Positions 1 through 64,000 of a stretch of DNA of 64,000 nt are shown piece after piece (within the stretch, counting starts at the first letter, position 1; the number at the start of each line of letters is the position of its first letter). The position numbers and the translations under genes are program-made. The notes beneath the pieces are model-generated. The model was not told where the DNA came from. It saw only the letters and a program-made list of their open reading frames with translations, and made no database searches. This DNA is from an uncultured Acidobacteriota bacterium. Lineage in GTDB: Bacteria > Acidobacteriota > Vicinamibacteria > Fen-336. The stretch spans positions 28,724 through 92,723 of the forward strand of contig CAZNNH010000004.1 in NCBI GenBank assembly GCA_964574335.1, in the 5' to 3' direction.

Positions 1-849
1 GCTGGAAGCGCCCGAGACGACCTCGATGATCTCCTTGGTGATCGCCGCCTGGCGCACCTTGTTCATATGAAGGGTCAGCCGGTCGATCATCTCGGCGGCG
101 TTGTTGGTGGCCGCGTCCATCGCGGTCATCCGCGCCCCGTGCTCGGCGGCAATCGACTCCAGCAGCGCCCGATAGACCTGGGTCTCGACGTGGCGGGGCA
201 GCAGGCTTTCGAAGATCGCCTTGGGCGAAGGCTCGTAGATGTAGTCGAAGGCCGGCTGCGTCGGCTGCAACGATCGCTTCTCGATCGGCAGCAGCCGCTC
301 CGCCACCACCCGCTGCTGGATCACGCTCTTGAACTCGTTGAACACCAGGTGGATCTCGTCGAAACGATCGTCGATGAAGACCTCGATCAGCTCCCTGGCG
401 ATCCGCTGCGCGGTTGCGTAGCTCAGCGCCTGAAAGATCCCGACGTGCTCGCTGTGGACGCTCAGGTGGCGGCGCCGGAAGTGGTCGCGGCCCTTCCGGC
501 CCACCAGGCCGAGCTCGACCTTCTTGTCCCGGCGCTGGTCGATGATCCGCGAGGCGAGCCGGATGATGTTGGCGTTGAAGCCGCCACACAGCCCCTTGTC
601 GGCGGTGATCACCACCAGGAGCTGGCGCTCGTCGCCCTTCTCCTGCAGCAGCGGGTGGTACTCGGGCGCGGCGCGGGTGGCCATGCTGTTCAGCACCTGC
701 AGCATCAGACGGGCGTAGGGGCGCGCCGCGAAGATCGCCTCCTGGGCCCGGCGGAGCTTGGCGGCCGAGATCATCTTCATGGCCCGGGTGATCTGCTGCG
801 TGTTGCGCACGCTGCGGATCCGGCGTCGGATGTCGATCAGGGCGGGCAT
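1..849 (-). CDS. atpG: F0F1 ATP synthase gamma subunit. The C-terminus is cut by the window edge; the start is ATG at 847-849.
   Basis: Minus-strand translation begins MPALIDIRRRIRSVRNTQQITRAMKMISAAKLRRAQ and ends ...MNKVRQAAITKEIIEVVSGASS, running off position 1. This is the canonical gamma-subunit N- and C-terminus. The + strand ORF 67..891 is an antisense artefact. Confidence 0.9.
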   Translation of the reverse strand, partial: MPALIDIRRRIRSVRNTQQITRAMKMISAAKLRRAQEAIFAARPYARLMLQVLNSMATRAAPEYHPLLQEKGDERQLLVVITADKGLCGGFNANIIRLASRIIDQRRDKKVELGLVGRKGRDHFRRRHLSVHSEHVGIFQALSYATAQRIARELIEVFIDDRFDEIHLVFNEFKSVIQQRVVAERLLPIEKRSLQPTQPAFDYIYEPSPKAIFESLLPRHVETQVYRALLESIAAEHGARMTAMDAATNNAAEMIDRLTLHMNKVRQAAITKEIIEVVSGASS

Positions 850-859
850 CTTTGGAGGC

Positions 860-2377
<1,518 letters not shown>

Positions 2378-2435
2378 AGACTCTCCGACCCGCGGCGGGC
2401 GCGCCGCGGGAGCTAGCTTCCCACCACCTCGAGCG

Positions 2436-2993
2436 TCATCGGCCGGGCGCCTCTTCCAGGAGCCGTTGGCGCAGGAGCTGGAGGCGCCCGCGCAAGCTCC
2501 CGTCGTAGACACGTCCGGCGAGGCTCAGCCGGAGGCTACCCAGAAGCCCAGGCTCCACACGGTAGCTGAGCTCGACCGGCTTTCCGGCCAGCCGCTCGAC
2601 CGCCGCATGGATGGCCGACGCTTGGCCTTCGTCGAGGGCCATCGCCGACGCCACCTCCGCCGACAGCACGCCTCGGTGCTGGTTCCACGCCTGGCCGTAC
2701 GCCTTGTTGATGGCCGGCAACAGCCGGAGCCGGTTCCGTCCCGCCAGAAGCACCAGCAGCCGCACCAGGAGCGGTCGGCCCCGGCCCTCCCAAACCGCCT
2801 CGACCAGCCGCCGCTTCTTGTCGGCGGTCAACGCCGGATGGCCCAAGGCCACGCCGAGCTCGGCGTGCTGCTCCAACACCGAAACGGCCCGTTGGAGCTC
2901 CGCCCGCAGCCCCTCGGCCTCCCCTGAGGCCAGGGCCAAGTCGAGCAGCGCCCGCGCGTAACGTCGGGCGGCGCCGGTCTCGGTCTTCCTCAC
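2436..2993 (-). CDS. atpH: F0F1 ATP synthase delta (OSCP) subunit
   Basis: A 185-aa protein whose length and profile ([20 protein letters not shown]...) match OSCP/delta. It lies immediately upstream of atpA. Confidence 0.85.
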
Positions 2994-3089
2994 GGTCGCT
3001 CCGCGCCGGCTCGGCGAGGTGGTCTCAGGCGGAAGGGCACGGGATCGATCCCTTGTGGCCGCCCCGGGCGCGGGGCGAAAAAACGCTGC

Positions 3090-3118
3090 AGGTTAGCATG
3101 GGGTCCGAGACGAGTCAA
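3090..3118 (-). promoter_or_regulatory. Candidate sigma-70 promoter for atpH-atpA-atpG. On the minus strand the -35 is TTGACT (3113-3118), followed by a 17-nt spacer and a -10 TAACCT (3090-3095).
   Basis: Read directly from the sequence. The -35 is perfect and the -10 is weak. It lies 95 nt upstream of the atpH start in an otherwise GC-rich spacer. Confidence 0.3.
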
Positions 3119-3158
3119 AATGCTCGATCGGCGTCGACCCTATATACAACAAGGTATC

Positions 3159-3524
3159 CTATGGCTGCTTCGGCTCGGGGGCCGGACCGGGCCCACCCAT
3201 GTCGCAGTCACCCTGGAACAGGGCCCCCTCTTCGATCAACAGGCGGGGGGTCACCAGGGTCGCCTGAACCCGGGAGCCGGACAGCAGCTCGATCCGCTGG
3301 CGGCCCCGCACGTGCCCCTTGACGCTGCCCCGGATCGAGACCACCCCGCAATCGATCTCGGCCTCCACCGTCCCCGCCTCTCCGACGATCAGCGTGTTCT
3401 CGGAGACCACCCGGCCCCTGATGTGGCCGTCCACCCGGAACGTGTTTCGGAAACGGAGCTCTCCGAGGAACTCGCTGCCCTGATCCATGAAGCCGTTCAG
3501 CTCCTCGACCGCCTTGCCTCTCAT
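3159..3524 (-). CDS. Bactofilin (DUF583 beta-helical cytoskeletal protein), 121 aa
   Basis: This is the C-terminal 121 aa of track ORF 3159..4247, starting at ATG 3522-3524. Repeats LIVGEAGTVEAEIDCGVVSIRGSVKGHVRG...LIEEGALFQGDCDM match the bactofilin consensus (compare Caulobacter BacA ...SIEQGAYFEG). The upstream part of the track ORF is an out-of-frame overlap with parB. Confidence 0.8.
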   Translation of the reverse strand: MRGKAVEELNGFMDQGSEFLGELRFRNTFRVDGHIRGRVVSENTLIVGEAGTVEAEIDCGVVSIRGSVKGHVRGRQRIELLSGSRVQATLVTPRLLIEEGALFQGDCDMGGPGPAPEPKQP

Positions 3525-3550
3525 GGTCGGACCCCCGCGGTCATCACCGG

Positions 3551-4405
3551 TCACACCGATCTTCCGGACCGGACCAGTTGCTCGAAGAGCCGGGTCAGCT
3601 CGGCTTCGTCGGCAAAGGACACCTTCAGCACCCCTCCGCGCCGGCGCCGCACGATCTCGACACGGGTCCCGAGCGCGGCCCGGAGCCTCTCCTCGGCCGC
3701 CCGGGTGTTGGGTTCTGCGCGAGCGCCGCGCTTGGCGCTCGGCTGACGCTCCGACGACGACACGCGTCGCTCGACCTCGCGCACCGACAGGCCACGCCGG
3801 GCGGTCTCGCGCGCCAGCGTCACCTGGTCCTCCACCCGGTCGAGAGCGAGCAGGGCTCGCGCGTGTCCGGCCTCCAGGCGTCCCTCGGCAAGAAGCTCCC
3901 TGACCACCTGGGGCAGCCTCAATAGACGCAGGGTGTTGGTTACCGTGGAGCGCTCGCGGCCCACGCGCCGCGCGATCTCCTCTTGGGTCAAGCCCAGCTC
4001 CTGCTGGAGGCGCTGGTAGGCCTGGGCCTCTTCGAGCGCACTCAGGTCCTCGCGCTGCAGGTTCTCGACCAGGGCCAGCTCCAGCAGCCGCTCGTCGGCA
4101 ACCTCGCGGACGGTCACGGGCACCGTGCGCAGGCCCAGCTTCTGGGCTGCGCGCCAGCGGCGTTCGCCGGCCACGATCTGGAAGCGTCCGCCTCGAGGCC
4201 GGACCAGGATCGGCTGCACGATACCCGACTCCCGGATCGAGGCGCACAGCTCGTCCAGGCGCTCTGGCGCTATCCGGCTTCGTGGCTGGCGGGGATTCGG
4301 CTCGAGGTTCCCGATCGGGACCTCGGCGCTGGCCTCCCGCCCCTCGGGCGCCTCAGGCTCCGGAATCAGGGCCGAGAGGCCCTTCCCCAGCGCGCGTCGT
4401 TTCAT
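3551..4405 (-). CDS. parB: Chromosome partitioning protein ParB (Spo0J)
   Basis: MKRRALGKGLSALIP... carries the ParB box GERRWRAA and an HTH. Length is 284 aa. Confidence 0.95.
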   Translation of the reverse strand: MKRRALGKGLSALIPEPEAPEGREASAEVPIGNLEPNPRQPRSRIAPERLDELCASIRESGIVQPILVRPRGGRFQIVAGERRWRAAQKLGLRTVPVTVREVADERLLELALVENLQREDLSALEEAQAYQRLQQELGLTQEEIARRVGRERSTVTNTLRLLRLPQVVRELLAEGRLEAGHARALLALDRVEDQVTLARETARRGLSVREVERRVSSSERQPSAKRGARAEPNTRAAEERLRAALGTRVEIVRRRRGGVLKVSFADEAELTRLFEQLVRSGRSV

Positions 4406-5159
4406 GGCCCATCACTTCTCTTGCCAGCTCCAGGTAGGCCTCGGCTCCCTTGGAGCGAATGTCATAGGTCAGGATCGGCTTGCCGAAGCTGGGAGCCTCC
4501 CCCAGCCGGACCGATCGCGGGATCGTGGTCTGATAGACCGCCTCCTTGAAGTGCCCTCGGACCTCGGCCATCACCTGCTGGGTCAGGTTCATGCGCTGGT
4601 CGACCATGGTGAGCAGCACACCCTCGAGCGCCAGCCGTGGGTTGATGCCAGCCTGCACGCGGCGCAGTGTGGACACCAGGTCCGAGATACCCTCCAGCGC
4701 GAAGTACTCGCACTGGAGTGGGATGAGCGCTCCGTCGGCGGCGGCGAGAGCGTTCAGCGTGAGCAGGCCGAGGCTCGGCGGACAGTCGATCAACGTGTAC
4801 TCGAACCGCTGCCTTGCCGAGTCCAACGCGTCCCGGAGGCGGTACTCCCGCCGCTCTGTCGGGACCAGCTCAACTTCGGCGCCGGTCAGGTTCCGATCAG
4901 AGGGTGCGAGGGACAGGTGAGTCAGGTCGGTTCCCAACAGCACCTCTTCCAGCGGCCGCCCCTCGATCAGGACGTCATAGACGCTCGGACGTGGTTCCTT
5001 GGTCTTGCGTCCCAGGCCGGAGGTGAGGTTGCCCTGGGGATCGAGGTCGATCGCCAGGACGGATCGCTCGGCGGCCGCCAGCGACGCGGCCAGGTTGATG
5101 GCGGTGGTGGTCTTGCCAACGCCGCCCTTCTGGTTGGTGATGGCTATCACGCGACCCAC
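4353..5159 (-). CDS. parA: Chromosome partitioning ATPase ParA (Soj)
   Basis: MGRVIAITNQKGGVGKTTTAINLAA contains the deviant Walker A motif. Length is 268 aa. It overlaps the parB start by 53 nt. Confidence 0.95.
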   Translation of the reverse strand: MGRVIAITNQKGGVGKTTTAINLAASLAAAERSVLAIDLDPQGNLTSGLGRKTKEPRPSVYDVLIEGRPLEEVLLGTDLTHLSLAPSDRNLTGAEVELVPTERREYRLRDALDSARQRFEYTLIDCPPSLGLLTLNALAAADGALIPLQCEYFALEGISDLVSTLRRVQAGINPRLALEGVLLTMVDQRMNLTQQVMAEVRGHFKEAVYQTTIPRSVRLGEAPSFGKPILTYDIRSKGAEAYLELAREVMGHETTRAGEGPLGPDSGA

Positions 5160-5188
5160 GCCGACCTCCGGGCGCGGAGGATACCACA

Positions 5189-5204
5189 GGTTTCACGTGG
5201 AACG
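5189..5204. promoter_or_regulatory. parS: parS centromere-like site (GGTTTCACGTGGAACG)
   Basis: 13 of 16 positions match the parS consensus TGTTTCACGTGAAACA. It sits 30 bp upstream of parA and overlaps the rsmG stop codon. Confidence 0.7.
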
Positions 5205-5732
5205 TGGCCCCCCCCCCGAGTGCCGGAAGGCATGCAGCCGTGGGGATTTGAGGCCCGGCTGCGGGTGGAAGTCGGGGTCTGACAGGGGCTCCCTCCCGAG
5301 AGTCAAGACCAGCCCGCCAGGGCGCACCAGGTGGCGGAGCTGACCGGGAGTGAGCCGCAGCGCGCGAACCGTTACCGTCTGTGCGGGTGGCCCCCCGTAC
5401 TCGTCGTGCCTCGCGCGCACCACCCGCACATCCCCCCGCTCCAGGCACCGCACGACGTCGCGCAGGAACGCCCACCTCTTCAGGCGGGGCTCCAGCAGCG
5501 TAACCGAGAGATCGGGCCGCAGCAGCGCAAGAACCAACCCCGGCGATCCGTTTCCGCTTCCCACATCGACGAGATCCGGACCCTCCACCCACTCCAGGGC
5601 CTCCACCACCGGCTCGACGAGAACCCGGACCCGTGCGGCCTCGTCGCCCGCCGCTGTCAAGTTGGTCCGCCGACCCCAGGCGGCGACCTGATCGAGATAG
5701 ATGGAGATCGGCTCGATGCTGGCACGGGGCAC
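5193..5732 (-). CDS. rsmG: 16S rRNA (guanine527-N7)-methyltransferase RsmG (GidB). The start codon is uncertain.
   Basis: The SAM-methyltransferase core (LVDVGSGNGSPGLVLALL) and the N-terminal block ISIYLDQVAAWGRRTNLTA align to E. coli RsmG. The first in-frame start after the jag stop is GTG at 5730-5732. Track ORF 5193..6029 extends through jag in another frame, which cannot be real. Confidence 0.75.
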   Translation of the reverse strand: MPRASIEPISIYLDQVAAWGRRTNLTAAGDEAARVRVLVEPVVEALEWVEGPDLVDVGSGNGSPGLVLALLRPDLSVTLLEPRLKRWAFLRDVVRCLERGDVRVVRARHDEYGGPPAQTVTVRALRLTPGQLRHLVRPGGLVLTLGREPLSDPDFHPQPGLKSPRLHAFRHSGGGPRST

Positions 5733-5770
5733 GGCCAGCTCGACCAGCCGCGCGCGAAGACGCTCTCGGG

Positions 5771-6442
5771 CTACTGTGGCTCCTTGTGGTGTCCGGCCTC
5801 GGCAAGGGTCGGTACGCTCGGGGCCACCACCAGACGCCGCTCGGCGCCCTCCCCCTGGCTGTAGGTTCTGAGCCCGGGCTCGCTCGACAAGGCCATGTGG
5901 ACCAGGCGGCGCTCGTAGGAGTTGAGCTGGGGCGCTTCCTGGGCCGAGCCGCGCTCGCGGACCTCCTGGGCCAGGCGCGCCGCCAGCTCTCTCAGCTCGC
6001 CGTCCCGACCCTCCCGATACCCTTCGCAATCGATCGTGAGCCGAGGCGCCGAGGGGTCACTTCCCGCCGCCTTCTGGAGCAGCAGCTCGAGGGCCCTCAG
6101 GGGCTGGGTGCCGTCCTCGACCAGAGGGGCACACCCCGGACCAGAGAGTCGCAGCCTCAGCCGGGAGCCCTCCCGCTGCACCCACTCCAGGTGAATGGAC
6201 GACCCCATGGCCGCAGCCAACGCCGTGACGATGCTGTCGATCTTCTCATCTGGGAGCGTCGTCGATGCCTCGGTGTCGGGGCCCGGGGCCCCCTCGGAGC
6301 CCGCCAGGACCGCGATCCGGACCGCGCGATCCCCCCCTTCCAGTCGGACGTACCGAAGGCGGTCTGGCGCCACGCCGAAGAGGCGACAGGCCTGGAGCAC
6401 AACGTCGTCCAGCGACGGCCCCTCGAAGATCCGGTCCTTCAT
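5771..6442 (-). CDS. jag: Jag/KhpB-like RNA-binding protein (KH plus R3H domains)
   Basis: The 223-aa C-terminal part of track ORF 5771..7399 begins at MKDRIFEGPSLDDV. Its ATG overlaps the yidC stop (ATGA). An R3H motif is present near the C-terminus. Confidence 0.85.
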   Translation of the reverse strand: MKDRIFEGPSLDDVVLQACRLFGVAPDRLRYVRLEGGDRAVRIAVLAGSEGAPGPDTEASTTLPDEKIDSIVTALAAAMGSSIHLEWVQREGSRLRLRLSGPGCAPLVEDGTQPLRALELLLQKAAGSDPSAPRLTIDCEGYREGRDGELRELAARLAQEVRERGSAQEAPQLNSYERRLVHMALSSEPGLRTYSQGEGAERRLVVAPSVPTLAEAGHHKEPQ

Positions 6443-8124
6443 TTCCGCGCCTTCCGCTCGCCACCCTTCCGCGGAGTCTCGTGGCTGTGGCGCCGGATCC
6501 AACTCAGGGTGACACCCTGCTGGATGATCGAGCACAGGTTCGAGGCCAGCCAGTAGAGGTTGAGCCCGGCGGGGGCGGCGAAGAACATCGCCACCAGCAC
6601 CACCGGCATGATCAGCATGATCCGCTGCTGCGCCGGGTCCATGGCGGTGGGTGTCATGCGCTGCATCGCCAGCATCGACACCCCCATCAGGATCGGGGTC
6701 AGGTAGAGAGGATCCTTCTGGCTCAGGTCGGGGATCCACAGGAAATCGGCGCCGCGCAGGTCGATGGAGACCATCAGCACGCGATAGAAGGCGATCAAGA
6801 ACGGCATGGTGAGCAAGATCGGCAGGCACCCCACGGTCATCTGCGTGCTCATGCTCATGCCGTGGCGAGCGTACAGGGCTTGGATCTCCGCCTGCATCTC
6901 CTGCCGGCGGGGGTCGAGCGCTGGCACCTTCCGATACCGCTCCTGGATGACCTTCATCTCCGGGGCGAGCTTGGCCATCTTGACGCCGTTGGCGATGCTG
7001 TAGTGCCGGAGTGGCGACATGGCGACGTTGATCAGCAGGGTGAGAACGATGATCGACCAGCCGTAGTTGCCGATGTGCCCGTGAACCCAGCGCAAGAGCC
7101 CCAGTAAGGGGATCACCACCGGACCGATCCAGTCCCCCACCGGGACCACGCGGGATAGACCGTGTCCCAGCAGCTTGAGCGTGTGGTAGTCCTTCGGGCC
7201 CACGTAGAGCCGCACACGGGGGTCGGCATCGCTCAGCTCGAACAGAACTTCCGGCAGCAACTCCGCCTCTTCCGTGCCAGGAATCTTCACGCTCGAGGCC
7301 CGCAGCCTGACGGTGCCCCGGTCGGCCTCGGGCACCCACAGCGCCGTGAAGTACATGGCTTCGATCCCCGCCCACCGGACCGCCTGGTTGCCCGACCAAC
7401 GGTCCAGCTTCTTGGGGGGGACCCTCTCGAGCCCTCCGTCGGTCATCAAGACCGCCTGCGGCTTCACGTAGCCGTAGACTTCCTGCTCCCTCGCGCTCGG
7501 ATTGCCGAGGCCCGGGCCCCAGACCAGTTGCACCGGAATCGGCTTCCCGTCCCGCACCACCCGAGCGCTGACCTCCACCTCGTACCCACCCAGCAGCTCG
7601 AGCGTCTTTGTTGCCTGGACGTGGCCGTCGCTGTACTCGAGGACCACCTTCCGCCGGCTCTCGTCAGTCTCGCTCGGTCCTTGGAAGAGCGCGTCCTCGA
7701 GCAGGGCGTCGAGCTCCTCGTCTCCGGTCTCCATGTCCAAGGGCCGCTTGAGACCCGGAGCCGCCCGAAGCATCTCTTCGGGCCGACCACGATGGTCGGG
7801 ATAGGCGAGCAATTCCCAGCCGACCAGCCTCGCCCCTCGGTTGGTCATCGCGATCGAGAACACCTCATTGCGCAGCTCCAGGCGGCGCTCGCTCTGCTCG
7901 GAGATGAGCGGCGCAGGCGTCGCCTCCGGCTCTACGCGCCCCTTCTCGCTCACTCCCGGCACCGGCTCCGCTTCCAGCGGAGTGGCGTCCGGCAATGGTT
8001 CCTCGGCCACCTGCGCCGGCGGCAGCTCCACCTTCGGCGGAGGCGGCGGGAACACCACCCGGTATCCGATCAGAACCAGGAACGACAACGCCACGGCCAG
8101 CAGGAGTCGACGCTCGTCCATCAC
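6439..8124 (-). CDS. yidC: Membrane protein insertase YidC
   Basis: A 561-aa protein with an N-terminal TM segment, a large periplasmic domain, and the C-terminal 60 kDa inner-membrane-protein core with multiple TM helices. Confidence 0.95.
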   Translation of the reverse strand: MMDERRLLLAVALSFLVLIGYRVVFPPPPPKVELPPAQVAEEPLPDATPLEAEPVPGVSEKGRVEPEATPAPLISEQSERRLELRNEVFSIAMTNRGARLVGWELLAYPDHRGRPEEMLRAAPGLKRPLDMETGDEELDALLEDALFQGPSETDESRRKVVLEYSDGHVQATKTLELLGGYEVEVSARVVRDGKPIPVQLVWGPGLGNPSAREQEVYGYVKPQAVLMTDGGLERVPPKKLDRWSGNQAVRWAGIEAMYFTALWVPEADRGTVRLRASSVKIPGTEEAELLPEVLFELSDADPRVRLYVGPKDYHTLKLLGHGLSRVVPVGDWIGPVVIPLLGLLRWVHGHIGNYGWSIIVLTLLINVAMSPLRHYSIANGVKMAKLAPEMKVIQERYRKVPALDPRRQEMQAEIQALYARHGMSMSTQMTVGCLPILLTMPFLIAFYRVLMVSIDLRGADFLWIPDLSQKDPLYLTPILMGVSMLAMQRMTPTAMDPAQQRIMLIMPVVLVAMFFAAPAGLNLYWLASNLCSIIQQGVTLSWIRRHSHETPRKGGERKARK

Positions 8125-8130
8125 CTCGCC

Positions 8131-8325
8131 CTATGGAACCGGATCATGGCCACCCCTCTGGAACGGCTGGCACCTCAGGATCCGCCTGAGCGCCAACCAA
8201 CCACCCCGCCGAGCCCCGTGCCGTCGAATCGCCTCTCGACCGTACTCGCTACAGGTCGGCATGAAACGGCAATGCCCCCCAAGCAGTGGGGAGAGCGTCA
8301 ATTGATACAGCCTAATGAGAGCCAT
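8131..8325 (-). CDS. yidD: Membrane protein insertion efficiency factor YidD
   Basis: [64 protein letters not shown] (64 aa) carries the YidD signature. Confidence 0.85.
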
Positions 8326-8704
8326 CAGGGCGCGCGCGGCGAGCGTCCTTCCGGGCGGCGAGTCGTCGCATCCTCTGACGGAACTCACCTTCGAGTGCAT
8401 CGTAGGACTGTGCCGCGATCCCCTGTTTTGCGACGACCACAAGATCCCCCGGCCAGGGGATGGTGGACTTGTTCCGTCTGTAGATCTCGCGAAGCAGGCG
8501 CTTGACCCGGTTACGGATGGCCGCGCATCCGACCTTTCGGCTAACCGCCAGACCCAACCGGGAGTGCCCCAGCCGGGTTCCCACCGCGACCAGCACGAAG
8601 TGCTGGCCGTCGAGTCGAAGCCCCCGGCCCAAGGCGCGCCGAAAGTCTCGTCCTGCCCGGAGCCTCTCATGGCCACGGAGCCGCGAGCCCGGCGCCTTCG
8701 CCAA
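8312..8704 (-). CDS. rnpA: Ribonuclease P protein component
   Basis: A basic 130-aa protein with an RnpA-like LRxxxRLxxxxDFxxV...G profile. It sits in the conserved rpmH-rnpA-yidD-yidC position. The track start is a TTG. Confidence 0.85.
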
Positions 8705-8709
8705 CGCCT

Positions 8710-8844
8710 CTAGACGCTCAGGCGATGGCGCCCCTTCTGGCGACGCCGCTTCAGCACCAGTCGGCCGCTGCGGCTCCGCATCCGCACCAAGAACCCGTGC
8801 GTTCTCTTCCGCTTGCGGTTGTTCGGCTGATAAGTCCTCTTCAT
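8710..8844 (-). CDS. rpmH: 50S ribosomal protein L34. This gene is not in the ORF track because it is shorter than 60 aa.
   Basis: Hand translation of the minus strand gives [44 protein letters not shown], the near-universal L34 sequence. Confidence 0.95.
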
Positions 8845-9194
8845 GATTCCCCGTGCCTCTTGCTCGCCCCGGGCCCCACGCTCGGACCCTCCATGGGAAA
8901 AGATTGATTGTCGTCCATGTCCCGGTTGCCTGTCAAACCGGCCCTTCCTTGAGCCTTGTCACACCCCGGCTCGTGTGCTATTTTTTGATGCTGCGCCGAG
9001 TAAGGCTTCTCCTTCGTTGGACACGCCAGGGATGGCCGTTTTCCACAAGTGTTGAAATTCCTGTGCAAAAGGTTTTTCGCCCGACCTGGCTCCTCCTTGC
9101 CGCCGAGGAGTCTTCGTAACTGTATAACCAGCAAAGAGTTACTCCATTATGGGCGTTCGTTGGTGAGACCCGCTCTCGGGCTGGGAGACCGACC
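8845..9194. other. oriC: Candidate oriC in the rpmH-dnaA intergenic region
   Basis: Genes diverge here (minus strand to the left, plus strand to the right). The region is locally AT-rich (tgctattttttgatg at 8978-8992). DnaA-box-like 9-mers are TTTTCCACA (9029-9037, 8/9 to TTATCCACA), TGTGCAAAA (9052-9060) and TGTATAACC (9111-9119). Confidence 0.5.
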
Positions 9195-10508
9195 ATGAAC
9201 CTCTGGGACCAGGTTCTCCTACGCCTCGAGCACAAGCTCAACCGGCACAGCTTCGCCACTTGGTTCCGACCGACCTCCTTTCTCTATCTCGAGGGCTCGA
9301 ACCTCGGCGTTCAGGTCCCCAACGCCCAGTTCAAGGACTGGCTCAACAAGAACTACCGTGGCGTCATCTCCGAGGCGCTCCGGGAGCTCGGCCAGGAAGG
9401 TATCGAGCCGCTCTTCGAGGCCAGCGCCGACGCCCTCGCCCCGACCGACACGTCTGCCTCACCACCCGAGGCCGAGGTCGATGCCGCTTCGACCCGTCAC
9501 CTGAACCCAAAGTACACGTTCGAGAGCTTCGTGGTCGGATCCTCCAATCAGTTCGCCCATGCCGCCGCCCGTGCCGTCGCAGAGATCCCGTCCAAGTCCT
9601 ACAACCCCCTCTTCCTCTACGGCGGCGTCGGTCTCGGCAAGACCCACCTCATGCACGCGATCGGCCACTACATTCGGGCCCGCAACCGCCACTTGCGCCT
9701 GGTCTACATCTCGTCCGATCGCTTCTTCAACGAGATGATCAACGCCATCCGCTTCGATCGGCTTCCCGCCTTCCGTCACAAGTACCGCAACGTGGACGTG
9801 CTGCTGGTGGACGACATCCAGTTCATTGCCGGCAAAGACCGCACCCAGGAGGAGTTCTTCCACATCTTCAACTCCCTCCACGACGGCCAGAAGCAGATCG
9901 TCATCTCCTCGGACTGCCCACCCAGGCAGATCCCGACCCTGGAAGAGCGTCTCCACAGCCGTTTCGAATGGGGCCTGATTGCCGACATCCAGCCCCCCGA
10001 CATCGAGACCAAGGTCGCCATTCTTCGCAAGAAGGCCGCCGCTGAGCGCGTCGAGATCCCCGAGAACGTGGCCCTGTTCATCGCGAGCAAGGTACGCACC
10101 AACGTACGCGAGCTCGAGGGAAGCTTGATCCGGCTGATTGCCTACGCCAGCTTGACCGGGCGTGATATCGACCTGGGACTCACCCAGGAGGTGCTCCGAG
10201 ACATCCTCCACACCGACGAGAAGCCGATCACCATGGAGATGATCCAGAAGTTCGTGGCCGATCACTACAACGTCAAGCTCCCGGAGCTCAAGGCCAAGAA
10301 CAACTCCAAGGCCGTCGCCTTCCCGCGGCAGGTTGCCATGTACCTGACCAAGACCCTGACCGGCGCGTCGCTGCCCGAGATTGGAAAGGGCTTCGGAGGC
10401 AAGCATCATTCCACCGTCATCCACTCGGTGCGCAAGATCGAGGGGGAGCGGAAGAAGAACCCCGAGTTCGACAGGCTTATCAACAGCTTCGTCCAAGCAT
10501 TTCGATGA
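9195..10508 (+). CDS. dnaA: Chromosomal replication initiator DnaA
   Basis: A 437-aa protein with Walker A (GGVGLGKTHLMHAIG) and a C-terminal DnaA-box-binding domain. Confidence 0.97.
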   Translation: MNLWDQVLLRLEHKLNRHSFATWFRPTSFLYLEGSNLGVQVPNAQFKDWLNKNYRGVISEALRELGQEGIEPLFEASADALAPTDTSASPPEAEVDAASTRHLNPKYTFESFVVGSSNQFAHAAARAVAEIPSKSYNPLFLYGGVGLGKTHLMHAIGHYIRARNRHLRLVYISSDRFFNEMINAIRFDRLPAFRHKYRNVDVLLVDDIQFIAGKDRTQEEFFHIFNSLHDGQKQIVISSDCPPRQIPTLEERLHSRFEWGLIADIQPPDIETKVAILRKKAAAERVEIPENVALFIASKVRTNVRELEGSLIRLIAYASLTGRDIDLGLTQEVLRDILHTDEKPITMEMIQKFVADHYNVKLPELKAKNNSKAVAFPRQVAMYLTKTLTGASLPEIGKGFGGKHHSTVIHSVRKIEGERKKNPEFDRLINSFVQAFR

Positions 10509-10734
10509 GCTTGCCCGACTTGCCCACGTCTTTCACCTGCCAGCTCCTGCGGACTGGCTGCGACTTGCCGGGAGACGACCATCCTCTACCGCTGGCGCGA
10601 ATACTTTCCCGCCGCACCGTCCACAACGGATCTTCTTCTCGCTCAACGAGAAGCTTGGCTTTCAACCGGACTTCTCCAAGCCTCTGATATCTGGATATCT
10701 CAGAGAGAGGCTCTAGCAGGAGATAATCAACCTC
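10509..10734. other. dnaA-dnaN spacer with DnaA-box-like motifs. This is a possible second oriC module or DNA-unwinding element.
   Basis: Motifs are TCTGGATAT (10690-10698, 7/9 to TGTGGATAA) within a GATATCtgGATATC direct/inverted repeat, plus cgTCCACAa and gaGATAAtc. The region is AT-rich relative to the genome. An AGGAG RBS for dnaN is present. Confidence 0.4.
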
Positions 10735-11841
10735 ATGGAGATCATTGTCAGGAAGGGCGACCTGGTGAAGGAGCTGCAGTTGGTGCAGGGAATCGTGGAG
10801 CGCAAGAACTCGATCCCGATCCTCTCCAACGTGCTTGCCGAGGCCCGGGAGGGTGAGCTACACATCTCGGCTACCGACCTCGACGTGTCGTTGAGCACCG
10901 CCTGTCCGGCCCAGACCCAGGCCTCCGGCGCGATCACGCTGGCGGCCAAGAAGCTCTACGAGATCACTCGCTCCTTGCCGGACAGCGACGTCCACCTGAA
11001 GGTGCTGCCCGACGCCTGGACCACGATCGAGTCGGAGCGGGTCCGGTTCAAGATGGCCGGCCTGCCCAGAGAGGACTTCCCCGCTCTGCCGGCCCGTGGC
11101 GAGAAGCCCAGCGTCGAGCTGCCGGGCGAGGCGTTGCGAGAGCTGATTGCTCGTACCAGCTTTGCCATCACCGCGGAAGACGCCCGTTACTACCTGGCCG
11201 GAGCACTGCTGGTGATCGAACCAGACGGGCTGTCCGCGGTGGCCACCGACGGCCACCGCCTCGCCTACGCCCACAGCGCCTGCCCGTTGGGGGTGGCCGA
11301 GGCGATGCGGGTGCTGGTCCCGAGAAAGGCGATCCACGAGCTGGGGCGGCTGCTCGAGGACGAGAAGGCCGCCACGCTGGAAAGGACCGAGAACCACCTG
11401 GTCTTCTCGGTAGGGCGCCGCACCCTGACATCGAAGCTCATCGAAGGGCAGTTCCCCGCTTTCGAGAAGGTCGTCACCGCCCAGGGCAAGCAACGGGTGA
11501 CGGTCGGCCGCGAGGAACTGGCCACCGCCATCCGCCGAGTCAGCTTGCTCTCTTCCGAACGCAGCCGAGGCATCAAGCTGACCCTCGGTCCCGAGCGGCT
11601 CGAGCTCACCGCGTCGTCGCCGGAGCTCGGTGAGGCGCGCGAGTCGCTACCGGTGGAATACGCCGACGCCGAGGTCGAAGTCGGGTTCAACGCCCAGTAC
11701 CTGCTGGACTTCCTCGGCGCCGCTGCCACCTCCCAGGTGAGGATGGAGCTCACCGACCACGAGAGCCAGGGCGTGTTTCGACCGGAGGTCGAGGATGCTG
11801 CCATCGACTACCGCTACGTCGTCATGCCGATGAGGCTCTAG
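10735..11841 (+). CDS. dnaN: DNA polymerase III beta sliding clamp
   Basis: A 368-aa protein with the three-domain beta-clamp profile, in the conserved position after dnaA. Confidence 0.95.
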   Translation: MEIIVRKGDLVKELQLVQGIVERKNSIPILSNVLAEAREGELHISATDLDVSLSTACPAQTQASGAITLAAKKLYEITRSLPDSDVHLKVLPDAWTTIESERVRFKMAGLPREDFPALPARGEKPSVELPGEALRELIARTSFAITAEDARYYLAGALLVIEPDGLSAVATDGHRLAYAHSACPLGVAEAMRVLVPRKAIHELGRLLEDEKAATLERTENHLVFSVGRRTLTSKLIEGQFPAFEKVVTAQGKQRVTVGREELATAIRRVSLLSSERSRGIKLTLGPERLELTASSPELGEARESLPVEYADAEVEVGFNAQYLLDFLGAAATSQVRMELTDHESQGVFRPEVEDAAIDYRYVVMPMRL

Positions 11842-11955
11842 TGAGGGGAAGCCTCTTGGTCTCGAGGCGACGGCGCGCAGCGGCAGGGGTGGGTCCCGCT
11901 CCTGGAGCGACCGACTCGCGCCAGCCCGGTCCCTTGCGCGCGCGCGAGCAGGACG

Positions 11956-15475
<3,520 letters not shown>

Positions 15476-15479
15476 GAGC

Positions 15480-17942
15480 ATGGAACGCGACGACATCGCC
15501 GCCCAGCGGATCCCCACCAACATCGCCGACGAGATGCGGCAGTCCTACATGGACTACGCCATGTCGGTGATCGTCGGACGCGCCCTTCCCGACGTGCGAG
15601 ACGGTCTCAAGCCGGCCAACCGGCGGGTCCTCTACGGGATGCACGAGATGGGGCTGCAACCCGGCCGCCCCTACCGGAAGTGCGCGCGCATCGTCGGCGA
15701 CGTGATGGGCAAGTACCACCCCCACGGCGACGCCGCCATCTACGACACCCTGGTCCGGATGGCCCAGGACTTCAACCTGCGCGGCCTGCTGGTCGACGGC
15801 CAAGGCAACTTCGGCTCCGTCGACGGCGATCCGCCCGCAGCGATGCGCTACACCGAGGCCCGGCTGGAACGGCTGGGCACGGTGATGATGCAGGACATCG
15901 ACAAGGACACCGTCAACTTCCACCCCAACTACGACGACCAGCTCACCGAGCCGGAGGTGCTGCCGGCGGTCTTCCCAAACCTGCTCCACAACGGCGCCAC
16001 CGGGATCGCCGTCGGGATGGCCACCAACATCCCTCCCCACAACCTGGGGGAGCTGGTGGATGGCCTGAGGTTCCTGATCGACAGCCCCGATCTGACCCCG
16101 GAGGAGCGGCTGGAGGGGCTCTTGGAGCGGATCCCCGGCCCCGACTTCCCCACCGCCGGCTTCATCTGCGGCCGAGCCGGGATCCGCCAGGCCTACCGCA
16201 CCGGCCGGGGAACCCTGATCCTGCGGGCGCGGGCCGAGATCGAGCCACGCAAGGGCGATCGCGAGAGCATCGTGATCACCGAGATCCCCTACCAAGTGAA
16301 CAAGGCCCGGCTGATCGAGCGGATCGCCGAGCTGGTGCGGGACAAGCGGGTCGAGGGGATTGCCGACGTCCGCGACGAGAGCGACCGTGAGGGGATGCGG
16401 ATCGTGGTCGACGTTCGCCGGGGCGAGCCCAGCCAGGTGATCCTGAACAACCTCTACAAGCACACCCAGCTTCAGGACTCCTACGGCGTGATCCTGCTGG
16501 CCATCGTCGACCAGCGCCCGCGCCAGCTCAACCTGCTCCAGGCCTCTGAGCTCTTCCTCGACTTCCGACGCCAGGTGGTGCGCCGCCGGACCGCCTTCGA
16601 TCTGGCCAAGGCCGAGGCCCGAGCCCACGTTCTCGAAGGGCTGGTGATCGCCATCGACCACCTGGACGCGGTGATCAGCCTGATTCGGGCGTCCAAGACG
16701 CCAGCCGAGGCTCGGGCCGGACTGGTCGAGCGCTTCTCGCTGAGCGAGATCCAGGCCAAGGAGATCCTGGACCTTCAGCTCCAGCGGCTCACCGGCCTCG
16801 AACGCCAGAAGATCCTCGAGGAGTTGACCGAGGTGCGTGCCCTGATCGCACGCCTACGGGAGATCCTCGCCTCATCTCGCCAGATCGACGGCATCATCGC
16901 CGACGAGCTCGAGGAGGTTCGCGGCAAGCATGCCGACCCAAGGCGCACGGAGATCCTGGACGCGGTCGACGAGATCACCATCGAGGACACCATCGCCGAC
17001 GAGGACGTGGCCATCTCGATCACCCACGACGGGTACATCAAGCGCACGGCCATCGACTCCTACCGCAGCCAGAGGCGCGGCGGGCGGGGCAAGGTCGGGA
17101 TGCGCACCAAGGACCAGGATTTCGTCGACAACCTGTTCATCGCCTCCACCCACTCGTACATCCTGATCTTCACCGATCGCGGCCGCGTCTACTGGCTAAA
17201 GGTCCATCAGATCCCGGACGTCGGTCCCCAGGCCAAGGGCAAGGCCATCATCAACCTGGTGCGGCTGCAGCCGGGCGAGAAGCCGGCGGCGGTCTGCCCG
17301 GTCCGGACCTTCGAGGGGGGGGGCTTCGTCTTGCTGGGCACTCGCAAGGGGATCGTCAAGAAGACCGCGCTGTCGCACTTCGGCCGGCCCCGCCCCGGCG
17401 GGATCATCGCGCTAGGGGTGGAGGATGACGACTCGCTGATCGGCGCCGTCCAGACCCGCGGCCAGGACGGCATCTTCCTGGCCACCCGCGATGGGATGGC
17501 GATCCACTTCCGTGAGGAGGATGTGCGCCCCACCGGACGCACCGCCTACGGGGTGCGGGCGATCACCCTGCGCCCCGGGGACGAGGTGGCGTGGCTCGAG
17601 GTGGTGCGGCCTGGAGCGGTGCTGAGCGTCACCGAGAACGGGTACGGCAAGCGGACCCCGATCCAGGAGTACCCGCCGCAGAGCCGCGGGGGCAAGGGAC
17701 GGATCAACATCCGCTGCTCGGCCCGTAACGGCCGGGTCGTCGGGGCCCAGATCGTCAGCGGCGACGAGGGCGTGATGCTGATCACGGGAAAGGGTATGAT
17801 CATCCGGCTGGACACGGCGGAGATATCGGTCGTGGGTCGGAGCACCCAGGGTGTCCGGCTGATTCAGCTCGACGAGGGCGACCAACTGGTGTCGGTGGCT
17901 CGCCTGGCGGAGCGGGAGCAGGGCGAGGCAACGAACTCATAG
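15480..17942 (+). CDS. gyrA: DNA gyrase subunit A
   Basis: An 820-aa protein whose QRDR region is ...[19 protein letters not shown], with active-site Tyr context and a C-terminal beta-pinwheel. Confidence 0.97.
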
Positions 17943-17996
17943 AGTGCGGGTTGCGTCGGCCTTTGGAACCGGCGCGGATCGACCAAGGAGGACGGA

Positions 17997-18671
17997 ATGA
18001 ACCATCGTGGGGCGGTCATCCTGACGATCGCCGGCCTAGTGCTGGCCGGCGCGGCCTGCGGCCACCGCCAGCAGGGAGTGGTGGACAACTACTTCCGTGC
18101 GGTCAATGCCGGAGACAACCAGACGCTCAGCAGCTTCGCCCTGGTCGGCTTCGACCAGAAGGTCGACAACTGGAAGATCGTGGCTGGTCATCCCGAGACC
18201 GAGAGCCCGGCGCCGCTGGTCGAGCTGGCCCAAGGGGTCAGCGACGCGGAAGCCGCCCTGGCCGCCAACAAGAAGGAGTACAACGCCTATTTCCTCGACC
18301 ACCCGTCGGAGGTGGACCAGGTTCGCGAGCTGCTGCGGACCGAGGCACGAATCCCCACCAAGCTCCAGAAGTACGCAGAGGACTGGCAGGCCTTCATCGA
18401 GAAGGAGAAGGAGCTGAAGCGTGCCCTGGCGGAGGCCAAGGAGGCCCTGGCCCACGAGAAGAAGATCGCCGCCCTCTCGGTCGAGCCCGACGACGGTATC
18501 GAGAAGCTGGTGGGTACCGTCCACACTCAGGACATCGACCTGATGCTGACCATCGATGGCCAGGAGAAGCCGTACACCATAACCCTCCGGAAGTACGACC
18601 TGAGCGAAACCGAGGGGGGACCGGAGCGGCTCAGCCGTTGGGTGATCTGCGAGCTGAAGCCCACCGCCTAG
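17997..18671 (+). CDS. Hypothetical secreted or lipoprotein with a K/E-rich coiled-coil segment
   Basis: A strong AAGGAGGA RBS is present. The signal peptide is MNHRGAVILTIAGLVLAGAAC. No recognisable catalytic motif was found. Confidence 0.5.
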   Translation: MNHRGAVILTIAGLVLAGAACGHRQQGVVDNYFRAVNAGDNQTLSSFALVGFDQKVDNWKIVAGHPETESPAPLVELAQGVSDAEAALAANKKEYNAYFLDHPSEVDQVRELLRTEARIPTKLQKYAEDWQAFIEKEKELKRALAEAKEALAHEKKIAALSVEPDDGIEKLVGTVHTQDIDLMLTIDGQEKPYTITLRKYDLSETEGGPERLSRWVICELKPTA

Positions 18672-18685
18672 TCAGCCGAGCCCCG

Positions 18686-20925
18686 TCAGGCCGGGACCAG
18701 CCCGGCGTAGCGGGCCATCAGGCATTTCGGCCCCAGGCCCGGGAAAGAGACCGTCACCTTGAGGCCGTCTCCCCGGCCCTCGTTCCGTAGCACGGTCCCC
18801 ACCCCGAAGAGCGGGTGCCTGACCCGACGCCCCGGACGCAGCTCATCCGGGCCGGACAGCGCCGGGAGCAGAGACGTTGGGGTCTCGACGGAGACTCCTG
18901 GCCGGCCGGCGTCGAGCCCCGAGAGCTGGACATGCCGCCGCGGGATCTCGGAGAGGAATCGAGAAGGCTCCGATAGCCGTCGCTGGCCGAAGACCTGGCG
19001 GCTCACCGCCCAGGACATGAAGAGGCGTCGCTTGGCCCGGGTCATGCCGACGTAGCAGAGGCGTCGCTCCTCCTCCAGCGCCCGCGCGCTCTGGAGGCTG
19101 CGTGCGTGCGGAGCCAGACCCTCCTCCATTCCCACCAGGAAGACAGCGTCGAACTCCAAGCCTTTGGCGGAATGGAGCGTCATCAGCACCACCGGGACGT
19201 CGTCCCGTATCTCGTCGGCGTCGCTGAGCAGCGAAACGCTGTCCAGGAAGCCGATCAGGCCGCCCTCCGGCTCTCGGAGAGAGAAGTCATCGGCCGCCTG
19301 CAGCAGCTCGGCGAGGTTGGCCAGGCGCTCCTGGCTTTCGACGGAGTTGTCGTGGGCCAGGGCCGCGGCATAGCCGCTCCGCTCCAGCACCCACCCGAGG
19401 AGCTGCCGCAGGCTCGAGCCGTCGACGTCCCGCTGAAGGCCCAGCATCAGGTCCCTGAAGCGGAGCAGGGGTTGGCACGCGCGAGCGGGCAGCAGCGCCT
19501 CGTCCACCGCGCGAACCAGGGCGCCCCAGAGGTGGTCCTGCCGGGCCGCGGCCAGCCGCTCGAGCTCGGCCAGGGTGCGGCCGCCGATGCCTCGCGGCGG
19601 CACGTTCAGGACACGCCGGAGTGCCACGTCGTCACGAGGGTTGCGCACCACCCGCAGGTAGGCCAGCAGGTCCTTGATCTCCTTGCGGGCGTAGAAGCCG
19701 ACCCCACCCACCACGCAGTAGGAGAGGTTCCGTCTCAGCAACGCCTCCTCGAGCAGCCGACTCTGGGCGTTGACGCGATAGAGCACGGCGACCCGGCCCG
19801 TTCCCAGGAGCTCTTCGATGTGGGCCACGGTCCAGGCGGCTTCGTGATACTCGTCAGCGGCGCGGTGCACCCGTACCGGCTCCCCGTCTCCGCTCACGGC
19901 CAGCAGGCGCTTGCCGAGACGGGAGCGGTTGTGGGCGACGAGACCGGCGGCGGCATCCAGTATCGGTTGGACAGACCGGTAGTTGTGCTCCAGGCGGAGC
20001 ACCCTGGCCGGCGAGAAGTCACGCTCGAAGTCGAGGATGTTGCGAATGTCCGCGCCCCTCCAGGAATAGATCGACTGGTCCTCGTCACCCACCACAGTGA
20101 GGTTCCCGTCGGCCCCCACCAGTAGCCGCACCAGCTGGTACTGGACGCGGTTGGTGTCCTGATACTCGTCCACCAGCACGTAGCGAAAGCGGCGCTGCCA
20201 GCGCTCGCGGACCGCGGCTTCCTGGTTCAACAAGGCCACCGCTTCGACCAGCAGGTCGTCGAAGTCGAGGGCGTTGGCCTCTCGGAGCAGCTCCCCGTAG
20301 CGATCGGCGACGCGGTCCAGGAGGCGCTCCGACAAGCTGGGCTCGGGACCGTCCGGGTCGAGGTCGGGCGCGTCCATCTCCTCTTCGTTGTCTCCGTTTC
20401 GGGTGCACTCGGCCGCAACCGCCGCAGGCCCCTGAGGCAGGGCGCGGTTCTTACGGGCGGACAGGCGCGACAGGACACGCCGTGGCGGGTGCAGCTTCTC
20501 CGGCAGGCCGAGCGCCCGCAGGGCCGTCCGCACCGCGGCGAGCTGGTCATCGGCGTCGTAGATGACGAAGTCACGACGTCGCCCCAGCGCGTCCGCGTGG
20601 CGGCGCAACAGCCGCACGCAGAAGCTGTGAAACGTCATGATCCAGAGGGAGGTCGACTCCTCGCCCAAGAGCGAGGCGACACGGGCGCGCATCTCCGCCG
20701 CCGCCTTGTTGGTGAAGGTGACCGCCAGCACCTGCTCCGGCAGGACGCCTCGCTCGCGAATCAGATGGGCGATGCGGTGGGTGATGACGCGCGTCTTGCC
20801 GCTCCCGGCCCCGGCCTGGATCAGCACCGCCCCCCCAGTGGCCAGCACCGCCTGCTGCTGCTGCGGGTTCAGGCCCTCGAGAAGGGGAGAAGCCGCGGCA
20901 CCGGCTGGGGGCTCGGACGCCTCGA

Positions 20926-20929
<4 letters not shown>
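18686..20929 (-). CDS. uvrD: UvrD/PcrA-family ATP-dependent DNA helicase
   Basis: A 747-aa protein with Walker A ([16 protein letters not shown]) and helicase motifs Ia-VI, plus an acidic insert ([16 protein letters not shown]). Confidence 0.9.
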
Positions 20930-22767
<1,838 letters not shown>

Positions 22768-22841
22768 CGCGGACTAGCCCCCGCCTCGGGACGCCGAGAG
22801 GCCCTGCGCGACCCGGCCGCCATGGGTGTCGCCGGGGGCGG

Positions 22842-24257
22842 TCATGGGCGCGGCTTGGACCCCGCCAGGGCCTCGCGGCGTTGCCGCGCCCAGCCAGGCT
22901 TGACCACCTGGCGGGCCCGCCCGAGGACCAGCGCGTCTGCCGGGACGTCCTGGGTGACGACGCTGCCGGCCGCCACGTAGGCGCCCTCGCCGATAGTCAC
23001 CGGTGCCACCAGGGTCGAGTTGCTACCGATGAAGGCGCCAGCGGCGATCGTCGTGGGATGTTTCAGGCGCCCGTCATAGTTGCAGGTGATGGTGCCGGCG
23101 CCCACGTTCACGCCGGGACCGATGGTGCTGTCCCCCAGGTAGGACAGGTGGGGAGCCTTGGAGCCCTTCCCGAGGTGGGTCTTCTTGAGCTCGACGAAGT
23201 TGCCCACTCGGGCGCCCGCCCCAATCACCGTGGCCGGCCGCACGTGGGCGAACGGCCCCACCGAGGCCGCGGCCTCGACCGTGCACTCTCGGAGCAGGCA
23301 GTGGTCGAGAACCTGAGCCCCGGCGCCGACCTCCACGTCCACCAGGCGGGCGAATGGCCCCACGGCCGCGCCGGAGCGGATCACGCTGTGCCCCTCGAGC
23401 ACACAGAACGGGCGGATCACGGCCTCCGGCTCGACCACGACATCCGGACCGACGCGGATGCTGGTCGGGTCCTCCAGCAGCGCTCCTGTCTCGAGAAGCT
23501 GGTGGAGCCGCCGGGCGTTCAAGATCCTGGCGGCCTTGGCCAGCTCGGCGAGTGTGTTGACGCCGAGGGCCTCGTCGGGGTCTTGGGTGGGCATCGCGCA
23601 GACGCGGAGCCCCTCGGACCGGAGCAAGGCCACCACGTCGGTCAGATAGTACTCGCCCTGGGCGTTGTGGGCCTCCAGCCGATCGAGGGCGGGCAGCAGC
23701 GGCCCTCGCTCGAAGACGTAGACCCCCGCGTTGAGCTCGCGCACAGCGTGCTCATCGGGAGAGGCATCGGCGGCCTCCACGATGCGCTCCACAGCGCCGT
23801 CCATCCCCCGGATCACACGGCCGTAGGCGCTCGGGCCGGGCAGCTCGAAGGAGAGGAGGGTGGCGGCAGCACCCGCCCGAAGGTGGGTTTCGAGCAAGGT
23901 CCGCAGGGTCTCGGACCGCAGCAGCGGCTGGTCCCCGTAGAGCACCAGCAGCCGCTCGGGGGGCCGGCTCGAGAAGATCTCCCGGGCCGAGCGCAAGGCG
24001 TCCCCGGTTCCGAGCGGTGACGACTGCCGGGCGAACTCGAGCGGCTCTCCTTCGAAGGCGGCCTCGACCAGCTCGGCGCCGTGCCCCACCACCACCGTGA
24101 CCGGGCGGCACCCAGCCCCCTCGACGGCAGCCAGGACGTAGCCGAGGACGGGTCGGTCGCCGGCCCGATGCAAGACCTTCGGGAGCCGGCTCCGCATCCG
24201 TTTACCGAGCCCGGCTGCCAACACGACGGCCTGCGCGTCGAGGCTCACCAAGCGCAT
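22842..24257 (-). CDS. glmU: Bifunctional GlcNAc-1-phosphate uridyltransferase / glucosamine-1-phosphate acetyltransferase
   Basis: A 471-aa protein with an N-terminal nucleotidyltransferase fold (LAAGLGKRMRS) and C-terminal left-handed beta-helix hexapeptide repeats. Confidence 0.93.
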   Translation of the reverse strand: MRLVSLDAQAVVLAAGLGKRMRSRLPKVLHRAGDRPVLGYVLAAVEGAGCRPVTVVVGHGAELVEAAFEGEPLEFARQSSPLGTGDALRSAREIFSSRPPERLLVLYGDQPLLRSETLRTLLETHLRAGAAATLLSFELPGPSAYGRVIRGMDGAVERIVEAADASPDEHAVRELNAGVYVFERGPLLPALDRLEAHNAQGEYYLTDVVALLRSEGLRVCAMPTQDPDEALGVNTLAELAKAARILNARRLHQLLETGALLEDPTSIRVGPDVVVEPEAVIRPFCVLEGHSVIRSGAAVGPFARLVDVEVGAGAQVLDHCLLRECTVEAAASVGPFAHVRPATVIGAGARVGNFVELKKTHLGKGSKAPHLSYLGDSTIGPGVNVGAGTITCNYDGRLKHPTTIAAGAFIGSNSTLVAPVTIGEGAYVAAGSVVTQDVPADALVLGRARQVVKPGWARQRREALAGSKPRP

Positions 24258-24291
24258 CCTAGCACGGGGCCCTGGAGCGCTCGGAGCGGCG

Positions 24292-24813
24292 TCACACCGC
24301 CTCGATCAGCGCCTCGAACCCCGCCTCGTCGCGGATGTCATCGAAGTCGGCATCGTGGCGAGCCTGGGCGCGGACCTCGGACGAGATCGTGATCGCCTCC
24401 CGCAGCGCCTGGATCGCCCCACCCACGTCCCCGGTCCGGGCCAGACTGGCCGCCAGGCAGTAGTGGGCGTGCACGTTCTTGGGAGCCTGCTCGGCCGCCC
24501 GGCGAAAGCACTTGACCGCGTCGGCGAAGGACTCGGCGTTGTGCAGGAAGACCCCGTGGGCCAGCAGCTCCTCGAGGCTCTTGGGTTTGAAGGGGGCGGC
24601 AGGATGTGTCTCCCGCTCGCAGATGAGCAGATAGACGCGAGCGCGCTCGATCAGGTCGGGCTGGTCCTTGTGCTGCTCGAGGAGCGCGGCAAAGTGGGTC
24701 TGCGCTCGTTCGAAGTCCTTCTTGCCCAACGCGCGGAACGCCTTCTCGAAGAGCTCGAGCGCCTGACTGGAGCGGCGCGGCGCAGCCCCTCCCGAGACCC
24801 TCTTTCCGCTCAT
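24292..24813 (-). CDS. TPR-repeat protein
   Basis: 173 aa. TPR-like helical repeats were recognised by eye (YCLAASLARTGDVGGAIQALREA...). It is the first gene of the TPR-glmU-glmS-uvrD co-directional cluster. Confidence 0.55.
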   Translation of the reverse strand: MSGKRVSGGAAPRRSSQALELFEKAFRALGKKDFERAQTHFAALLEQHKDQPDLIERARVYLLICERETHPAAPFKPKSLEELLAHGVFLHNAESFADAVKCFRRAAEQAPKNVHAHYCLAASLARTGDVGGAIQALREAITISSEVRAQARHDADFDDIRDEAGFEALIEAV

Positions 24814-25073
24814 CCCTCGCCTCCTTTCCGACCGCAGGTCTTAGGGCGAAAGCAGCGAGTCTAGCACACCATTCCCGCCCCGGAAGTGAGCGCCGCTATC
24901 GTCGCCGGGGTGGGTGTGGTCTCGCGGCCACGGGGCGGCCTCCCGGCCTGTGGTCTGGGCCCCACACCGGCCGGCGCCTGACTCTCGCAAGAGGTTGTGG
25001 CTGAGCAACATCGCTCCCTTCCGCCGATCGGCACGGCTGTTGCACGCTTCCGCCGGAACACGGAAAACGCTGC

Positions 25074-25976
25074 ATGGCCTATCGAAGGACTCTCAGGCGG
25101 GCGGTTGGCTGCACCGGGATCGGCCTTCACTCCGGCCGCGCCGTCCACCTCGAGATCAAGCCGGCGCCCGCCGAGCATGGCATCCGCTTCCTCCGGACGG
25201 ACGTGGGCGTGACCATCCCCGCCACCCTCGCCCACCTGGGTCGGACCGACCACGCCACCTCCCTGAGCGCCGGGGGCTTCTCGGTGGAGACGGTGGAACA
25301 CCTGCTCTCGGCCCTGCAGGGCCTCGGTGTGGACGACGCTCTGGTGGAGGTCGACCGCCCAGAGCTGCCGATCCTGGATGGCAGCGCGGCCCCGTACGTG
25401 TTCCTTCTTCACGAAGCCGGGCTCCGACCGCAGCGAGCGCCCCGGCGGTTCCTCAAGGTCCTCCAGCCGGTCGAGGTGGTTCACGGCGGCAAGCGCGTAC
25501 GGCTCTCTCCTGCCGACCACTTCCGTGTCAGCTACTCCATCGGCTTCGAGCACCCGCTGCTCCGGCGCCAGTCGGCGTCGTTCCGTGTCAGCGCCCAGAC
25601 CTTCACCGAGAGCATCGCGCCCGCCCGCACCTTCGGCTTCCTGAGAGAGGTCGAGCAGCTTCGGCGCAAGGGGCTCGCCCTCGGTGGGAGCCTGGAGAAC
25701 GCGGTGGTGATCAGCGAGGGCGGGGTGCTCAACAACAACCTGCGCTTCCAGGACGAGTTCGTCCGCCACAAGATCCTGGACGCGGTTGGCGACCTCGCCC
25801 TGCTCGGGCGCCCCCTCCTCGCCCACCTCGAAGCCGAGAAGGCCGGGCACGCGATGCACACAGCCGTCGCCCAGCGGCTTCTGGAGACGCCGGAAGCCTG
25901 GGCCTTGGTCGCCCATCCCCAGCTTCCTACCGTAGACGTGGCGCCGGCCCGGGAGCCGGTCCTCGAGATTCCCTGA
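25074..25976 (+). CDS. lpxC: UDP-3-O-acyl-N-acetylglucosamine deacetylase
   Basis: A 300-aa protein with the LpxC two-domain profile and conserved Zn-ligand His/Asp context (HxxxD...HKILD). It marks a lipid A pathway and hence an outer membrane. Confidence 0.9.
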   Translation: MAYRRTLRRAVGCTGIGLHSGRAVHLEIKPAPAEHGIRFLRTDVGVTIPATLAHLGRTDHATSLSAGGFSVETVEHLLSALQGLGVDDALVEVDRPELPILDGSAAPYVFLLHEAGLRPQRAPRRFLKVLQPVEVVHGGKRVRLSPADHFRVSYSIGFEHPLLRRQSASFRVSAQTFTESIAPARTFGFLREVEQLRRKGLALGGSLENAVVISEGGVLNNNLRFQDEFVRHKILDAVGDLALLGRPLLAHLEAEKAGHAMHTAVAQRLLETPEAWALVAHPQLPTVDVAPAREPVLEIP

Positions 25977-25999
25977 TCACGACCCGCCGGGGGAGCGGC

Positions 26000-26410
26000 C
26001 TACTTCCCCTTGGGCTCGACCACTGTCGCCAAAAGCAGCACCGTGAAGGACTTCTGGCCCATGTCATTGGAGTGTATCAGGACCCTCTTGCGGAGGTGAC
26101 GGGGGCTGGACCCGGTCCTCAGCGTGGCGCGCAGCACCGTGCTCTCGCCGGGGGCGAGGAGCTTGTCGTCGAGCAGCGCCGCCGTGCACCCGCAGTCGGT
26201 CAGCACCTTCTCGATCACGAGCTCCTTGGTCCCCTGATTGGAGACCGTGAACTCCTTCTCCACCGTCTTGTTGGGGAGCACCTCGCCGAAGTCGAATTGC
26301 GACGGCTCGACGGCGATCCGCGGCCCGCGGATCCTCCCCTTGGCCGGCCCGTCAGAACCTGCCGGCAAGAGCAGCAGCCCTGCCAGCAGCAGCCCCAGAC
26401 CACCCGTCAT
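26000..26410 (-). CDS. DUF1573 (ASH/Ig-like) secreted protein
   Basis: Signal peptide followed by the FDFGEV...FTVSNQG...CGCT...SNDM pattern typical of DUF1573. Confidence 0.6.
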   Translation of the reverse strand: MTGGLGLLLAGLLLLPAGSDGPAKGRIRGPRIAVEPSQFDFGEVLPNKTVEKEFTVSNQGTKELVIEKVLTDCGCTAALLDDKLLAPGESTVLRATLRTGSSPRHLRKRVLIHSNDMGQKSFTVLLLATVVEPKGK

Positions 26411-26718
26411 GATGACCTCCCCGCTGCCCGCCCCCGAGCCTTCTTTCTGTTGTTCCCCGAGGTCAGCCGCCGCATGTAGGCGTCCAGGATCTCGTTCTCG
26501 TAGGTGACCGAGTTCAGGAACAGGCTCTCTACAAGATAACTCTGCCGGTCCTCCTCGGTCATCTGGGTCACCAGCCCCCGGATCTCCCGCATCATGTCCT
26601 CGAAGGAGACCTGGAGCTTCTTCTTGAGCGTGACCTCCCGGTACAGGGTCTCGAGCAGCGCCAGAAGGTCCCCGTCCAGGGGGAGCTCGAAGCCCGTCGA
26701 TAGCCGGACGCTACGCAC
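26407..26718 (-). CDS. Hypothetical 103-aa protein, the unknown partner in a sigma/STAS operon
   Basis: It shows 4-nt and 8-nt overlaps with the flanking genes. No recognisable domain was found. Confidence 0.4.
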   Translation of the reverse strand: MRSVRLSTGFELPLDGDLLALLETLYREVTLKKKLQVSFEDMMREIRGLVTQMTEEDRQSYLVESLFLNSVTYENEILDAYMRRLTSGNNRKKARGRAAGRSS

Positions 26719-27079
26719 CGCCGCGGCCCTCCGAGGCCTGGCTGCCGAACGCCAGCAGCGCCTCCTTTTCGTCCTTGTGAATCTCGATGATCCGGTGGAC
26801 CCCGGTCATCGAGAGCATGGTCTCGACGCGTGGCTGGAGGCCGCTCAGCCGGAGCCGCCCCGAGCGGTCGTCCAAGAGCCGATGGATGTCCATCAGGCAG
26901 CCGATCGAGGCGCTGTCGACGTAGCTGACCGCAGCCAGGTCGATCACCAGCCCGCGGGCCCCCTCCTCGACCAACTGCCTGATGTCCGCGAAGAACGAGG
27001 ACAGGACCGGGTAGGTGAGCTTCGCTTCTTGGACGCGCACCACCCGGACCTCTCCGTGACTCTCCACCAGAAGACGCAT
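26711..27079 (-). CDS. STAS-domain anti-sigma-factor antagonist (SpoIIAA/RsbV-like)
   Basis: MRLLVESHGEVRVVRVQEAKLTYPVLSSFFADIRQLVEEG...VDSASIG. The ATG at 27077-79 has a GGAGGTG RBS. The track also allows a GTG at 27133. Confidence 0.7.
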   Translation of the reverse strand: MRLLVESHGEVRVVRVQEAKLTYPVLSSFFADIRQLVEEGARGLVIDLAAVSYVDSASIGCLMDIHRLLDDRSGRLRLSGLQPRVETMLSMTGVHRIIEIHKDEKEALLAFGSQASEGRGGA

Positions 27080-27083
27080 CAGC

Positions 27084-27788
27084 TCACCTCCGAGCCTCGG
27101 CCCGTCGTCGCCCTGGCCGTGCCATCCCCCCACCCCCGGGCTGCTGGGCGCGCAGCAGCAGACGGGTCAGCTCCTCGCGTCCCCGGTTGATCCGGCTCTT
27201 GACCGTCCCCTCGGGCAGCCGCAGCCGGTCCGCCATCTCCTGGTAGCTGAGCCCCTGGAGGTCGCGGAGCACGACCGCCTCCCGCAGCTTGTCGGGGAGC
27301 AGCTCGAGGCCTCGACGGAGGAAACCCCTCCGGTCGAGGTCCTCGAGGGTGCGGTGTGGGTTGCCGTACTTCGCCGGAGCCAGATCGAAGGCCACCAGGT
27401 CCTCGACCAGGACCTCTCGCTCCCGCTTGCGGGCCCGGTAGTGGTCGATGCAGTAGTTGCGGGCCACGCTGGACAGCCAGGTAGAGAAGTCGGCGTCCCG
27501 GTGGAACTTGTCCAGGCTCTTGAAGACCTTCAGGAACACCTCCTGGGTCAGGTCCTCCGCCTGATCGTGCTTGCCCGTGAACTTGTAGGCGATGTGGAAG
27601 ACCTTCCTCCGGAAGCGAGTGACGATTTGCTCCCAGGCGGCGTTGTCTCTGCGCAGGCAGCGCTCGATCAGCTCGCCGTCGGATGCCGTCACTCTACCCC
27701 CGGCCGAGGGCTGCGCTCTGGGTTGGGTTCCCGCCGTGCTCCGACCTTCCTGGGTTCGGATGATAGGTGGCGATGCCGACAGAATCAA
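27084..27788 (-). CDS. ECF-type sigma-70 family RNA polymerase sigma factor
   Basis: Region 2 (DLTQEVFLKVFKSL...WLSSVARNYCIDHYR) and region 4 (LSYQEMADRLRLPEGTVKSRI) are present. The true start may be internal. Confidence 0.8.
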   Translation of the reverse strand: MILSASPPIIRTQEGRSTAGTQPRAQPSAGGRVTASDGELIERCLRRDNAAWEQIVTRFRRKVFHIAYKFTGKHDQAEDLTQEVFLKVFKSLDKFHRDADFSTWLSSVARNYCIDHYRARKREREVLVEDLVAFDLAPAKYGNPHRTLEDLDRRGFLRRGLELLPDKLREAVVLRDLQGLSYQEMADRLRLPEGTVKSRINRGREELTRLLLRAQQPGGGGMARPGRRRAEARR

Positions 27789-27801
27789 ACCAGGCGGGCA
27801 G

Positions 27802-28632
27802 CTACTGAAGCACGGGTCGCCCCGCCTGGCTCCAAGCCGTGAACCAGAAGCTCCCGCACTCGCCGGCGGCCTGGCTCAGCCGACCGCTGATGATGTCGCG
27901 GATGCGATCGGCCAGGGCCTCGTAGTAGAGCTCGGTGTAGCCGCCCCGGCCGCGGTGGGCGAGGTCTTCCTCGTAGAGCAGGTTGTCGACCCAGATGTAG
28001 CTGGCCAGGATCAAGCCGAAGACGTGCTCGTACGGGTCGTCCAGGAAGTGAGCGGCGTCCGGTTTCACCTTGATCGCCTTCTCGGCGGCCTCGGGGAACT
28101 TCTGGCTCAGGCGCACCCAGAGCCCGTGCTGTTCGGTCATCTGCCCGTCGAAGTTCTCGGTCAGGGCCAGTGGGTTGTGCAGGTCGGTCACCAGGCTGGC
28201 GAGGGTGTCGGACTCGGCGAGAATGCGCCCCTTGTCAGCGGCGCGGAAGGCCTCTACCAGGCGGGCGTAGGCGTCGTCGATGAGCCACGGTAGGCGACCG
28301 ACCCTGTCGGCTGTCGCGCCGAAACGCGCCTTCAGCTCCTTTTCGGAGCGGGGTATGTCGCGGAACGGGAACGGGGCCACCAGATCGGCCGCGAACCGTC
28401 GCTCCGGTCCCTCTGTAGGCAACTCGGCATCTGGGGCCAGGCTGGGAAGCTCGTCGCGGTGGTCACGGTAGAACTTCTTGAGCCCCTTGGGCAGGGTATC
28501 GACCGCAGCGGAGGTGACCAGTCGGTGCGCCACCGGGCCCCACGCCCAAGCGGCCCCAGGATTGAGGGCCAACGTCGCCGCCAGGCACGCACCCACCAAC
28601 ACCGGCCACCGTCGCTCCCGCGGGTCGATCAT
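27802..28632 (-). CDS. Secreted protein that may have an S1/P1-nuclease or zinc phospholipase C-like fold
   Basis: A signal peptide is followed by a mature N-terminus WGPVAH, matching the WGxxGH start of the S1/P1 family. Multiple His/Asp residues are present. The assignment rests on motifs only. Confidence 0.35.
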   Translation of the reverse strand: MIDPRERRWPVLVGACLAATLALNPGAAWAWGPVAHRLVTSAAVDTLPKGLKKFYRDHRDELPSLAPDAELPTEGPERRFAADLVAPFPFRDIPRSEKELKARFGATADRVGRLPWLIDDAYARLVEAFRAADKGRILAESDTLASLVTDLHNPLALTENFDGQMTEQHGLWVRLSQKFPEAAEKAIKVKPDAAHFLDDPYEHVFGLILASYIWVDNLLYEEDLAHRGRGGYTELYYEALADRIRDIISGRLSQAAGECGSFWFTAWSQAGRPVLQ

Positions 28633-28648
28633 CGTCTCCCTCCACTCT

Positions 28649-29374
28649 TCACCGAGCCACCCGCGCCACCGTCAGCAGGCGGACCGCACGCGCCCCGGCC
28701 TGCCGAAGCGCCGAAGCACAGGCACGGCTGGTGGCCCCGGTCGTACACACGTCGTCCACCAGCACGACCTTCTTTCCATGAATCCGAGCCCGACGTCGAA
28801 CCACGAACGCGCCGGCTACGTTTCGGCGTCGGCCCGCCGCCGAGAGCCCGGTTTGTGGCGCTGTCTCCTTGCGGCGGGTCAGGGCGTCCTTCTCCACCGG
28901 GACACCCGCCCGTCGCGCCAGCGCCGTGGCGATCAGCTCGGCCTGATTGTAGCCGCGCTGCCGGCGCCTTCGCGGGTGGAGGGGAATCGGCACCACCACC
29001 GCCCCCGGATCGAAGAGCGCCCGCACCTCTGCCTCCCGCCACAGTAGCTCGGCGAGCCGCCCCGACACCCGCTGGCGGCCCTTGAACTTGAGCTCCTGAA
29101 CCAGGATCTTGAGGGGGCCTTCGTAGGGACCGAGGCTGGCCCCTGCGTCGAAGTGGGAGAGCCCCCGCCGACATCGCCCGCAGGGTCCAGAAACGGTCTC
29201 GGGCAGGATCGTGCCACACTCACAGGCCCCGCCGCGGTGGCGCGGGAGACGTTGCCAGCACCGCTCGCACAGCGGCCCCTGCAGAGGTCGCTCGACCGGG
29301 TCGCTGCACGCCGGGCAACGAGCCGGAAAGACCAGGGCCAGGACCGGGTCGATCACCCGTGCCAGAGAAGCCAT
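28649..29374 (-). CDS. comF: ComF-family protein (phosphoribosyltransferase-domain competence protein)
   Basis: An N-terminal C4 zinc ribbon (CPACSD...CERC) is followed by a C-terminal PRTase motif VVLVDDVCTTGAT. Confidence 0.8.
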   Translation of the reverse strand: MASLARVIDPVLALVFPARCPACSDPVERPLQGPLCERCWQRLPRHRGGACECGTILPETVSGPCGRCRRGLSHFDAGASLGPYEGPLKILVQELKFKGRQRVSGRLAELLWREAEVRALFDPGAVVVPIPLHPRRRRQRGYNQAELIATALARRAGVPVEKDALTRRKETAPQTGLSAAGRRRNVAGAFVVRRRARIHGKKVVLVDDVCTTGATSRACASALRQAGARAVRLLTVARVAR

Positions 29375-29386
29375 CCCCGGCTACCG

Positions 29387-29740
29387 CTAGAGCAACCCCT
29401 GCTCTTGGAGCTGCTGGCAAGCGATACAGTGGGGGGCCCAAGGCACCGCATCGAGGCGCCGCTTCTCGATCTCGCCACTGCAGGCGATGCAGGTGCCGAA
29501 GCGACGGTCCTCGATGCGCAGCAGCGCCTCGTCGACGAGGTGGAGCATCTCCCGCTCCGAGTTCGAGAGGCTGAACAAGAACTCCTTGGTGTATGAGTTC
29601 GAGGCCTTGTCGGCGATGTCCTGGGCCCCTTCCCCGTCGGCTTCCATGCCGTAGCTCTTGTTCTTGTTGTAGGCCCGGAGTATCTCCTGCTTTCGCTGGA
29701 TCAGTTGATCCCTGAAGCCCTTCAGCTTTTTCTGGTCCAT
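29387..29740 (-). CDS. DksA/TraR-family C4 zinc-finger protein
   Basis: A 117-aa protein with a coiled-coil plus CIACSGEIE...CIAC motif. Confidence 0.75.
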   Translation of the reverse strand: MDQKKLKGFRDQLIQRKQEILRAYNKNKSYGMEADGEGAQDIADKASNSYTKEFLFSLSNSEREMLHLVDEALLRIEDRRFGTCIACSGEIEKRRLDAVPWAPHCIACQQLQEQGLL

Positions 29741-29795
29741 TCTAGGGCCGTCTCCTCATGTCTCTGGGCACCCGGTCGGGCCGCTCGGACCCATC

Positions 29796-30746
29796 TCACG
29801 GGATCCCGTATCGCTTGCGTTTCTCCCACAGCGCCTTGCGGCTGATCCCCAGGATCGAGGCCGCCCTGGTCTGGCTGCCGCCCACCACCTCGAGCACGTG
29901 CCGGATGTAGGCCTGCTCCACGTCGCGCAATGACAGGTAGCGCTCGCGTCCGGCCCACAACGTGGTCGGCTGTTCGAGCAGGTGGCCGGGGAAGGCCGAG
30001 CACCGGATGGTGTCGCCGTCGGCATACAGGGCCGCCCGCTCGACCACCGACCGGAGCTCCCGGACGTTCCCCGGCCAGGCGTAGCCCCGCAGCAGGGACA
30101 GCGCCTCGTCGTCGAAGCCCCGGGCCCCGGTGGTGCCGCGGGTGCGTTCCCGGGCCAGGAACCGCTCCGCCAGCGGGCGGATGTCCTCGCGCCGGCTGCG
30201 GAGTGGCGGCAACGTCAGCGGGACGACGCTCAGCCGATGGAACAGATCCTCGCGGAAGGTCCCCTCGGCCACCGCGGCCCGCAGATCGATGTTCGAGGAG
30301 GCCACGAACCGGACGTCGACCTCGAGGGTGCGGGTCCCCCCCAGCCGCTCGAAGCGGCGGTCCTCCACCACCCTCAGCAGCTTGGCCTGCAGGGGGAGGG
30401 TCAGATCCTGTATCTGATCAAAGTACAGCGTGCCCCCGGCGGCCATCTCGATCTTGCCCGCCTTGGCCTGACGGGCGTCGGTGAAGGCGCCCCGCTCATG
30501 CCCGAACAGCTCCGACTCCAGCAGGTTCTCGGGGATCGACGGGCAGTGAACCTTCACGAAGGCGCTGTCGCGCCGCGGGCCCCCGTAGTGTAGCCAGTGG
30601 GCGAGCAGGTCCTTGCCGGTACCGCTCTCTCCCTCGAGCAGCACCGGGCTGCGGGCCGCCGCCAGGCGACCGGTGATCTCCAAGATCTCCCGCATCGCCG
30701 GCGAGGCCGCCACCACCCCGCTGGGAGCACCCAGGAGTGCCTCCAT
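29796..30746 (-). CDS. Sigma-54-dependent transcriptional activator, PspF-like (AAA+ plus Fis-HTH, no regulatory N-domain)
   Basis: It starts directly in the AAA+ domain (GESGTGKDLLA Walker A), has ESELFGHERGAFTDA (a GAFTGA variant) and a C-terminal HTH (RAASILGISRKALWEKRKRYGI). Confidence 0.8.
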   Translation of the reverse strand: MEALLGAPSGVVAASPAMREILEITGRLAAARSPVLLEGESGTGKDLLAHWLHYGGPRRDSAFVKVHCPSIPENLLESELFGHERGAFTDARQAKAGKIEMAAGGTLYFDQIQDLTLPLQAKLLRVVEDRRFERLGGTRTLEVDVRFVASSNIDLRAAVAEGTFREDLFHRLSVVPLTLPPLRSRREDIRPLAERFLARERTRGTTGARGFDDEALSLLRGYAWPGNVRELRSVVERAALYADGDTIRCSAFPGHLLEQPTTLWAGRERYLSLRDVEQAYIRHVLEVVGGSQTRAASILGISRKALWEKRKRYGIP

Positions 30747-31090
30747 CAGCCCGCCACCTCTCGACGTACCGCCGCACCCCAGAGCCGCTCAAGATCGTAG
30801 AAGTCTCGCGAGCGCGCGGTCATCACGTGGACCACGAAGTCCCCGTAGTCGATCAGGACCCACTCCTGCCGGGGATAGCCTTCGATGTGGCCGGGTCGCC
30901 GCTTCGTTTCCCGGAGTGCTTCGAGGATCGCATCGGCGATGGCCACCACCTGCCTCTGGTTGGCCCCGGAGGCGAGCAGGAAGTAGTCGGTGAGGGTGGC
31001 CTCTTCCCTGAGGTCCAGCACCACCACCTGACTCGCCTTCTTGTCGAGCGCGGCCGAGGCCGCCCGTTCGAGGCAGATCTCCAGGCTCAT
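30746..31090 (-). CDS. rsfS: Ribosomal silencing factor RsfS (iojap)
   Basis: This is the 114-aa tail of track ORF 30746..31693 (MSLEICLERAASAALDKKASQVVVLDLRE...). Its position directly after nadD is conserved. Confidence 0.85.
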   Translation of the reverse strand: MSLEICLERAASAALDKKASQVVVLDLREEATLTDYFLLASGANQRQVVAIADAILEALRETKRRPGHIEGYPRQEWVLIDYGDFVVHVMTARSRDFYDLERLWGAAVRREVAG

Positions 31091-31662
31091 CGGTAGAGGC
31101 CCCGCTTCTCGATGTGCTCGGCCACCGAGCTCGGCACCAGGAAACGGACGCTGTGCCCGTCGCGCACGGACCGCCGAACTGACGTGGCCGAGATGGCCAG
31201 CCCGGTGCCGGGGATCGGCCGGACGCCTGGCGGGGGATCGTCCGGCTCGAAGGGCAGCGGGTTGCCCGGCCGTGTCACCACCGCTACCGAGCAGAGGCTC
31301 AGGAGGCGATCGGGGTCCTTCCAGTGGCGCAGGTCGGGGTAGGTATCGCTGCCCACGATCAGGAACAGCCCGTCTTCCGGACGCTCTCGGGCCAGCGTCT
31401 CCAGCGTGTCCACGGTGTAGCTGGGGCCGTCTCGTCGCAGCTCGACGTCGCAGGCGACGAAGTGCGGGACACCCCGGGTGGCCAGGCAAACCATGGCGAA
31501 ACGGTCGAGGGGCGAAGACCTGGGCTGGTCGCGGTGGGGCGGCACATGGCAGGGAACGAAGACCACCTGGTCGAGCCGGAGGGCGTCGTAGGCACACTCG
31601 GCGGCGCGCAGGTGACCCAGGTGGATCGGGTCGAAGGTCCCGCCCATGAAGCCGACTCTCAC
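31087..31662 (-). CDS. nadD: Nicotinate-nucleotide adenylyltransferase
   Basis: MRVGFMGGTFDPIHLGHL, the (H/T)xGH nucleotidyltransferase motif. Length is 191 aa. Confidence 0.9.
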   Translation of the reverse strand: MRVGFMGGTFDPIHLGHLRAAECAYDALRLDQVVFVPCHVPPHRDQPRSSPLDRFAMVCLATRGVPHFVACDVELRRDGPSYTVDTLETLARERPEDGLFLIVGSDTYPDLRHWKDPDRLLSLCSVAVVTRPGNPLPFEPDDPPPGVRPIPGTGLAISATSVRRSVRDGHSVRFLVPSSVAEHIEKRGLYR

Positions 31663-32687
31663 GCCGGGCGCTCCAGTCCAGACGGCCCAACACCCCGCTG
31701 CAGGAGCCGCGCCATCGCCCGCTTCAGCTCCTGGACTCCGAGGCCGGATACCGACGACACCGGGATCACCGTCAGACCCAGCCCGGACGCCTCGTCGCGC
31801 AGCCGTGGGAGCGGATCGTCCCCGGGGTCAACCGCGTCCCGCTTGGTGGCCACGACCAACTGCGGCTTGTCCAGAAGCTCCGGGCTCCACAGCCGTACCT
31901 CCTCACGCACCATCTGGAAGGCCCCAACGGCGCTCTCTCCGGTCCCGACGCCGGTGTCCACCACGTGGACCAGGGCCCGGGTGCGCTGGACGTGACGCAG
32001 GAACTGAAGGCCCAGCCCGGCCCCGTGTCGGGCGCCCTCGATGATGCCGGGGATGTCGGCGGCCACGTACTGCGCCTGGTCGACCGCCACCATCCCCAAG
32101 ACCGGCGTCAGGGTGGTGAAGGGGTAGCTCGCCACCTTGGGCCGTGCCGCCGAGATGCTCGACAGAAGCGTCGACTTCCCCGCATTGGGGCAGCCCAGGA
32201 AGCCCACATCCGCAATCAGGCGTAGCTCCAGGCGCAGCCAGCGCTCCTCCCCGGGAGCGCCCGGGTCGGCCTGACGAGGGGCGCGATTCCGGTTGGAGAG
32301 GAAGCTCCGGTTGCCCCGGCCGCCCCGGCCACCGCTCGCCACTACCAGGCGCTCGCCGGGCCGGAGCACCTCCCCGATCAGCTCCTGGGACTCGTCGTCG
32401 AAGGCCAGCGTGCCGGGCGGGACCGGCACCAGCAGGTCCTCTCCGGAGCGACCGGAGCGGTTCCCCGAGCTGCCGTGGCGACCCCGCTGGGCGCGTAGCT
32501 CACTGTGGAAGCGCAAGGGGTAGAGGGTGTTGTGGTGAGGTGCTCCCAGCAGCGCCACGCTGCCGCCACACCCGCCGGAGCCGCCGTCAGGTCCCCCTCG
32601 CGGGACATGGGGCTCATGCCGGAAGCTCACGCATCCCCTCCCGCCGTCCCCCCCCTTCACGAAGATCCTGACGCGGTCGACGAACAT
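31659..32687 (-). CDS. obgE: GTPase Obg/CgtA
   Basis: An Obg fold N-domain (MFVDRVRIFVKGGDGGRGCVSFR), G1 GCPNAGKST and G-domain motifs. Confidence 0.95.
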   Translation of the reverse strand: MFVDRVRIFVKGGDGGRGCVSFRHEPHVPRGGPDGGSGGCGGSVALLGAPHHNTLYPLRFHSELRAQRGRHGSSGNRSGRSGEDLLVPVPPGTLAFDDESQELIGEVLRPGERLVVASGGRGGRGNRSFLSNRNRAPRQADPGAPGEERWLRLELRLIADVGFLGCPNAGKSTLLSSISAARPKVASYPFTTLTPVLGMVAVDQAQYVAADIPGIIEGARHGAGLGLQFLRHVQRTRALVHVVDTGVGTGESAVGAFQMVREEVRLWSPELLDKPQLVVATKRDAVDPGDDPLPRLRDEASGLGLTVIPVSSVSGLGVQELKRAMARLLQRGVGPSGLERPA

Positions 32688-32715
32688 GGCTCACCGCCTC
32701 GGGGGGCGGGGGGGA

Positions 32716-32976
32716 CTAGCCTTCGGCGGGGAGCACGCTGACCCGAAGCCCACGCGAGCCGTGGTCCTCGAATCGGACGAAGCCGTCGATCTTCGCGAAC
32801 AGCGTATGGTCTCGGCCCAGGCCGACGTTCCTTCCCGGTTTCCATCTGGTGCCGTGCTGGCGGATGATGATCGTCCCGCCGTTGACACGCTCTCCGCCGT
32901 AGCGCTTCACGCCAAGCCGCTGGGCGTTGCTGTCGCGGCCGTTGCGGCTCGAGCCCTGACCTTTTTTGTGCGCCAT
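32716..32976 (-). CDS. rpmA: 50S ribosomal protein L27
   Basis: [29 protein letters not shown]..., the canonical L27 sequence. Confidence 0.95.
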
Positions 32977-33053
32977 CTGAGAACCACCCTCATCCCGAAT
33001 CTGCCGTGGCGTGCCGGGGCGGCACGCCAGGCGGCCGGGCCCTTGTTGGACGC

Positions 33054-33365
33054 TCAGCCTTCGATCTGGTCGATCCGGAGTGTCGTGACCGACTGCCGAT
33101 GGCCTCGGGTACGGCGATAGCCCTTACGCTTCTTGTACTTGAAGACCCGTACCTTGCGATCGCGTCCTTGTTCGAGGACCGTGCCCAGGACGGCCGCGCT
33201 CTCGATCCGAGGCTTTCCCACCCGGGCTTCCCCGTCGCCGGCCACGAGCAGCACGTCTCCCAGCCGCACGCTCTCCCCAGACGCCGCGGCCAGGCGTTCG
33301 ACCCGGATCACGTCCCCGGGCTCGACACGGTACTGCTTGCCGCCCGTCCTCACGATTGCGTACAC
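33054..33365 (-). CDS. rplU: 50S ribosomal protein L21
   Basis: [23 protein letters not shown]..., the canonical L21 sequence. Confidence 0.95.
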
Positions 33366-33471
33366 TGCTTCGCCTCCTCCGGCGTCATCACGCCGAAACC
33401 CCAGTGTTTACCACGGGTTTGGCGCCGCGTCAACCGAAGAAGCGGCGGAGGCGACTGCCGCCGCCGGGGGG

Positions 33472-36447
33472 TCAGAAGTCGAAGCCCATCCAGAAGTCGA
33501 ACTGCCACCCGCTAGAGACCACCTTCAAGTCGGTGAACTTGGTCCAGTCAAAGTGCAGCGGATAGCCCAGGAAGAAGACCTGCAGGCCGAAGCCGAACGA
33601 GGCCCGTCCATCCACCAGGTGGAAGCCCTTCACCGGCTCCCCGAACCAGGTGGTCGGATCGTTGGCATCGTAGTTCACGTACGAGGTGCCCGCGTCCGAG
33701 GAGGAGAAGGTGTACTCCTGCCCGTTGTACTTGGCGCCGCCGACCCCGGCATAGAGGGTCCCCCGAACCGGTCCCAGCAGGCCGATCGGCGTCGCCATCA
33801 GGTAGATCGCCGGCAGCCGCAGCTCGAGGTTGGCGTGGAATCCCTGGTTGCCGGCGATCGAGTAGTAGCGGAAGCCCCGCAGCGTGTGGTCGCCGCCGAA
33901 GTAGATGTAGTCGGGGTGGTTGCCGGTCGAGCGGAAGCCGTTGAAGCGCATTGCCAGGACCGAGGAGGTCGAGCCGAGGCGCAGGTACTTGCGCAGGTCG
34001 GCGCTCAGCGTGGTCCGCGACACCGAGTCTCCCAACGGTGGGGCCCACTCCACCCCGATCGAGAACGTGCTCCCATCCAGCGGACCCACATCCTGGAACC
34101 GGGTGGTCTCCTGGGTCAGGCGTATGGACAGCGGGACCATCAGCCCGTTGGCAAACGGCAGGGGTAGCCCGGCCGCCTCGTACTCGGCCTCGACCTGCGC
34201 CTGAATGTCCGGGTCCTGGTAGCGCTCGCGGATGTGGAAGGCGCCGGCAGAGACCGTCAGCCGCCGGAACTTGTCGAGGGGATACTGGGCGAAAGCCAAG
34301 CCGCCGCTCATCCGTTGGGTGAAGAACAACCCGGCCCGGAAGTCGTAGCTGTAGTAGGCGGCATAGCTGTTGTCGAAGAAGAAGATCGTGTTGTCCATGA
34401 GCGACGCGCCCCAGTGGAGGCGCCGCGACATGTTGGTGTAGGTCCCCTGGTAGGTGCGGAACTCGCGGATCGAGGCGGCGGTGACGGTGATGTTCTGGTC
34501 CCCCAGGACGTCGGTCAGGGCCACCTGGCTGCCGCCGAAGAAATCGCCGCCCGAGGTGACGCCGATGTTGAGGGGAGGCCTGCCCTCCAGGTACAACCCC
34601 TCGAACAGGCGCTTGCGCCGTTTGTTCTCGGCGACGATCTGGTGGGTCACGTCGGGCTGGAAGTCGACCACCTCTCCGGACGCCACCAGCACCTCCTGGT
34701 CGGCCTCCTTGAGCGGCTCGTTGGTCTCGATGGCGTGCAGCGCGTACTCACCCTTGTGGTAGCTGATGAAGGCGACCTTGTCGCCGTCCTTGCGGGGCAG
34801 CGGCGCCGGGGCGACGTTGCCGCCGAGCACGTCGGTGTACTGCCGGACCACCCCGGTGCGCAGGTCCAGACTGCGCAGGTTGAAGATCTCGTCGTCCTCG
34901 TTGGAGGCGTAGAACAACGTGTTGCCGTCCGGGGAGAAGACCGGCGTCAGGTCGTCGAAGGTGCCGAAGGTGAGCTGGGTGCGCTGGCTCGGGTCGCCCA
35001 GCGGGAAGGTGTAGATCTTGTCGTAGCCACTGATGTTACGGGTGTAGACGACGGTGCGACCGTCAGGCGAGACCCGGGGGTCGGAGTCGTAGAACGGGTC
35101 GCTCGTGAGGTTCCGGATGGTGCCGTCCTCGAGATCCATCAGGAACAGGTCCGATACCCCCCTCTGGATGCCGGAGAGGATCACGTGGTGGCCGTCGGGC
35201 AGCAAGCACGGCGACTTGGCCTGGTCGAGGGTCATCGGCAGCTTCTTGACCACCCGGCCGTCGAGCGGCGACATCAGGAACAACGAGCGCCGCTTCCCCG
35301 TGCGAGCGAAGAACGCGATCAGGTCCCCGTGCGGCCCGAAGTCCAGCGAGCGCCCGGCCACGAAGTTGTCCGACATCGTCAGGTTCTCGTACTGGCCGGT
35401 GAAGCCGCCGGTCAGGTTCTTGATCACCTTGCCGTCTTCGGCGGAGAGGAGCACGATGTCCAGCTCGCCGTCGGCGCGGTTGCCGCTGAAGGCCACCATC
35501 AGGTCCCCCGAGGGGCTGGGCATGAAGCCGAACACCTGGGTGAACGGCGTGACCTCCGAGTTGGGGGCCAGGTCGGGCCCGTAGTCCTCGGGCCGCTCCT
35601 TGTCGCGGTAGGGCTTGAAGCGCTCCTTCATCCACTTGTCGAAGGCCCGGTCGAAATCGTCGGGGCTGATCCGGAAGGCCTGGTTGTAGACGTCGTTGAA
35701 GCCGGCCCCCATCACCCCCTTGCGCAGGGTGTACATGAACTGCCGGATACCTTCCTTGCCGTAGCGGTCCTCGATGAACTCGAAGGCGGCGTGGCCCATG
35801 TTGTAGACCAGGCGGCCGCTGAAGGCGGCGAACTGGGCCCTCGAGAGCTTGGGCACGTTGTCGGTGACAGCGGCGTCCCTGATCATCATCAGGTCGAGGG
35901 GATCCCAGACGCCACGCATGTACTCGGCCAGCCCTTCGTCCACCCACAGCGGCGCAGAGCGCCCCAGCAGGCTTCGCGGCACCAGATCGAACTCGAAGAT
36001 GTGGGTCAGCTCATGGGTGATCAGCCCCTGCAGCTTGGCCGGCGCCTCGTCGATTGGCATCACCATCCGGTTGCGCACCGGCTCGGCGAAGGCCGCCACC
36101 CCTTCCGGCACGAACTCGGGGAAGAGGTTGGTCTGCTCGAACTCCGAGTGGGTCTTGTAGAACATCACCGGGATCGCGAAGGGGATCTCGTGTTTGAGCT
36201 CCGAGGAGACGTGCTGGTAGGCGCTCTCGAGGTAGGAGACGAGGCGCGACAGGTGCTGCTCGAACTCGGGGTAGTAGTAGACGCGGAAGTGGGGGCTCTG
36301 GTAGACCTGCCAGGAGAACGAGTCGTAGGTGACCTTGTTCTTCCCGTAGTAGGGGATGAACTGGGCGTGGGCCGGGGCCGCCAGCCCGACTGCCAGGGTG
36401 GCCGCGGCGAGGCCGACGAGCCCCCGCGTCGTCATCTGGTGCAGCAT
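33472..36447 (-). CDS. 991-aa outer-membrane fusion protein. From N- to C-terminus it has a signal peptide, a gluzincin-like HExxH peptidase domain, a TolB-like (PD40) beta-propeller, and an Omp85/BamA-type beta-barrel.
   Basis: Signal peptide ...AAPAHA-Q. ITHELTH...WVDEGLAEY forms an HExxH-(21)-E metal site. Propeller blades repeat LPDGHHVI, SPDGRTVVY, SPDGNTLFY. The C-terminus has HTLRGFRYY (the Omp85 L6 VRGF/Y motif) and ends WQFDFWMGFDF with an aromatic terminal Phe. No POTRA domains are present. Confidence 0.7.
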   Translation of the reverse strand: MLHQMTTRGLVGLAAATLAVGLAAPAHAQFIPYYGKNKVTYDSFSWQVYQSPHFRVYYYPEFEQHLSRLVSYLESAYQHVSSELKHEIPFAIPVMFYKTHSEFEQTNLFPEFVPEGVAAFAEPVRNRMVMPIDEAPAKLQGLITHELTHIFEFDLVPRSLLGRSAPLWVDEGLAEYMRGVWDPLDLMMIRDAAVTDNVPKLSRAQFAAFSGRLVYNMGHAAFEFIEDRYGKEGIRQFMYTLRKGVMGAGFNDVYNQAFRISPDDFDRAFDKWMKERFKPYRDKERPEDYGPDLAPNSEVTPFTQVFGFMPSPSGDLMVAFSGNRADGELDIVLLSAEDGKVIKNLTGGFTGQYENLTMSDNFVAGRSLDFGPHGDLIAFFARTGKRRSLFLMSPLDGRVVKKLPMTLDQAKSPCLLPDGHHVILSGIQRGVSDLFLMDLEDGTIRNLTSDPFYDSDPRVSPDGRTVVYTRNISGYDKIYTFPLGDPSQRTQLTFGTFDDLTPVFSPDGNTLFYASNEDDEIFNLRSLDLRTGVVRQYTDVLGGNVAPAPLPRKDGDKVAFISYHKGEYALHAIETNEPLKEADQEVLVASGEVVDFQPDVTHQIVAENKRRKRLFEGLYLEGRPPLNIGVTSGGDFFGGSQVALTDVLGDQNITVTAASIREFRTYQGTYTNMSRRLHWGASLMDNTIFFFDNSYAAYYSYDFRAGLFFTQRMSGGLAFAQYPLDKFRRLTVSAGAFHIRERYQDPDIQAQVEAEYEAAGLPLPFANGLMVPLSIRLTQETTRFQDVGPLDGSTFSIGVEWAPPLGDSVSRTTLSADLRKYLRLGSTSSVLAMRFNGFRSTGNHPDYIYFGGDHTLRGFRYYSIAGNQGFHANLELRLPAIYLMATPIGLLGPVRGTLYAGVGGAKYNGQEYTFSSSDAGTSYVNYDANDPTTWFGEPVKGFHLVDGRASFGFGLQVFFLGYPLHFDWTKFTDLKVVSSGWQFDFWMGFDF

Positions 36448-36463
36448 GGGTTCCTCTCCGACT

Positions 36464-37243
36464 CTACTGAAGGAGGATGCGCGTCCCGCGGATCTTCTGG
36501 GGAGAGATGACTCCGAGGAAGTTGGGGAGCAGGCGATCCATCAGCTCGAAGTACGACGACAGCGGCGACACCTTCTGGTCCGCCCCGTAGAGCACCTCCT
36601 CGGTGAAGCGCTCCTTGTGAAGCACCTCGCCGGAGCGACCGTCGACGAACACGAAGTCGGCGTCGAGGCTGAACCCTCTCCGCTCCAGAAAGCGGTTCTG
36701 CCGGATGAGCCGGGGCCGGTTCGAGGCGTCACGAACCACTCGCTCCTCGGCCTGATAGCCGGATCGGTTCTTCTCCTCGAAGCTCACCCTGCCGGTGACG
36801 ATCAGCGGTGACTGATACTCCTCGCCGATCTTGCGCCAGAAGGCGGCATCTTGCAGGGCCTGGCCGGCCCGCAGGTCGTACTGCTCCCGGTCTTCCTTGG
36901 TGTAGTGCCCCTCCTCGCCGAGGCTCTGCTTGATCTGGTCCAGGGCGTCGTAGAGAGGGGGGCGGTCCGGCTCCAAGACCTGCAGCTTCGAGTTCGAGCG
37001 GAGCTGGTTCTGGAGCAGCCGGGCGGTCTCCGAGGCAACGTCCACGTCGCCCGCAGTCAGCTCGCCCACGAAGCCCGCCACCAGCACGCGACGGAACGCC
37101 CTCACGTCGATCTTGCTCTGCAGCGGCACCTGTACCGGCACCTCTACGTAGCCGGTGCAGCTCGACAGGGCGAGGAGGGTGATGACACCCAGCCCGAGGC
37201 TAGGGACGCTGCCGTGCTTGGCTCTTCCGGTTCCGCTTGTCAT
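36464..37243 (-). CDS. Hypothetical lipoprotein
   Basis: The 259-aa tail of track ORF 36464..37543 starts MTSGTGRAKHGSVPSLGLGVITLLALSSC (lipobox LSSC). Upstream residues of the track ORF overlap the TPR gene in another frame. Confidence 0.5.
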   Translation of the reverse strand: MTSGTGRAKHGSVPSLGLGVITLLALSSCTGYVEVPVQVPLQSKIDVRAFRRVLVAGFVGELTAGDVDVASETARLLQNQLRSNSKLQVLEPDRPPLYDALDQIKQSLGEEGHYTKEDREQYDLRAGQALQDAAFWRKIGEEYQSPLIVTGRVSFEEKNRSGYQAEERVVRDASNRPRLIRQNRFLERRGFSLDADFVFVDGRSGEVLHKERFTEEVLYGADQKVSPLSSYFELMDRLLPNFLGVISPQKIRGTRILLQ

Positions 37244-37547
37244 CGGCTTCCCTGAACAGGTCGTAGTTCTGCTGGATGTAGACGTCCCCGGGCCGCAGCT
37301 CGAGGGCCCGCTCGTAGGCCTTGCGGGCCTTGTCGAACTCCCCCGCCTGCTCCAGCGCCACCGCCAGGTCGTTGAGCGCGTGGGCATTGTCGGGGTCGAG
37401 CAGCACCGCCTTCTCGAACCGGAACTGAGCCTCACGCCACAGCCCCTTCCTGGCCACCTGGATGCCGAAGCGGAGCTCCTCCTTGCTCGTTGAGACGGAG
37501 CCGGTCTGGGCCAGCAGCAACAGGGAGAGTGGAATCGCGGCAAGCAT
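37200..37547 (-). CDS. Secreted TPR-repeat protein
   Basis: Signal peptide MLAAIPLSLLLLAQTGS, followed by TPR helices (ALNDLAVALEQAGEFDKARKAYERALELRP). Confidence 0.6.
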   Translation of the reverse strand: MLAAIPLSLLLLAQTGSVSTSKEELRFGIQVARKGLWREAQFRFEKAVLLDPDNAHALNDLAVALEQAGEFDKARKAYERALELRPGDVYIQQNYDLFREADDKRNRKSQARQRP

Positions 37548-37622
37548 GGGGCCTTACTCCGAGAAGACGTGGCGTGGTATGTCCTTGGTTACGCGATCCT
37601 TTGATGTTATGCGAGCCCTCTT

Positions 37623-37644
37623 TGGCATTGCAAGGCCAATGCCA
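37623..37644. repeat. Perfect 8-bp inverted repeat TGGCATTG-n6-CAATGCCA in the divergent TPR/dprA intergenic region
   Basis: Read directly from the sequence. It is the only strong palindrome in this 213-bp spacer, so it is a candidate operator or hairpin. Confidence 0.4.
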
Positions 37645-37919
37645 GCCAGGGTCGGACCGGCCTCCGCGGGAGCGCCTTCCAGGTCTGCGCGGGCCCGTAG
37701 ACTCCGCGATACCCCCTGTCCAGCCACAAGGACACTACGTTAGTCCTCCAGGACACTGGCATGATAGGGGGAGGGCTCGAATTCTCCGGTCGTCTGAGGG
37801 CTGGCTGCCAGCCTGGGAGGCCGAGAGGACCACCAGGGGGGCCAAAGGGGGCGCGGACCTTGACAGGCAGGGGTCGGCTCTTACAATGGGTGCCCCTCGG
37901 AGGGCTGGGAAGGGAGCCG

Positions 37920-38978
37920 TTGGACCAGATCCAGGAGTTGCTCACCGTGGCGCTATTGCCCGATGTCGGGCCGCGCTGCGCCCGCGAGCTCCTCCAGCGG
38001 GGGCCGATCAGCGACCTGCTCGCACACCCGGAGGAGCACCGCGACCTTCTGCCGGAGGCGGCGCGGCGCCAGCTCGCCTCGGGCGCCGCGGCGCGACGGG
38101 CCGACGAGGAAGCCTCCCGTGCCCGCCGATCGGGCCTGTGTCTGCTCGGCCGGGGCTCCGACGGCTATCCTCGGCGCTTGGCCCGGATCTACGACCCTCC
38201 CCTGGTACTCTACGTGTGGGGCCACCTGGAGCCCGAGGAAGGAGAGACGAGCCTGGCGATCGTGGGCTCCCGAGCCGCCTCGCCCCCGGGAAGATCGCTG
38301 GCGCGCCGCATCGCGCGGGAGCTGGCGGCGGGCGGGGTGAGCGTCGTCTCCGGGTTGGCGCGAGGCATCGACACCGCCGCCCATCAGGGAGCGCTGGATG
38401 CCAGAGGCCGTACCATCGCCGTGTTGGGATGCGGTCTCGACCGGGTCTACCCCCCCGAGAACGCGGGGCTGGCGGCACAGGTGGCGGCATCCGGCGCCGT
38501 GGTGTCGGAGTTCCCGCTCGGGACCCCACCGCTGCCGGGCCATTTCCCCCGTCGCAACCGTCTCATCGCGGGATGGGGCCGCGGTGTGTTGGTGGTCGAG
38601 GCAGCCGCCCGCAGCGGCGCGCTCGGTACCGTCCGCTGCGCCCTCGAAGAGGGTCGCGAGGTGATGGCCGTGCCGGGCCACCCGACCAGTCGTGGCTCCG
38701 AGGGGGTCAACGCGCTGATCCGCGACGGGGCGACGCTGGTCCGAGACGCCGGCGACGTCGCGGCCGAGCTGGGCGTCAGCCTGGACCAGGGCGAGCCGTC
38801 GTGCGCCGAGGGGCAGCCGTTGCTCGAGCTGCTGCGGCCGGGCGCCCCGATGAGCCTGGAGGCGTTGCGGGAGCAGAGCGGGATGCAGGTGCCGGAGCTT
38901 CTGGCCAGGCTGGGAGCGCTCGAGCTTCTGGCGCGGGTGGAGCGTCTGCCGGGACCCCTGTTCGTGAGGATGACCTAG
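37920..38978 (+). CDS. dprA: DNA-processing protein DprA (Smf)
   Basis: Rossmann-like DprA core (LAIVGSRAASPPGRSLARRIA...GIDTAAHQGAL...RNRLIAGW). The proposed TTG start at 37920 has a GGAAGGGAG RBS. Track ORF 37761..38978 carries a low-complexity N-terminal extension that is unlikely to be real. Confidence 0.8.
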   Translation: MDQIQELLTVALLPDVGPRCARELLQRGPISDLLAHPEEHRDLLPEAARRQLASGAAARRADEEASRARRSGLCLLGRGSDGYPRRLARIYDPPLVLYVWGHLEPEEGETSLAIVGSRAASPPGRSLARRIARELAAGGVSVVSGLARGIDTAAHQGALDARGRTIAVLGCGLDRVYPPENAGLAAQVAASGAVVSEFPLGTPPLPGHFPRRNRLIAGWGRGVLVVEAAARSGALGTVRCALEEGREVMAVPGHPTSRGSEGVNALIRDGATLVRDAGDVAAELGVSLDQGEPSCAEGQPLLELLRPGAPMSLEALREQSGMQVPELLARLGALELLARVERLPGPLFVRMT

Positions 38979-39031
38979 GGCGCTCCCAAGGTCCGGAGGG
39001 TCGCCGAGGGCGCCCCTAGCTGAGGAGGAAG

Positions 39032-41476
39032 GTGGCGAAGAACCTCGTTGTCGTCGAGTCGCCGGCCAAGGCGAAGACCATCAACCGGTACTTGGGCCGG
39101 GGCTACGTGGTCAAGGCCTCCATGGGCCACGTGCGCGACCTGCCCAAGAAGTCGCTGGGCGTGGACGTGGACCAGGGCTTCAGACCGGAATACGAGACGC
39201 TGCCCGGGCGCACGAAGGCCCTGGACGAGATCAAGGCCGCCGCCAAGGACGCGGCCACGATCTTCCTCGCCGCCGACCCGGACCGGGAAGGGGAAGCGAT
39301 CTGCTGGCACATCGCCGAGTCGCTCGGCGCCGCCGCCAAGAAGAAGGTGCGGCGAGTGGTCTTCAACGAGATCACCAAGCGCGCCATCGACGAGGCCTTC
39401 ACCCACCCCGGCCAGCTCGACGCCCGCAAGATCGACGCCCAGCAGGCGCGCCGGATCCTCGATCGCCTGGTCGGCTACAAGGTCAGCCCGATCCTCTGGG
39501 AGAAGGTGAGGCGCGGCCTGTCGGCCGGCAGGGTCCAGTCGGTCGCCCTTCGCCTGATCTGCGACCGAGAGCGCAAGATCCGGGCCTTTCGCCCCGAGGA
39601 GTACTGGACGGTCACCGCCCATCTCGACGCCGAGCAGCCGCCCCGTTTCACCGCCGAGCTGGTCAAGAAGCGGGGCCAGGCGATCGAGGTCGGCAGCGCC
39701 GACGAGGCCGCCGCCGTCCGCCGTGATCTGGAAGGCGCCGAGCTCGCCGTGGCCGAGGTCCAGGCCCGCACCCGCAAGCGGCACCCGGTACCTCCCTTCA
39801 TCACCTCGAAGCTGCAGCAGGAGGCGTTCAAGCGCCTGCGCTTTTCGGTGCGCAAGACCATGCAGGTGGCCCAGCGCCTCTACGAGGGCATCGAGCTCGG
39901 CGACGAAGGCAGCGTCGGCCTGATCACGTACATGCGTACCGACTCGACCCGCGTCTCGGAGGAGGCGCTCGAGGCGGTGCGCAAGCTCATCGCCGGCACG
40001 TACGGGGAGGAGCACCTCCCTCCAAAGCCCGTCCTACACCGCGCCAAGAAGGACGCCCAGGACGCCCACGAGGCGGTGCGTCCCACCGACCTCGACCACG
40101 ACCCGGAGACCATCAAGCGGTTCCTCTCCAAGGACGAGCTCGCGCTGTACAAGCTGATCTGGAACCGCTTCGTGGCATCCCAGATGAAGCCGGCGGTGTA
40201 CGACGAAACCCTGGTCGACGTCGCGGCAGGAGACTATCTGCTGCGGGCTCGCGGCGCGGTCCTGAAGTTCCGGGGGTTCCTTGCGGTCTACGAGGAGGCC
40301 CCCGACGAGAACGCAGCGTCCGCGAAGGCCATGGCGGAGGGCTCGGAGCAGCCCTCGGTCACCAAGGCCCCGCTGCCGCCGCTGCAGGCGGGCGACCGGC
40401 TGAAGCTCTTCCAGCTCGACACCGACCAACACTTCACCCAGCCCCCTCCGCACTTCAGCGAGGCGAGCCTGGTCAAGGAGCTCGAGGAGAACGGCATCGG
40501 CCGTCCCTCCACCTACGCCAGCATCATCGCCACCATCGAAGCTCGGGAGTACATGGAGAAGCGGGAGCGGCGCCTCTACCCCACCGAGCTCGGCTTCGTG
40601 GTCAGCGACCTCCTGGTCGAGCATTTCTCGGACATCGTGAACGTCGAGTACACCGCCGCCATGGAGGGGGAGCTCGACGAGATCGAGGAGGGGACCGACA
40701 ACCTCCTCAACACCCTCAACCAGTTCTGGAAGAAGTTCAAGCGCGACCTCAAGAAAGCGCAGAAGGAGATGAAGGACGTCAAGCGCCTCGAGGAGCAGAC
40801 CGACGAGGTGTGCGACAAGTGCGGCTCGGCGATGGTCATCAAGTGGGGGCGCTACGGCAAGTTCCTGGCCTGCTCCAGCTACCCCAAGTGCCGGAACACC
40901 CGCCAGCTCGAGGGGGGCGAGGGCACGGACGTGCCGGAGCTGCACGAGGACGTCGCCAAGGAGGTCTGTCCCCAGGACGGCCAGCCGATGGTGCTCAAGA
41001 AGGGGCGCTACGGGCCGTTCCTGGCCTGCAGCCGCTACCCGGACTGCCGTACCACCAAGCGGCTGGTTCGGGGCGAGGGCGGCAAGCTGCAGGTGGAGAC
41101 CCTGGCCCCGATCGACGAAAAATGCCCCGAGTGCGGGGCCGACCTGATGTGGCGCCGGGGCCGCTTCGGAGCCTTCATCGCCTGCAGCAGCTACCCGAAC
41201 TGCCGCTACGTGAAGGGCAAGGAGGCCAAGGAGATCGGCTTGCTCTGTCCGGACTGCGGCGAGGGGCAGGTGGTCGAGCGCAAGGGCCGCTGGGGCCGCC
41301 CCTTCTACGGGTGCAAGCGCTACCCCGCATGCACCTTCACCGCCTACCACCGGCCGCTGGCGGAGCCCTGCCCCGAGTGTGGCAGCCCGTATCTGCTGAT
41401 GAAGGAGACCAAGAAGGAGGGGAAGGTGGTCTTCTGCGCCAACGAGAGCTGCCACTACAGGCGGCAGGCAGCCTGA
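39032..41476 (+). CDS. topA: DNA topoisomerase I with four C-terminal C4 zinc ribbons
   Basis: An 814-aa protein with a TOPRIM N-terminus (MAKNLVVVESPAKAKTI), active-site Tyr region, and four CxxC...CxxC ribbons. Confidence 0.95.
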   Translation: MAKNLVVVESPAKAKTINRYLGRGYVVKASMGHVRDLPKKSLGVDVDQGFRPEYETLPGRTKALDEIKAAAKDAATIFLAADPDREGEAICWHIAESLGAAAKKKVRRVVFNEITKRAIDEAFTHPGQLDARKIDAQQARRILDRLVGYKVSPILWEKVRRGLSAGRVQSVALRLICDRERKIRAFRPEEYWTVTAHLDAEQPPRFTAELVKKRGQAIEVGSADEAAAVRRDLEGAELAVAEVQARTRKRHPVPPFITSKLQQEAFKRLRFSVRKTMQVAQRLYEGIELGDEGSVGLITYMRTDSTRVSEEALEAVRKLIAGTYGEEHLPPKPVLHRAKKDAQDAHEAVRPTDLDHDPETIKRFLSKDELALYKLIWNRFVASQMKPAVYDETLVDVAAGDYLLRARGAVLKFRGFLAVYEEAPDENAASAKAMAEGSEQPSVTKAPLPPLQAGDRLKLFQLDTDQHFTQPPPHFSEASLVKELEENGIGRPSTYASIIATIEAREYMEKRERRLYPTELGFVVSDLLVEHFSDIVNVEYTAAMEGELDEIEEGTDNLLNTLNQFWKKFKRDLKKAQKEMKDVKRLEEQTDEVCDKCGSAMVIKWGRYGKFLACSSYPKCRNTRQLEGGEGTDVPELHEDVAKEVCPQDGQPMVLKKGRYGPFLACSRYPDCRTTKRLVRGEGGKLQVETLAPIDEKCPECGADLMWRRGRFGAFIACSSYPNCRYVKGKEAKEIGLLCPDCGEGQVVERKGRWGRPFYGCKRYPACTFTAYHRPLAEPCPECGSPYLLMKETKKEGKVVFCANESCHYRRQAA

Positions 41477-41512
41477 CCGCGCCCGGGCTGGCCGCTCCCC
41501 CTCCGGCGTTCG

Positions 41513-41518
41513 TATAAT
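41513..41518 (+). promoter_or_regulatory. Perfect TATAAT -10 hexamer 18 nt upstream of the trmFO ATG
   Basis: cgTATAATcc. There is no obvious -35. This may be an internal promoter for trmFO-xerC. Confidence 0.25.
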
Positions 41519-41535
41519 CCCAAGAAGCTCACATC

Positions 41536-42882
41536 ATGGACCGCCAGGTCACGATCGTCGGGGGCGGGCTGGCGGGCGCCGAGGCGGCCTGGCAACTGGC
41601 TCGCCGCGGCGTGTCGGTCCGCCTGCTCGAGATGCGCCCGCAACGCTCGACGCCGGCGCATCGGACGGACCTGCTCGCGGAGCTCGTCTGCTCCAACAGC
41701 CTGCGGGGCAACGCCCTCGAGCAGCCGGCCGGACTGCTCAAGGAGGAGATGCGCCGTCTCGACTCCCTGATCGTCCGAGTCGCCGACCAGGTCCGGGTGC
41801 CGGCGGGCAGCGCGCTGGCGGTCGACCGGGCCCGGTTTGCCGAGGGAGTGACCGCCGCCCTGCGGGCCCGACCCGAGGTGCAGATCGAGCGTCGTGAGGT
41901 CGACCGTATCCCCGAAGGGGCGGTGGTGGTGCTCGCTACCGGACCCCTCACCGCGGACACCCTGGCCCAGGACATCGCCGCCTTCGTCGGCGAGTCGCAC
42001 CTGTACTTCTTCGACGCCATCAGCCCGGTGGTGGAGACCGAGAGCATCGACACCCACCGGACGTTCCGCGCCTCCCGCTACGGTCGGGGAGGCGACGACT
42101 ACCTCAACTGCCCGATGAGCGAGGGAGAGTACCGGGCCTTCCTCGCGGAGTTGCTGGCGGCCGAGCCGGCCACCCTCCACGACTTCGAGCGCGGGCTCTT
42201 CTTCGAAGGTTGCCTGCCGATCGAGGTGCTGGCCCACCGGGGGCCCGAGGCGCTTCTGTTTGGGCCCCTCAAGCCCGTCGGGCTCGTCGACCCGCGAACC
42301 GGTCGCCGCCCGTTCGCCGTGGTCCAGCTCCGTCAGGACGACCTGGCCGCCAGCCATCACTCGATGGTCGGCTTCCAGACCCAGATCCGGTGGGGCGAGC
42401 AGGCGCGGGTGTTCCGGATGATCCCAGGCCTCGAGCAGGCCGAGTTCATCCGCTTCGGGACGGTCCACCGCAACACCTACGTGAACGCTCCACGGATCCT
42501 GGACGCCACCTTCGAGAGCCGTCGTCGCCCCGGCCTGTTCCTCGCCGGACAGATGTCGGGAGTGGAGGGCTACGTGGAATCGGCGGCCTCCGGGCTAGTC
42601 GCCGGGGTCGGCGCCGCCGCCCGGATGCGGGGCCAGACCCCTCCGAGGTTCCCCGAGCAGACGGCCCTCGGAGCGCTGGGGCGGCACGTCTCGGGCGGCA
42701 ACGCCCGCAACTACCAGCCCACCAACATCCAGTTTGGCCTATTGCCAGATCTTGGATTCCGCGTCCGCGAGAAGAAGGCTCGCCGTCAGGCGATCTCCCG
42801 ACGCGCCCTCGAGTCCCTGGACAGGTTCCGAGCCCAGGTGCTGGGCGAGGAGGGCCCCGAGGCCGGCCGGGCGGGCGGATGA
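41536..42882 (+). CDS. trmFO: Methylenetetrahydrofolate--tRNA-(uracil54-C5)-methyltransferase TrmFO (Gid)
   Basis: FAD-binding N-terminus MDRQVTIVGGGLAGAEAAWQLA and GidA-like fold. Length is 448 aa. Confidence 0.9.
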   Translation: MDRQVTIVGGGLAGAEAAWQLARRGVSVRLLEMRPQRSTPAHRTDLLAELVCSNSLRGNALEQPAGLLKEEMRRLDSLIVRVADQVRVPAGSALAVDRARFAEGVTAALRARPEVQIERREVDRIPEGAVVVLATGPLTADTLAQDIAAFVGESHLYFFDAISPVVETESIDTHRTFRASRYGRGGDDYLNCPMSEGEYRAFLAELLAAEPATLHDFERGLFFEGCLPIEVLAHRGPEALLFGPLKPVGLVDPRTGRRPFAVVQLRQDDLAASHHSMVGFQTQIRWGEQARVFRMIPGLEQAEFIRFGTVHRNTYVNAPRILDATFESRRRPGLFLAGQMSGVEGYVESAASGLVAGVGAAARMRGQTPPRFPEQTALGALGRHVSGGNARNYQPTNIQFGLLPDLGFRVREKKARRQAISRRALESLDRFRAQVLGEEGPEAGRAGG

Positions 42883-43760
42883 AGCGCGCGCTGGCCGCCT
42901 TTGTCCGTCACCTCGAGGCGGAGCGCAACCTGTCTCCCCATACGACCAAGGCGTATCGGGAGGATCTCGAGCAGTTCGTGGCCCACGCCGCCTCGTCCCT
43001 TGGCCGCTCGCCGCGCCCGGCCGAGATCGACCACCTGATGATCCGGAGCTTTCTGGCCCGGCTCCACGCGCGCGGCCTCAAGAAGACCACGACGGGCCGG
43101 AAGCTGGCGGCCATTCGGACCTTCTTTCGCTTCCTCTGCCGCGAAGGACAGCTCCAGACGAATCCCAGCCGGGCCCTGCTCTCGCCCCGCCAGGAGCGGC
43201 GCATCCCGAGCCGGCTGGAGGAAAGTGAGGTGGCGGACCTGCTGGACATCCCCCAGAAGGGAAGAGCGGCCATCAAAGCTCGCGCCCTTCTGGAGCTGCT
43301 CTACTCCACAGGAATCCGGTGCGCCGAGCTGGTGGGGCTGGATCTCGATGACGTGGATCGCGACGCCCGCATGCTCAGGGTTCTGGGCAAAGGCAGAAAA
43401 GAGCGCATCGTTCCCTTCGGCAGTCGCGCCCTCCAGGCACTGACAGAGTACCTCCCGATCCGGGCCGCCACCCACCCGAGGACGGACGCCCTCTTCGTGA
43501 ACCCACAGGGAGAGAGGCTCACGGACCGCGGAGTGAGGTACATCGTGGCTCGCCGGGTGAGGCAGGTGGCGGCACGCAAGAAGATCAGTCCCCACACCCT
43601 CCGTCACAGCTTCGCCACCCACCTGCTCGAAAGAGGTGCCGACCTCCGCGCCATCCAGGAGCTTCTCGGCCACGCCAGCCTCTCTACAACCCAGCGGTAC
43701 ACCCACGTAGACGCCCGGCATCTTCTGGCGATATACAGAAAGACCCACCCACGCGCTTGA
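42879..43760 (+). CDS. xerC: Tyrosine recombinase XerC/XerD (CodV-like chromosome dimer resolution)
   Basis: The true ATG at 42879 overlaps the trmFO stop (ATGA). The catalytic residues R...HxxR...Y are present (HTLRHSFATHLLERGADLRAIQELLGHASLSTTQRYTH). Confidence 0.9.
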   Translation: MKRALAAFVRHLEAERNLSPHTTKAYREDLEQFVAHAASSLGRSPRPAEIDHLMIRSFLARLHARGLKKTTTGRKLAAIRTFFRFLCREGQLQTNPSRALLSPRQERRIPSRLEESEVADLLDIPQKGRAAIKARALLELLYSTGIRCAELVGLDLDDVDRDARMLRVLGKGRKERIVPFGSRALQALTEYLPIRAATHPRTDALFVNPQGERLTDRGVRYIVARRVRQVAARKKISPHTLRHSFATHLLERGADLRAIQELLGHASLSTTQRYTHVDARHLLAIYRKTHPRA

Positions 43761-43837
43761 TCGCCGCCTGCCAGGACTCAGCCCAACGAGTCGAGCCGTC
43801 CACAAGCGGGGGAAGAGCGTCCTATCATTCAAGGCCG

Positions 43838-44437
43838 ATGGCGCCCAGTGATGAGCAGCTCGTTCAGGCGGCGCAGTCTGGGGACAGTGCCGCCTTCGGC
43901 CAGCTCGTGGATCGGTGGGATCGGAAGATCCGGGGCGCCATCTACCGTGTCCTGGGCTCGGACGACGAGGCCCGGGACCTGACCCAGGAGGCGTTCTTCA
44001 AGGCGTACCGAGGGCTTCCGTCGTTCAAGCAGGAGGCCCGCTTCTCCTCCTGGCTGTACCAGATCGCGCTCAATCTCTGTCGCGACCGGATGCGGCGCAA
44101 GAGAGGCCGCATCCACATGAGCCTGGAAGAGCTCGAGCTTGCCGGATCGGCCCGCCTGATCGAGAGCGGGCCCTCCGTCCAGGAGATGGCCGAGGCCGGC
44201 GAGCTGTCGCGGGTCGTGGCCACGGCAGTTGCGGCGCTGCCTGCCGAGCAGCGCGAGGTGATCGTGCTCAAGGAGTACCAGGAGCTGACCTTCGCGGAGA
44301 TCGCGGAGGTGCTGGCTCTCCCGGTATCGACCGTCAAGACCCGCCTGTATCGAGGCCTCGGGCAGCTTCGCCAGAGCCTCGAACGGCGTGGCATCCACGG
44401 CTCGACGGCGTTACCGCGAGCTTCCGGAGAATCCTGA
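43838..44437 (+). CDS. ECF sigma factor
   Basis: ATG 43838 with an AAGG RBS. Region 2 (DLTQEAFFKAYRGL...WLYQIALNLCRDRMR) and region 4 (LTFAEIAEVLALPVSTVKTRL) are present. Confidence 0.85.
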   Translation: MAPSDEQLVQAAQSGDSAAFGQLVDRWDRKIRGAIYRVLGSDDEARDLTQEAFFKAYRGLPSFKQEARFSSWLYQIALNLCRDRMRRKRGRIHMSLEELELAGSARLIESGPSVQEMAEAGELSRVVATAVAALPAEQREVIVLKEYQELTFAEIAEVLALPVSTVKTRLYRGLGQLRQSLERRGIHGSTALPRASGES

Positions 44438-45060
44438 TGGACTGCAGCGAGGTGCGAGACCAGATGCTCGACGTGCTCTACGGCGAGGCCGACGCCGACA
44501 TCCGGCGTCGCGTCGAGGAGCACCACGCCCAGTGCCCGGCCTGTCGGCACGAGCTCGAGGCGCTCCGCGGGGTGCGCCGCGCTCTTGCCCAGTGGCGCAT
44601 CCCGGAAAGACGATCTGTCCATGCCTTCCGCCTCGGCTGGCTGGCAGCCGCCGCCGTCCTGCTGGTGTCGCTGGGCGCCGCCTTGGGGCTTTCCGGGTCG
44701 GAGGTACGTTTCGAGAATGGCCGCCTGGCCTTCAGGCTCGGGCGCAGCGACGTCGAAAGCCGGCTCGCCGAGCAGGAGGCCCGCCACCGCACGGAGATGG
44801 CCCGCCTCCGCAGCGAGCTAGCGACGCGCGACAGCCTGCTGGCGGAGGTCGACCAGCGGCTGCGTGCCAGCGAGGCCCGGCAGGCGGCGCTGCTGAGCGC
44901 GGGCCTCAGCGAGCTGACCGCCCGCAACGAGGCCCAGCGACGATACGACCTGGCCCGGGTCAGCGCCAGCCTCTCCTATCTCGATGGGCGCACTGGCCAG
45001 CAACTGGCCCGGCAGACGGAGCTGATGGGCTATCTGTTGCAGGCCTCCGACCAGCGATGA
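44437..45060 (+). CDS. Anti-sigma factor with a zinc-finger (HxxxCxxC) and one TM segment
   Basis: MDCSEVRDQMLDVLYGEADADIRRRVEEHHAQCPACRHELEAL, then TM AFRLGWLAAAAVLLVSLGAALGL, then a periplasmic coiled coil. Its ATG overlaps the sigma stop (ATGA). Confidence 0.75.
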   Translation: MDCSEVRDQMLDVLYGEADADIRRRVEEHHAQCPACRHELEALRGVRRALAQWRIPERRSVHAFRLGWLAAAAVLLVSLGAALGLSGSEVRFENGRLAFRLGRSDVESRLAEQEARHRTEMARLRSELATRDSLLAEVDQRLRASEARQAALLSAGLSELTARNEAQRRYDLARVSASLSYLDGRTGQQLARQTELMGYLLQASDQR

Positions 45061-46073
45061 GCCGAAAGCCCACCCTCGTTCTCCTTGCCCTCGCTCTGGC
45101 GGCACCCTCCTGGGCGCAGACGGACGCCGCCCTGCGTGACCAGCTCGAGGGCTTCGGCGAAGCCCTCGATCGAGCGGTCCAGGCGGTCAGCCGACCCGGC
45201 ACCCTCCATGTCCTGAGTGGGGAGCACACCAGCCGAGGCTTCTACCTCAAGGGGTACGGTGCGGTCTTCACGCTCCCCCCCCGTGCCCTGCCACCCACCC
45301 AGCCGCCGCGCCCGCTCGAGACCTCTCGGGGCAAGGCCTCCGGGTCGTTGGTCCGGGCCATGCAGGAGGTCGAGGGCAGCCTGGACGAAGACCCGTCCGA
45401 GCCGATACGCCAGCTCCTGGAGAGTCGGCTGCGGGAGCTCGGCCCGTCCCAGAGCGCTGCCGTCTCCGAGCCGACGAGACCCACCGACGCCGCCCAGCCC
45501 CCGACTCCCCCTGACTGGGCGGCGTTGCAGGCCCGCCTCGAGGCCCGCAAGCAGATCGAGCGCCAGCGCGACCAGCAGCTCCACACCCTCGAGGTGCAGA
45601 TCGAGGCGTTCCAGCGGGACGCCGAGCGGATGCGGGAGCAGGCCGAGCGTCACATGGAGGAGCTGCGCCGGCAGATCAAGACGCGGGCCGTCTTTGCCAA
45701 GCAGGCGACCCCTCCCCCCTCACTCCCTCCATCCCCGCCCGCGAGCGTCCTGCCGGCGCCGCCCTGGAGCTTCTGGTTCGAGGTGTCCTCCGAGGCCGAG
45801 ACCCAGCCGCGCTCCCAGGAAGCCGTGGTTGAAAGCGTGCGGGCTGCCGTAACCGGGGTGGTCGAGAAGGAGGGCGGGCGGCTTGCGATGCTCGCCCCGG
45901 AGGAGTCGGTGGTGGTGGCGGTGGACTTCGTCCCTCCCGACGTCTTCGTGCCACGGCTTCGGCCGGAGCGAACGCTGGTGGTTCGGGTCAAGAAGAAGGA
46001 GATCGACGCCTACCGCGCCGGCCGGCTCGGTGCCGAGGAACTGGGCCGCCGTCTGGAGGTCGTCGAGTACTGA
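45057..46073 (+). CDS. Secreted hypothetical protein (coiled-coil, Pro-rich), translationally coupled to the anti-sigma factor
   Basis: ATGA overlap with the upstream gene. Signal peptide MSRKPTLVLLALALAAPSWAQT. No known domain was found. Confidence 0.5.
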   Translation: MSRKPTLVLLALALAAPSWAQTDAALRDQLEGFGEALDRAVQAVSRPGTLHVLSGEHTSRGFYLKGYGAVFTLPPRALPPTQPPRPLETSRGKASGSLVRAMQEVEGSLDEDPSEPIRQLLESRLRELGPSQSAAVSEPTRPTDAAQPPTPPDWAALQARLEARKQIERQRDQQLHTLEVQIEAFQRDAERMREQAERHMEELRRQIKTRAVFAKQATPPPSLPPSPPASVLPAPPWSFWFEVSSEAETQPRSQEAVVESVRAAVTGVVEKEGGRLAMLAPEESVVVAVDFVPPDVFVPRLRPERTLVVRVKKKEIDAYRAGRLGAEELGRRLEVVEY

Positions 46074-46148
46074 GGGGCGGCGCCGCATCGTTGACCCCAG
46101 CCGAGGGCCGCCCCTATACTGAGGCCCCTCCCGAAGGGTAACCGTCCT

Positions 46149-46691
46149 ATGGCCTCCTCCCTCGACCTCCACGGAACCACGATCCTGGCGGTCCGTCACG
46201 CCGGCGGCTGTGCGATCGCCGGAGACGGGCAGGTGACCCTGGGCCAGACCGTCGTCAAACACACCGCCCGGAAGATCCGGCGGCTCCACAACGGCCAGGT
46301 GCTGGCCGGCTTCGCCGGCTCCACCGCCGACGCCCTGGCGCTGTTCGCCAAGTTCGAGGCCAAGATCGACGAGCACCGCGGCAACCTCGAGCGCGCCGCG
46401 GTGGAGCTGTCCAAGGACTGGCGCACCGACCGCGTCCTGCGCCGGCTCGAGGCCTTCCTGGTGGCGCTGGATCGGGACTCGGCCTTCCTGCTTTCGGGGG
46501 CCGGCGACGTGATCACGCCCGACGACGGGCTCCTGGCAGTGGGTAGCGGCGGCCCATTTGCCCTGGCCGCCGCCCGGGCCCTGGCCCGCCACACCACGCT
46601 CGATGCCGGCACGCTGGCCCTCGAGGCGATGAAGATCGCCGCCGGGATCTGCGTCTACACCAACGAGACCATCCTGGTGGAGACGCTCTAG
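46149..46691 (+). CDS. hslV: ATP-dependent protease subunit HslV (ClpQ)
   Basis: [30 protein letters not shown]..., the N-terminal Thr protease. Confidence 0.93.
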
Positions 46692-48097
46692 TGCCGATCC
46701 AGCTTCCGGCGTCGAGCCAGGAGCTCCACGACCTCGACCAGCTCACCCCACGACAGATCGTGGCCGAGCTCGACCGCTACGTGATCGGCCAAGACCAGGC
46801 CAAGCGGGCGGTGGCGATCGCCCTGCGAAACCGGGTGCGCCGTCAACGGCTCCCGCCGGAGCTGGCCACCGAGATCACCCCCCGCAACATCCTCATGATC
46901 GGCCCCACCGGGGTGGGCAAGACCGAGATCGCCCGGCGGCTGGCGCGGATGTCGAGCAGCCCTTTCGTCAAGGTCGAGGCATCCAAGTTCACCGAGGTCG
47001 GCTACGTGGGACGCGACGTCGAGTCGATCATCCGGGACCTCGTCGAAGCTGCCGTCCACCTGGTGCGCCGCGAGCGGCGGGCCGAGGTCCAGGACCGGGC
47101 CCGGCAGAATGTCGAGGAGCAGCTCCTCGACCTGCTGCTGCCGCCGCTTCGATCGCGACCGGCAGAGACGGCCGGTGCCGACGCCGAAGCGGCCGCATCC
47201 TCGCCCACCGAGTCCTTTCGGACCACACGGGAGCGCCTCCGCGCCCAGCTCCGGGCCGGCGAGCTCGACGCCCGCACCGTCGAGGTGGATGTCCCGCAGC
47301 GGAGCTTCCCCACCTTCCAGGTGATGAGCTCCCAGGGCGTCGAGGAGATGGACATCAACGTCAAGGACCTCCTGCCCGGGATCTTCGGCGGTCGCACCAA
47401 GCGCCGCACGTTGCCCGTCTCGGAGGCCCGCGAGGTCCTGCTCCGGGAGGAGGAGAACCGACTGGTGGACACCGAGCAGGTCTCCCGCCAGGCGGTGGAG
47501 CGAGCCCAGAGCTCGGGCATCGTCTTCCTGGACGAGATCGACAAGGTGGCGGGTCGCGAGGGCAGCCATGGGCCAGAGGTCTCGCGCGAAGGCGTCCAGC
47601 GCGACATCCTTCCCATCGTCGAGGGCACCACCGTTACCACCAAGCATGGCGCCGTGCGCACCGACCACATCCTCTTCATCGCCGCCGGGGCGTTCCACGT
47701 CTCGAAGCCCAGCGACCTGATCCCGGAGCTCCAGGGGCGCTTCCCGATCCGGGTCGAGCTCGCGTCCCTCTCCCGCGAAGACCTGCACCGGATCCTGACC
47801 GAGCCACGCAACGCCCTGCTCTCGCAGCACCAGGCGCTGCTCAAGACCGAGGGGCTGGAGCTCGACTTCGCCCCCGACGCGATCGCCGAGATCGCTCGCT
47901 TCGCCGCTGAGGTCAACGACGCCGCCGAGAACATCGGGGCCCGGCGGCTCGCCACCGTGCTCGAACGCCTGCTGGACGAAGTCTCCTTCGAAGGTCCAGC
48001 GGAGAGCCCTCGTCAGGTGCACATCGATGCCGAGGAGGTGCGCCGCAAGTTGGCCCCCCTGGTCAAGGACCAGGACCTCAGTCGCTTCATCCTGTGA
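46691..48097 (+). CDS. hslU: ATP-dependent protease ATPase subunit HslU (ClpY)
   Basis: ILMIGPTGVGKTEIARRLA (Walker A). It has a GTG start abutting the hslV stop. Confidence 0.93.
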   Translation: MPIQLPASSQELHDLDQLTPRQIVAELDRYVIGQDQAKRAVAIALRNRVRRQRLPPELATEITPRNILMIGPTGVGKTEIARRLARMSSSPFVKVEASKFTEVGYVGRDVESIIRDLVEAAVHLVRRERRAEVQDRARQNVEEQLLDLLLPPLRSRPAETAGADAEAAASSPTESFRTTRERLRAQLRAGELDARTVEVDVPQRSFPTFQVMSSQGVEEMDINVKDLLPGIFGGRTKRRTLPVSEAREVLLREEENRLVDTEQVSRQAVERAQSSGIVFLDEIDKVAGREGSHGPEVSREGVQRDILPIVEGTTVTTKHGAVRTDHILFIAAGAFHVSKPSDLIPELQGRFPIRVELASLSREDLHRILTEPRNALLSQHQALLKTEGLELDFAPDAIAEIARFAAEVNDAAENIGARRLATVLERLLDEVSFEGPAESPRQVHIDAEEVRRKLAPLVKDQDLSRFIL

Positions 48098-49365
48098 TGC
48101 GCCGCCGATTCTCCGCCGTCGCCCTCTGCGGCTGGCTCGCCGTCGGCCTGGCCAGCCCCGGCTGCGGAAAGCGCGGCGACCCGCTGCCCCCCATCGACCG
48201 CACCCCCCAGCCGGTGACCGACCTGAGCCTGGCCCAGCGAGGGGACCAGGTGGAGGTCCACTTCGCCGCCCCGCGCGCCACGGTGGAGGGGGACCGCCTG
48301 CCGGTGCTCGAGGTGGAGCTGTGGCGGGCCGACACCGACGGCGTCGACGTAGCGCAGTACAAGCGGCTGAAGGTGGCACCCGGTGAGCGGCTCGTGGAGA
48401 CCGAGCCCCGGCCCGCGCCCGGAACCACGCTTCGCTATGCCGCCCGCGCCCGGGTCGGCCGCGACCTCTCGCCGTACACCCGAGTGGTGGCGCTGAAGGT
48501 CCAGGAGCCGCCGGCCATCCCCCAGGACTTCGAGGCGGAGCTGCGTGCCGACGGTGTGATCCTGTCGTGGACACCGCCACCGCTGCCCGAATGGCTGACC
48601 GCGCCGGAGCCGGCCGAGGCAGAGGGCCCCGAAGAGGGCGAGGCGGTTGCGCCCGTTCCCCCGACCCCGCCGACCCCGTCGCCAGCGGCCGAGCCGACCA
48701 CACCCGCGGCGACTCCGGATCAGGCGGGACTGGCAACGGCCCCGATCAGCCCCGCCTCGGTCGCCAGCGAAGGGGGGGAGCCGCCGGCCGAGAAGGGCCC
48801 GGAGGGCGAGGAGCCGGCACTGGAGGCGGGCCCGAAGAAACCCGCTGCCGCGGCCAAGCCGACCCCCGAGCCGTTCCGCGGCGGCGTCAACGTCTATCGA
48901 CGCTCAGGATTCGCGGGCTACTCTCAGCCGCTCAACCCGACACCGATCGCCATCGACAAGTACCTCGACGCCGATCCGCCGATGAACGCCGAGACCTGCT
49001 ACGTCCTGCGCACCATCGTCTCCACTGACCCGACCGTGGAGAGCGCGGCTTCCAAGGAGCTGTGCCTCCAGGTACGCGACATCGTGGCTCCGGCGGCCCC
49101 GATCGGTGTTGCCGTGAGGATCGCCGAGGACCGTCTCGAGATCACCTGGAGCGCCTCCGGGGAGGCGGACCTGGCGTTGTACCGGGTCTATTGCAGCGAG
49201 GGTGAGGGTCCCGCGGTACCGGTTGCCGACGTTCCCGGTGGGACGACCGTGCTCTACGAGAGCCTACCGGCCGAATCGGGAGCCCTCGTCTACACCGTGA
49301 CCGCCATCGACACGGCCGGCAACGAGAGCCCGCCTTCAGCCCCTGCCCCGGTACGACTTCCCTGA
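48094..49365 (+). CDS. Lipoprotein or secreted protein with fibronectin-III-like domains and a Pro/Ala/Glu-rich linker
   Basis: Signal peptide MMRRRFSAVALCGWLAVGLASPGC. FN3-like strands (VILSWTPPP, LEITWSAS...YRVYCSE...YTVTAIDTAGNES). Its start overlaps the hslU stop (ATGA). Confidence 0.55.
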   Translation: MMRRRFSAVALCGWLAVGLASPGCGKRGDPLPPIDRTPQPVTDLSLAQRGDQVEVHFAAPRATVEGDRLPVLEVELWRADTDGVDVAQYKRLKVAPGERLVETEPRPAPGTTLRYAARARVGRDLSPYTRVVALKVQEPPAIPQDFEAELRADGVILSWTPPPLPEWLTAPEPAEAEGPEEGEAVAPVPPTPPTPSPAAEPTTPAATPDQAGLATAPISPASVASEGGEPPAEKGPEGEEPALEAGPKKPAAAAKPTPEPFRGGVNVYRRSGFAGYSQPLNPTPIAIDKYLDADPPMNAETCYVLRTIVSTDPTVESAASKELCLQVRDIVAPAAPIGVAVRIAEDRLEITWSASGEADLALYRVYCSEGEGPAVPVADVPGGTTVLYESLPAESGALVYTVTAIDTAGNESPPSAPAPVRLP

Positions 49366-49439
49366 GAGGGCTCGGCAAGGGATAGAATTCCCGGGGAGCG
49401 CGGGGCCGACCATCAGAACCTGAAGCCAAGGAACCGACC

Positions 49440-50105
49440 ATGAAGATCTTTCTCGACACCGCCAACCTCGACGAGATCCGCGAGGCCGCCTCGCTGGGCG
49501 TCGTCGACGGCATCACCACCAACCCGACCCTCCTGGCCAGAGAGAGTGGCGAGCCGGAGAAAATCCTGCTCGAGATCTGCAACACCATCGACGGACCGAT
49601 ATCAGCCGAGGTGATCGCCACCGACGCCGAAGGCATGGTTCGCGAAGGCCGCCGCTGGGCCGGCCTGCACCAGAACATCGTCGTCAAGATCCCCTGCATC
49701 GCCGAGGGGCTGAAGGCCACCAAGGTGCTGGCGGCGGACGGCCACCGGGTCAACATGACGCTGGTCTTCTCCGCCTCCCAGGCGCTGCTCTCGGCCAAGG
49801 CGGGGGCCCGCTTCGTCTCGCCGTTCGTGGGCCGACTCGACGACATCTCCACCTCGGGGATGGATCTGGTCGCCGACATCGTCCAGATCTTCGACAACTA
49901 CGACTTCGAGTGCGAGGTGCTGGCGGCCAGCCTGCGCCACCCCCTCCACGTGGTGGAGGCGGCCCGGCTCGGCGCTCACATCGCCACCATGCCCACCAAG
50001 GTGTTCCAGGCGCTGCTCAAGCACCCGCTCACCGACAAGGGCCTGGCGCAGTTCCTGGCCGATTGGGAGAAGCTCCAGGCGGAGATCGCTGCGACGAGCC
50101 GCTGA
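49440..50105 (+). CDS. tal: Transaldolase (short Fsa/TalC type)
   Basis: MKIFLDTANLDEIREAASLGVVDGITTNPTLL..., a 221-aa TIM barrel of the transaldolase family. Confidence 0.9.
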   Translation: MKIFLDTANLDEIREAASLGVVDGITTNPTLLARESGEPEKILLEICNTIDGPISAEVIATDAEGMVREGRRWAGLHQNIVVKIPCIAEGLKATKVLAADGHRVNMTLVFSASQALLSAKAGARFVSPFVGRLDDISTSGMDLVADIVQIFDNYDFECEVLAASLRHPLHVVEAARLGAHIATMPTKVFQALLKHPLTDKGLAQFLADWEKLQAEIAATSR

Positions 50106-50106
50106 G

Positions 50107-50331
50107 ATGCCGATCTACGAGTACATCTGTGACGACTGTCAGGCCGCTTTCGAGAAGCTGGTCCGCAACTTCCGCGAGTCGGTGAGCTGCCCGAGCTGCC
50201 ACGGCGACAGCGTCGAGAAGCAGCTGTCGACGTTTGCCTGCAAGGGCAGCGAGGGCGGCTTCCGGAGCAGCGTCGCAGGCGGCTGCGGCGCCGGGAGCTG
50301 CGCCGGCTGCAGCGGTGGCTGCTGCCATTGA
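50107..50331 (+). CDS. FmdB-family zinc-ribbon protein with a Gly/Cys-rich C-terminal tail
   Basis: [18 protein letters not shown]...CPSCHG, the FmdB signature, followed by ...[17 protein letters not shown]. Confidence 0.75.
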
Positions 50332-51923
50332 GCCGCGGAGCGGTCCACGGCAGCGACCGCCACCCGAGCCGGGCGCGCCCCCTCGAGGGGCTCGACCTCT
50401 TGCGCGACAAGCTCGACCGGGCCCGGCAAGGGGGGGGGGGCGAGCGCCTGGCGCGCCAGCACGCCGAGGGAAAGCTGACCGCCCGTGAGCGGGTGGAGCT
50501 TCTCGTCGACGAGGGGAGCTTCGAGGAGCTCGACGCGCTGGTGGAGCACCGCTGCCTCGATTTCGGCATGGCCGAGAAGAAGACCCCAGGGGACGGAGTG
50601 GTGTCCGGCTACGGCCGAGTCGACGGCCGGCCAGTCTACGTCTTCGCTCAGGACTTCACCGTGTTCGGCGGCAGCCTCTCGGAGACCAACGCCGGGAAGA
50701 TCTGCAAGGTGATGGACCTGGCCGTGCGCAACGGCGCTCCCGTCATCGGCCTCAACGACTCGGGAGGGGCCCGCATCCAGGAAGGCGTGGTGTCGCTGGG
50801 CGGCTACGCCGACATCTTCCTGCGCAACACCCTGGCCTCCGGCGTGGTCCCGCAGATCTCGGCGATCCTGGGGCCGTGTGCCGGAGGCGCCGTCTACAGC
50901 CCCGCCATCACCGATTTCAACGTGATGGTCAAGGACAGCGCCTACATGTTCGTCACCGGTCCTGACGTGCTCCGGACCGTCACCCACGAGGAGGTCACCA
51001 AGGAGGAGCTGGGGGGGGCCATGACCCACAACGTCAAGTCGGGGGTCGCCCACTTCGCTGTCGACGACGACCAGGCCGGCCTCGCCCTCATCCGCGAGCT
51101 GCTCTCCTACCTCCCGTCGAACAACCTCGACGAGGCACCGGCGCGCGACACCGATGACCCCTCGGACCGCGAGGACCCCTCTCTCGATACCCTCGTCCCC
51201 CCCGAGCCCACCAAGCCGTACGACATCAAGCGCCTGATCGAGAGCGTGCTCGACGAGGGGCGGTTCCTGGAGGTGCACGAGCACTACGCCCCCAACATCG
51301 TGGTCGGGTTCGGCCGGCTCTCCGGCCGCAGCGTCGGCGTGGTGGCCAACCAGCCGGCGGTGCTGGCCGGGTGCCTGGACATCGATGCCTCCGTGAAGGC
51401 CGCGCGCTTCGTGCGCTTCTGCGACGCCTTCAACATCCCCCTGGTGACCTTCGAGGACGTCCCCGGGTTCCTGCCGGGGACCGCCCAGGAGTACGGCGGC
51501 ATCATCCGGCACGGGGCCAAGCTGCTCTACGCGTTCGCCGAGGCGACGGTGCCCAAGGTGACGGTGATCACCCGCAAGGCCTACGGCGGGGCCTATTGCG
51601 TGATGTCGAGCAAGCACATCCGCACCGACGTGAACTTCGCCTACCCCACGGCCGAGATTGCCGTGATGGGTCCCGAGGGCGCGGTGAACATCCTCTACCG
51701 ACGCGAGCTCCAGCAGGCCGCCGATCCCGAGGCGCTGCGCAGGGAGAAGGTGGCCGAGTTCCGCCGCAAGTTCGCCAACCCCTACGTGGCCGCCGACCGA
51801 GGCTTCGTCGACGAGGTGATCGAGCCACGCAAGACCCGGCGCAAGCTGATCGCCGCGCTCTCGATGGCACGCAACAAGCGGGACCGAAACCCACCGAAGA
51901 AGCACGGCAACATCCCCCTCTAG
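50328..51923 (+). CDS. Acyl-CoA carboxylase carboxyltransferase subunit (PccB/AccD5-like). The start is uncertain; the track uses TTG, and a downstream TTG near 50397 is also possible.
   Basis: The conserved N-terminus is ...[42 protein letters not shown]. The carboxyltransferase N and C domains are present. Length is about 510-531 aa. Confidence 0.88.
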
Positions 51924-51952
51924 GGGACTCCGGCACGCGGGACGAGAGGCTC

Positions 51953-53473
51953 ATGAGCGGCCCACCCTTCCCCAAGATCCTGATCGCCAACCGGGGCGAG
52001 ATCGCGGTCCGGATCATCCGGGCCTGCCGCGAGCTGGGGGTCCGCTCGGTGGCCGTCTACTCCGACGCCGATCGGGCCGCGCTGCACGTGCAACTGGCCG
52101 ACGAGGCCCGGCGGCTGGGACCCGCGCCCGCCCCCGAGTCCTACCTCCGCATCGACCGGGTGATCGAGGCGGCCCGGGACGCGGGCGCCGCGGCGATCCA
52201 TCCGGGCTACGGTTTCCTGGCCGAGAACCCCGAGCTGGCGGCGGCCTGTGAGACGTCCGGGCTGGTCTTCATCGGGCCCGGCAGCGAGGCGATCCGGGTG
52301 ATGGGCGAGAAGACCTCGGCCCGCCGGCTGGCGGTGGCGGCCGGCGTCCCCGTCGTGCCCGGGACCCTCGACCCCGCCGCCGACGATGTCGAGCTTCTCG
52401 CCGAGGCCCGCCGGCTGGGCTACCCCGTGATGCTCAAGGCGGCGGCCGGCGGCGGCGGCAAGGGGATGCGGCTGGTGGCCGGCGAGGCCGAGCTCCGGGC
52501 GGCCGCCGCCCGAGCCCGCAGCGAGGCCCGCAGCGCTTTCGGCGACGATCGTCTCTACCTCGAGAAGGCGCTCGTGCGACCGCGCCACGTCGAGATCCAG
52601 GTCTTGGCCGATCACCACGGCGCGGTGGTCCACCTCTTCGAACGCGAGTGCTCGATCCAGCGCCGCCACCAGAAGGTCATCGAGGAGAGCCCCTCGCCGT
52701 TCGTCACCGAGGAGCTGCGCTCACGCATGGGAGCGCTGGCAGTGGCCCTGGTCCGGCAAGCCGGCTACCGCAACGCGGGCACCCTGGAGTTCCTGGTCGA
52801 CGCCAACCGCCAACCCTACTTCCTCGAGATGAACACCCGGCTGCAGGTGGAGCATCCGGTGACCGAGCTCGTCACCGGCCTGGACCTGGTGAAGCTCCAG
52901 ATCCGTATCGCCGCCGGCGAGCCGCTTCCGTTCGAGCAGGCCCAGCTCGCCCAGCGCGGCCACGCCATCGAGTGCCGGGTCTACGCCGAGGATCCAGCCG
53001 CCGGCTTCCTGCCGTGTCCCGGGCGGATCGTCGGCCTGCGGGTCCCGGGCGGGCCCGGGATTCGGGACGACAGCGGGGTCTACGAAGGATACGAGGTCCC
53101 CGTACATTACGACCCGCTGATCTCGAAGCTCCTGGCCTACGGCGCAAGCCGAGAGGAGGCCCTCCAGCGCATGCGTCGCGCGGTGGCCGAGTACCGCGTG
53201 CTCGGGATCCGGACCACGCTGCCATTCTTCACCCGGGTCCTCGGGGATTCCCGTTTCGTGGCCGGCGACTTCGACACCTCCTTCATCGACAATCTGGGCG
53301 AGCCGGAGACCCCCGAAAGGGAGGAGGAACCCGCCTGGCCGGTGGCCGTGGCCGCCGCGGCGATCGCCGCCTACCGAGAGCGGGCCCGGTCGCAACTGGC
53401 CGGTTCCTCGTCCTCCGGAGTCTCCGCCTGGCGCCGGCGGGGCTGGCGCGAAGCGGTGCGAGGAGGGTGGTGA
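51953..53473 (+). CDS. Biotin carboxylase subunit (AccC/PccA-like, no fused BCCP)
   Basis: ATG 51953 (RBS GAGAGG). MSGPPFPKILIANRGEIAVRIIRACRELG..., the ATP-grasp fold. Length is 506 aa. Confidence 0.93.
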   Translation: MSGPPFPKILIANRGEIAVRIIRACRELGVRSVAVYSDADRAALHVQLADEARRLGPAPAPESYLRIDRVIEAARDAGAAAIHPGYGFLAENPELAAACETSGLVFIGPGSEAIRVMGEKTSARRLAVAAGVPVVPGTLDPAADDVELLAEARRLGYPVMLKAAAGGGGKGMRLVAGEAELRAAAARARSEARSAFGDDRLYLEKALVRPRHVEIQVLADHHGAVVHLFERECSIQRRHQKVIEESPSPFVTEELRSRMGALAVALVRQAGYRNAGTLEFLVDANRQPYFLEMNTRLQVEHPVTELVTGLDLVKLQIRIAAGEPLPFEQAQLAQRGHAIECRVYAEDPAAGFLPCPGRIVGLRVPGGPGIRDDSGVYEGYEVPVHYDPLISKLLAYGASREEALQRMRRAVAEYRVLGIRTTLPFFTRVLGDSRFVAGDFDTSFIDNLGEPETPEREEEPAWPVAVAAAAIAAYRERARSQLAGSSSSGVSAWRRRGWREAVRGGW

Positions 53474-53964
53474 TCTTTCAGGCCACCGTCGATGGCCGGT
53501 CGGTGCGGGTGGAGGTCAAGCCCCGCGATGGCGGCTACCTCGTCAGCGTCGACGGCCGACCGCTGCCGATCGACGTCAAGGCGACCGGCCCGAACACGCT
53601 GCATCTGCTGGTCGAGGGCCGCGGCTTCGACGTCGGTCTGGCCCGTCAGCCCACCGGCTACCAGGTCGACCTGCCCAGCCGATCCTGGCTGGTTCAGCTG
53701 GCCCCGGCCTCCAGCGGCCGGACCCCACCCACGCGCAAGGCCGGCACCAGCCCGCTCCGTGTCACCGCCCCGATGCCGGGCCGGGTGGTGAGGGTGATGG
53801 TGACTCCCGGAGAGCGGGTCGCGGCCGGCGCCGGCCTCATCGTCGTCGAGGCGATGAAGATGGAAAACGAGCTGCGGGCCCCTCGAGCCGGGCGCGTCCA
53901 ACAGCTCGACGTCCAAGAGGGCCAGACGGTGGAGGTCGGGACGCTCCTGGTGGTCCTGGAGTGA
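53470..53964 (+). CDS. Biotin carboxyl carrier protein (biotinyl domain)
   Basis: GTG 53470 overlaps the biotin carboxylase stop (GTGA). C-terminal EAMKMENEL biotinylation motif. Confidence 0.85.
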   Translation: MIFQATVDGRSVRVEVKPRDGGYLVSVDGRPLPIDVKATGPNTLHLLVEGRGFDVGLARQPTGYQVDLPSRSWLVQLAPASSGRTPPTRKAGTSPLRVTAPMPGRVVRVMVTPGERVAAGAGLIVVEAMKMENELRAPRAGRVQQLDVQEGQTVEVGTLLVVLE

Positions 53965-53968
53965 GGCC

Positions 53969-56900
53969 GTGAGCCGGCGCCTTCTCCGGATTCTCACCGT
54001 CCTGGCCGTGGTCAGCTTCATCGCCTTCGGGCTGCAGCTCCCGCGGTTGACCGGCTGGCTGATCCGTACCCGGCTGGCGGCGGCGTTCGAGCGCCCCACG
54101 CGGCTCTCGGAGGTGCGCTTCGAGCTGGCGCCGCTCCGTGTCGTGGTGCGCGGCCTGGCGGTGGGGGGCTTCACGCCAGAGGCGCCCCCCTTCATCGAGG
54201 TGAGGGAGATCACGGCGCGCCCCAGCCTCGGCACCCTGTGGTCGCCCCGGCTGGCGCTCGGGCAGCTCCGACTCGATGGTCTCACGATCCGAATCAACGC
54301 CTTTCCAGATGGCGGTGACGACATCCCCAAGCCGCAGGCCAAAGGGGGCGGCGGCAGGCTGGAGGTCGGCCGCCTGATCGTGGCGGACGGCGAGTTCCGG
54401 CTGAACCACCGCCGGGTCCCCTTGAACCTCGACCTGCCCGACTTCCGTGGCCAGCTCACCTCCCAGGGTGCGGGGGCCCTCGCGGGCCGGATCACCTTCG
54501 GCCCGGGTGGGCTCCGTTTCTCCGACGCGCCCCTGCTGCCGGTGAGCACCGACATCGAGATGCTCCTCTCGGGGGGCGTGGTGACGGTGGAGTCGGCCCA
54601 CCTCACGGCGGAGGGAACGGATCTTCGGTACGCCGGCCAGGTCCGTATCGCTGCCCGACCGGTCGGCGCTCTCTCGCTGGCCGGCCCGATCAACCTCGAT
54701 GTCCTCGAGCGCCACGTGATGCGCACCGGGTTCGGGATCAAGGGGGCGGGCCAATACGACGGGACCGTCTACATCGATGGCTCCCGGCTCACGCTCAAGG
54801 GTCGCCTGTGGGGGACCGAGGGGGTGTTCGACGGCGCTCCGGTCCCCCGCTACGCCGGCGAGCTGGACTGGGACGGCGAAGGCGTCCACATCCTCGGCCT
54901 CGACGTCGACGCGCTGGGAGGCCACGGGGTGATGGACATCGACATCCCTTCCGGCCCGAGGATCGCCACCTGGAGCGGCGAGATCGAGAGCGCCGATGGC
55001 GAGGGACTGCTGAAGCTGATCTTCGACATGGGCGCTCCCGGCCTGGCCACGGCGGCCAGCGGCCGCTTCTCCATTCGCTGGCCGAAGGGGCGATTCCGCG
55101 CGGGCCTTTCCGGCCAGATGACGGTGGGCCTTGACCCGGTCGACGACGAGCGGACCCCGCTGAGCGGTCACCTCGACTGGCGGGCCGAGGACGGTGCGCA
55201 GTTCCTGGAGCCGGCCGACCTGCGGACGCCCACCACCCATGCCTGGCTGCGCGGCACGATCGGCGCCGACAACTCGGCCAAGCTCCTGGTCGAGGCCGAG
55301 AGCAGCGATCTGGCGGACAGCGACCGGCTCGGCTGGCAGCTCCGACTCGCCCTCGGCAACCCCGAGGCGCAGAAGGCTGGCATCACTGGCCGTGGGGCCT
55401 TCCGTGGGACCTGGGGCGGCACCCTCGCGGAGCCGCTCTACGAGGGGCGCGTCACCGCGTCGGAGGTGGGATACCTGGGCGTGGTCTGGGGAAACGCCGA
55501 GTGGGCCGGAAGCGCCGATCCCTACGAGATTCGCTCCCACTCCCTGGTCCTCCGCCGGCCCGACGGCGCCGAGATGTGGATCGACGGGACCACGGAGCTC
55601 GGCTTCTACGGTCTCGAGGACGGCCTGGACGTCAAGGTTCGCTACCGCGACTGGCCGGCCAGCGACTTTCTCACCGCCTTCGCCTGGGACCTGGACGTCG
55701 AGGCGCCGGTCACCGGCACCGCCACGGTGGCCGGCCGACGGAGCGCACCTCGCGGTCGCGCCGAGCTGGCGAGCGCGGGGGGCAGGTACTACGGGATCCC
55801 CTTCGAGGCCTTCTCGGCCGACTCGCGGTATGACGGTGGGCTCACGCGAGGCTCCGGCCGCGCCCGGATCGGGGATGGCGAAGTTCGGTTCTCCGGGATC
55901 ATCAGCGACGACGGCCATCTGGACGGCGAGGCCACCCTCGATGGGGTGGACGTGGGAAAGGCCTTCCCGGAGCTCCTGCCGAGCTTGCCCTGGGGCGGCG
56001 CCCTCACCGGATCGGCGCTGCTGCAGGGGCCCCTCGATCGTCCCCGTCTCACAGGAAGCGTGGGCTCGCCGCGCCTCCACCTGGGTGACGAGGAGCTCGG
56101 GGTGCTCAGTGCCCGGGCACAGGGGCTCGGCGGCGGTGCCGTCTCGCTCGCCGCGCGCTGCGACTCGGCGCGGGTCGACCTCGCGCTTTCGGGCCAGATG
56201 GAGGCGTTCGCGCCGTACCGGATCGATCTCCGCCTGACGGCCGAACAGACCCATCTCGGGTCCTTCCTACGGGTGGTGCGGCCCCAGCTTCCCGCGGGCG
56301 TCGAGGTGGTCTCGACCGGCCGGCTCACGATCGGGGGACCGCTGCTGACGCCGGACGAGCTGACGTTGGACGCCGTCGTGCCCGCGTTGGTGGTGCGGCT
56401 ACCCGACTACACGGTGGCCAACCGCACGCCGCTGCACCTCTCCGTCGAGCACGGCCGGCTGGAGCTGCACGACCTGCAGCTCGCCGGCGAGGGGACCGAC
56501 CTCGCCATCGACGGCAGCGCGGCGCTGCTCGAGAACGGCCCGGTGGATCTGGCGATTCGGGGCGCCGCCGACCTCAGGGCGCTTTCCGCCATCACCCGTC
56601 GCCTGCGCGGCCAGGGAGATGCCCTGCTGGCGGTGACGGTCGGCGGCACCCGCGACCAGCCCCAGGTCTCGGGCATGCTGCAGCTCGACGGCGCCGGGGT
56701 GCGGGCGCGCGGCTTCCCGCACGGCATCGACGACGTGAGGGGGGTGGTGAGCTTCACCGAGCGTGCCGCCCAGTTCAAGGAGATCACCGGCGTCCTGGGA
56801 GGCGGCCAGGTGGTCTTCTCCGGGGAAGCCGCCTACGGCCCGGCCGGCCTTTCGACGTTCGAGGTCGAGGCCACCGGCCGTGAGCTCTCGTTCCGCTACC

Positions 56901-57829
56901 CCGAAGGCCTGCGCAGCCAGCTCGACGCCGACATCCGCTTCTTCGGCGACGCCGACGAGCAATGGGTCACAGGAGAGATCGACGTGCGTCAGGCCACCTG
57001 GACCCGCCGCTACGACCTCGCCTCGGAGCTGCTCGCCAGCCACGAGGGGCTGGCCCCAACGGCGGCACTCGAGCCCGGCGTCCGCTACGACATCAAGGTT
57101 CGCGCCCCCGGCACCCTCCGGCTCGACAACAACCTGGCCAACCTGCGCGCCCGCGCCGACCTCCGGATCCAGGGTAGCTCCACCCAGCCGGTCATTCTGG
57201 GGCGTGCCGAGATCGAGGGGGGCCGGGTCTACTTCCAGGGGAACACCTATATCATCCGGCGCGGCACCATCGACTTCTCGAACCCGGAGCGGATCGACCC
57301 GCGCTTCGACATCGAGGCCGAGACTCGGATCCAGTCCTACCGGGTGACGCTGCGGATGAACGGCACCCTCGAGCGGGTCTCGCCGACCCTGACCTCCGAC
57401 CCACCGCTGTCGGCGGTCCAGATCCTGAGCCTGCTGGCAGGTGCCGACGAGTCGGCGGTGGCCAGCCTGACCCAGGTGCAGGCGGACCAGGCCAACCTGG
57501 TAGCCACCGGCGCCGCCACGCTGGCTGCCGGGAGGATCTCCGAGGAGGTGGGTCTCGAGCGGGAGGCCGAACGACTCTTCGGCCTCAATCGGTTCTCGAT
57601 CGACCCTTCCGTCATCAAAGGGGGGGTCAGCAACCCCAGCGCCCGCCTGACCGTCGGAAAGCGCATCACACCGGACCTGAACGTCCTCTACTCGATCGAC
57701 CTCCGTGGCCAGGAGGACCAGGTGATCTCCGTCGAGTACAGCCTCTCCGACCGGCTCCTGTTGCTGGTGACCCGTTCCCAGAACCCCTCCGAGCTGGCCT
57801 TCGACCTCCGGTTGATCCGGAGCTTCTGA
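53969..57829 (+). CDS. tamB: TamB / AsmA-like translocation and assembly module protein (DUF490 C-terminus)
   Basis: A 1286-aa protein with an N-terminal TM anchor (LRILTVLAVVSFIAFGL), a long beta-rich repetitive body and a C-terminal DUF490-like block (...RLTVGKRITPDLNVLYSIDLRG...LIRSF). Confidence 0.8.
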   Translation: MSRRLLRILTVLAVVSFIAFGLQLPRLTGWLIRTRLAAAFERPTRLSEVRFELAPLRVVVRGLAVGGFTPEAPPFIEVREITARPSLGTLWSPRLALGQLRLDGLTIRINAFPDGGDDIPKPQAKGGGGRLEVGRLIVADGEFRLNHRRVPLNLDLPDFRGQLTSQGAGALAGRITFGPGGLRFSDAPLLPVSTDIEMLLSGGVVTVESAHLTAEGTDLRYAGQVRIAARPVGALSLAGPINLDVLERHVMRTGFGIKGAGQYDGTVYIDGSRLTLKGRLWGTEGVFDGAPVPRYAGELDWDGEGVHILGLDVDALGGHGVMDIDIPSGPRIATWSGEIESADGEGLLKLIFDMGAPGLATAASGRFSIRWPKGRFRAGLSGQMTVGLDPVDDERTPLSGHLDWRAEDGAQFLEPADLRTPTTHAWLRGTIGADNSAKLLVEAESSDLADSDRLGWQLRLALGNPEAQKAGITGRGAFRGTWGGTLAEPLYEGRVTASEVGYLGVVWGNAEWAGSADPYEIRSHSLVLRRPDGAEMWIDGTTELGFYGLEDGLDVKVRYRDWPASDFLTAFAWDLDVEAPVTGTATVAGRRSAPRGRAELASAGGRYYGIPFEAFSADSRYDGGLTRGSGRARIGDGEVRFSGIISDDGHLDGEATLDGVDVGKAFPELLPSLPWGGALTGSALLQGPLDRPRLTGSVGSPRLHLGDEELGVLSARAQGLGGGAVSLAARCDSARVDLALSGQMEAFAPYRIDLRLTAEQTHLGSFLRVVRPQLPAGVEVVSTGRLTIGGPLLTPDELTLDAVVPALVVRLPDYTVANRTPLHLSVEHGRLELHDLQLAGEGTDLAIDGSAALLENGPVDLAIRGAADLRALSAITRRLRGQGDALLAVTVGGTRDQPQVSGMLQLDGAGVRARGFPHGIDDVRGVVSFTERAAQFKEITGVLGGGQVVFSGEAAYGPAGLSTFEVEATGRELSFRYPEGLRSQLDADIRFFGDADEQWVTGEIDVRQATWTRRYDLASELLASHEGLAPTAALEPGVRYDIKVRAPGTLRLDNNLANLRARADLRIQGSSTQPVILGRAEIEGGRVYFQGNTYIIRRGTIDFSNPERIDPRFDIEAETRIQSYRVTLRMNGTLERVSPTLTSDPPLSAVQILSLLAGADESAVASLTQVQADQANLVATGAATLAAGRISEEVGLEREAERLFGLNRFSIDPSVIKGGVSNPSARLTVGKRITPDLNVLYSIDLRGQEDQVISVEYSLSDRLLLLVTRSQNPSELAFDLRLIRSF

Positions 57830-60462
57830 TGCTCCCCTGGCTGCTCCTTCCCGTTGCCTCTGCCGCGCTCGCCGCCGTGGGCGAGGGCGGGGCGCCGCTG
57901 GTGAGCGAGGTGCGTCTCGAGGCTCCGGCACCGGAGCAGCGGCGCTACGGCCGGTACATCACGCTCCACCCTGGCCAGCCGCTGGGCGGCGAGGCGGTGG
58001 CCGACTCGGTCCGGCTGCTCTACGCCACCGGTGCCTTCGCCGACGTGGTGGTCGAGAAGAGCCTGGGCCCGGCCGGACTGGAGCTGGTGTTTCGAACCGT
58101 GCCGACCCCCCGGCTGCAGCGGGTCCGTGTGGCGGCGGGCTCTCCTCGGTCGGCCGGTTGGCTGCGCGCGGCCGCAGACCTCCGGCCCCGCGAGCCGCTC
58201 TGGCCGTCGCGCCTCGAGCGCGCTGGCCGGGACGCCGCCCTGGCTCTGGCCCGCGAGGGCTACCTGGAGGCGCGGGTGGTGGTCCAGGCGTTGCCGGTCG
58301 AGGGTGGCGCCGACGCCCGGTTCGAGGTGGAGGCCGGCCCGCAGGTTCGGGTCCGGAGGGTGAGCCTGGAAGGTATCGGGGCCAGTGAAGCCCCTCTCCT
58401 GCAGCACCGGCTCGCCGTCCGACCGGGCGACGTCTTCGACCGTGCCGAGATCGAGAAGGCGCGAGACGCGCTCCGCCGCGACCTGGCGGCCCATGGCCGC
58501 TGGTCGGCCTCTGTCCAGGCCGAGGAGGCCTACGATCCCCGTACCGCCTCGGTGGATCTGGTGTTCCGCGTCGACCCCGGTCCTCCCACCCGGGTCGAGC
58601 TGCGCGGCGCCGCCGACGGCCACTCGCTGCAGGTCACCCTCTCCGACCTGCTGCGGGACGGTGCCATGGGACGCGACGCCCTGGAGGCCGGGTTGGAGCG
58701 GATCGAGACACACCACCAGGAACGGGGCTATCGTGACGTCGAAGCCCACTACAGCATCGACGACAGCGGTCCCGTCCGGGAGGTGCTCTACGACGTGACG
58801 CCGGGCCCACGCAGCGTTGTGGCGTCCGTCACCATCGAGGGAGCGGAGCTGCCCACCACCGGGCTTTCGACCCGCCCCGACGAGCCGCTCGTGGACCAAC
58901 AGCTCGAGCAGGACACGCAGGCCCTGAAGCAGCTCCTCGAGGAGCGCGGGCATGTCTCGGCGCAGGTCGAGGCCGAGACACGGCCCGGCGGCGGCTGGAC
59001 GCCGGTCGTGTTCCGGGTGTCGCCGGGCCCACGCACGACGGTACGCTCGTTCGAGATCGTGGCCCCCACCGACGATGCCGGGGGCGAGGCGATCGCAGGG
59101 CTGCGGATTCGGGTCGGGGCGCCGTATCGGATTCGCGACCTGGCCCTCGATCGGGCGACCGTGGCCGCCCACTACCGCAACGCCGGCTTCCTGAGCGCGC
59201 GGGTCGAGCCCCAGGTGCGGCTGAGCGAGGACCAGACCGAGGCCGACGTGGCGCTGGCCGTCGACCCGGGCCCTCGCACCTTCATCGACCAGATCGTGGT
59301 CGCCGGCCTCGAGCAAACCCGAGAGCGGGTGATTCGACGCGAGCTGCTCGTCCGGCCGGGAGAGCCGCTCGGCCTGCAACGTGTCCTGGAGAGCCAGCGG
59401 CGGCTGGCCGGCCTCGGCATCCTCTCTCAGGTGGATATCAGCGAGGTCGAGACCGGGGACCCAACGCGGCTACACCTGTTGGTCGCCGCCGAAGAGGCTC
59501 CCCGACACACCCTGGCCTACGGGCTCGGCTACAGCGAACGGGAGAAGCTCCGGGCCAGCATCGAGCTGACCCGCAACAACCTGAGCGGGCTCAACCGCAG
59601 CCTGACCCTGTTCGCCCGGGGCAGCTTCAAGGGGAGCCGGTTCTTCACCACCTATCGAGTCCCCTACTTCTTCGGCCGTCGGCGCGAGCTGTACGTGACC
59701 GGCTTCTGGGAGGAGGACGATCGGGACAGCTTCGACTTCAATCGCTACGGTGGGCTCGTTCAGACGCCGATCGGCTTGACGGACACCCTCCGGTTGATCC
59801 TTCGGCTTTCCTATCAGGACACCAACACCTTCAACGTGCAGGTCCCCTGCGAGGAGGTGGACCGCCGGCTGTGCGACGCCACCGTCTCGGGGCCTTCGGC
59901 CACCATCATCCAGGATTCGCGTGATGACCCGCTCTCGCCCACCGAGGGGCACTTCCTGGGAGCCGACCTGCAGCTCTCGCACAGGGTTCTCGGCGGGGAC
60001 AGCTTCGTCAAGGGCTTCTTCCAGGGGGCGGTGTACGCCAAAACGCTGCCTCGCCTGATCCTGGCCCTCAACGGTCGGCTGGGGATCGCCCGCGCCCTGG
60101 GGCCGATTCGCTCGCTCCGGCTGCCCCTGCCCGAGCGCTTCTTCCTGGGAGGCGACTTCGGCCTGCGCGGCTTCAAGACCGACGCGGTGGATCCCGAAGG
60201 CGGCAACGGCCTCCTGTTCGGCGGCGCCGAGCTGCGCTTCGACGCCGGCCGCTCGGTGTCGATCGCCGCCTTCGGCGAGGCCGGCAACCTCTACCCGCTG
60301 GCCCGGGACATGAGCCTCGGCGACCTCCGCTACACGGCCGGCGTCGGGCTGCGGTACACGAGCGCCTTCGGCCCGTTGCGTGTGGACTGGGGCTACAAGC
60401 TCAACCGCCGCGAGGGCGAGCCGGCCTCGCACTGGCACTTCACGATCGGCCATGCGTTCTAG
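57829..60462 (+). CDS. bamA: Outer membrane protein assembly factor BamA (Omp85; POTRA repeats plus surface-antigen barrel)
   Basis: An 877-aa protein with a signal peptide, POTRA-like repeats (each about 80 aa), and a C-terminal barrel carrying an L6-type LRGFK motif. It ends ...HWHFTIGHAF with a terminal Phe. Its ATG overlaps the tamB stop by 1 nt. Confidence 0.85.
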   Translation: MLPWLLLPVASAALAAVGEGGAPLVSEVRLEAPAPEQRRYGRYITLHPGQPLGGEAVADSVRLLYATGAFADVVVEKSLGPAGLELVFRTVPTPRLQRVRVAAGSPRSAGWLRAAADLRPREPLWPSRLERAGRDAALALAREGYLEARVVVQALPVEGGADARFEVEAGPQVRVRRVSLEGIGASEAPLLQHRLAVRPGDVFDRAEIEKARDALRRDLAAHGRWSASVQAEEAYDPRTASVDLVFRVDPGPPTRVELRGAADGHSLQVTLSDLLRDGAMGRDALEAGLERIETHHQERGYRDVEAHYSIDDSGPVREVLYDVTPGPRSVVASVTIEGAELPTTGLSTRPDEPLVDQQLEQDTQALKQLLEERGHVSAQVEAETRPGGGWTPVVFRVSPGPRTTVRSFEIVAPTDDAGGEAIAGLRIRVGAPYRIRDLALDRATVAAHYRNAGFLSARVEPQVRLSEDQTEADVALAVDPGPRTFIDQIVVAGLEQTRERVIRRELLVRPGEPLGLQRVLESQRRLAGLGILSQVDISEVETGDPTRLHLLVAAEEAPRHTLAYGLGYSEREKLRASIELTRNNLSGLNRSLTLFARGSFKGSRFFTTYRVPYFFGRRRELYVTGFWEEDDRDSFDFNRYGGLVQTPIGLTDTLRLILRLSYQDTNTFNVQVPCEEVDRRLCDATVSGPSATIIQDSRDDPLSPTEGHFLGADLQLSHRVLGGDSFVKGFFQGAVYAKTLPRLILALNGRLGIARALGPIRSLRLPLPERFFLGGDFGLRGFKTDAVDPEGGNGLLFGGAELRFDAGRSVSIAAFGEAGNLYPLARDMSLGDLRYTAGVGLRYTSAFGPLRVDWGYKLNRREGEPASHWHFTIGHAF

Positions 60463-61093
60463 GGAGCCGTACCAGCGGCGGCGCCGCAGCCCGCGACCGA
60501 CACGGTTGCGACCGGCCGCCGGGGCGGTCGTGGGCTGCGTGGTCCTCTGCTTCCTGCTGGGCGCCACCGGCGCTCCAGCCGGCGAGGTCATCGAGCGCGT
60601 CCTGGCGGCGGTGGACGAGGAGCCCATCCTTCTCACCGAGGTCGAGCTGCTGGCCCAGGTTCGAGGGGTGCTTCTGGACAAGGCGCTCGAGGCCCGAATC
60701 GACGAGCAGTTGATGCAGCGGGCGGCCAGTCGCCTGGGGATGGAAGCTCGCGACGACGAGGCCGCCTACCAGAGCCTGCGGGAGCGGGTGCCGGCACTGG
60801 CCGGCGACCCGGCGCTGGAGCCGGGTCTGCGTCGGCTCGCCCGACGTCAGGCCGCCATCCTCCACTACATCGACCTCCGACTACGTCCGCTGGTCCGGGT
60901 CTCGGCCGAAGAGCTGCAGCACGCCTACGAGCAGAAGTATCCGGGGTCCGACCGACCGCCGCTCGAGTCGGTGGAGGAGGAGCTGCGCGAGCGGCTCTCC
61001 GCCCAGCAGCTCGATCAGCGGATCGAGGAGTGGGTGAGCGAGCTCCGGTCGAGCGCCGAGATCCGCTACAACCCATCACCGCCGGCCTCATGA
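60452..61093 (+). CDS. Periplasmic SurA-N-terminal-domain-like chaperone (no PPIase domain)
   Basis: A signal peptide is followed by EVIERVLAAVDEEPILLTEVELLA..., resembling the SurA N-domain (VDKVAAVVNNGVVLESDV). It occupies the skp/ompH position downstream of bamA. Confidence 0.5.
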   Translation: MRSREPYQRRRRSPRPTRLRPAAGAVVGCVVLCFLLGATGAPAGEVIERVLAAVDEEPILLTEVELLAQVRGVLLDKALEARIDEQLMQRAASRLGMEARDDEAAYQSLRERVPALAGDPALEPGLRRLARRQAAILHYIDLRLRPLVRVSAEELQHAYEQKYPGSDRPPLESVEEELRERLSAQQLDQRIEEWVSELRSSAEIRYNPSPPAS

Positions 61094-61773
61094 GGGTCGC
61101 CCTCTTCGACATCGACGGCACGCTGCTCCACGCCCACGGCGCAGGGCGCCGCGCGCTCTCGCGGGCCCTGGCGGCGGAGACCGGGATCAGCGACCTCGAC
61201 CGCGGCTACCATTTCGACGGCAAGACCGACCCCCAGATCATCCGTGACCTTCTGCACCGTGCCGGCCGGGCCGCCTCGCCGGAGTGCGTCGCCAGCGTGT
61301 GTCGGGGCTACTTGGCGATGCTGGTCGAGGAGCTGCCCAAAGGGCCGGCGCCTGAGGCCCTGCCCGGGGTCTCGCGACTGCTCGATACGCTCGAGCGAGA
61401 GGCGGGGATCCTGCTTGGACTGCTGACCGGGAATCTGCAGGACGGGGCGCGCCTCAAGCTGGACGCTGCCGGGATCGGCCACGCTCGCTTCCCGGTCGGG
61501 GCCTACGGCTCCGACGCCCTGGACCGCGGCGAGCTCCCCTCCTTTGCGCGGCGGCGAGCAACGGCTCTGCTCGGCCGCGAGGTTCTCGCCTCCGAGCTGG
61601 TGATCATCGGGGACACCCCCGCCGACGTTGACTGCGGGCGAGGCGCGGGGGCCACCACCATTGCCGTGGCCACCGGCCGCTTCGATGTGGCCACGCTCAC
61701 CGCCAGCGGAGCCGACCACGTGCTCTCGAGCCTCGAGGACGAAGGTTCGTTGCTGGCCGCGATCCTCGGCTGA
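61090..61773 (+). CDS. HAD-family hydrolase (phosphoglycolate phosphatase-like)
   Basis: MRVALFDIDGTLL (motif I DxDGT) and GDTPADVDCGRGAG (motif IV). Its ATG overlaps the upstream stop. Confidence 0.8.
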   Translation: MRVALFDIDGTLLHAHGAGRRALSRALAAETGISDLDRGYHFDGKTDPQIIRDLLHRAGRAASPECVASVCRGYLAMLVEELPKGPAPEALPGVSRLLDTLEREAGILLGLLTGNLQDGARLKLDAAGIGHARFPVGAYGSDALDRGELPSFARRRATALLGREVLASELVIIGDTPADVDCGRGAGATTIAVATGRFDVATLTASGADHVLSSLEDEGSLLAAILG

Positions 61774-61800
61774 AGCCGCGGCTCAGCCGAGGTCTCTTTC
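61765..61800 (+). terminator. Hairpin with a 9-bp stem (CTCGGCTGA / TCAGCCGAG) and a 9-nt loop, followed by GTCTCTTTCC. This is a candidate intrinsic terminator between convergent operons.
   Basis: Read directly from the sequence. The stem spans the stop codons of both the HAD gene (plus strand) and the GT2 gene (minus strand). Confidence 0.4.
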
Positions 61801-62520
61801 CGCCCTCTGTTCGTAGCGTCCGAGAAACGCGTTCCAGCGGATCCGCAGAAGGTCGGCGAAGGCGAGCGCCCCCCGTAGCGTCGTCACCCGGGTGGCGGCG
61901 TCGTTGCGCCAGGTCACCGGCAGCTCGGCGATCCGCAGCCCCCGCTTCCGGGCCACGAACAGGGCCTCGACATCGAAGCAGAAGCCGTCCAGCCGGGTGA
62001 CCTCGAAGACCCGAGCCGCCTCCTCGGAGAAGAGCTTGAAGCCACACTGGGTGTCGTGGAGGCCGGGGACCACCAGCCAGCGGACCAGCAAGTTGAACAG
62101 CCGGCCCAGGGTCTCCCGATAGTGGGACTGGTGGACCTGAATCTGGGCGCCCGGAAGGGCCCGCGAGCCGATCACCACGTCATAGCCCTGGTCCATCTGC
62201 AGAAGCAGCCGCTCCAGCTCCTCGATGGGCGTCGAGAGGTCGGCGTCGGTCATCAGGCGGCGATGGCCGGTGGCCCGCAGCATGCCCTGGCGCACCGCGT
62301 GACCCTTGCCGCGGTTGTGAGGGCTCCTGGTCACCAGGATGGAGGGGCAGACCTCCTGGGCCCGCTGGACGGTGCGGTCGGTGGAGCCGTCGTCCACCAG
62401 CAGGATCTCGTGGGATCCGGGCCATCGGTCCAGGAAGCCGACCAACCGTGCCAAGGTGTCGGGAAGGCGCCGCTCCTCGTTGAAGGCCGGAATCACTACC
62501 GAAAGCCCCGGCGCGGTCAC
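61783..62520 (-). CDS. GT2-family glycosyltransferase (polyprenyl-phosphate sugar synthase-like)
   Basis: LSVVIPAFNEERRL...LLVDDGSTDRT...DAD, the GT-A DxD fold. Length is 245 aa. Confidence 0.8.
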   Translation of the reverse strand: MTAPGLSVVIPAFNEERRLPDTLARLVGFLDRWPGSHEILLVDDGSTDRTVQRAQEVCPSILVTRSPHNRGKGHAVRQGMLRATGHRRLMTDADLSTPIEELERLLLQMDQGYDVVIGSRALPGAQIQVHQSHYRETLGRLFNLLVRWLVVPGLHDTQCGFKLFSEEAARVFEVTRLDGFCFDVEALFVARKRGLRIAELPVTWRNDAATRVTTLRGALAFADLLRIRWNAFLGRYEQRAERDLG

Positions 62521-63803
62521 AGTAGCTCCTCGAGACGCGGGCGGAGCCCCAGGTGCACGCCGGGCAGTCCCAGCTCCCGGGCCCCCCAGCGCACCTCCTC
62601 CGTCAGGTAGCCGAGAAGCGATCCTTCGTCCGCCTGGTCTTCCTCGAGCTGCCGGAGCGTCTCCGCCTGGTGCCGCTTGACCTCCTCGAGGAAGCGCGCG
62701 AGCCGGTCCGCCGAGGCCTCGAGGTCATGGTGGCGCCGCACGTGATCGCGGGCCAGGCGCTCGATCCGCTCGCGCAAGGCGGCATCCACGAGCAGCTCGC
62801 CGATCAGCGCCTCGAGCTCCAGCTCCTCGGTGGGACCGGGATCCACGGGGACCACGACTCCCGGGGGGAACTCCTCGGCTGCAGGCGTCCCCGCGGTCAC
62901 AAGCGTGGCCCGCCCCACCCCCAACGACCGCAAGAGCGCCCCCGAGATCTCGCCGTGGCTGGGGAAGCGCAGCCCCAGCACCAGGTCGGCAGCCACCAGA
63001 TGTCGCCCGAAATCCTCGAGCGAGAGCCGGCCGGTGAGCGTGAAGGCCCCACGGAGACCGGCCTCGTCGACCCAGCGGGAGATCGGCAGGGTTGGCTCGA
63101 CGGCCCCCGCCACCACCAGGTGCAGCGACGGGAGACGCTGCCGCAGCCGTCCCAGGGCGCGCACCGCCACGTCCAGCCGCTTGCAGGAGTTGGCCAGTCC
63201 CGGGGCCGAGACGATGGCGGCGCCTTGGGGGAGCCCGAGCCGCCCGCGCGCCTCGGCCCGCGAGGGCAGCGGGTCGAGGGGTAGCGACACGTGGTGCGGC
63301 AGGTGCAGGACCGGTCGGCCGGGCAGCCGCTCGGCGGCCCGCGAGGCGACGTAGCGGGTCAGCCCCACCACGCCCAGGCTGGCTTCCAGAGCGCGGTCGT
63401 TGAGCGGAAAGTGGGCCGGCAGCAGGTCTCCGCCCAGGGCCCGCGCTACCTGCCGCCCGACGAAGGTCCCGACCGGGCCATGGGCCCTCCGCATCTCGCG
63501 CAGGTAGCGGCCGGTGTCTCCTCGCTCCACGGTCTCGAACAGCACCAGGTGATGCAGGCTCCAGTCGTGGAGCACCACCACGCCGGGCCGGGCCAAGGCG
63601 GCCCGGTAGATGAAGGCGTGGGCGGGCGAGTTGCCCAGGTGGTAGACGTGGAGATCGGCAGCATCCGCTGGCACTCCTCCGGCCGGCTCGGAATCGACCA
63701 GCCGCACCTCGGCATGGCGGCGCAGGGCGGGGAGCTGCTCGGCCACGTAGTCGGCGATCCCCGAGCCGGACTCGGGGGGCGGGCTCCAGACCCACAGCCT
63801 CAC
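62517..63803 (-). CDS. GT4-family (group 1) glycosyltransferase
   Basis: A likely GTG start at 63801-63803 overlaps the upstream stop (GTGA). GT-B fold C-terminal half (LHLVVAGAV...EISGALLRSLGVGRATLVT). Track ORF 62517..63872 extends further than is likely real. Confidence 0.6.
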   Translation of the reverse strand: MRLWVWSPPPESGSGIADYVAEQLPALRRHAEVRLVDSEPAGGVPADAADLHVYHLGNSPAHAFIYRAALARPGVVVLHDWSLHHLVLFETVERGDTGRYLREMRRAHGPVGTFVGRQVARALGGDLLPAHFPLNDRALEASLGVVGLTRYVASRAAERLPGRPVLHLPHHVSLPLDPLPSRAEARGRLGLPQGAAIVSAPGLANSCKRLDVAVRALGRLRQRLPSLHLVVAGAVEPTLPISRWVDEAGLRGAFTLTGRLSLEDFGRHLVAADLVLGLRFPSHGEISGALLRSLGVGRATLVTAGTPAAEEFPPGVVVPVDPGPTEELELEALIGELLVDAALRERIERLARDHVRRHHDLEASADRLARFLEEVKRHQAETLRQLEEDQADEGSLLGYLTEEVRWGARELGLPGVHLGLRPRLEELL

Positions 63804-64000
63804 CCCAGCGTCTCCGTCAGCCGGTCGATCACACCGTCCCAGTTGATGTCGCGCACCCGCTCGTGGCCGCACTCGCCCAGCTCGCGGAGGCGGGAGGTGG
63901 GAAGCCCGAAGAGCCGATCGATCCCCTCGGCGATCGCCTCCGGCGTGGGCTCCGTCACCACGCCGCTTCTTCCGTCTTCGACGAACTCGAGCGGCCCACC
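63800..64000 (-). CDS. GT4-family glycosyltransferase, C-terminal fragment (5' end is beyond the window)
   Basis: Minus-strand translation gives GGPLEFVEDGRSGVVTEPTPEAIAEGIDRLFGLPTSRLRELGECGHERVRDINWDGVIDRLTETLG*, a typical GT4 C-terminus. Confidence 0.65.
   Translation of the reverse strand, partial: GGPLEFVEDGRSGVVTEPTPEAIAEGIDRLFGLPTSRLRELGECGHERVRDINWDGVIDRLTETLG

Follow-up and report, generated by a model that had tools for sequence, protein, structure and literature searches.

What is a bactofilin gene doing directly behind the partition genes parA and parB, and does it have anything to do with the ATP synthase genes on its other side? Both questions are raised by a 64-kb stretch of DNA (the window) that represents the origin region of a chromosome in the class Vicinamibacteria (Acidobacteriota). 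The order rpmH-rnpA-yidC-jag-gidB-parAB is a very stable origin-proximal arrangement among bacteria, and in the window the genes upstream of parAB are:

8710..8844, minus strand: rpmH, ribosomal protein L34 (44 aa), from its translation and, in relatives, from a gene with PF00468 in the corresponding position
8312..8704, minus strand: rnpA, RNase P protein (Pfam PF00825, E=1.6e-25)
8131..8406, minus strand: yidD, start codon uncertain (Pfam PF01809, E=2e-29)
6439..8124, minus strand: yidC membrane insertase, from its ORF, tblastn synteny and relatives' genes with PF14849 and PF02096
5771..6442, minus strand: jag, R3H-domain protein (Pfam R3H, E=2.1e-14), with a 4-nt overlap with the yidC stop
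5193..5831, minus strand: rsmG (gidB), 16S rRNA methyltransferase, start codon uncertain (Pfam GidB, E=7.1e-25)

The ORF list of the window places dnaA about 4 kb from a parS-like site, and the minus strand of the 64 kb carries all of atpG-atpA-atpH, the bactofilin gene, parB and parA. We found no enrichment of E. coli-type DnaA boxes in the window, and an Rfam scan and a tRNA scan of it both came back empty.

The gene at the centre of these questions is the last of the co-directional cluster that runs from rpmH through parB:

3159..3524, minus strand: bactofilin, 121 aa, ATG at 3524 (Pfam PF04519)

Its product is a canonical single-domain, beta-helical bactofilin, which is what the earlier note, made from the sequence alone, had called this 121-aa protein. 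The match to the bactofilin profile PF04519 (DUF583) scores 86.6 bits (cut-off 27.9; E=1.4e-24), with residues 13-107 covering profile positions 3-97 of 98, and sequence matches in the PDB point the same way (6RIA, 4.9e-10; 2N3D, 2.7e-8). The AF2 model (mean pLDDT 87.8) is all-beta from residue 11 to 104 and forms a beta-helix, for which the top three Foldseek matches are 6RIA, 6RIB and 2N3D, the three solved bactofilins, each with a probability of 1.00; against 2N3D the TM-score is 0.88 normalised to 2N3D and 0.76 normalised to the query, with an rmsd of 1.4 Å. The Foldseek E-values are modest (7.5e-3 to 7.9e-2), the fold being small and repetitive. Near the C-terminus, the GAxFxG motif of the window protein (GALFQG) lines up with BacA's GAFFQG and TtBac's GAVFVG, and its Phe103, invariant across 45 homologues, corresponds at the level of the motif to F130 of BacA, the C-terminal interface phenylalanine whose replacement by arginine abolishes polymerisation (PMC12448750).

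The two ends of the protein are less typical. The N-terminus, MRGKAVEELNGF (MRGKAVEE...), is not a canonical membrane-targeting peptide of the MFSKxxK-like kind and has no hydrophobic second residue such as the one in the canonical MFSKQAKS, so the usual membrane-bound mode may not apply; most relatives' bactofilins begin with MIKLKGL. The membrane-targeting consensus is typical of bactofilins but has exceptions (PMC12448750) and is therefore not a defining trait, and the assignment to the family stands. The C-terminal tail comprises about 14 residues. A Shine-Dalgarno-like GGGGG run lies 7 nt upstream of the ATG; we considered an upstream GTG start that overlaps the parB stop (GTGA) and rejected it because the closest homologues begin at the position equivalent to the ATG. 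An exact-sequence look-up of the window protein returned no record.

Are the neighbours a genuine chromosomal segregation system? The features concerned are:

4353..5159, minus strand: parA, Walker-type partition ATPase (KGGVGKT) with a GTG start (Pfam AAA_31, E=3.6e-59, and CbiA)
3551..4405, minus strand: parB, with ParB_N, HTH_ParB and ParB_C domains (Pfam; TIGR00180, 192 bits against a cut-off of 58)
5189..5204, no strand assigned: parS-like palindrome GGTTTCACGTGGAACG, sharing bases with the rsmG stop codon and separated by 29 nt from the parA GTG downstream

The parB ORF overlaps parA by 53 nt. The deviant Walker A motif KGGVGKT of ParA, together with the GERRWRA motif, helix-turn-helix and dimerisation domain of ParB (translations, Pfam and NCBIfam), identifies the pair as that of a chromosomal ParABS system. 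The parS-like site differs from the consensus TGTTTCACGTGAAACA by three mismatches, agreeing at 13/16 positions and at 13/14 in the core, and it is the sole match with three or fewer mismatches across the 64 kb, where 0.10 would be expected by chance; as 10 of 100 shuffles also gave one, the site is weak taken alone. Its position, however, is kept in relatives. Their rsmG/parA junctions hold one or two parS sites, many of them perfect at that position, and in 27 of 38 related loci one or two parS-like sites lie at most 400 nt upstream of parA. Eight further loci have them more distally upstream, mostly in an rsmG-parA interval with an extra inserted ORF, and elsewhere in the flanks of 10 kb to either side they are absent except in L022, which has one more. 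L037 (CGTTTCACGTGGAACG) and L023 (TGTTTCACGTGGAACG) have nearly the same sequence as the window site. Judged by this conservation, the palindrome, which the earlier note had also seen upstream of parA, is with little doubt a genuine element near parAB and the origin.

How far does the association of the bactofilin gene with parAB extend? When we made the synteny comparison proposed in the earlier note, we found the bactofilin gene directly after parB in every one of the 35 evaluable species-level relatives in Vicinamibacteria (GTDB species loci, tblastn synteny), and the order dnaA, then rpmH..yidC-jag-rsmG-parA-parB-bac-(selD)-atpHAGDC, holds in all 35 of these loci and in metagenomic contigs. 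Three distant metagenomic lineages (L044, L046 and L049) keep rsmG-parA-parB-bac while their downstream genes differ; their ParB proteins are 44-50% identical and their bactofilins 45-54%, at GC contents from 39 to 71%. The parB-bactofilin gap is 26 nt in the window (the ATG lies 27 nt from the parB stop, exactly the spacing given before), 7 nt in L001 and a single shared base in L049. Each locus, in the window and in all relatives, has one bactofilin gene. The contig of a Myxococcota locus (L048) starts 123 nt upstream of its bactofilin gene. One scan of a genome collection returned only Acidobacteriota, a homologue search with the protein from a low-GC outgroup returned metagenomic proteins only, and a literature search for bactofilin together with Acidobacteria gave nothing relevant.

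Could this be no more than a neutral, inherited gene order with no functional meaning? Origin-proximal order is notoriously stable, as is seen in our relatives' synteny too, but the adjacency of parB and the bactofilin gene outlasts the divergence of ParB to 44-50% identity, a GC range of 39-71% and the reshuffling of the flanks, and the gaps between the two genes are tiny or overlapping throughout (26 nt, 7 nt, a shared base), and we consider such an explanation improbable. The median identities between the window proteins and their relatives are 71% for the bactofilin, 71% for ParA, 67% for ParB, 56% for YidC, 51% for RsmG and 43% for AtpH, values that show the bactofilin to be under strong purifying selection. 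The synteny argues that the parA-parB-bactofilin linkage is real and has been selected rather than being a coincidence. To this extent the earlier note was right not to regard the linkage as coincidence, as the 35 of 35 relatives and the three distant lineages indicate; the precedent that it drew from Myxococcus does not carry over, since the scaffold described there concerns BacNOP and not BacM, the bactofilin that is linked to parAB.

The other side of the bactofilin gene is occupied by genes for ATP synthase, and their relation to it turns on transcription. The features are:

8907..8936, minus strand: promoter-like element TTGACA-18-GACAAT upstream of rpmH, homologue of the relatives' element and proposed start of a long unit
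3090..3118, minus strand: atpHAGDC promoter TTGACT-17-(TGc)TAACCT, from sequence and conservation in relatives
2436..2993, minus strand: atpH, F1 delta subunit/OSCP (Pfam OSCP, E=1e-38; TIGR01145, 103.9 bits against a cut-off of 57.5)
860..2377, minus strand: atpA, F1 alpha subunit (Pfam ATP-synt_ab_N, ATP-synt_ab and ATP-synt_ab_C)
1..849, minus strand: atpG, F1 gamma subunit, incomplete at the window edge, which falls a few codons short of the stop (tblastn to relatives' PF00231 genes)

From rpmH to the bactofilin gene all gaps are at most 33 nt or are overlaps, whereas the gap from the bactofilin gene to atpH is 165 nt. In 33 related loci the interval from dnaA to yidC contains an element of the form TTGACA-N17/18-TAnnnT, from which the -10 hexamer of the window's rpmH element (GACAAT) departs by a G at position 1. 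In the 165-nt spacer, the TTGACT-17-TAACCT promoter that had been proposed is present (3118..3090) and conserved in most relatives: 23 of 29 relatives, and also L042, share upstream of atpH the motif with a TGn extended -10, for which the background rate is 0.015 per 310 nt, and the spacer as a whole is 87% identical to that of L042. A generic promoter and terminator scan of positions 2300-5500 reported nothing; it missed this element because the -10 hexamer fits the consensus at only 3 of 6 positions. In relatives, matches on the coding strand fall almost only upstream of rpmH (33) and of atpH (27), and none lies between parB and the bactofilin gene or between the bactofilin gene and selD in any locus. 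These observations suggest two probable units, one being rpmH-rnpA-yidD-yidC-jag-rsmG-parA-parB-bactofilin and the other atpHAGDC with a promoter of its own, and from gene spacing and motif conservation we infer that the bactofilin would be co-transcribed with parAB from a single upstream promoter. To our knowledge, the promoters of Acidobacteriota are poorly characterised, and the two footprinted phylogenetically here, upstream of rpmH and of atpH, should be of use for the phylum.

Folded as RNA, the 165-nt spacer is no more structured than its shuffled versions (z = -0.51) and so gives no evidence of a terminator or riboswitch. The search for a terminator-like hairpin behind the bactofilin gene was likewise negative, so read-through into atpH could occur, and this lack of structure is one of two points in favour of the view that the bactofilin gene belongs with the ATP synthase genes in a single unit of function or transcription and that its placement between parAB and atpHAG is meaningful, the other being that the closest relatives keep the same strand and order. 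Nevertheless, such a unit is far-fetched. In 34 of 36 relatives selD intervenes between the bactofilin gene and atpH, the conserved promoter stands directly upstream of atpH whatever gene precedes it, and in L046 and L049 the genes that come after the parAB-bactofilin cluster are unrelated and run in the opposite direction. Synteny has largely refuted a joint unit. The intervening gene has an AIRS domain and might be taken for thiL, a call that we rejected as NCBIfam identifies it as selD. The direct contact of the bactofilin gene with atpH in the window comes about because selD is missing in this lineage, and the picture of a bactofilin gene lodged between a segregation operon and an ATP synthase operon does not hold for the relatives at large.

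Is the ATP synthase cluster itself truncated, as had been thought? It looks partial because the window ends inside atpG, of which the window holds 283 codons against 285 aa in relatives. At this site relatives have atpH-A-G-D-C, with beta and epsilon after gamma and without F0 genes; in the genome of the window, beta and epsilon fall outside the stretch, and none of the ORFs scanned across the 64 kb is an F0 gene. The order atpH-atpA-atpG without atpB, atpE or atpF was therefore correctly described, whereas the labels "unusual" and "truncated" fall away in view of the relatives' atpHAGDC and of how common F1-only units are. Transcription of the F1 genes apart from b-c-a is a well-established organisation: it was known as early as Rhodospirillum rubrum, and 89% of Alphaproteobacteria have it (PMC5709465). 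By gene order and motif conservation, atpHAGDC is most probably an ordinary, separate and complete F1 operon, read from a conserved sigma-70-type promoter of its own.

The major question that follows from the linkage is "What does the bactofilin do there?" Our explanation as a whole, a bactofilin scaffold encoded in the parAB operon of the origin region beside a separate F1 operon, has in our estimate a probability of roughly three in four. In such a scheme a single promoter upstream of rpmH would drive the cluster from rpmH to the bactofilin gene, so that the bactofilin would be produced together with ParA and ParB; it would then self-assemble, without nucleotide, into non-polar filaments via a conserved end-to-end interface that includes the invariant Phe103, and these filaments would serve as a scaffold. 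Polymerisation and scaffold function are what we infer for the protein; what the scaffold would hold is a matter on which the evidence divides.

The only genetically studied bactofilin linked to parAB is BacM of Myxococcus, whose gene follows parAB immediately and shares its transcript, and whose deletion leaves the localisation of ParA and ParB, as well as growth, unaffected, the protein acting instead in cell shape (PMC5703909, PMC3899335). This precedent, therefore, gives linkage without a demonstrated segregation role. Was the window protein, then, retained as a scaffold, whether morphogenetic like BacM or of another kind, such as a recruiter of cell-wall enzymes, for which the position beside parAB would provide only cell-cycle co-expression? 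We see this as having somewhat less than an even chance. It would agree with BacM in gene position, co-transcription and a phenotype confined to cell shape, and most characterised bactofilins recruit peptidoglycan enzymes (PMC12448750, PMC10945521); in addition, the relatives' MIKLKGL, hydrophobic and containing lysine, recalls a membrane-targeting peptide. On the other hand, the hydrophobic N-terminal residues are lost in the lineage of the window, neither the window nor the relatives have a gene for a peptidoglycan enzyme (such as an M23 peptidase or a PBP) beside the bactofilin gene, and co-expression alone explains poorly why adjacency should be conserved so deeply.

It is also possible, though we hold it only tentatively, that the bactofilin belongs to the segregation machinery as a dedicated component, with filaments that anchor or position ParB-parS and/or ParA in the manner of BacNOP and PadC, which would explain its placement with parAB and parS. 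That the link to parB is invariant across the class and persists in distant lineages with changed downstream genes, that conservation of the bactofilin equals that of ParA and that its non-canonical N-terminus would suit a client away from the membrane all speak for such a role, and BacNOP demonstrate that bactofilins can organise ParABS (PMC5703909). Yet ParA and ParB localise normally without BacM, BacNOP require PadC with its ParB-like domain whereas parB is the only ORF with ParB_N among those scanned in the window, and the C-terminal tail is short beside the long one of BacP. A role different from either of these, neither BacM-like with its own clients nor in the positioning of ParABS, we regard as rather doubtful.

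While we can only speculate, a bolder version of the segregation role, which we think unlikely, is that bactofilins linked to parB form an ancient and distinct subfamily that has been kept in the parAB operon because of physical cooperation with ParB-parS or ParA. Its candidate signature would combine L-x-G-F-x-D directly ahead of the beta-helix with short tails and, in many cases, an N-terminus without a canonical membrane-targeting peptide, and the subfamily would extend over Acidobacteriota, Myxococcota and Bdellovibrionota as well as one or more low-GC lineages; that BacM shows no ParAB phenotype would then reflect redundancy with BacNOP. If this were true, the single linked bactofilin of Vicinamibacteria would be the third protein component of a segregation system. 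Whichever role is correct, a single linked bactofilin makes cultured Vicinamibacteria, like any other organism that has just one, a cleaner setting than Myxococcus, with its four paralogues, in which to ask about segregation. A linkage of parAB with a bactofilin gene that had been mentioned only in passing, for Myxococcus and Bdellovibrio, can now be said to be invariant across Vicinamibacteria, a class of soil Acidobacteria, and to reach distant lineages, and the annotation of the origin region is tidied, with two over-readings corrected (the truncated ATP synthase operon and the Myxococcus scaffolding precedent).

Among known systems, the window bactofilin is, by gene position and published descriptions, of the same kind as the parAB-linked BacM and Bd3904. 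BacM (MXAN_7475 of Myxococcus xanthus) is likewise a single-domain protein with short flanking tails encoded directly 3' of parA-parB on the same strand, but a lipoprotein gene comes next rather than selD or atp genes as in Vicinamibacteria; N-terminal processing of BacM is reported in the title of Koch et al. (2011). In Bdellovibrio bacteriovorus, the bactofilin gene bd3904 follows parAB, the legend of Fig. 1B in the published account giving the order rRNA methyltransferase (bd3908), bd3907, parA, parB and bactofilin with parS nearby (PMC10547168); Bd3904 is uncharacterised, and Bdellovibrio differs from the window in the extra gene between the methyltransferase gene and parA, as do L004 and some other Vicinamibacteria loci.

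BacNOP, which with the adaptor PadC scaffold ParABS in Myxococcus and are encoded away from parAB, are the only bactofilins for which positioning of ParB-parS and ParA has been demonstrated (PMC5703909). They form bactofilin polymers, as the window protein is expected to do, but differ in being three co-assembling paralogues at a separate locus, with a ParB-like adaptor and the long BacP tail; among the ORFs scanned in the window no PadC-type gene occurs, and a cluster of bactofilin paralogues is absent from the locus in the window and all relatives. Caulobacter BacA (2N3D) and the Thermus thermophilus bactofilin (6RIA/6RIB) have the same beta-helical fold and interface phenylalanine, whereas their N-termini carry a membrane-targeting peptide (MFSKQAKS in BacA) where the window has MRGKAVEE, and BacA recruits the PBP PbpC, a client with no evident counterpart in the window. 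Finally, the ATP synthase genes resemble the split F1/F0 operons of the Rhodospirillum rubrum type, with delta-alpha-gamma(-beta-epsilon) lacking a, c and b and preceded by their own promoter, and are distinguished from these by belonging to an acidobacteriotal chromosome, by adjoining the origin cluster and by an F0 locus that lies beyond the window.

The ORF at 3159-3524, which the earlier note had read as a bactofilin from the sequence alone, matches the bactofilin profile over nearly its full length (Pfam PF04519; 86.6 bits, cut-off 27.9, E=1.4e-24), and its sequence also matches T. thermophilus 6RIA (E=4.9e-10) and Caulobacter crescentus BacA, 2N3D (E=2.7e-8). The AlphaFold2 model, for which 45 homologues were used (mean pLDDT 87.8), consists entirely of beta structure between residues 11 and 104; the three bactofilin entries are precisely its best three PDB structure matches, and the model superimposes on 2N3D with a TM-score of 0.88 (normalised to 2N3D) and an rmsd of 1.4 Å. 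Phe103, within GALFQG, is invariant among the 45 homologues and belongs to a C-terminal GAxFxG motif aligned to GAFFQG in BacA, a protein in which changing F130, a conserved Phe of the C-terminal interface, to Arg abolishes polymerisation (PMC12448750). The modelled protein has the canonical bactofilin fold, with its predicted polymerisation interface intact. Its tails are short (about 11 residues N-terminal and about 14 C-terminal), and its N-terminus, MRGKAVEELNGF, differs from the canonical membrane-targeting peptide, MFSKQAKS, in having no hydrophobic residue at position 2; most relatives begin MIKLKGL. Two cysteines, C59 (motif IDCG) and C107 (motif GDC), are invariant in the 45 homologues.

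ORF and sequence inspection of the window agreed with the coordinates and distances first proposed for the locus, which is laid out as follows.

Features of the parAB-bactofilin locus (window positions)
9195-10508, plus strand: dnaA, then dnaN, recF and later gyrB and gyrA
8844-8710, minus strand: rpmH
8704-8312, minus strand: rnpA (Pfam)
about 8406-8131, minus strand: yidD (Pfam)
8124-6439, minus strand: yidC
6442-5771, minus strand: jag (Pfam)
about 5831-5193, minus strand: rsmG/gidB (Pfam)
5204-5189: parS-like site, upstream of parA
5159-4353, minus strand: parA (Pfam AAA_31 and CbiA)
4405-3551, minus strand: parB (Pfam ParB_N, HTH_ParB and ParB_C; NCBIfam TIGR00180)
3524-3159, minus strand: bactofilin (Pfam PF04519)
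2994-3158: bactofilin-atpH spacer, 165 nt
2993-2436, minus strand: atpH (Pfam OSCP; NCBIfam TIGR01145)
2377-860, minus strand: atpA (Pfam, three alpha/beta domains)
849-1, minus strand: atpG, cut by the window edge

Between the parB stop and the bactofilin ATG the distance is 27 nt. The ORF of parB overlaps that of parA by 53 nt (4353-4405), and in relatives the called ORFs overlap by about 47-53 nt; either such an overlap is exceptionally long, or parB really starts further downstream. Since dnaA-dnaN-recF-gyrB-gyrA lie beside the parAB cluster, this is a classical replication-origin neighbourhood. The plus-strand genes dnaA, dnaN and recF diverge from the minus-strand genes rpmH to atpG, and the strand switch at about 8.9-9.2 kb likely marks the origin. 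For its position the intervals 8700-9200 and 10500-10740 were considered, and DnaA boxes of the E. coli type (TTATCCACA, at most one mismatch) showed no enrichment in the 64 kb (2 hits, 1.9 expected).

Soil metagenomes are rich in bactofilin homologues of 65-93% identity, and the named ones are Vicinamibacteria or Acidobacteria MAGs. A scan across GTDB with one genome for each species yielded 36 loci, every one from Vicinamibacteria or Acidobacteriota, and tblastn with the window proteins as queries showed that they share one gene order: dnaA | ...yidC-(jag)-rsmG-parA-parB-bactofilin-X-atpH-atpA-atpG-atpD-atpC. The bactofilin is invariably placed last after parB, which lies directly upstream in all 35 loci having upstream sequence. 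X stands for selD, which encodes selenide, water dikinase (TIGR00476, E=1.4e-101; for example at 8506-9441 of the related locus L001), and it occupies the site in 34/36 loci, being absent only from L013, L035, the window and its closest relatives (L042). Thus the bactofilin does stand between parAB and atpH in the window, as had been claimed, but its contact with atpH is a minority, lineage-specific state. The closest lineage, P0002, has a bactofilin 85% identical and the same 165-nt spacer, 87% identical. No selD was found anywhere within the 64-kb window, and its absence may mean that this lineage has lost or relocated selenium utilisation. In five long-read MAG contigs (L003, L010, L023, L040 and L045) genes including parB, atpA and dnaA, and in L045 the bactofilin too, are split over multiple frames; the breaks are indel errors of the assembly, not pseudogenes, and make the sequences look more divergent than they are.

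The atp genes alongside form a separate F1 operon. The "truncated ATP synthase operon" of the earlier note is a misreading, helped along because the window ends inside atpG: relatives carry atpHAGDC, the F1 genes, at this site, atpB/E/F were present there in none of the 36 loci, and no ORF scanned in the window had an F0 domain. F1-only units apart from b-c-a are well documented, being dominant in Alphaproteobacteria and first described in Rhodospirillum rubrum (PMC5709465), whose layout the window genes resemble.

A generic scan detected neither promoters nor terminators. The proposed promoter TTGACT-17-TAACCT is present in the 165-nt spacer (3118..3090), with a -10 hexamer that matches at only 3/6 positions; its pattern, TTGACn-N17/18-TAnnnT with a TGn extended -10, recurs upstream of atpH in 23/29 relatives and in L042, whichever gene precedes atpH, against a background of 0.015 per 310 nt. 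Coding-strand matches across all loci fall almost only at two places, upstream of rpmH (33) and of atpH (27), with none between parB and bactofilin or between bactofilin and selD. The rpmH-upstream consensus, between dnaA and yidC, is strongly conserved in 33 relatives and sigma-70-type (TTGACA-N17/18-TAGACT, then cTTTGtcc); the window element, TTGACA-18-GACAAT (8936..8907, minus strand), has a deviant -10 hexamer, GACAAT. From rpmH through to the bactofilin, adjacent genes overlap or lie at most 33 nt apart, and 165 nt separate bactofilin and atpH. From these sequence features we infer two units, rpmH...parB-bactofilin and atpHAGDC, with some read-through into atpH conceivable because no hairpin terminator was evident after the bactofilin (generic scan and spacer folding). 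The two elements constitute phylogenetically footprinted predicted promoters for Acidobacteriota.

The window holds only three TTGACn-N16-19-TAnnnT matches, one of which (46091-46120, plus strand) lies 29 nt upstream of hslV (46149), followed by hslU, and is likely the hslVU promoter. An ECF-type sigma factor is encoded nearby (43757-44437, plus strand), overlapped by a 561-aa ORF on the same strand (44388-46073) with no Pfam match and atypical codon-position GC, which may be an anti-sigma factor or spurious. Pfam matches were also lacking for ORFs 17943-18671(+), 27802-28671(-), 36464-37588(-), 42786-43832(-) and 48094-49365(+), and the 64 kb held no tRNA genes or Rfam families at gathering threshold.

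The parS-like palindrome reported upstream of parA, GGTTTCACGTGGAACG, lies 29 nt upstream of the parA GTG and overlaps the rsmG stop codon, as in L001, for example. It differs from the 16-mer consensus at three positions and is the sole match with at most three mismatches in 64 kb; such a match has a chance expectation of 0.10, and 10/100 shuffles gave one, so that the site alone is not compelling. Its position in relatives settles the matter: 27/38 related loci have one or two parS-like sites in the 400 nt preceding parA, several of them perfect (TGTTTCACGTGAAACA), and eight more have sites further upstream, mostly where the rsmG-parA interval contains an extra ORF. Elsewhere in the ±10 kb flanks there were none, except one extra in L022. 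GTTCCAC and GTGGAAC are frequent half-site variants in this clade.

Three observations argue that the parB-bactofilin linkage is selected rather than accidental. First, the bactofilin is under strong purifying selection, the median identities of window proteins to relatives being 71% for bactofilin, 71% for ParA, 67% for ParB, 56% for YidC, 51% for RsmG and 43% for AtpH. Second, distant lineages retain the linkage. Cluster representatives, searched exhaustively, gave 11,209 bactofilin homologues, ranked with Vicinamibacteria-type proteins first and then a step down to about 45-54% identity, where six representatives (L044-L049) were looked up. L045, made to resemble an outgroup by its indel errors, proved to be a frameshift-corrupted Vicinamibacteria-type sequence. 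The order rsmG-parA-parB-bactofilin is kept in three true outgroups, L044 (GC 71%), L046 (GC 39%; parS between gidB and parA) and L049 (GC 60%; parB and the bactofilin gene share one base), and in the latter two the genes downstream are unrelated and on the opposite strand. The L047 bactofilin adjoins a two-component system, a different context, and the L048 (Myxococcota) locus is cut by a contig end. Just before the beta-helix the parB-linked proteins (L044:6001-6459, L046:6001-6375 and L049:3001-3486) share L-x-G-F-x-D, in place of which L047:5001-5456 and L048:124-579, not demonstrably parB-linked, have A-F/L-L-G-K-G; in this tiny sample the former may be a subfamily signature.

The third observation is published cases. 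In Myxococcus xanthus parA-parB-bacM are co-transcribed in the same order (PMC3899335, PMC5703909), and in Bdellovibrio bacteriovorus the order is bd3908 methyltransferase, bd3907, parA, parB and bd3904 bactofilin (PMC10547168). The bactofilin of the window would be co-transcribed with parAB from the rpmH promoter and would assemble nucleotide-independently into non-polar filaments serving as a scaffold. Of the roles weighed for that scaffold, a BacM-like morphogenetic or other client ranks highest, at about 0.45. That it directly positions ParABS is possible but somewhat unlikely. The earlier note's argument, that the linkage is functional since bactofilins scaffold ParABS, is plausible but finds no support in its own precedent: the Myxococcus scaffold is BacNOP with PadC, encoded elsewhere, and deleting bacM leaves ParA and ParB localisation unchanged (PMC5703909). 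The window has no ParB_N domain besides parB among the ORFs scanned, so no PadC-like gene was seen. Other roles for the bactofilin are unlikely, and it is quite unlikely that parB-linked bactofilins are an ancient subfamily physically cooperating with ParABS. We found no relevant paper on bactofilin in Acidobacteriota. Both the parAB-linked bactofilin and the split atp arrangement are already known, and the novelty is confined to three points about the former: its documentation in Acidobacteriota, its invariance throughout the class Vicinamibacteria and its reach into distant lineages, with the bactofilin following parA-parB in the window just as bacM does in M. xanthus and bd3904 in B. bacteriovorus.

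Follow-up and report, generated by a model that had tools for sequence, protein, structure and literature searches.

Four genes lie on the minus strand of the window, by which we mean the whole 64-kb stretch of DNA that was analysed, and they are preceded by one conserved promoter of the housekeeping type (Table 1). Matches to Pfam and NCBIfam bear out the gene identities proposed in an earlier note on this DNA, namely an ECF sigma factor, a STAS protein, a 103-aa open reading frame that belongs to no named family (X hereafter) and a DUF1573 protein. All four frames lie at the stated coordinates, on the minus strand, and the two overlaps described in the note are also correct, one of 8 nt between the STAS stop and X and one of 4 nt (ATGA) between the X stop and the DUF1573 gene. 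The base composition of all four genes is of the coding type (GC3 0.86-0.91, GC2 0.39-0.47).

Table 1. Genes and sites of the sigma-STAS-X locus, in positions of the window
Feature	Positions	Strand	Matches and sequence details
Gene cluster (DUF1573, X, STAS and ECF sigma genes)	within 26000-27788	minus	tightly packed
DUF1573 protein, 136 aa, Ig-like	26000..26410	minus	PF07610 8.2e-19, PF22544 3.5e-16
Protein X, 103 aa	26407..26718	minus	uncharacterised family; acidic core of ~87 aa and basic tail NNRKKARGRAAGRSS
Single-domain STAS protein, anti-sigma-antagonist type, 122 aa	26711..27079	minus	PF01740, TIGR00377
Codon AGC of STAS Ser56 (equivalent of the SpoIIAA phospho-acceptor)	26912..26914	minus	motif Y-V-D-S-A-S-I-G-C-L-M-D
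ECF (group 4) sigma factor, 202 aa from the likely start GTG 27692	27084..27692	minus	Pfam, TIGR02937; begins MTASDGELIERC
Operon promoter, housekeeping sigma-70 type	27760..27788	minus	-35 TTGATT (27788..27783), 17-nt spacer, -10 TATCAT (27765..27760)

The sigma factor is indeed of the ECF type, as the note had claimed. The protein of about 200 aa consists of sigma2 and sigma4 domains only (Sigma70_r2 at 2.6e-21 and Sigma70_r4_2 at 1.8e-15, with no match to r3 or r1), and it scores 116 bits against the sigma70-ECF model TIGR02937, for which the cut-off is 42.9. Its closest solved relatives are SigE, SigH, RpoE and SigW, with E-values of 1e-28 to 1e-24, and no equivalog model for a named ECF group reached its cut-off. 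We considered ECF270, whose model protein comes from an Acidobacteria bacterium with 69% GC, and rejected it because ECF270 is ZAS-regulated and X has no Cys or His. The longest frame of the sigma gene extends to 27788, and its upstream stretch consists of the promoter and the leader. The TTG at 27788 is the -35 box of the operon promoter, hence the GTG that we give in Table 1 is the likely start; it was chosen from the N-termini of the orthologs and the promoter position. A second ECF sigma gene is found at 43757..44437 of the same window, with a zf-HC2 (ZAS anti-sigma) motif just 3' of it.

Sigma factors of the RpoE, SigE, SigW and SigH type normally have a cognate anti-sigma factor encoded next door. 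The two genes downstream of this one, STAS and X, match no anti-sigma family (ZAS, RskA, FecR or similar). The usual anti-sigma slot is taken by the STAS gene and then by a small protein that defies classification, just as the note had pointed out.

The operon promoter is the sole promoter-like site in 25800..28800, compared with a mean of 0.1 in shuffled sequence. The element GTTTGACC-N17/18-TATCAT/TATGAT, also written TTGAC(C)-N17/18-TATCAT/TATGAT, precedes the sigma gene in 37/79 loci (at least 10 of 13 matches) versus 0.6% of random segments, and an extended -10, TGnTATCAT, is used in more distant clades. No ECF-type (autoregulatory) promoter was noticed when the upstream regions were read by eye. 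This, together with the sigma-70-type promoter, fits a control of the sigma after translation. The leader has no Rfam match, and its folding does not surpass that of shuffled sequence (z=+2). We also considered a separate promoter in the gap between X and the gene after it, and dropped it, since the spacers are only a few nt long once the true start of the radical-SAM gene found there in other loci is used.

The STAS protein likely starts at ATG 27079, behind a GGAGGTG Shine-Dalgarno sequence and 4 nt past the sigma stop. It matches PF01740 at 1.2e-17, scores 53.8 bits against TIGR00377, which is barely above the cut-off of 53.45, and aligns to the solved SpoIIAA structures 1th8 and 1auz with E ~1.5e-07. 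In the HMMER alignment the segment vDSasIG of the window protein falls on mDSsGLG of solved SpoIIAA, and the PDB variant 1tid has Ala at the acceptor position. The STAS domain thus appears to carry a conserved phosphorylatable Ser: the predicted acceptor is invariant in the aligned sequences of 73/73 orthologs and 8/8 divergent partners.

The module had been described in the earlier note as one without a kinase, and this is true of the neighbourhood. Neither a GHKL kinase nor a PP2C phosphatase was found in the operon or in the 64-kb window, using Pfam on the unassigned frames and recognising housekeeping genes by eye; the sole HATPase_c protein found in the window is GyrB, which was among those recognised by eye. 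Four other loci (L081, L085, L086 and L088), annotated with Pfam, encode no kinase-type partner and no PP2C phosphatase within ±6 kb, and a hybrid histidine kinase that lies 480 nt 3' of X in a fifth locus (L092) is not of the RsbW type. A regular expression for the GHKL motif gave no match in any of the loci, and it also missed GyrB. The description does not hold for the system as a whole, as the invariant STAS serine points to a kinase and a phosphatase encoded elsewhere. With Ser56 invariant and neither enzyme encoded locally, any kinase would act in trans.

The 103-aa frame is a real gene, as a search at E<=0.01 gives 3,222 homologs, of which the best 120 are 74-93% identical over the full length. 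The homologs form a narrow family of stand-alone proteins of ~90-130 aa, for which we found no relatives in Pfam, NCBIfam or the PDB. No housekeeping family proved homologous to X, and the first of the outcomes that the note had named as refuting its reading therefore did not occur. We also asked if X occurs as a domain of larger proteins, and the answer is negative: the 902-aa match P0251 is a low-complexity repeat protein, the long matches P0157 and P0247 result from frameshifts or from gene calls that run too far in high-GC DNA, and the remaining long ones were taken likewise.

A confident structure model predicts that X folds into a two-strand hairpin and three helices. Neither the sequence nor the predicted fold resembles any known or retrieved anti-sigma domain; the HxxxCxxC motif is absent, and a search of a viral fold library gave no match. 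The N-terminal sequence had suggested a ribbon-helix-helix or antitoxin-like DNA binder, which we rejected as the model predicts another fold. The lone sequence hint is a stretch of 36 residues resembling aS33 of S. solfataricus, labelled 'VapB-type antitoxin', at E=0.1. Since aS33 is a Thermoprotei-specific ribosomal protein, for which its authors found no convincing bacterial homologs, we judged this likeness to be due to chance.

X might instead be a small nucleic-acid binder, built from an L-shaped domain of three helices like the HMG box plus a basic tail, and serve as a transcription co-factor or nucleoid protein under the control of STAS. We consider this very unlikely. The scores of the predicted fold are in the generic three-helix range, and all the Foldseek E-values are above 1. 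In addition, 33/35 members have an acidic folded core, and most of the invariant residues are acidic or polar. The basic tail is found in several sublineages of X and is absent from the whole Vicinamibacterales clade.

We surveyed 81 loci in 80 Vicinamibacteria genomes. The order sigma-STAS-X is kept in 80/80 loci not cut by a contig end, with flanks that change from locus to locus. In the sigma-linked clade the trio persists through rearrangement of both flanks at deep divergence, with identities of X down to 36%. The spacing between STAS and X is -14 to +5 nt in 74/79 loci and that between sigma and STAS is mostly -4 to +25 nt, and such spacings are those of translationally coupled partners. 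The four-gene operon of the note is true of this window but is specific to a clade: a DUF1573 gene follows X in only 35/81 loci, with a median identity of only 47%, and a radical-SAM gene takes its place in 26/81. The DUF1573 protein of the window scores 67.9 bits against PF07610 (cut-off 26.1) and begins with a hydrophobic segment resembling a signal peptide. The conserved core consists of the three genes sigma-STAS-X, and DUF1573 is a variable add-on.

Genes for LpxC, ComF, DksA, Obg and UvrA recur near the locus, and the neighbourhood as a whole is syntenic. DnaA boxes are not enriched near dnaA. The recurrence of these genes would be expected if the gene order were simply inherited synteny in a conserved origin-proximal region and the three proteins had no functional link. 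We regard this as extremely improbable, since start and stop codons overlap, the genes share one promoter, and STAS-X stays together in unrelated contexts, all of which argues for co-function.

The STAS gene is directly upstream of X wherever the upstream gene is readable, except on one contig of 740 nt. Six divergent lineages encode STAS-X with no sigma factor among the called neighbours. Their contexts include Dxs-cation efflux-STAS-X, a STAS-X pair converging on RecD2, and DnaB/STAS-X followed by a hybrid kinase. The partner with which X is consistently associated is STAS, not sigma. The sigma-linked and sigma-less clades of X separate in the tree, so the linkage to sigma looks like a single event. 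The main motifs of X are equally conserved in both clades which, with the six sigma-less lineages, suggests that its core function does not depend on an adjacent sigma.

The same observations, i.e. the sigma-less lineages, the motifs common to both clades and the apparent single linkage event, are what one would expect if STAS-X were a self-contained two-protein switch with an output other than sigma. X would then be a direct STAS effector, acting on another protein, RNA polymerase or nucleic acid, and the sigma of the same operon would not be sequestered by X. According to reviews, several STAS-only proteins act on unknown targets, among them SypA, BtrV, RbaV and HmpV (PMC8256260). We take such a switch to be possible though somewhat unlikely, because the trio survives the rearrangement of its flanks and the sigma has no other candidate regulator nearby. 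The sigma-less contexts are also compatible with an anti-sigma role, given that canonical rsbV-rsbW pairs are found away from their sigma as well.

The evolutionary rate of X is as low as that of the sigma and of LpxC, and lower than that of STAS in 74/80 loci. This would fit a hub with several binding partners. We calculated the covariation of evolutionary rates, for which no significance estimate is available for any pair: the partial r between sigma and X is 0.41 given LpxC, versus 0.19-0.34 for the controls, with no separation given ComF; that between sigma and STAS is the strongest of all pairs, 0.61 given LpxC and 0.72 given ComF; and that between STAS and LpxC is 0.71 under the ComF control. 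The strength of the sigma-STAS pair, and the position of STAS immediately after sigma where an anti-sigma gene usually is, could indicate that it is STAS which contacts the sigma, inhibiting or stabilising it. X would then modulate STAS, by shielding or exposing Ser56 or as an adaptor, and would not bind the sigma. We believe this to be clearly unlikely. The covariation is equally high for STAS and LpxC, STAS-X pairs exist with no sigma nearby, and a direct sequestration of sigma by STAS is undescribed in the reviews (PMC7498569, PMC8256260).

The reading we prefer, with a probability of roughly 0.4, is a partner switch in which X is a non-kinase anti-sigma factor and STAS is the antagonist of X. 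The sigma-STAS-X operon, given its housekeeping-type promoter, would most likely be controlled after translation. Soluble X would hold the RpoE-like ECF sigma inactive, and unphosphorylated STAS would bind X and thereby free the sigma; both binding steps are inferred. The state of Ser56 would depend on two enzymes encoded elsewhere, a serine kinase and a PP2C-type phosphatase, through which the stimulus would enter. On this reading, STAS-X would be an older, portable two-gene switch that was joined to the sigma in the Vicinamibacteria lineage, and the fourth gene, which encodes DUF1573 in the window and a radical-SAM protein in other loci, would be variable cargo and perhaps a target.

Several lines of evidence argue for this partner switch, among them the conserved order of the trio, the acidic core of X, the invariant Ser56 and the coupled spacing. 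In rsbV-rsbW and spoIIAA-spoIIAB the gene of the switch or anti-sigma protein directly follows the STAS gene, and X occupies the same slot, which suggests that it is the STAS partner. The anti-sigma role is supported by the type of the sigma, which normally has an adjacent anti-sigma and has none here, while the second ECF sigma of the window does have one. Some observations count against it. The six lineages with STAS-X and no called sigma neighbour suggest that X can act without an adjacent sigma, most anti-sigma factors are poorly conserved and X is strongly conserved, and the basic tails in several of its sublineages would be unusual for an anti-sigma. Overall, we regard X as the best candidate here for a sigma-factor inhibitor of a new kind. 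We propose more tentatively that soluble anti-sigma factors have a new structural class in X, and that STAS-X is a minimal partner switch whose switch protein has no kinase domain and which in Vicinamibacteria has been coupled to an RpoE-like ECF sigma.

The ECF sigma factors form one of the largest families in bacterial signalling, and conserved gene context has repeatedly given the first prediction of new modes of their regulation. The present candidate is conserved across a whole class of abundant and little-studied soil bacteria, and X is a protein that evolves as slowly as an essential enzyme, has thousands of sequences and has no name. If X is an anti-sigma, it would represent a new anti-sigma class and extend STAS partner switching to ECF sigmas, and the system would be the first in which STAS-based partner switching acts directly on an ECF sigma. 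It would also put a name to one of the targets, so far unknown, on which non-canonical STAS-only proteins act, and provide synthetic circuits with a small orthogonal set of sigma, anti-sigma and antagonist. If X has another role, it would remain a strong candidate for what a STAS-only protein acts on directly. No group that combines a conserved STAS neighbour with a small kinase-less partner is described in the main text of the current ECF classification or in the reviews; the authors of the classification state that soluble anti-sigmas unlike the known ones escape their method.

The locus shares with RsbV-RsbW-SigB and SpoIIAA-SpoIIAB-SigF of Bacillus a single-domain STAS protein with a conserved phospho-acceptor Ser, and a STAS gene followed by that of its presumed partner, with the sigma in the same operon. 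It differs from them in four ways. The partner is predicted to be an all-helical protein of ~87 aa rather than a GHKL serine kinase, the sigma is an ECF (group 4) rather than a group 3 factor, the order is sigma-STAS-X rather than STAS-switch-sigma, and the kinase and PP2C phosphatase are absent from the neighbourhood. X is small, helical and encoded in the operon of an ECF sigma, as are the classical ECF anti-sigmas (RsrA, RseA and RsiW of class I/ZAS, CnrY and NepR of class II, RsbN of class III). Unlike them, it has no HxxxCxxC motif, no Pfam or NCBIfam anti-sigma match and no anti-sigma among the fold matches listed, and the STAS gene separates it from the sigma.

EcfG-NepR-PhyR of the Alphaproteobacteria (ECF15) is the accepted partner switch of an ECF sigma, and its anti-sigma is small, soluble, helical and not a kinase (PMC7826278, PMC8999054). 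The proposed system likewise has an ECF sigma and a small helical candidate anti-sigma with no kinase activity, although X has no detected similarity to any named anti-sigma family. The antagonist differs, as PhyR combines a sigma-mimic with a receiver domain and is phosphorylated on Asp by histidine kinases, whereas here it would be a STAS protein with a Ser site. The btr locus of Bordetella also encodes an ECF sigma, BtrS, together with a STAS protein that has the conserved serine (PMC7498569). It includes a full set of kinase (BtrW) and phosphatase (BtrU), and its partner switchers control type III secretion and not the sequestration of BtrS, which has its own secreted anti-sigma, BtrA.

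By analogy, the closest mechanistic precedent is PA3347-FlgM-sigma28 of Pseudomonas aeruginosa. Its sigma is FliA (group 3), and FlgM is unrelated to X, with no match of X or its relatives to the FlgM Pfam family. The kinase/phosphatase PA3346 is encoded beside its STAS gene, and none is encoded near the sigma-STAS-X locus. In that system the unphosphorylated STAS protein PA3347 (HsbA) binds FlgM, a small non-kinase anti-sigma, and frees the sigma, with PA3346 (HsbR) as a separate protein, and it thus provides a precedent for a STAS protein acting on a non-kinase anti-sigma as we suggest for STAS and X (PMC8256260).

The operon reading of the earlier note is borne out for four minus-strand ORFs with the identities listed in the table, by their coordinates and by Pfam and NCBIfam profile matches. 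The overlaps are also as given there, namely 8 nt between STAS and X, the 103-aa third gene product, and 4 nt between X and DUF1573. All four genes have the codon-position GC pattern typical of genuine genes (genome GC 69%), and the long plus-strand ORFs opposite the operon are the usual high-GC shadows. The observation is thus confirmed, with two corrected starts and a smaller conserved core. The ortholog N-termini and a G-rich stretch upstream move the sigma start to a GTG, while the most likely STAS start is an ATG with GGAGGTG in front of it and the sigma stop 4 nt before. What had served as a "TTG start" in the longest sigma ORF is in fact the -35 box, because the promoter hexamer TTGATT occupies its position.

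Coordinates of the features discussed (in the window unless a locus is named)
Feature	Position	Strand	Evidence or remark
ECF-type sigma, longest ORF	27084..27788	-	Sigma70_r2, Sigma70_r4_2, TIGR02937 above cut-off
ECF-type sigma, corrected start	GTG 27692	-	202 aa
STAS protein, longest ORF	26711..27133	-	PF01740 at 1.2e-17
STAS protein, most likely start	ATG 27079	-	122 aa
Codon of STAS Ser56	26914..26912	-	
X, 103 aa	26407..26718	-	no Pfam or NCBIfam match
Basic tail of X	26407..26457	-	
DUF1573 protein	26000..26410	-	DUF1573 family match; stop at 26000
Sigma-70-type promoter, -35 TTGATT	27788..27783	-	promoter scan; 17-nt spacer
Sigma-70-type promoter, -10 TATCAT	27765..27760	-	promoter scan
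276-aa protein	27802..28632	-	no Pfam or NCBIfam match
lpxC	ends 25976	+	region 25074..26000
Second ECF sigma	43757..44437	+	Pfam r2 and r4_2; 34% identical to operon sigma
zf-HC2 (ZAS) anti-sigma motif	~44443..44547	+	ORF next to second ECF sigma (region 43757..45060)
Sigma-54 enhancer-binding protein	29796..30746	-	AAA+ and Fis-type HTH; no N-terminal receiver or sensor domain
Sizeable ORF	17997..18671	+	coding-type GC3, no Pfam family
Sizeable ORF	36464..37543	-	coding-type GC3, no Pfam family
Sizeable ORF	48094..49365	+	coding-type GC3, no Pfam family; sub-threshold fn3 hit only
Radical-SAM gene of L088	6341..7666		Vicinamibacterales-type genomes
STAS-X locus with hybrid kinase, L092	3134..7400		

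The conserved core has three genes, and the four-gene operon of the earlier note holds for the window and its clade. Using tblastn of the window proteins over 81 loci, we found sigma-STAS-X in the same order in 80, the exception being interrupted by a contig end, and LpxC no more than 5 kb away in 66. Every one of the 80 loci that the species-level genome collection yielded lies in a Vicinamibacteria or Acidobacteriota metagenome-assembled genome. DUF1573 lies downstream of X in 35 of the 81 loci, and its place is held in 26 loci (L088 and 25 others, e.g. L038, L043, L051 and L056) by a 441-aa radical-SAM gene (MSLNYLATRFTCSWPW...) starting ~3-25 nt after X; the fourth gene is therefore variable, perhaps cargo of the module or one of its targets. 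The junctions are tight: measured from stop to start, STAS and X are -14 to +5 nt apart in 74/79 loci, and sigma and STAS mostly -4 to +25 nt. X is slow-evolving: measured against the window protein, it has a median identity of 73% in the clade with DUF1573 and 59% in the clade without it, compared with 77% and 55% for sigma, 72% and 57% for LpxC, and 66% and 47% for STAS. DUF1573, not present in the other clade, has 47%. That this gene order is synteny without any shared function seems very improbable.

X, a protein of unknown fold in the earlier note, matches no known family, judging from Pfam, NCBIfam, PDB profile and Foldseek searches. At E<=0.01 it has 3,222 homologs, none of the 120 listed having a Pfam domain; when 1.84 billion cluster representatives were searched exhaustively, only 233 X clusters came out. 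A Pfam scan of 35 members one by one gave no consistent family, and public sources name X only "hypothetical protein". True full-length members stand alone and have ~90-130 aa; the few long hits inspected as possible larger proteins containing X proved to be frameshifted gene calls and an artefact of low complexity. The family has the motifs LDGDLL, SFEDMMREI and YLxESLFLNxVTYENE, the invariant or near-invariant residues G9, D15, E45, Q52, Y61, L62, S65, L66, E74 and N75, and no Cys or His. Its core of ~87 residues is acidic in 33/35 members, and in the family alignment separate sublineages carry a low-complexity tail, N- or C-terminal, that is strongly basic (net +5 to +21); the window protein bears one, and the Vicinamibacterales clade has none. 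The AlphaFold2 model built on the 35-sequence alignment is confident (pLDDT 84, pTM 0.63), predicting an N-terminal two-strand hairpin followed by helices 18-32, 39-52 and 55-93. Foldseek found no PDB match below E=1 for this model, a viral structure library gave no match, and the best hit of the PDB sequence profile search (E 0.1) is not convincing. We consider it quite unlikely that X is an HMG-like nucleic-acid binder.

The operon is probably controlled post-translationally. The promoter scan of 25800..28800 gave a single sigma-70-type promoter, and GTTTGACC-N17/18-TATCAT/TATGAT occurs upstream of the sigma gene in 37/79 related loci at a threshold of at least 10/13 positions, a score reached by 0.6% of random segments. 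More distant clades have an extended -10, TGnTATCAT. On reading the upstream regions we saw no ECF-type promoter, so expression looks constitutive. The leader of ~70 nt matches no RNA family and does not fold unusually strongly. Directly upstream of the promoter lies the 276-aa protein with a WGPVAH motif and a signal-peptide-like hydrophobic N-terminal segment, conserved in the closer clade only (32/81 loci). At the other end lpxC converges on the operon with a 23-nt gap, and the same scan found no terminator-like site between them. Antisense read-through into lpxC is conceivable. The lpxC-uvrA linkage to the module is kept even in the distant loci L085 and L088.

The STAS protein appears to retain its phospho-acceptor. 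HMMER aligns Y-V-D-S-A-S-I-G of the window protein on F-M-D-S-S-G-L-G of solved SpoIIAA structures, so that Ser56 aligns with the phosphorylated serine; the PDB variant 1tid has Ala there. The conserved phosphorylatable residue that the earlier note suggested looking for is thus at hand: Ser56 is invariant in 73/73 orthologs and retained in 8/8 divergent partners, sigma-linked and sigma-less alike. This argues that its phosphorylation still matters and that the genome encodes a kinase and a phosphatase at some other place. Neither a GHKL kinase nor a PP2C phosphatase was found in the window (Pfam on unassigned ORFs, the remaining genes recognized by eye) or in the Pfam-annotated tables of L081, L085, L086 and L088 (+-6 kb each). 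The claim of a module without a kinase hence stands for the locus, the search having covered its surroundings. In contrast to the operon, the second ECF sigma in the same window forms a canonical sigma/anti-sigma pair with its ZAS motif.

The window covers housekeeping genes close to the replication origin, namely atpA, parAB, yidC, dnaA, dnaN, recF, gyrBA, glmSU, lpxC, obg, topA, hslUV, tamB and bamA, most of them recognized by eye from translations and several confirmed with Pfam. The gene for the sigma-54 enhancer-binding protein adjoins dksA and a comF-like gene, as it does in L081. Three sizeable ORFs have no Pfam family.

STAS-X is a family-wide unit, as the contexts outside Vicinamibacteria indicate. 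We traced divergent X members to their contigs and read the neighbors there. L085 has sigma-STAS-X (X 36% identical) followed by converging LpxC and UvrA, and L088 has sigma-STAS-X-radical SAM. In six other lineages X comes directly after STAS and the sigma gene is absent among the called neighbors: Dxs-cation efflux-STAS-X (L083, L086, L087), STAS-X after a divergent gene (L089), a 453-aa gene of no assigned family, STAS-X and converging RecD2 (L090, L091), STAS and X between an oppositely oriented DnaB gene and a downstream hybrid histidine kinase (L092, L093), and a weak STAS match before X (L084). The sole differing upstream gene is a HEAT-repeat gene on the 740-nt contig L082. In L092 and L093 the STAS-X gap is 175 nt and the hybrid kinase (1000 aa, HDOD-PAS-HATPase-receiver) lies 480 nt downstream, with a radical SAM/SPASM gene converging on it; this may provide a signaling input to the module as it occurs there. 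A neighbor-joining tree sets a sigma-linked clade apart from a sigma-less one, and the joining of STAS-X to sigma looks like a single event. The main rival explanation, that STAS-X acts on something other than the operon sigma, draws on these sigma-less contexts and on X motifs equally conserved in both clades; we regard it as possible, though less likely than our preferred reading.

Our preferred reading, held tentatively at a probability of about 0.4, is a partner switch in which X inhibits the ECF sigma and STAS releases it. X would keep the sigma inactive, unphosphorylated STAS would bind X and so free the sigma, and a kinase and phosphatase encoded elsewhere would govern the state of Ser56. 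We infer this because X directly follows STAS, like the switch or anti-sigma genes in rsbV-rsbW and spoIIAA-spoIIAB, because the genes are translationally coupled, and because no other regulator is present for a sigma of a type that normally comes with one. A further reason is that the STAS protein PA3347 displaces FlgM, an anti-sigma without kinase function (PMC8256260). The interpretation of the earlier note is partly supported: operon anatomy, conservation, promoter type, the invariant STAS serine and the missing kinase at the locus rest on observation, every binding step on inference. Alternatively STAS could act directly on sigma with X modulating STAS, which we think improbable; the sigma-STAS pair had the highest rate covariation, in a test that did not discriminate.

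In the literature searched, no publication on the sigma-STAS-X module came up. No STAS-linked ECF group is described in the ECF classification (main text) or in the reviews consulted; they state that unfamiliar soluble anti-sigma factors would escape detection. By analogy the module would work most like a partner switch. It falls outside the canonical family, since it lacks the kinase/anti-sigma that defines this family and its sigma belongs to group 4. In EcfG-NepR-PhyR an ECF sigma is likewise held by an anti-sigma that is small and soluble, and the two would be alike if X is one, but the type of antagonist differs. PA3347-FlgM follows the same logic of STAS against a non-kinase as proposed here (PMC8256260). 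In the Bordetella btr locus, too, an ECF sigma and a STAS protein occur together, but the set of kinase and phosphatase is complete there, and the partner switchers act on secretion, not on sigma (PMC7498569). What would be new here is a STAS-based switch with a new non-kinase partner family, joined to an ECF sigma, and the module is worth a specialist's test, which is straightforward.

Follow-up and report, generated by a model that had tools for sequence, protein, structure and literature searches.

The locus lies in a 64,000-nucleotide stretch of DNA (the whole stretch analysed, hereafter the window) from an uncultured Acidobacteriota bacterium of the class Vicinamibacteria. Three consecutive genes on the minus strand, encoding a small secreted TPR protein, an outer-membrane lipoprotein and a large secreted protein, follow one another in that order (Table 1). 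They are tightly packed: the TPR gene overlaps the start of the lipoprotein gene by 44 nt and the lipoprotein stop codon lies 16 nt before the ATG of the third gene, the target of this analysis. Besides these two partners, the neighbours of the target are rplU and rpmA. The target ORF was confirmed as real, and its product consists of three modules, a gluzincin-type zinc peptidase, a six-bladed TolB/PD40 propeller and a 16-strand Omp85 barrel.

Table 1. Features of the three-gene module and of the target protein, with positions in the window
Feature	Residues	Position (strand)	Basis or remark
Small secreted TPR protein gene, first of the module	115 aa	37200..37547 (-)	translation; weak TPR-family matches
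Outer-membrane lipoprotein gene, upstream partner	259 aa	36464..37243 (-)	lipobox LLALSS/C; LptE/PelC-like fold
Target gene, last of the module	991 aa	33472..36447 (-)	
Signal peptide	1-28	36364..36447 (-)	translation; predicted signal-peptidase I site AHA/QF
Gluzincin-type zinc metallopeptidase	~45-295	35563..36315 (-)	Peptidase_MA_2, invariant catalytic residues
HELTH motif	145-149	36001-36015 (-)	
Catalytic Glu, in WVDEGLAEY	171	35935-35937 (-)	
Six-bladed TolB/PD40-type beta-propeller	~300-583	34699..35550 (-)	
Low-confidence linker	584-625	34573..34698 (-)	pLDDT <50 at 604-636
Omp85-type 16-strand beta-barrel	626-991	33475..34572 (-)	
R857-G858-F859 of the L6-like loop	857-859	33871-33879 (-)	

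Signal peptide, peptidase and propeller together account for residues 1-583. At the predicted cleavage site, A28 and Q29 are invariant among 43 orthologues. A conserved segment near the mature N-terminus reads FGKNK, and in distant relatives too the mature chain begins just ahead of this motif. The linker between propeller and barrel carries a clade-conserved basic patch (ENKRRKRLFE..LEGRPP in the orthologue alignment). With its 42 residues it is too short to be a POTRA domain; it shows neither regular secondary structure nor a POTRA-like fold in the AF2 model, and an HMM search of the target found no POTRA domain even at E ≤ 1. The absence of POTRA domains noticed in the first-pass annotation is thereby borne out, as is its division of the protein into three modules, all of which were confirmed. 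The orientation of the domains relative to one another is unreliable in the model (pTM 0.54, linker pLDDT <50).

The peptidase region is mainly helical in the AF2 model. Its zinc site follows the pattern HExxH-x21-E, with the glutamate in a WxxEG context, and is invariant in all 32 relatives compared; H145, E146, H149, E171 and Y215 are unchanged across relatives at 27-84% identity. The target passes the Peptidase_MA_2 cut-off marginally (34.2 bits vs 32.4), while 20 of the 32 relatives match this model, with a best E of 5.3e-18. Comparison of the N-domain profile with the PDB gave marginal matches, with the motifs aligned, to the M1 aminopeptidase 3CIA (E 5.6e-4) and to collagenase ColG (E 8.4e-4), and Y215 aligns with the catalytic tyrosine of M1 enzymes. 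The first-pass reading of the HExxH region as metallopeptidase-like is upheld by the Peptidase_MA_2 score and these alignments. Membership of the M1 aminopeptidase family was rejected, since GVAAFAEP (116-123) stands in place of GxMEN and the spacing is x21 rather than x18. By its sequence the domain is classed as gluzincin-like (clan MA(E)) and is not filed as M1. Zinc ligands (H145, H149 and E171), general base (E146) and transition-state tyrosine (Y215) are all kept, and the peptidase is predicted to be catalytically competent.

The precomputed Pfam matches Tricorn_N and Tricorn_2nd fall on the propeller, and the family profile matches the tricorn protease (1K32, E 3.5e-10). Assignment to TolB of the Tol-Pal system was rejected: TIGR02800 scores 83.8 bits, far under its cut-off of 343, the match is confined to profile positions 198-399 (the propeller), and the N-terminal alpha/beta domain of TolB is missing; in the target, unlike in TolB, the propeller shares one chain with a peptidase and a barrel. 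A non-catalytic role modelled on TolB can still be envisaged, in which the propeller would bind a Pal/OmpA-like or peptidoglycan-associated partner, the HExxH domain would act as a binding module and the protein would stabilise the link between outer membrane and cell wall. Such a tether is very improbable: the full set of gluzincin catalytic residues persists in very divergent relatives, which is unexpected for a pseudo-enzyme, and no OmpA/Pal-like domain occurs in the module.

The barrel was missed by single-sequence HMM searches, by phmmer and by a profile of close orthologues, and was detected with a profile built from a diverse alignment. On the target sequence alone PF01103 has no match at E ≤ 1, and other Omp85 HMMs remain sub-threshold (ShlB 14.7 bits for a cut-off of 22.7, E 0.022; NF047779 17.2 bits for a cut-off of 200). 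Among the 32 relatives, PF01103 is matched by 12 (best E 4.7e-23) and ShlB/FhaC HMMs match the L6 region of four (E ≤ 1.4e-5). The family profile retrieves BamA from the PDB at 4e-12 and F. nucleatum BamA (9ccg) at 2.7e-13 across the whole barrel, the AF2 model folds as a 16-stranded Omp85-type beta-barrel, and in structural comparison it comes closest to the insertases TamA, BamA and Sam50. The separate bamA that the first-pass annotation had placed at 57829..60462 was confirmed to be BamA-like and to carry POTRA domains; the target family aligns with it at E 2.4e-6 (hhalign). The C-terminal domain belongs to the Omp85 superfamily, as had been proposed.

The functional motifs of the superfamily are largely retained. 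The claimed L6 motif was found as TLRGF (855-859) in an L6-like loop (842-867) between strands 11 and 12, and it aligns with GLRGF of the POTRA-bearing Omp85 of the window (hhalign). R857 is kept in 31 of the 32 relatives and G858 in 24; in the ELRLP segment (875-879), E875, R877 and P879 are invariant among relatives, and the C-terminus FDFWMGFDF forms a BamA-like C-terminal strand. The strand-13 motif (F/G)xDxG, lid-lock partner of the L6 arginine, has the family consensus F899-x-D901-x-G903, with Asp in 25/32 relatives. Position 901 is Gly (YAGVG) in the target and in 40 of 43 proteins of its clade, a clade-specific loss that suggests a use of the barrel different from that of BamA.

By architecture and fold classes, the target falls within the POTRA-less ‘WD40-like Omp85’ subfamily defined by Heinz and Lithgow (2014, Front Microbiol 5:370; PMC4104836). 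Their Table S2 lists architectures combining PF01103 and PF07676 without POTRA, and their Table S3 gives, for each of about 95 members, Phyre2 matches to BamA/TamA (4K3B/4C00) and TolB (2W8B), together with a ‘best aminopeptidase hit’ to M1 enzymes (1Z5H, 4KXD, 3QNF) or M9 collagenases (4AR1, 4AR9) (PMC4104836). The set was drawn from UniProt genomes of Bacteroidota, Myxococcota, Rhodothermota, Gemmatimonadota, Geobacter, Vibrio and others, and the listed members include C1A6X2, Q2IIM8 and D0MEQ5; the main text treats the propeller alone, the peptidase appearing in Table S3 only, and does not contain the word ‘Acidobacteria’ (PMC4104836). Like these proteins, the target carries a PD40/TolB propeller N-terminal to the barrel, in place of POTRA domains, and an N-terminal domain whose profile matches an M1 aminopeptidase and an M9 collagenase, so that the same three fold classes are found overall. 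The first-pass statement that this is not a described family was wrong, the subfamily having been catalogued in 2014 with those very folds (PMC4104836). Literature searches found no experimental or functional study of the subfamily. The window adds no new architecture, and the novelty appears to reside in the conserved three-gene module: the TPR and lipoprotein partners are not mentioned in the 2014 description (PMC4104836), and their association with the target seems to be unreported.

An assembly role for the subfamily was put forward in the same study, as a ‘BamA-BamB fusion’ (PMC4104836). Applied to the present module, the target would be a working Omp85 insertase for outer-membrane proteins, with the propeller taking over the docking task of BamB or POTRA and the peptidase trimming or proof-reading the client proteins; the lipoprotein and the TPR protein would be the counterparts of BamE and BamD. 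The retained L6 arginine, the invariant ELRLP positions and the BamA-like last strand would suit an insertase, as would the structural proximity to TamA, BamA and Sam50 and a pair of partners of the kind found in BAM. However, the propeller is six-bladed and TolB-like rather than of the eight-bladed BamB type, no POTRA domain is present to receive substrates, the lid-lock Asp is lost in nearly the whole clade, the window already holds a POTRA-bearing Omp85 gene adjoining tamB, and the invariance of the catalytic site speaks for a protein whose main activity is proteolysis. An assembly factor is therefore considered unlikely.

Conservation of the module extends well beyond close orthologues. 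A TPR gene is present at all orthologous loci (tblastn), coding for 107-128 aa at the equivalent position in four related loci (L001, L084, L085 and L087), and the module is kept in relatives at just 27-32% identity. The partner genes are absent from one distant Poribacteria-like relative and from about 62 Vicinamibacterales paralogues. TPR-family matches of the small protein (to PilW, NlpI and Tgl) are weak and all sub-threshold, and the lipoprotein matches neither Pfam nor NCBIfam.

The family is large and common in Acidobacteriota. At least 568 GTDB species genomes were matched, and up to about 1,100 clusters (50% identity) score at E ≤ 1e-30; in GTDB the top relatives, with 62-63% identity, belong to Vicinamibacteria. 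The contig index has no entry identical to the target protein, and a lipoprotein identical to that of the module occurs there on a 947-bp JGI contig only. A related-loci search with a 12-sequence alignment kept 80 loci, nearly all from Acidobacteriota, and the cross-phylum distribution is taken from metagenome relatives and the literature. Culturable carriers of the subfamily include Gemmatimonas aurantiaca (C1A6X2), Anaeromyxobacter dehalogenans (Q2IIM8) and Cytophaga hutchinsonii (Q11Q40). In the case of Salinibacter ruber, a species with listed WD40-like Omp85 members, a peptidase and propeller relative (25% identical) is found on a plasmid; the ORF that follows it was tested as a detached barrel and is not one.

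Several known systems share one trait or another with the module. The LptE/PelC-like fold is typical of lipoproteins docking onto outer-membrane barrels. LptD-LptE and PelB-PelC likewise pair a barrel with a dedicated lipoprotein, but the module lipoprotein is larger than LptE or PelC, has an extra helical insert and shows no sequence-level family membership; its association with the barrel is putative. Coupling of a beta-propeller to a peptidase is known from the tricorn protease and from S9 prolyl-oligopeptidase/DPP-IV enzymes, in which the propeller gates substrate access; these are soluble serine peptidases, whereas the target is a membrane-anchored gluzincin. BepA, a BAM-associated M48 zinc peptidase that carries a TPR domain, and the NlpI-Prc pair are periplasmic proteases that act at the outer membrane in quality control of outer-membrane or envelope proteins, with TPR modules as adaptors. 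The target resembles them in putative function only: their peptidases are of other families and have no barrel attached, and the search for homology yielded nothing beyond generic sub-threshold TPR matches.

In PlpD (former ‘type Vd’), the best-studied enzyme-Omp85 fusion, an enzyme likewise precedes the barrel. PlpD combines a patatin lipase with one POTRA, whereas the target, which lacks POTRA domains, has a zinc peptidase together with a propeller; a type Vd reading was rejected, as neither a patatin domain nor a POTRA is found. In PlpD the enzyme domain is kept in the periplasm and not secreted, the barrel serving as a scaffold (PMC11116518). This precedent bears on the idea, raised in the first-pass annotation, of surface exposure or two-partner-secretion-like delivery. 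In a scenario of this kind, peptidase and propeller would leave the cell through or alongside the barrel, by a type V or similar route, and break down outside proteins as nutrients. Degradation of environmental polymers is a habit of Acidobacteriota and Bacteroidota, in which the copies are many; the N-terminal domain is akin to collagenases and flagellinolysin, both secreted enzymes; and the weak ShlB/FhaC matches at L6 point the same way. Such a protease is nevertheless distinctly improbable. Export would require a folded six-bladed propeller and 250 residues of helical domain to pass a closed Omp85 barrel with nothing to power the passage. Of the two partners, the outer-membrane lipoprotein has a fold of the periplasmic side and the TPR protein is periplasmic, and PlpD, the sole tested precedent among enzyme-Omp85 fusions, is not secreted (PMC11116518). 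Classification as TpsB was likewise rejected: the target has no POTRA, no TpsB-type plug and a sub-threshold ShlB score, and no TpsA-like gene lies among its neighbours. The other option of the first-pass annotation, a barrel-anchored periplasmic protease, is favoured.

The two termini of an Omp85 barrel both point into the periplasm. Consequently, a barrel of this type in the outer membrane would hold propeller and peptidase on the periplasmic side. The propeller is most likely a substrate-binding or gating platform, as in tricorn and S9 peptidases. The target would be made, and would probably work, with its two co-transcribed partners, gene order being what suggests a complex: the lipoprotein may dock onto the barrel, and the small periplasmic TPR protein may serve as an adaptor in the manner of NlpI-Prc or of the BepA TPR domain. 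The likely task of the target is proteolysis in the envelope, where proteins of the outer membrane or the periplasm would be processed or undergo quality control. Taken as a whole, this picture of an outer-membrane-anchored, periplasm-facing zinc peptidase with a propeller platform and two partners is considered moderately probable.

The Omp85 functional motifs RG[FY] and ELR.P are strongly conserved although they are no obvious requirement for a barrel that only anchors the protein, and the barrel may thus play an active part. A bolder and rather doubtful proposal, ventured tentatively, is that the module forms a self-contained outer-membrane proteolytic machine, in which the barrel, with its conserved RGF, ELR.P and C-terminal strand, would capture beta-strands from outer-membrane proteins or lipoproteins whose assembly has stalled or gone wrong and pass them to the propeller-gated zinc peptidase beneath. 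If true, quality control of the BepA/BAM type would be condensed into one polypeptide with two dedicated accessories, widespread in non-proteobacterial diderms.

Outer-membrane biogenesis centres on Omp85 proteins. The re-use of their scaffold for other jobs has been accepted only recently, with PlpD in 2024. The present family offers several handles for study, namely an invariant catalytic site, which makes peptidase activity testable, a three-gene module that points to a complex, and the clade-specific absence of the lid-lock Asp. Soil Acidobacteriota commonly carry the module, and what it does would matter for how the envelope is maintained in phyla that are abundant and poorly studied.

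The 991-aa fusion gene is a genuine open reading frame, with an ATG start preceded by GGAGAGGA and a GC3 of 0.94, which is typical of genuine genes in this DNA (window GC ~68%). All motifs quoted in the first-pass annotation were found in the translation of the minus strand (HELTH at 145-149, EGLAEY at 171-176, TLRGFRYY at 855-862, with FDFWMGFDF at the C-terminus), behind a standard signal peptide ending AHA↓QF. The product is a secreted protein in which a gluzincin with all its catalytic residues is joined to a TolB-like propeller and a POTRA-less Omp85 barrel. As judged from alignments, the N-terminal domain is a gluzincin with a full catalytic set because H145, E146, H149, E171 and Y215 are invariant among 32 full-length relatives (27-84% identity) and because its profile matches the cold-active M1 aminopeptidase 3CIA (E 5.6e-4) and the collagenase ColG (E 8.4e-4) with the HExxH, the WxxEG glutamate and the tyrosine all in register. 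The Pfam model Peptidase_MA_2 passes narrowly (34.2 bits against a cut-off of 32.4), and the NCBIfam flagellinolysin HExxH model matches with E 4e-11. A role as a non-catalytic tether is accordingly given very little weight. The protein is not assigned to the M1 family itself, as GxMEN is missing and the spacing is x21 instead of x18.

The three-module architecture proposed in the first-pass annotation thus stands, but not its status as an undescribed family. The Omp85/TpsB superfamily has been divided into ten subfamilies (Heinz & Lithgow 2014, PMC4104836), one of which, the 'WD40-like Omp85', is POTRA-less with a propeller closest to TolB; PF01103 + PF07676 architectures are given in Table S2 of that paper. 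For each of the ~95 members in Table S3, Phyre2 matched BamA/TamA and TolB 2W8B with confidence ~100; the column headed 'best aminopeptidase hit' lists 1Z5H, 4KXD, 3QNF, 4AR1 and 4AR9 (~99), so that these members have the same three modules as the fusion protein. A 2024 Leptospira paper sums this up as Omp85 subfamilies that have 'divergent WD40 and peptidase domains', and in annotation pipelines relatives already go under the name 'BamA/TamA family outer membrane protein' or are entered as 'Omp85 superfamily domain/WD40-like Beta Propeller Repeat'. A literature search found no experimental work on the WD40-like Omp85 subfamily. Judged by shared defining features, the fusion protein adds an acidobacterial representative to a subfamily that is already known but experimentally untouched.

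This subfamily is large. A word-index search returned >3,400 related proteins, the best 120 of which have 61-93% identity and 971-1002 aa; those with taxonomic labels among these 120 are Vicinamibacteria/Acidobacteria MAGs. In an exhaustive search of representatives, 1,112 clusters (50% identity) reached E <= 1e-30, an upper bound since PD40-rich proteins add to the count, and this set holds many end-to-end relatives (930-1100 aa, 27-35% identity). Relatives occur in at least 568 GTDB species genomes in a scan, the best species representative among the matches listed having only 62-63% identity. The source of the window is therefore a Vicinamibacteria-like acidobacterium that lacks a close reference genome.

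[quoted passage not shown] In PlpD, the only experimentally dissected enzyme-Omp85 fusion, the enzyme remains periplasmic; according to the authors of that work, the barrel is impassable for a folded domain (PMC11116518). Given this precedent and the Omp85 topology, an outer-membrane-anchored, periplasm-facing zinc peptidase is favoured, by a modest degree, as the predicted nature of the fusion protein. The surface display or two-partner-secretion-like route raised in the first-pass annotation is improbable on the same grounds. In the favoured arrangement, the propeller would bind or gate substrates for the peptidase.

In the barrel, RG[FY], ELR.P and the BamA-like last strand are strongly conserved, which leaves room for an assembly factor whose barrel has an active role, an unlikely though appreciable alternative; a quality-control reading also draws on this conservation for an active barrel. 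A barrel-less relative fits a barrel that is chiefly an anchor: on the Salinibacter ruber plasmid pSR116, a 634-aa 'basic secretory protein-like protein' (L083 3908-5809; NZ_CP030365.1 81325-83226) matches peptidase and propeller with 25% identity over residues 33-517 (E 2e-39), and neither it nor the product of the next ORF contains a barrel.

Some details are unusual. The mature N-terminus, (Y/F)(F/Y)GKNK(V/I)xYxxFxW, immediately follows the signal-peptide cleavage site and is near-invariant family-wide, with a modelled pLDDT <50. The lid-lock Asp of the strand-13 FxDxG motif (residue 901) is Gly in 40 of the 43 proteins of the clade to which the fusion protein belongs and Asp in 25 of 32 in the wider family. 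Arg857 of L6 is kept. The linker carries a clade-conserved basic patch.

Elsewhere in the window, the gene named as the real bamA in the first-pass annotation encodes four POTRA matches and PF01103 (E 4e-40), and its overlap with a TamB-family gene indicates that it is paired with tamB. Such bamA-tamB pairing is reported for some non-proteobacterial diderms.

Features of the window and of related loci
Feature	Coordinates	Strand	Remarks
Fusion gene	33472..36447	minus	991 residues
Mature N-terminus, residues 29-46	~36310-36363	minus	
Residue 901	33745-33747	minus	
Lipoprotein gene	36464..37243	minus	259 aa; lipobox LLALSS↓C
TPR gene	37200..37547	minus	115 aa; upstream of lipoprotein gene, 44-nt overlap
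Small genes, window	36464..37547	minus	
Small genes, L001	4936-5992		
Small genes, L084	2994-3984		
Small genes, L085	1979-2993		
Small genes, L087	2030-3011		
rplU (L21)	33054..33365	minus	directly downstream of fusion gene
rpmA (L27)	32716..32976	minus	downstream of fusion gene
obg	31659..32687	minus	downstream of fusion gene
Sigma-54 activator	29796..30746	minus	316 aa; downstream of rsfS
TamB-family gene	53969..57829	plus	1286 aa; overlaps start of Omp85 gene
POTRA-bearing Omp85 gene	57829..60462	plus	

The fusion gene is co-encoded with two conserved envelope partners, the lipoprotein stop lying 16 nt ahead of its ATG. The flank with rplU, rpmA and obg also holds nadD and rsfS. On the opposite strand upstream are dprA and topA, together with a gene of the GIDA family (trmFO/gid-like). 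The housekeeping synteny of rplU, rpmA and obg with these upstream genes is shared with the Vicinamibacteria genome GCA_050246895.1. The sigma-54 activator consists of an AAA+ domain and HTH_8 only, without receiver or sensor, and occupies the same position in the related locus L001.

By tblastn, both small genes lie directly 5' of orthologues in Vicinamibacteria and Marinacidobacterales, with weak detection in Aminicenantes loci. The order TPR gene (107-128 aa), 190-230-aa gene and fusion gene recurs in three of four far relatives (27-32% identity; organisms of 31-52% GC). The middle gene (~190-260 aa across loci) has an LptE/PelC-like fold and falls in no Pfam family; compared with the window lipoprotein gene by hhalign, that of L087 is homologous (97%, E 7.6e-11), that of L084 probably so (E 4.6e-5), and that of L085 shows no detectable homology. 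Either the TPR or the middle protein carries the lipobox, depending on lineage. About 62 Vicinamibacterales loci (L008-L072, e.g. L043 5001-7997) encode paralogues with the same three domains (43-45% identity, ~1000-1045 aa) without these partners; a divergently oriented TlpA-like thioredoxin gene lies upstream in 51 of them and a divergent ECF sigma factor gene nearby in 32, about half. In the favoured arrangement, the zinc peptidase would act together with the TPR protein and with the lipoprotein of LptE/PelC-like fold. An adaptor role is conceivable for the TPR protein, on the model of NlpI-Prc or of BepA with its TPR domain. Of the new leads, this conserved module of three genes is the most useful.

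Follow-up and report, generated by a model that had tools for sequence, protein, structure and literature searches.

In the window (the whole stretch of acidobacterial DNA that was analysed, 64,000 nucleotides), the genes dprA (37761-38978), topA (39032-41476), trmFO (41536-42882), and xerC (42879-43760) are followed by a trio of genes encoding an ECF (group 4), SigW/RpoE-like sigma factor of 199 amino acids (43838-44437), a predicted single-pass membrane anti-sigma factor of the CHCC zinc type of 207 amino acids (44437-45060), and a secreted protein of 338 amino acids from an uncharacterised family, here designated X (45057-46073). Outside this module, the downstream flank is formed by hslV (46149-46691) and hslU (46691-48097), which were recognised by Pfam Proteasome and by AAA_2 with ClpB_D2-small, respectively, and all of these genes lie on the forward strand. 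The product of the upstream flanking gene xerC, a tyrosine recombinase, matched Pfam Phage_integrase and Phage_int_SAM_1 and scored 345.3 bits with the equivalog model TIGR02224 (recomb_XerC; cut-off 335.15). Both the order dprA-topA-trmFO-xerC and the position of the trio between xerC and hslVU had been described in an earlier note on this DNA and were borne out. An Rfam scan of positions 42500-48500 returned nothing relevant. The Bacillus-type gene order is dprA (smf), topA, trmFO (gid), xerC (codV), hslV (clpQ), and hslU (clpY), and the flanking genes are found here in identical order and strand, whereas in the clade of the window the trio breaks up the block and a predicted promoter of its own precedes hslV. 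In relatives the block is eroded further, with topA missing in some and hslVU in 12 of 30.

The junctions within the module differ from each other. According to the earlier note, each gene overlaps the next by ATGA, which is the case for the anti-sigma gene and X (ATG 45057-45059, TGA 45058-45060), whereas the sigma and anti-sigma genes share a single nucleotide in TGATG (TGA 44435-44437, ATG 44437-44439). The overlap of the sigma reading frame with the xerC stop, also claimed there, applies only to the longest open reading frame (TTG 43757) and disappears with ATG 43838, the start codon at which homologue alignments begin and which leaves a spacer of 77 nt behind xerC. This spacer is considered real because the homologues align from ATG 43838 and because a conserved promoter (43795-43825) lies inside the putative TTG extension.

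The ECF assignment of the sigma factor survived profile searches, in which Pfam Sigma70_r2 (61.1 bits), Sigma70_r4_2 (58.9 bits), and Sigma70_ECF (22.6 bits, cut-off 21.1) as well as TIGR02937 (110 bits, cut-off 42.9) matched. The protein carries only the sigma-2 and sigma-4 domains within its 199 residues and exceeds the cut-off of the ECF model, which places it in group 4. Its best NCBIfam equivalog was SigW (NF007223; 147.5 against a cut-off of 209), and the score with TIGR02948 was 135 against 243.1; because these values are below the SigW equivalog cut-offs, the protein is, as judged from its sequence, SigW-like and not a SigW orthologue. The closest solved structure was that of Bacillus subtilis SigW (5wuq, E=6e-33), and RpoE and AlgU (1or7 and 6in7) were among the best structural-sequence matches. 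A literature search returned nothing on ECF sigma factors in Vicinamibacteria.

Zinc-binding (ZAS) anti-sigma factors are recognised by an N-terminal C/H-x(23-26)-H-x3-C-x2-C motif combined with a zf-HC2 match above cut-off, and the second protein of the trio displays both. The Pfam zf-HC2 score was 31.6 bits (cut-off 22.2), and the motif reads C3...H29-x3-C33-x2-C36, in which H29, C33, and C36 are invariant in alignments of 35 and 48 homologues and C3 is nearly invariant (at least 90% conserved in the 48 homologues). Failure of the anti-sigma assignment in profile searches, which had been named beforehand as an outcome that would count against it, was not seen. The protein is thus assigned to the ZAS (CHCC) type and would bind zinc and the cognate sigma factor, whose gene is adjacent. 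In the AF2 model (pLDDT 81), helices span residues 3-14, 20-32, 34-52, 67-86, 104-183, and 187-206, and the predicted layout comprises a cytoplasmic three-helix domain (residues 3-52), a transmembrane (TM) helix at approximately 67-86 within a hydrophobic stretch (approximately 62-86), and some 120 further residues, in which a periplasmic helix of 80 residues precedes a conserved one at the C-terminus. With this predicted single TM helix and extracytoplasmic C-terminal domain, the protein would conform to the RsiW type. The C-terminal stretch of approximately 45 amino acids (AQRRYDLARVSAGLSYLDGRTGQQLARTNELMGYVLQAS) is the best-conserved periplasmic part in the homologue alignment. Moreover, the TM helix is rich in alanine, with A72 invariant and A73 at least 90% conserved among the 48 homologues, which is only suggestive as a cue to intramembrane proteolysis.

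Protein X starts with a signal peptide (..APSWA/QT) and is predicted to fold into a split alpha/beta globular domain (residues ~18-77 and ~254-338), with a long helix (154-216) inserted between proline-rich linkers. The coiled coil and these linkers vary strongly in length among homologues, and the C-terminal tyrosine is invariant (..VEY-COOH). Profile searches yielded no Pfam or NCBIfam match, which, together with the predicted long helix, confirms the previous description of X as a protein of 338 amino acids with a signal peptide, a coiled coil, and no known domain. The family to which it belongs is unnamed and counts 788 cluster representatives, and no relative was found among solved structures. 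Neither in sequence nor in fold does X resemble RseB/MucB, whose LolA-like fold is absent from it, and it shows no similarity to other known co-anti-sigma factors.

The distance between the stop codon of the anti-sigma gene and the first ATG of X is -4 to +5 nt in 29 of 31 loci, and in front of X the last anti-sigma codons form an SD-like AAGAGGTGA. The other junctions are looser, with a gap between the sigma and anti-sigma genes of mostly +11 to +37 nt and a distance between xerC and the sigma gene of 41 to 3544 nt. By its position, the start of X is closely tied to the end of the anti-sigma gene, and this coupling is conserved across the clade. X and the anti-sigma gene occurred together in every locus examined, and X was never encountered without the sigma/anti-sigma pair (approximately 60 loci).

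Loci of relatives were collected in two ways, 27 being anchored on X and a set of metagenome loci on XerC. The order xerC-sigma-anti-sigma-X was found in all 27 X-anchored loci wherever the DNA extends far enough, and the sigma gene followed xerC in 29 of 29 XerC-anchored loci with an XerC identity of at least 62% and sufficient downstream DNA. The XerC-anchored loci with an identity of at most 53%, i.e., the outgroups, had the trio in none; hslV overlaps or abuts xerC in six of them, operon-like as in the Bacillus-type block, and several different inserts fill the xerC-hslV junction in outgroups. Since hslV abuts or overlaps xerC in outgroups, the adjacency of these two genes predates the trio. 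Relatives of X with an identity of only 30-40% are still encoded at the same site, and the GC3 of the trio (0.84-0.87) is comparable to that of the neighbouring genes (0.82-0.94), as is its GC content. Because the trio occupies the same place in all testable relatives and has neighbour-like GC and GC3, it is ancestral to the clade and not a recent insertion, and it does not behave as a genomic island. On the evidence of gene order, these comparisons show a single acquisition of the trio, at the xerC-hslV junction in an ancestor of a Vicinamibacteria-type Acidobacteriota clade, followed by vertical inheritance. The proposal of the earlier note that the module has been inserted therefore stands in a deep phylogenetic sense, in view of the outgroups with adjacent xerC and hslV, and falls as a description of a recent event; a module at the same place in its relatives is what that note had itself listed as contrary evidence.

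The module has a predicted promoter of the ECF type (SigW-like) at 43795-43825 on the forward strand, with -35 element GCCGTCCAC (43795-43803) and -10 element CGTCCTAT (43818-43825), the latter starting 20 nt before the ATG. It corresponds to a conserved bipartite motif, TGAGRCYWT...CGTC(A/C/T)nAA, that is present with fixed spacing in 50 distinct loci, 16-29 nt ahead of the sigma start, and has the core TGAGRCY-N16-CGTC. Within 837 kb of related loci, 47 sites of this motif were upstream of the sigma gene and 4 were elsewhere. The -35 element of the window (GCCGTCC) agrees only weakly with the family consensus (PWM score 4.5); in comparison with a relative of 80% identity (L108), the promoter block is conserved and the rest of the spacer has diverged. 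An alternative -35 element, TCGAGCC (43789-43795; 22-nt spacer), was rejected on basis of this comparison, as it is not conserved in L108 whereas CCGTCC is. In the 64-kb window, neither the PWM nor the degenerate pattern, which occurred as often as expected by chance, revealed ECF promoter sites beyond the one upstream of the sigma gene. A GTC core in the -10 element, as present here, is typical of ECF promoters, and the CGT-type -10 element is common to SigW and the module. The -35 element TGAGRCYWT resembles the SigW -35 consensus TGAAACNTTT (PMC6713349).

The 75-nt gap between X and hslV in the window contains a predicted sigma-70-type promoter for hslVU, TTGACC-N18-TATACT (46091-46120, forward strand), which matched 10 of 12 positions in a promoter scan, against 0.1 expected in shuffles. 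Relatives that have retained hslV share the -10 box (TATACT; GATGCT in L023) immediately in front of this gene, and the TTGACC element is preserved within the sub-clade of the window, also where other genes part X from hslV. The search for an ECF-type promoter that the earlier note had proposed for both genes was thus positive upstream of the sigma gene and negative upstream of hslV, where a motif scan of related loci found no ECF motif. A GC-rich hairpin (46073-46116; -28.3 kcal/mol, z=-2.05) extends into the hslV promoter and lacks conservation among relatives. In the window, the gap between X and hslV revealed no canonical terminator, such that some transcripts of X may read through into hslV. 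Downstream of X, hslVU is kept in 18 of 30 relatives and gone from this position in the other 12 with the trio retained, and opposite-strand gene(s) lie between X and hslV in ten relatives (L003-L007, L026, L038, L047, L056, and L109).

Two known systems are of use for interpretation of the trio. SigW-RsiW of B. subtilis combines an ECF sigma factor with a membrane CHCC zinc anti-sigma factor that is under proteolysis by PrsW/RasP/ClpXP, and besides the structural, profile, and promoter resemblances to SigW, the likeness extends to the single TM helix and extracytoplasmic domain predicted here and to the N-terminal ligands C3/H29/C33/C36, which are nearly co-positioned with C3/H30/C34/C37 of RsiW (PMC5358783). 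Unlike SigW-RsiW, the system described here has a sigma factor scoring below the SigW equivalog cut-offs, an anti-sigma factor with a long periplasmic helix and a clade-specific conserved C-terminus without detectable similarity to RsiW, a third and translationally coupled gene, and a diderm acidobacterium as host. RpoE-RseA-RseB of Escherichia coli and AlgU-MucA-MucB of Pseudomonas share with the trio the operon logic of a sigma factor, a single-pass anti-sigma factor, and a periplasmic protein, in addition to the sigma factor matches and the GTC core mentioned above. In those systems site-1 cleavage of the anti-sigma factor is gated by RseB or MucB bound to its periplasmic domain, a partner role that X may play here; in contrast to the present trio, RseA and MucA are without a zinc motif, and RseB and MucB differ from X in both sequence and fold.

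On balance, the three genes probably make up an autonomous operon for envelope signalling. At rest, the sigma factor would be kept at the membrane by the zinc domain on the cytoplasmic side of its anti-sigma factor, and an envelope signal would elicit regulated proteolysis, with a site-1 cut in the periplasmic domain, a site-2 cut in the alanine-rich TM helix, and degradation of the leftover fragment in the cytoplasm. The released sigma factor would transcribe its own operon (positive autoregulation) as well as a wider regulon. Translational coupling would keep the synthesis of X in pace with that of the anti-sigma factor, and X, as its periplasmic partner, might bind the conserved C-terminal helix or the long helix and gate the site-1 cut, as RseB/MucB do for RseA/MucA. 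As a tentative extension, for which the odds appear somewhat unfavourable, X could represent a new periplasmic co-anti-sigma/sensor family, so far found only in Vicinamibacteria-type Acidobacteriota, in which the long helical insert of the split alpha/beta domain pairs with the 80-residue periplasmic and conserved C-terminal helices of the anti-sigma factor to gate regulated proteolysis, an RseB-like job performed by an unrelated fold. The invariant C-terminal tyrosine of X could serve as the ligand of a PDZ-type protease.

Effector genes are often carried in ECF operons, and X might accordingly belong to the output of the system instead of regulating it, i.e., be a periplasmic stress or structural protein such as a coiled-coil scaffold or a chaperone-like protein that is the first co-transcribed member of the regulon. 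The dissimilarity of X to known co-anti-sigma factors fits with this reading, as do its variable coiled-coil and linker lengths, which are reminiscent of spacer or structural proteins. It is nevertheless rather unlikely, given that the coupling of X to the anti-sigma stop is conserved across the clade while all other junctions drift, that X does not occur without the pair, and that conservation in the anti-sigma factor peaks in a C-terminal periplasmic segment needing a partner or ligand. An RsrA-like mode of action, in which the anti-sigma factor would chiefly be a thiol/redox switch in the cytoplasm, with oxidation of CHCC freeing the sigma factor and with the periplasmic part and X being secondary, is considered improbable. 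The protein is predicted to be membrane-anchored, with a conserved periplasmic domain of 120 amino acids and a dedicated periplasmic partner gene, and RsiW, a CHCC protein that is likewise membrane-bound, does not respond to oxidation and is controlled by proteolysis (PMC5358783); these observations are set against the conservation of the full CHCC motif, including the first cysteine that is the redox sensor in RsrA (PMC5358783), and a weak match to the RsrA model TIGR03988 (28.1 bits, under the cut-off of 62.5).

The earlier note had further suggested that HslVU proteolysis and envelope-stress signalling are co-regulated from one transcript. On such a reading, HslVU might even degrade the released anti-sigma fragment. 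The same-strand arrangement, with a short gap in which no canonical terminator was found, would permit co-regulation, as would the retention of hslVU behind X in the majority of relatives, yet the conserved sigma-70-type promoter of hslV, the absence of the ECF motif there, the intervening opposite-strand genes, the loss of hslVU from loci that keep the trio, and the greater age of the xerC-hslV adjacency make it quite improbable. The position of the trio beside hslVU would rather be a historical accident of the insertion site, with no sign of a functional tie to HslVU. That the trio directly follows a tyrosine recombinase gene, is missing from outgroups, and sits at a junction filled by various inserts in those outgroups could evoke a mobile or horizontally transferred cassette of recent arrival that integrated beside the recombinase gene. 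This recombinase is a bona fide XerC, however, there is no shift in composition, no flanking repeats happened to be noted, and the site is the same in relatives with highly divergent X, such that conserved synteny effectively refutes the cassette.

As ECF sigma/anti-sigma pairs are common, the module is unsurprising in itself, and its findings bear on no long-standing open question. The locus does illustrate cleanly how an ancient insertion separated xerC from hslVU, a widely conserved pair, and then became the stable element, with hslVU being lost later from the site in many lineages. For an uncultured clade of soil bacteria it also supplies a well-defined SigW-like promoter motif, with which the regulon could be predicted in complete Vicinamibacteria genomes. 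Finally, the family of X, with its approximately 800 cluster representatives, unnamed, secreted, and always encoded beside this anti-sigma factor, is a candidate for a new type of periplasmic signalling partner.

The window, with a GC content of about 69%, carries on its forward strand dprA (37761-38978), topA (39032-41476), trmFO (41536-42882) and xerC (42879-43760; TIGR02224, 345.3 bits against a cut-off of 335.15), followed by the genes for an ECF sigma factor (43838-44437), an anti-sigma factor (44437-45060) and a 338-aa protein, designated X (45057-46073), and subsequently by hslV (46149-46691), hslU (46691-48097) and a gene whose 423-aa product matches fn3 weakly (48094-49365). The gene identities given in the earlier note are correct, and its observation was largely right apart from two junctions. 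Direct reading of the DNA confirmed the claimed ATGA overlap for anti-sigma and X only, as sigma and anti-sigma are joined by TGATG with a 1-nt overlap. Moreover, the sigma ORF reaches back over the xerC stop, as reported, only if its longest version, from TTG 43757, is taken; sigma homologues begin at the position equivalent to ATG 43838, leaving a xerC-sigma spacer of 77 nt, and the conserved promoter described below falls within the putative N-terminal extension.

The sigma factor matched Sigma70_r2, Sigma70_r4_2 and Sigma70_ECF, as well as TIGR02937 (110 bits versus a cut-off of 42.9), and its best equivalog matches were two SigW models, both scoring under their cut-offs. The nearest solved structure was that of Bacillus subtilis SigW (5wuq, E=6e-33); next came 6in7, annotated as RNA polymerase sigma-H factor and presumably AlgU, and Escherichia coli RpoE (1or7). 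The anti-sigma factor passed the zf-HC2 profile (31.6 bits versus a cut-off of 22.2), and in the homologue alignment H29, C33 and C36 of its zinc motif are invariant and C3 nearly so; C3/H29/C33/C36 correspond closely in position to the zinc ligands of RsiW, C3/H30/C34/C37 (PMC5358783). Its AF2 model (pLDDT 81) contains three cytoplasmic helices (residues 3-52), an alanine-rich transmembrane helix (67-86) with an invariant A72 and an almost invariant A73, and, beyond the membrane, a helix of 80 residues (104-183) and a terminal one (187-206); conservation of the periplasmic part is highest in the last ~45 residues.

Pfam and NCBIfam profile searches returned no match for X, whose signal peptide shows an AxA-type cleavage site but no lipobox. 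Its AF2 model (pLDDT 76.8 overall, exceeding 90 in both terminal parts) comprises an N-terminal helix (18-44) and hairpin (60-77), a middle made up of variable helices, a 63-residue helix (154-216) and proline-rich linkers, and a C-terminal alpha-beta-beta-alpha-alpha-beta unit (254-338). The family counts 788 cluster representatives at E ≤1e-3, and among the best 150 of these lengths are mostly 270-400 aa. The C terminus always reads (V/T/S)EY-COOH, and its closing tyrosine (residue 338; 46068-46070 in the window) does not vary among 35 sequences; this end may represent a C-terminal recognition signal or, more simply, the fold's last beta-strand.

Upstream of sigma, a bipartite motif, TGAG(G/A)C(C/T)(T/A)T...CGTC(A/C/T)nAA, was found in 50 distinct loci, with a fixed spacing of 16 nt from C(C/T) to CGTC, the latter beginning 16-29 nt (mostly 23) ahead of the sigma ATG. 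In 837 kb of loci, 47 sites of at least 14 bits lay upstream of sigma versus 4 elsewhere, one of which is at a contig end, exactly where sigma would begin. The -35 part is similar to the SigW consensus from the literature, T-G-A-A-A-C-N-T-T-T, and the likeness covers the G, A and C that are contacted (PMC6713349). The window's site consists of GCCGTCCAC (43795-43803), a weak -35 match (PWM score 4.5), and CGTCCTAT (43818-43825), and in comparison with the locus of an 80%-identity relative (L108) this promoter block is kept while the remaining spacer has diverged. Across loci, the distance from xerC to sigma ranges from 41 to 3544 nt and that from sigma to anti-sigma is mostly +11 to +37 nt; in 29 of 31 loci, X has its first ATG at -4 to +5 nt from the anti-sigma stop, and the closing codons of anti-sigma, AAG AGG TGA, make up a Shine-Dalgarno-like sequence. 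Judged from gene order and spacing, the trio is an unbreakable unit of which the anti-sigma-X junction is the tightest.

Co-regulation of the module with HslVU, as suggested in the earlier note, is not supported, since hslV has a separate predicted promoter, a motif scan of related loci detected no ECF motif upstream of hslV, and, of the 30 distinct trio loci that extend far enough past X, only 18 have hslVU there, the other 12 having the fn3-like gene directly after X. At this site, hslVU is evidently dispensable. The predicted promoter, TTGACC-N18-TATACT (46091-46120; 10 of 12 positions matched), is located in the 75-nt X-hslV gap; its -10 box is kept upstream of hslV in relatives retaining that gene (TATACT; GATGCT in locus L023), its TTGACC within the window's sub-clade, and this conservation extends to loci where opposite-strand genes part X from hslV. 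No canonical terminator was found 3' of X in the window, where an inverted repeat, GGGGCGGCG...GGCCGCCCC (46073-46116; -28.3 kcal/mol, z=-2.05), surrounds the -35 box and could serve as a weak terminator or in promoter occlusion; this hairpin is not conserved in relatives. The opposite-strand ORF between X and hslV (~120-139 aa, starting about MSLKTLALVVSGVYDLLL; L003 9023-9442, L004 1010-1375, L109 8043-8429, and seven further loci with a gap of ~400-460 nt) stops just ahead of the hslV promoter and is absent from the window.

All 54 word-indexed X homologues originate from metagenomes or MAGs, the named ones being Vicinamibacteria, and context look-ups found the order xerC-sigma-anti-sigma-X kept in homologues of merely 32-37% identity. 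Scanning species-representative genomes with the X alignment yielded 23 loci, in Acidobacteriota/Vicinamibacteria MAGs and one contig binned as Hyphomicrobium, and in tblastn maps the trio lay directly 3' of xerC in every locus extending far enough. An unbiased test of trio presence, the XerC-anchored scan of metagenome contigs, gave a clean split by XerC identity: at ≥62%, and with enough downstream DNA, sigma followed xerC in 29 of 29 loci, whereas at ≤53% sigma, anti-sigma and X were absent from all loci, hslV overlapping or abutting xerC in six and lying within about 30-260 nt, or beyond unrelated inserts, in others. GC3 of the trio is 0.84-0.87 versus 0.82-0.94 for its neighbours. The locus scans and this GC3 match identify the trio as a lineage-specific acquisition at the junction of xerC and hslV that is old, fixed and inherited vertically. 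The module is universal in these closer relatives, and in the same place, which the earlier note itself had named as grounds for rejecting an insertion; its description as such holds in a deep evolutionary sense only. A 3.4-kb contig with sigma-anti-sigma-X-hslV in a MAG labelled Hyphomicrobium (L011; CAXMOH010000096.1) has almost the same arrangement as the Vicinamibacteria locus L016/L054; its assignment is probably a binning error.

Several other changes were observed around the block. An insert of ~3.5 kb separates xerC from the sigma promoter in four loci (L015 3086-6608, L020, L021 and L025 3047-6595) and encodes a large (~808-aa), putatively secreted protein with a signal-like N-terminus, as a single long ORF in L025. 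In L036, the spacer 3' of xerC (1220-1791) is filled by a GC-rich repeat of ~150 bp (..GGGCGCCCACGCCAGTTCGTCTGCGGTCCT..GACCAGGGTTGGAGGGCTGC..) in about three copies, which is reminiscent of REP or MITE elements, and the contig stops before sigma. In outgroups, the xerC-hslV junction holds other, unrelated inserts (L066/L069 6882-8328, L070 6903-9536, L084 1751-4348, L101 and L104), such as a ~290-aa ORF that opens with M..DVALVT..LP.LDPDDRPL and has one of ~520 aa behind it, and insertion at this junction seems to have occurred repeatedly. In 13 loci of a sub-clade, topA is missing between dprA and trmFO, so that the Bacillus-type block is eroded on its upstream side as well. The fn3-like gene, of which the start overlaps the hslU stop by 4 nt in the window, is conserved in the clade 3' of hslU or, without hslVU, of X; its weak conservation in six outgroup loci (28-32% identity) makes hslVU-fn3 look like an older unit than the trio.

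By analogy with SigW/RsiW (PMC5358783) and with RpoE/RseA/RseB, the anti-sigma factor would sequester sigma until an envelope signal elicits site-1 and then site-2 proteolysis, the latter in the alanine-rich transmembrane helix, upon which the remaining anti-sigma fragment would be degraded in the cytoplasm and the freed sigma would autoregulate its own operon. We consider this general architecture quite probable. X may bind to the anti-sigma factor's periplasmic part and gate cleavage of that factor; this RseB-like role, exerted via a fold unrelated to RseB, is the most likely one for X, albeit proposed tentatively and at somewhat less than even confidence. Sequence comparison establishes that the trio is an ECF operon in its own right: it has its own promoter motif and encodes a sigma factor akin to SigW, a membrane anti-sigma factor of the CHCC type resembling RsiW, and a secreted, tightly coupled third protein. 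The system is of the known SigW/RsiW-like kind, and what is new in it is this third component, X, which is uncharacterised and restricted to the clade.
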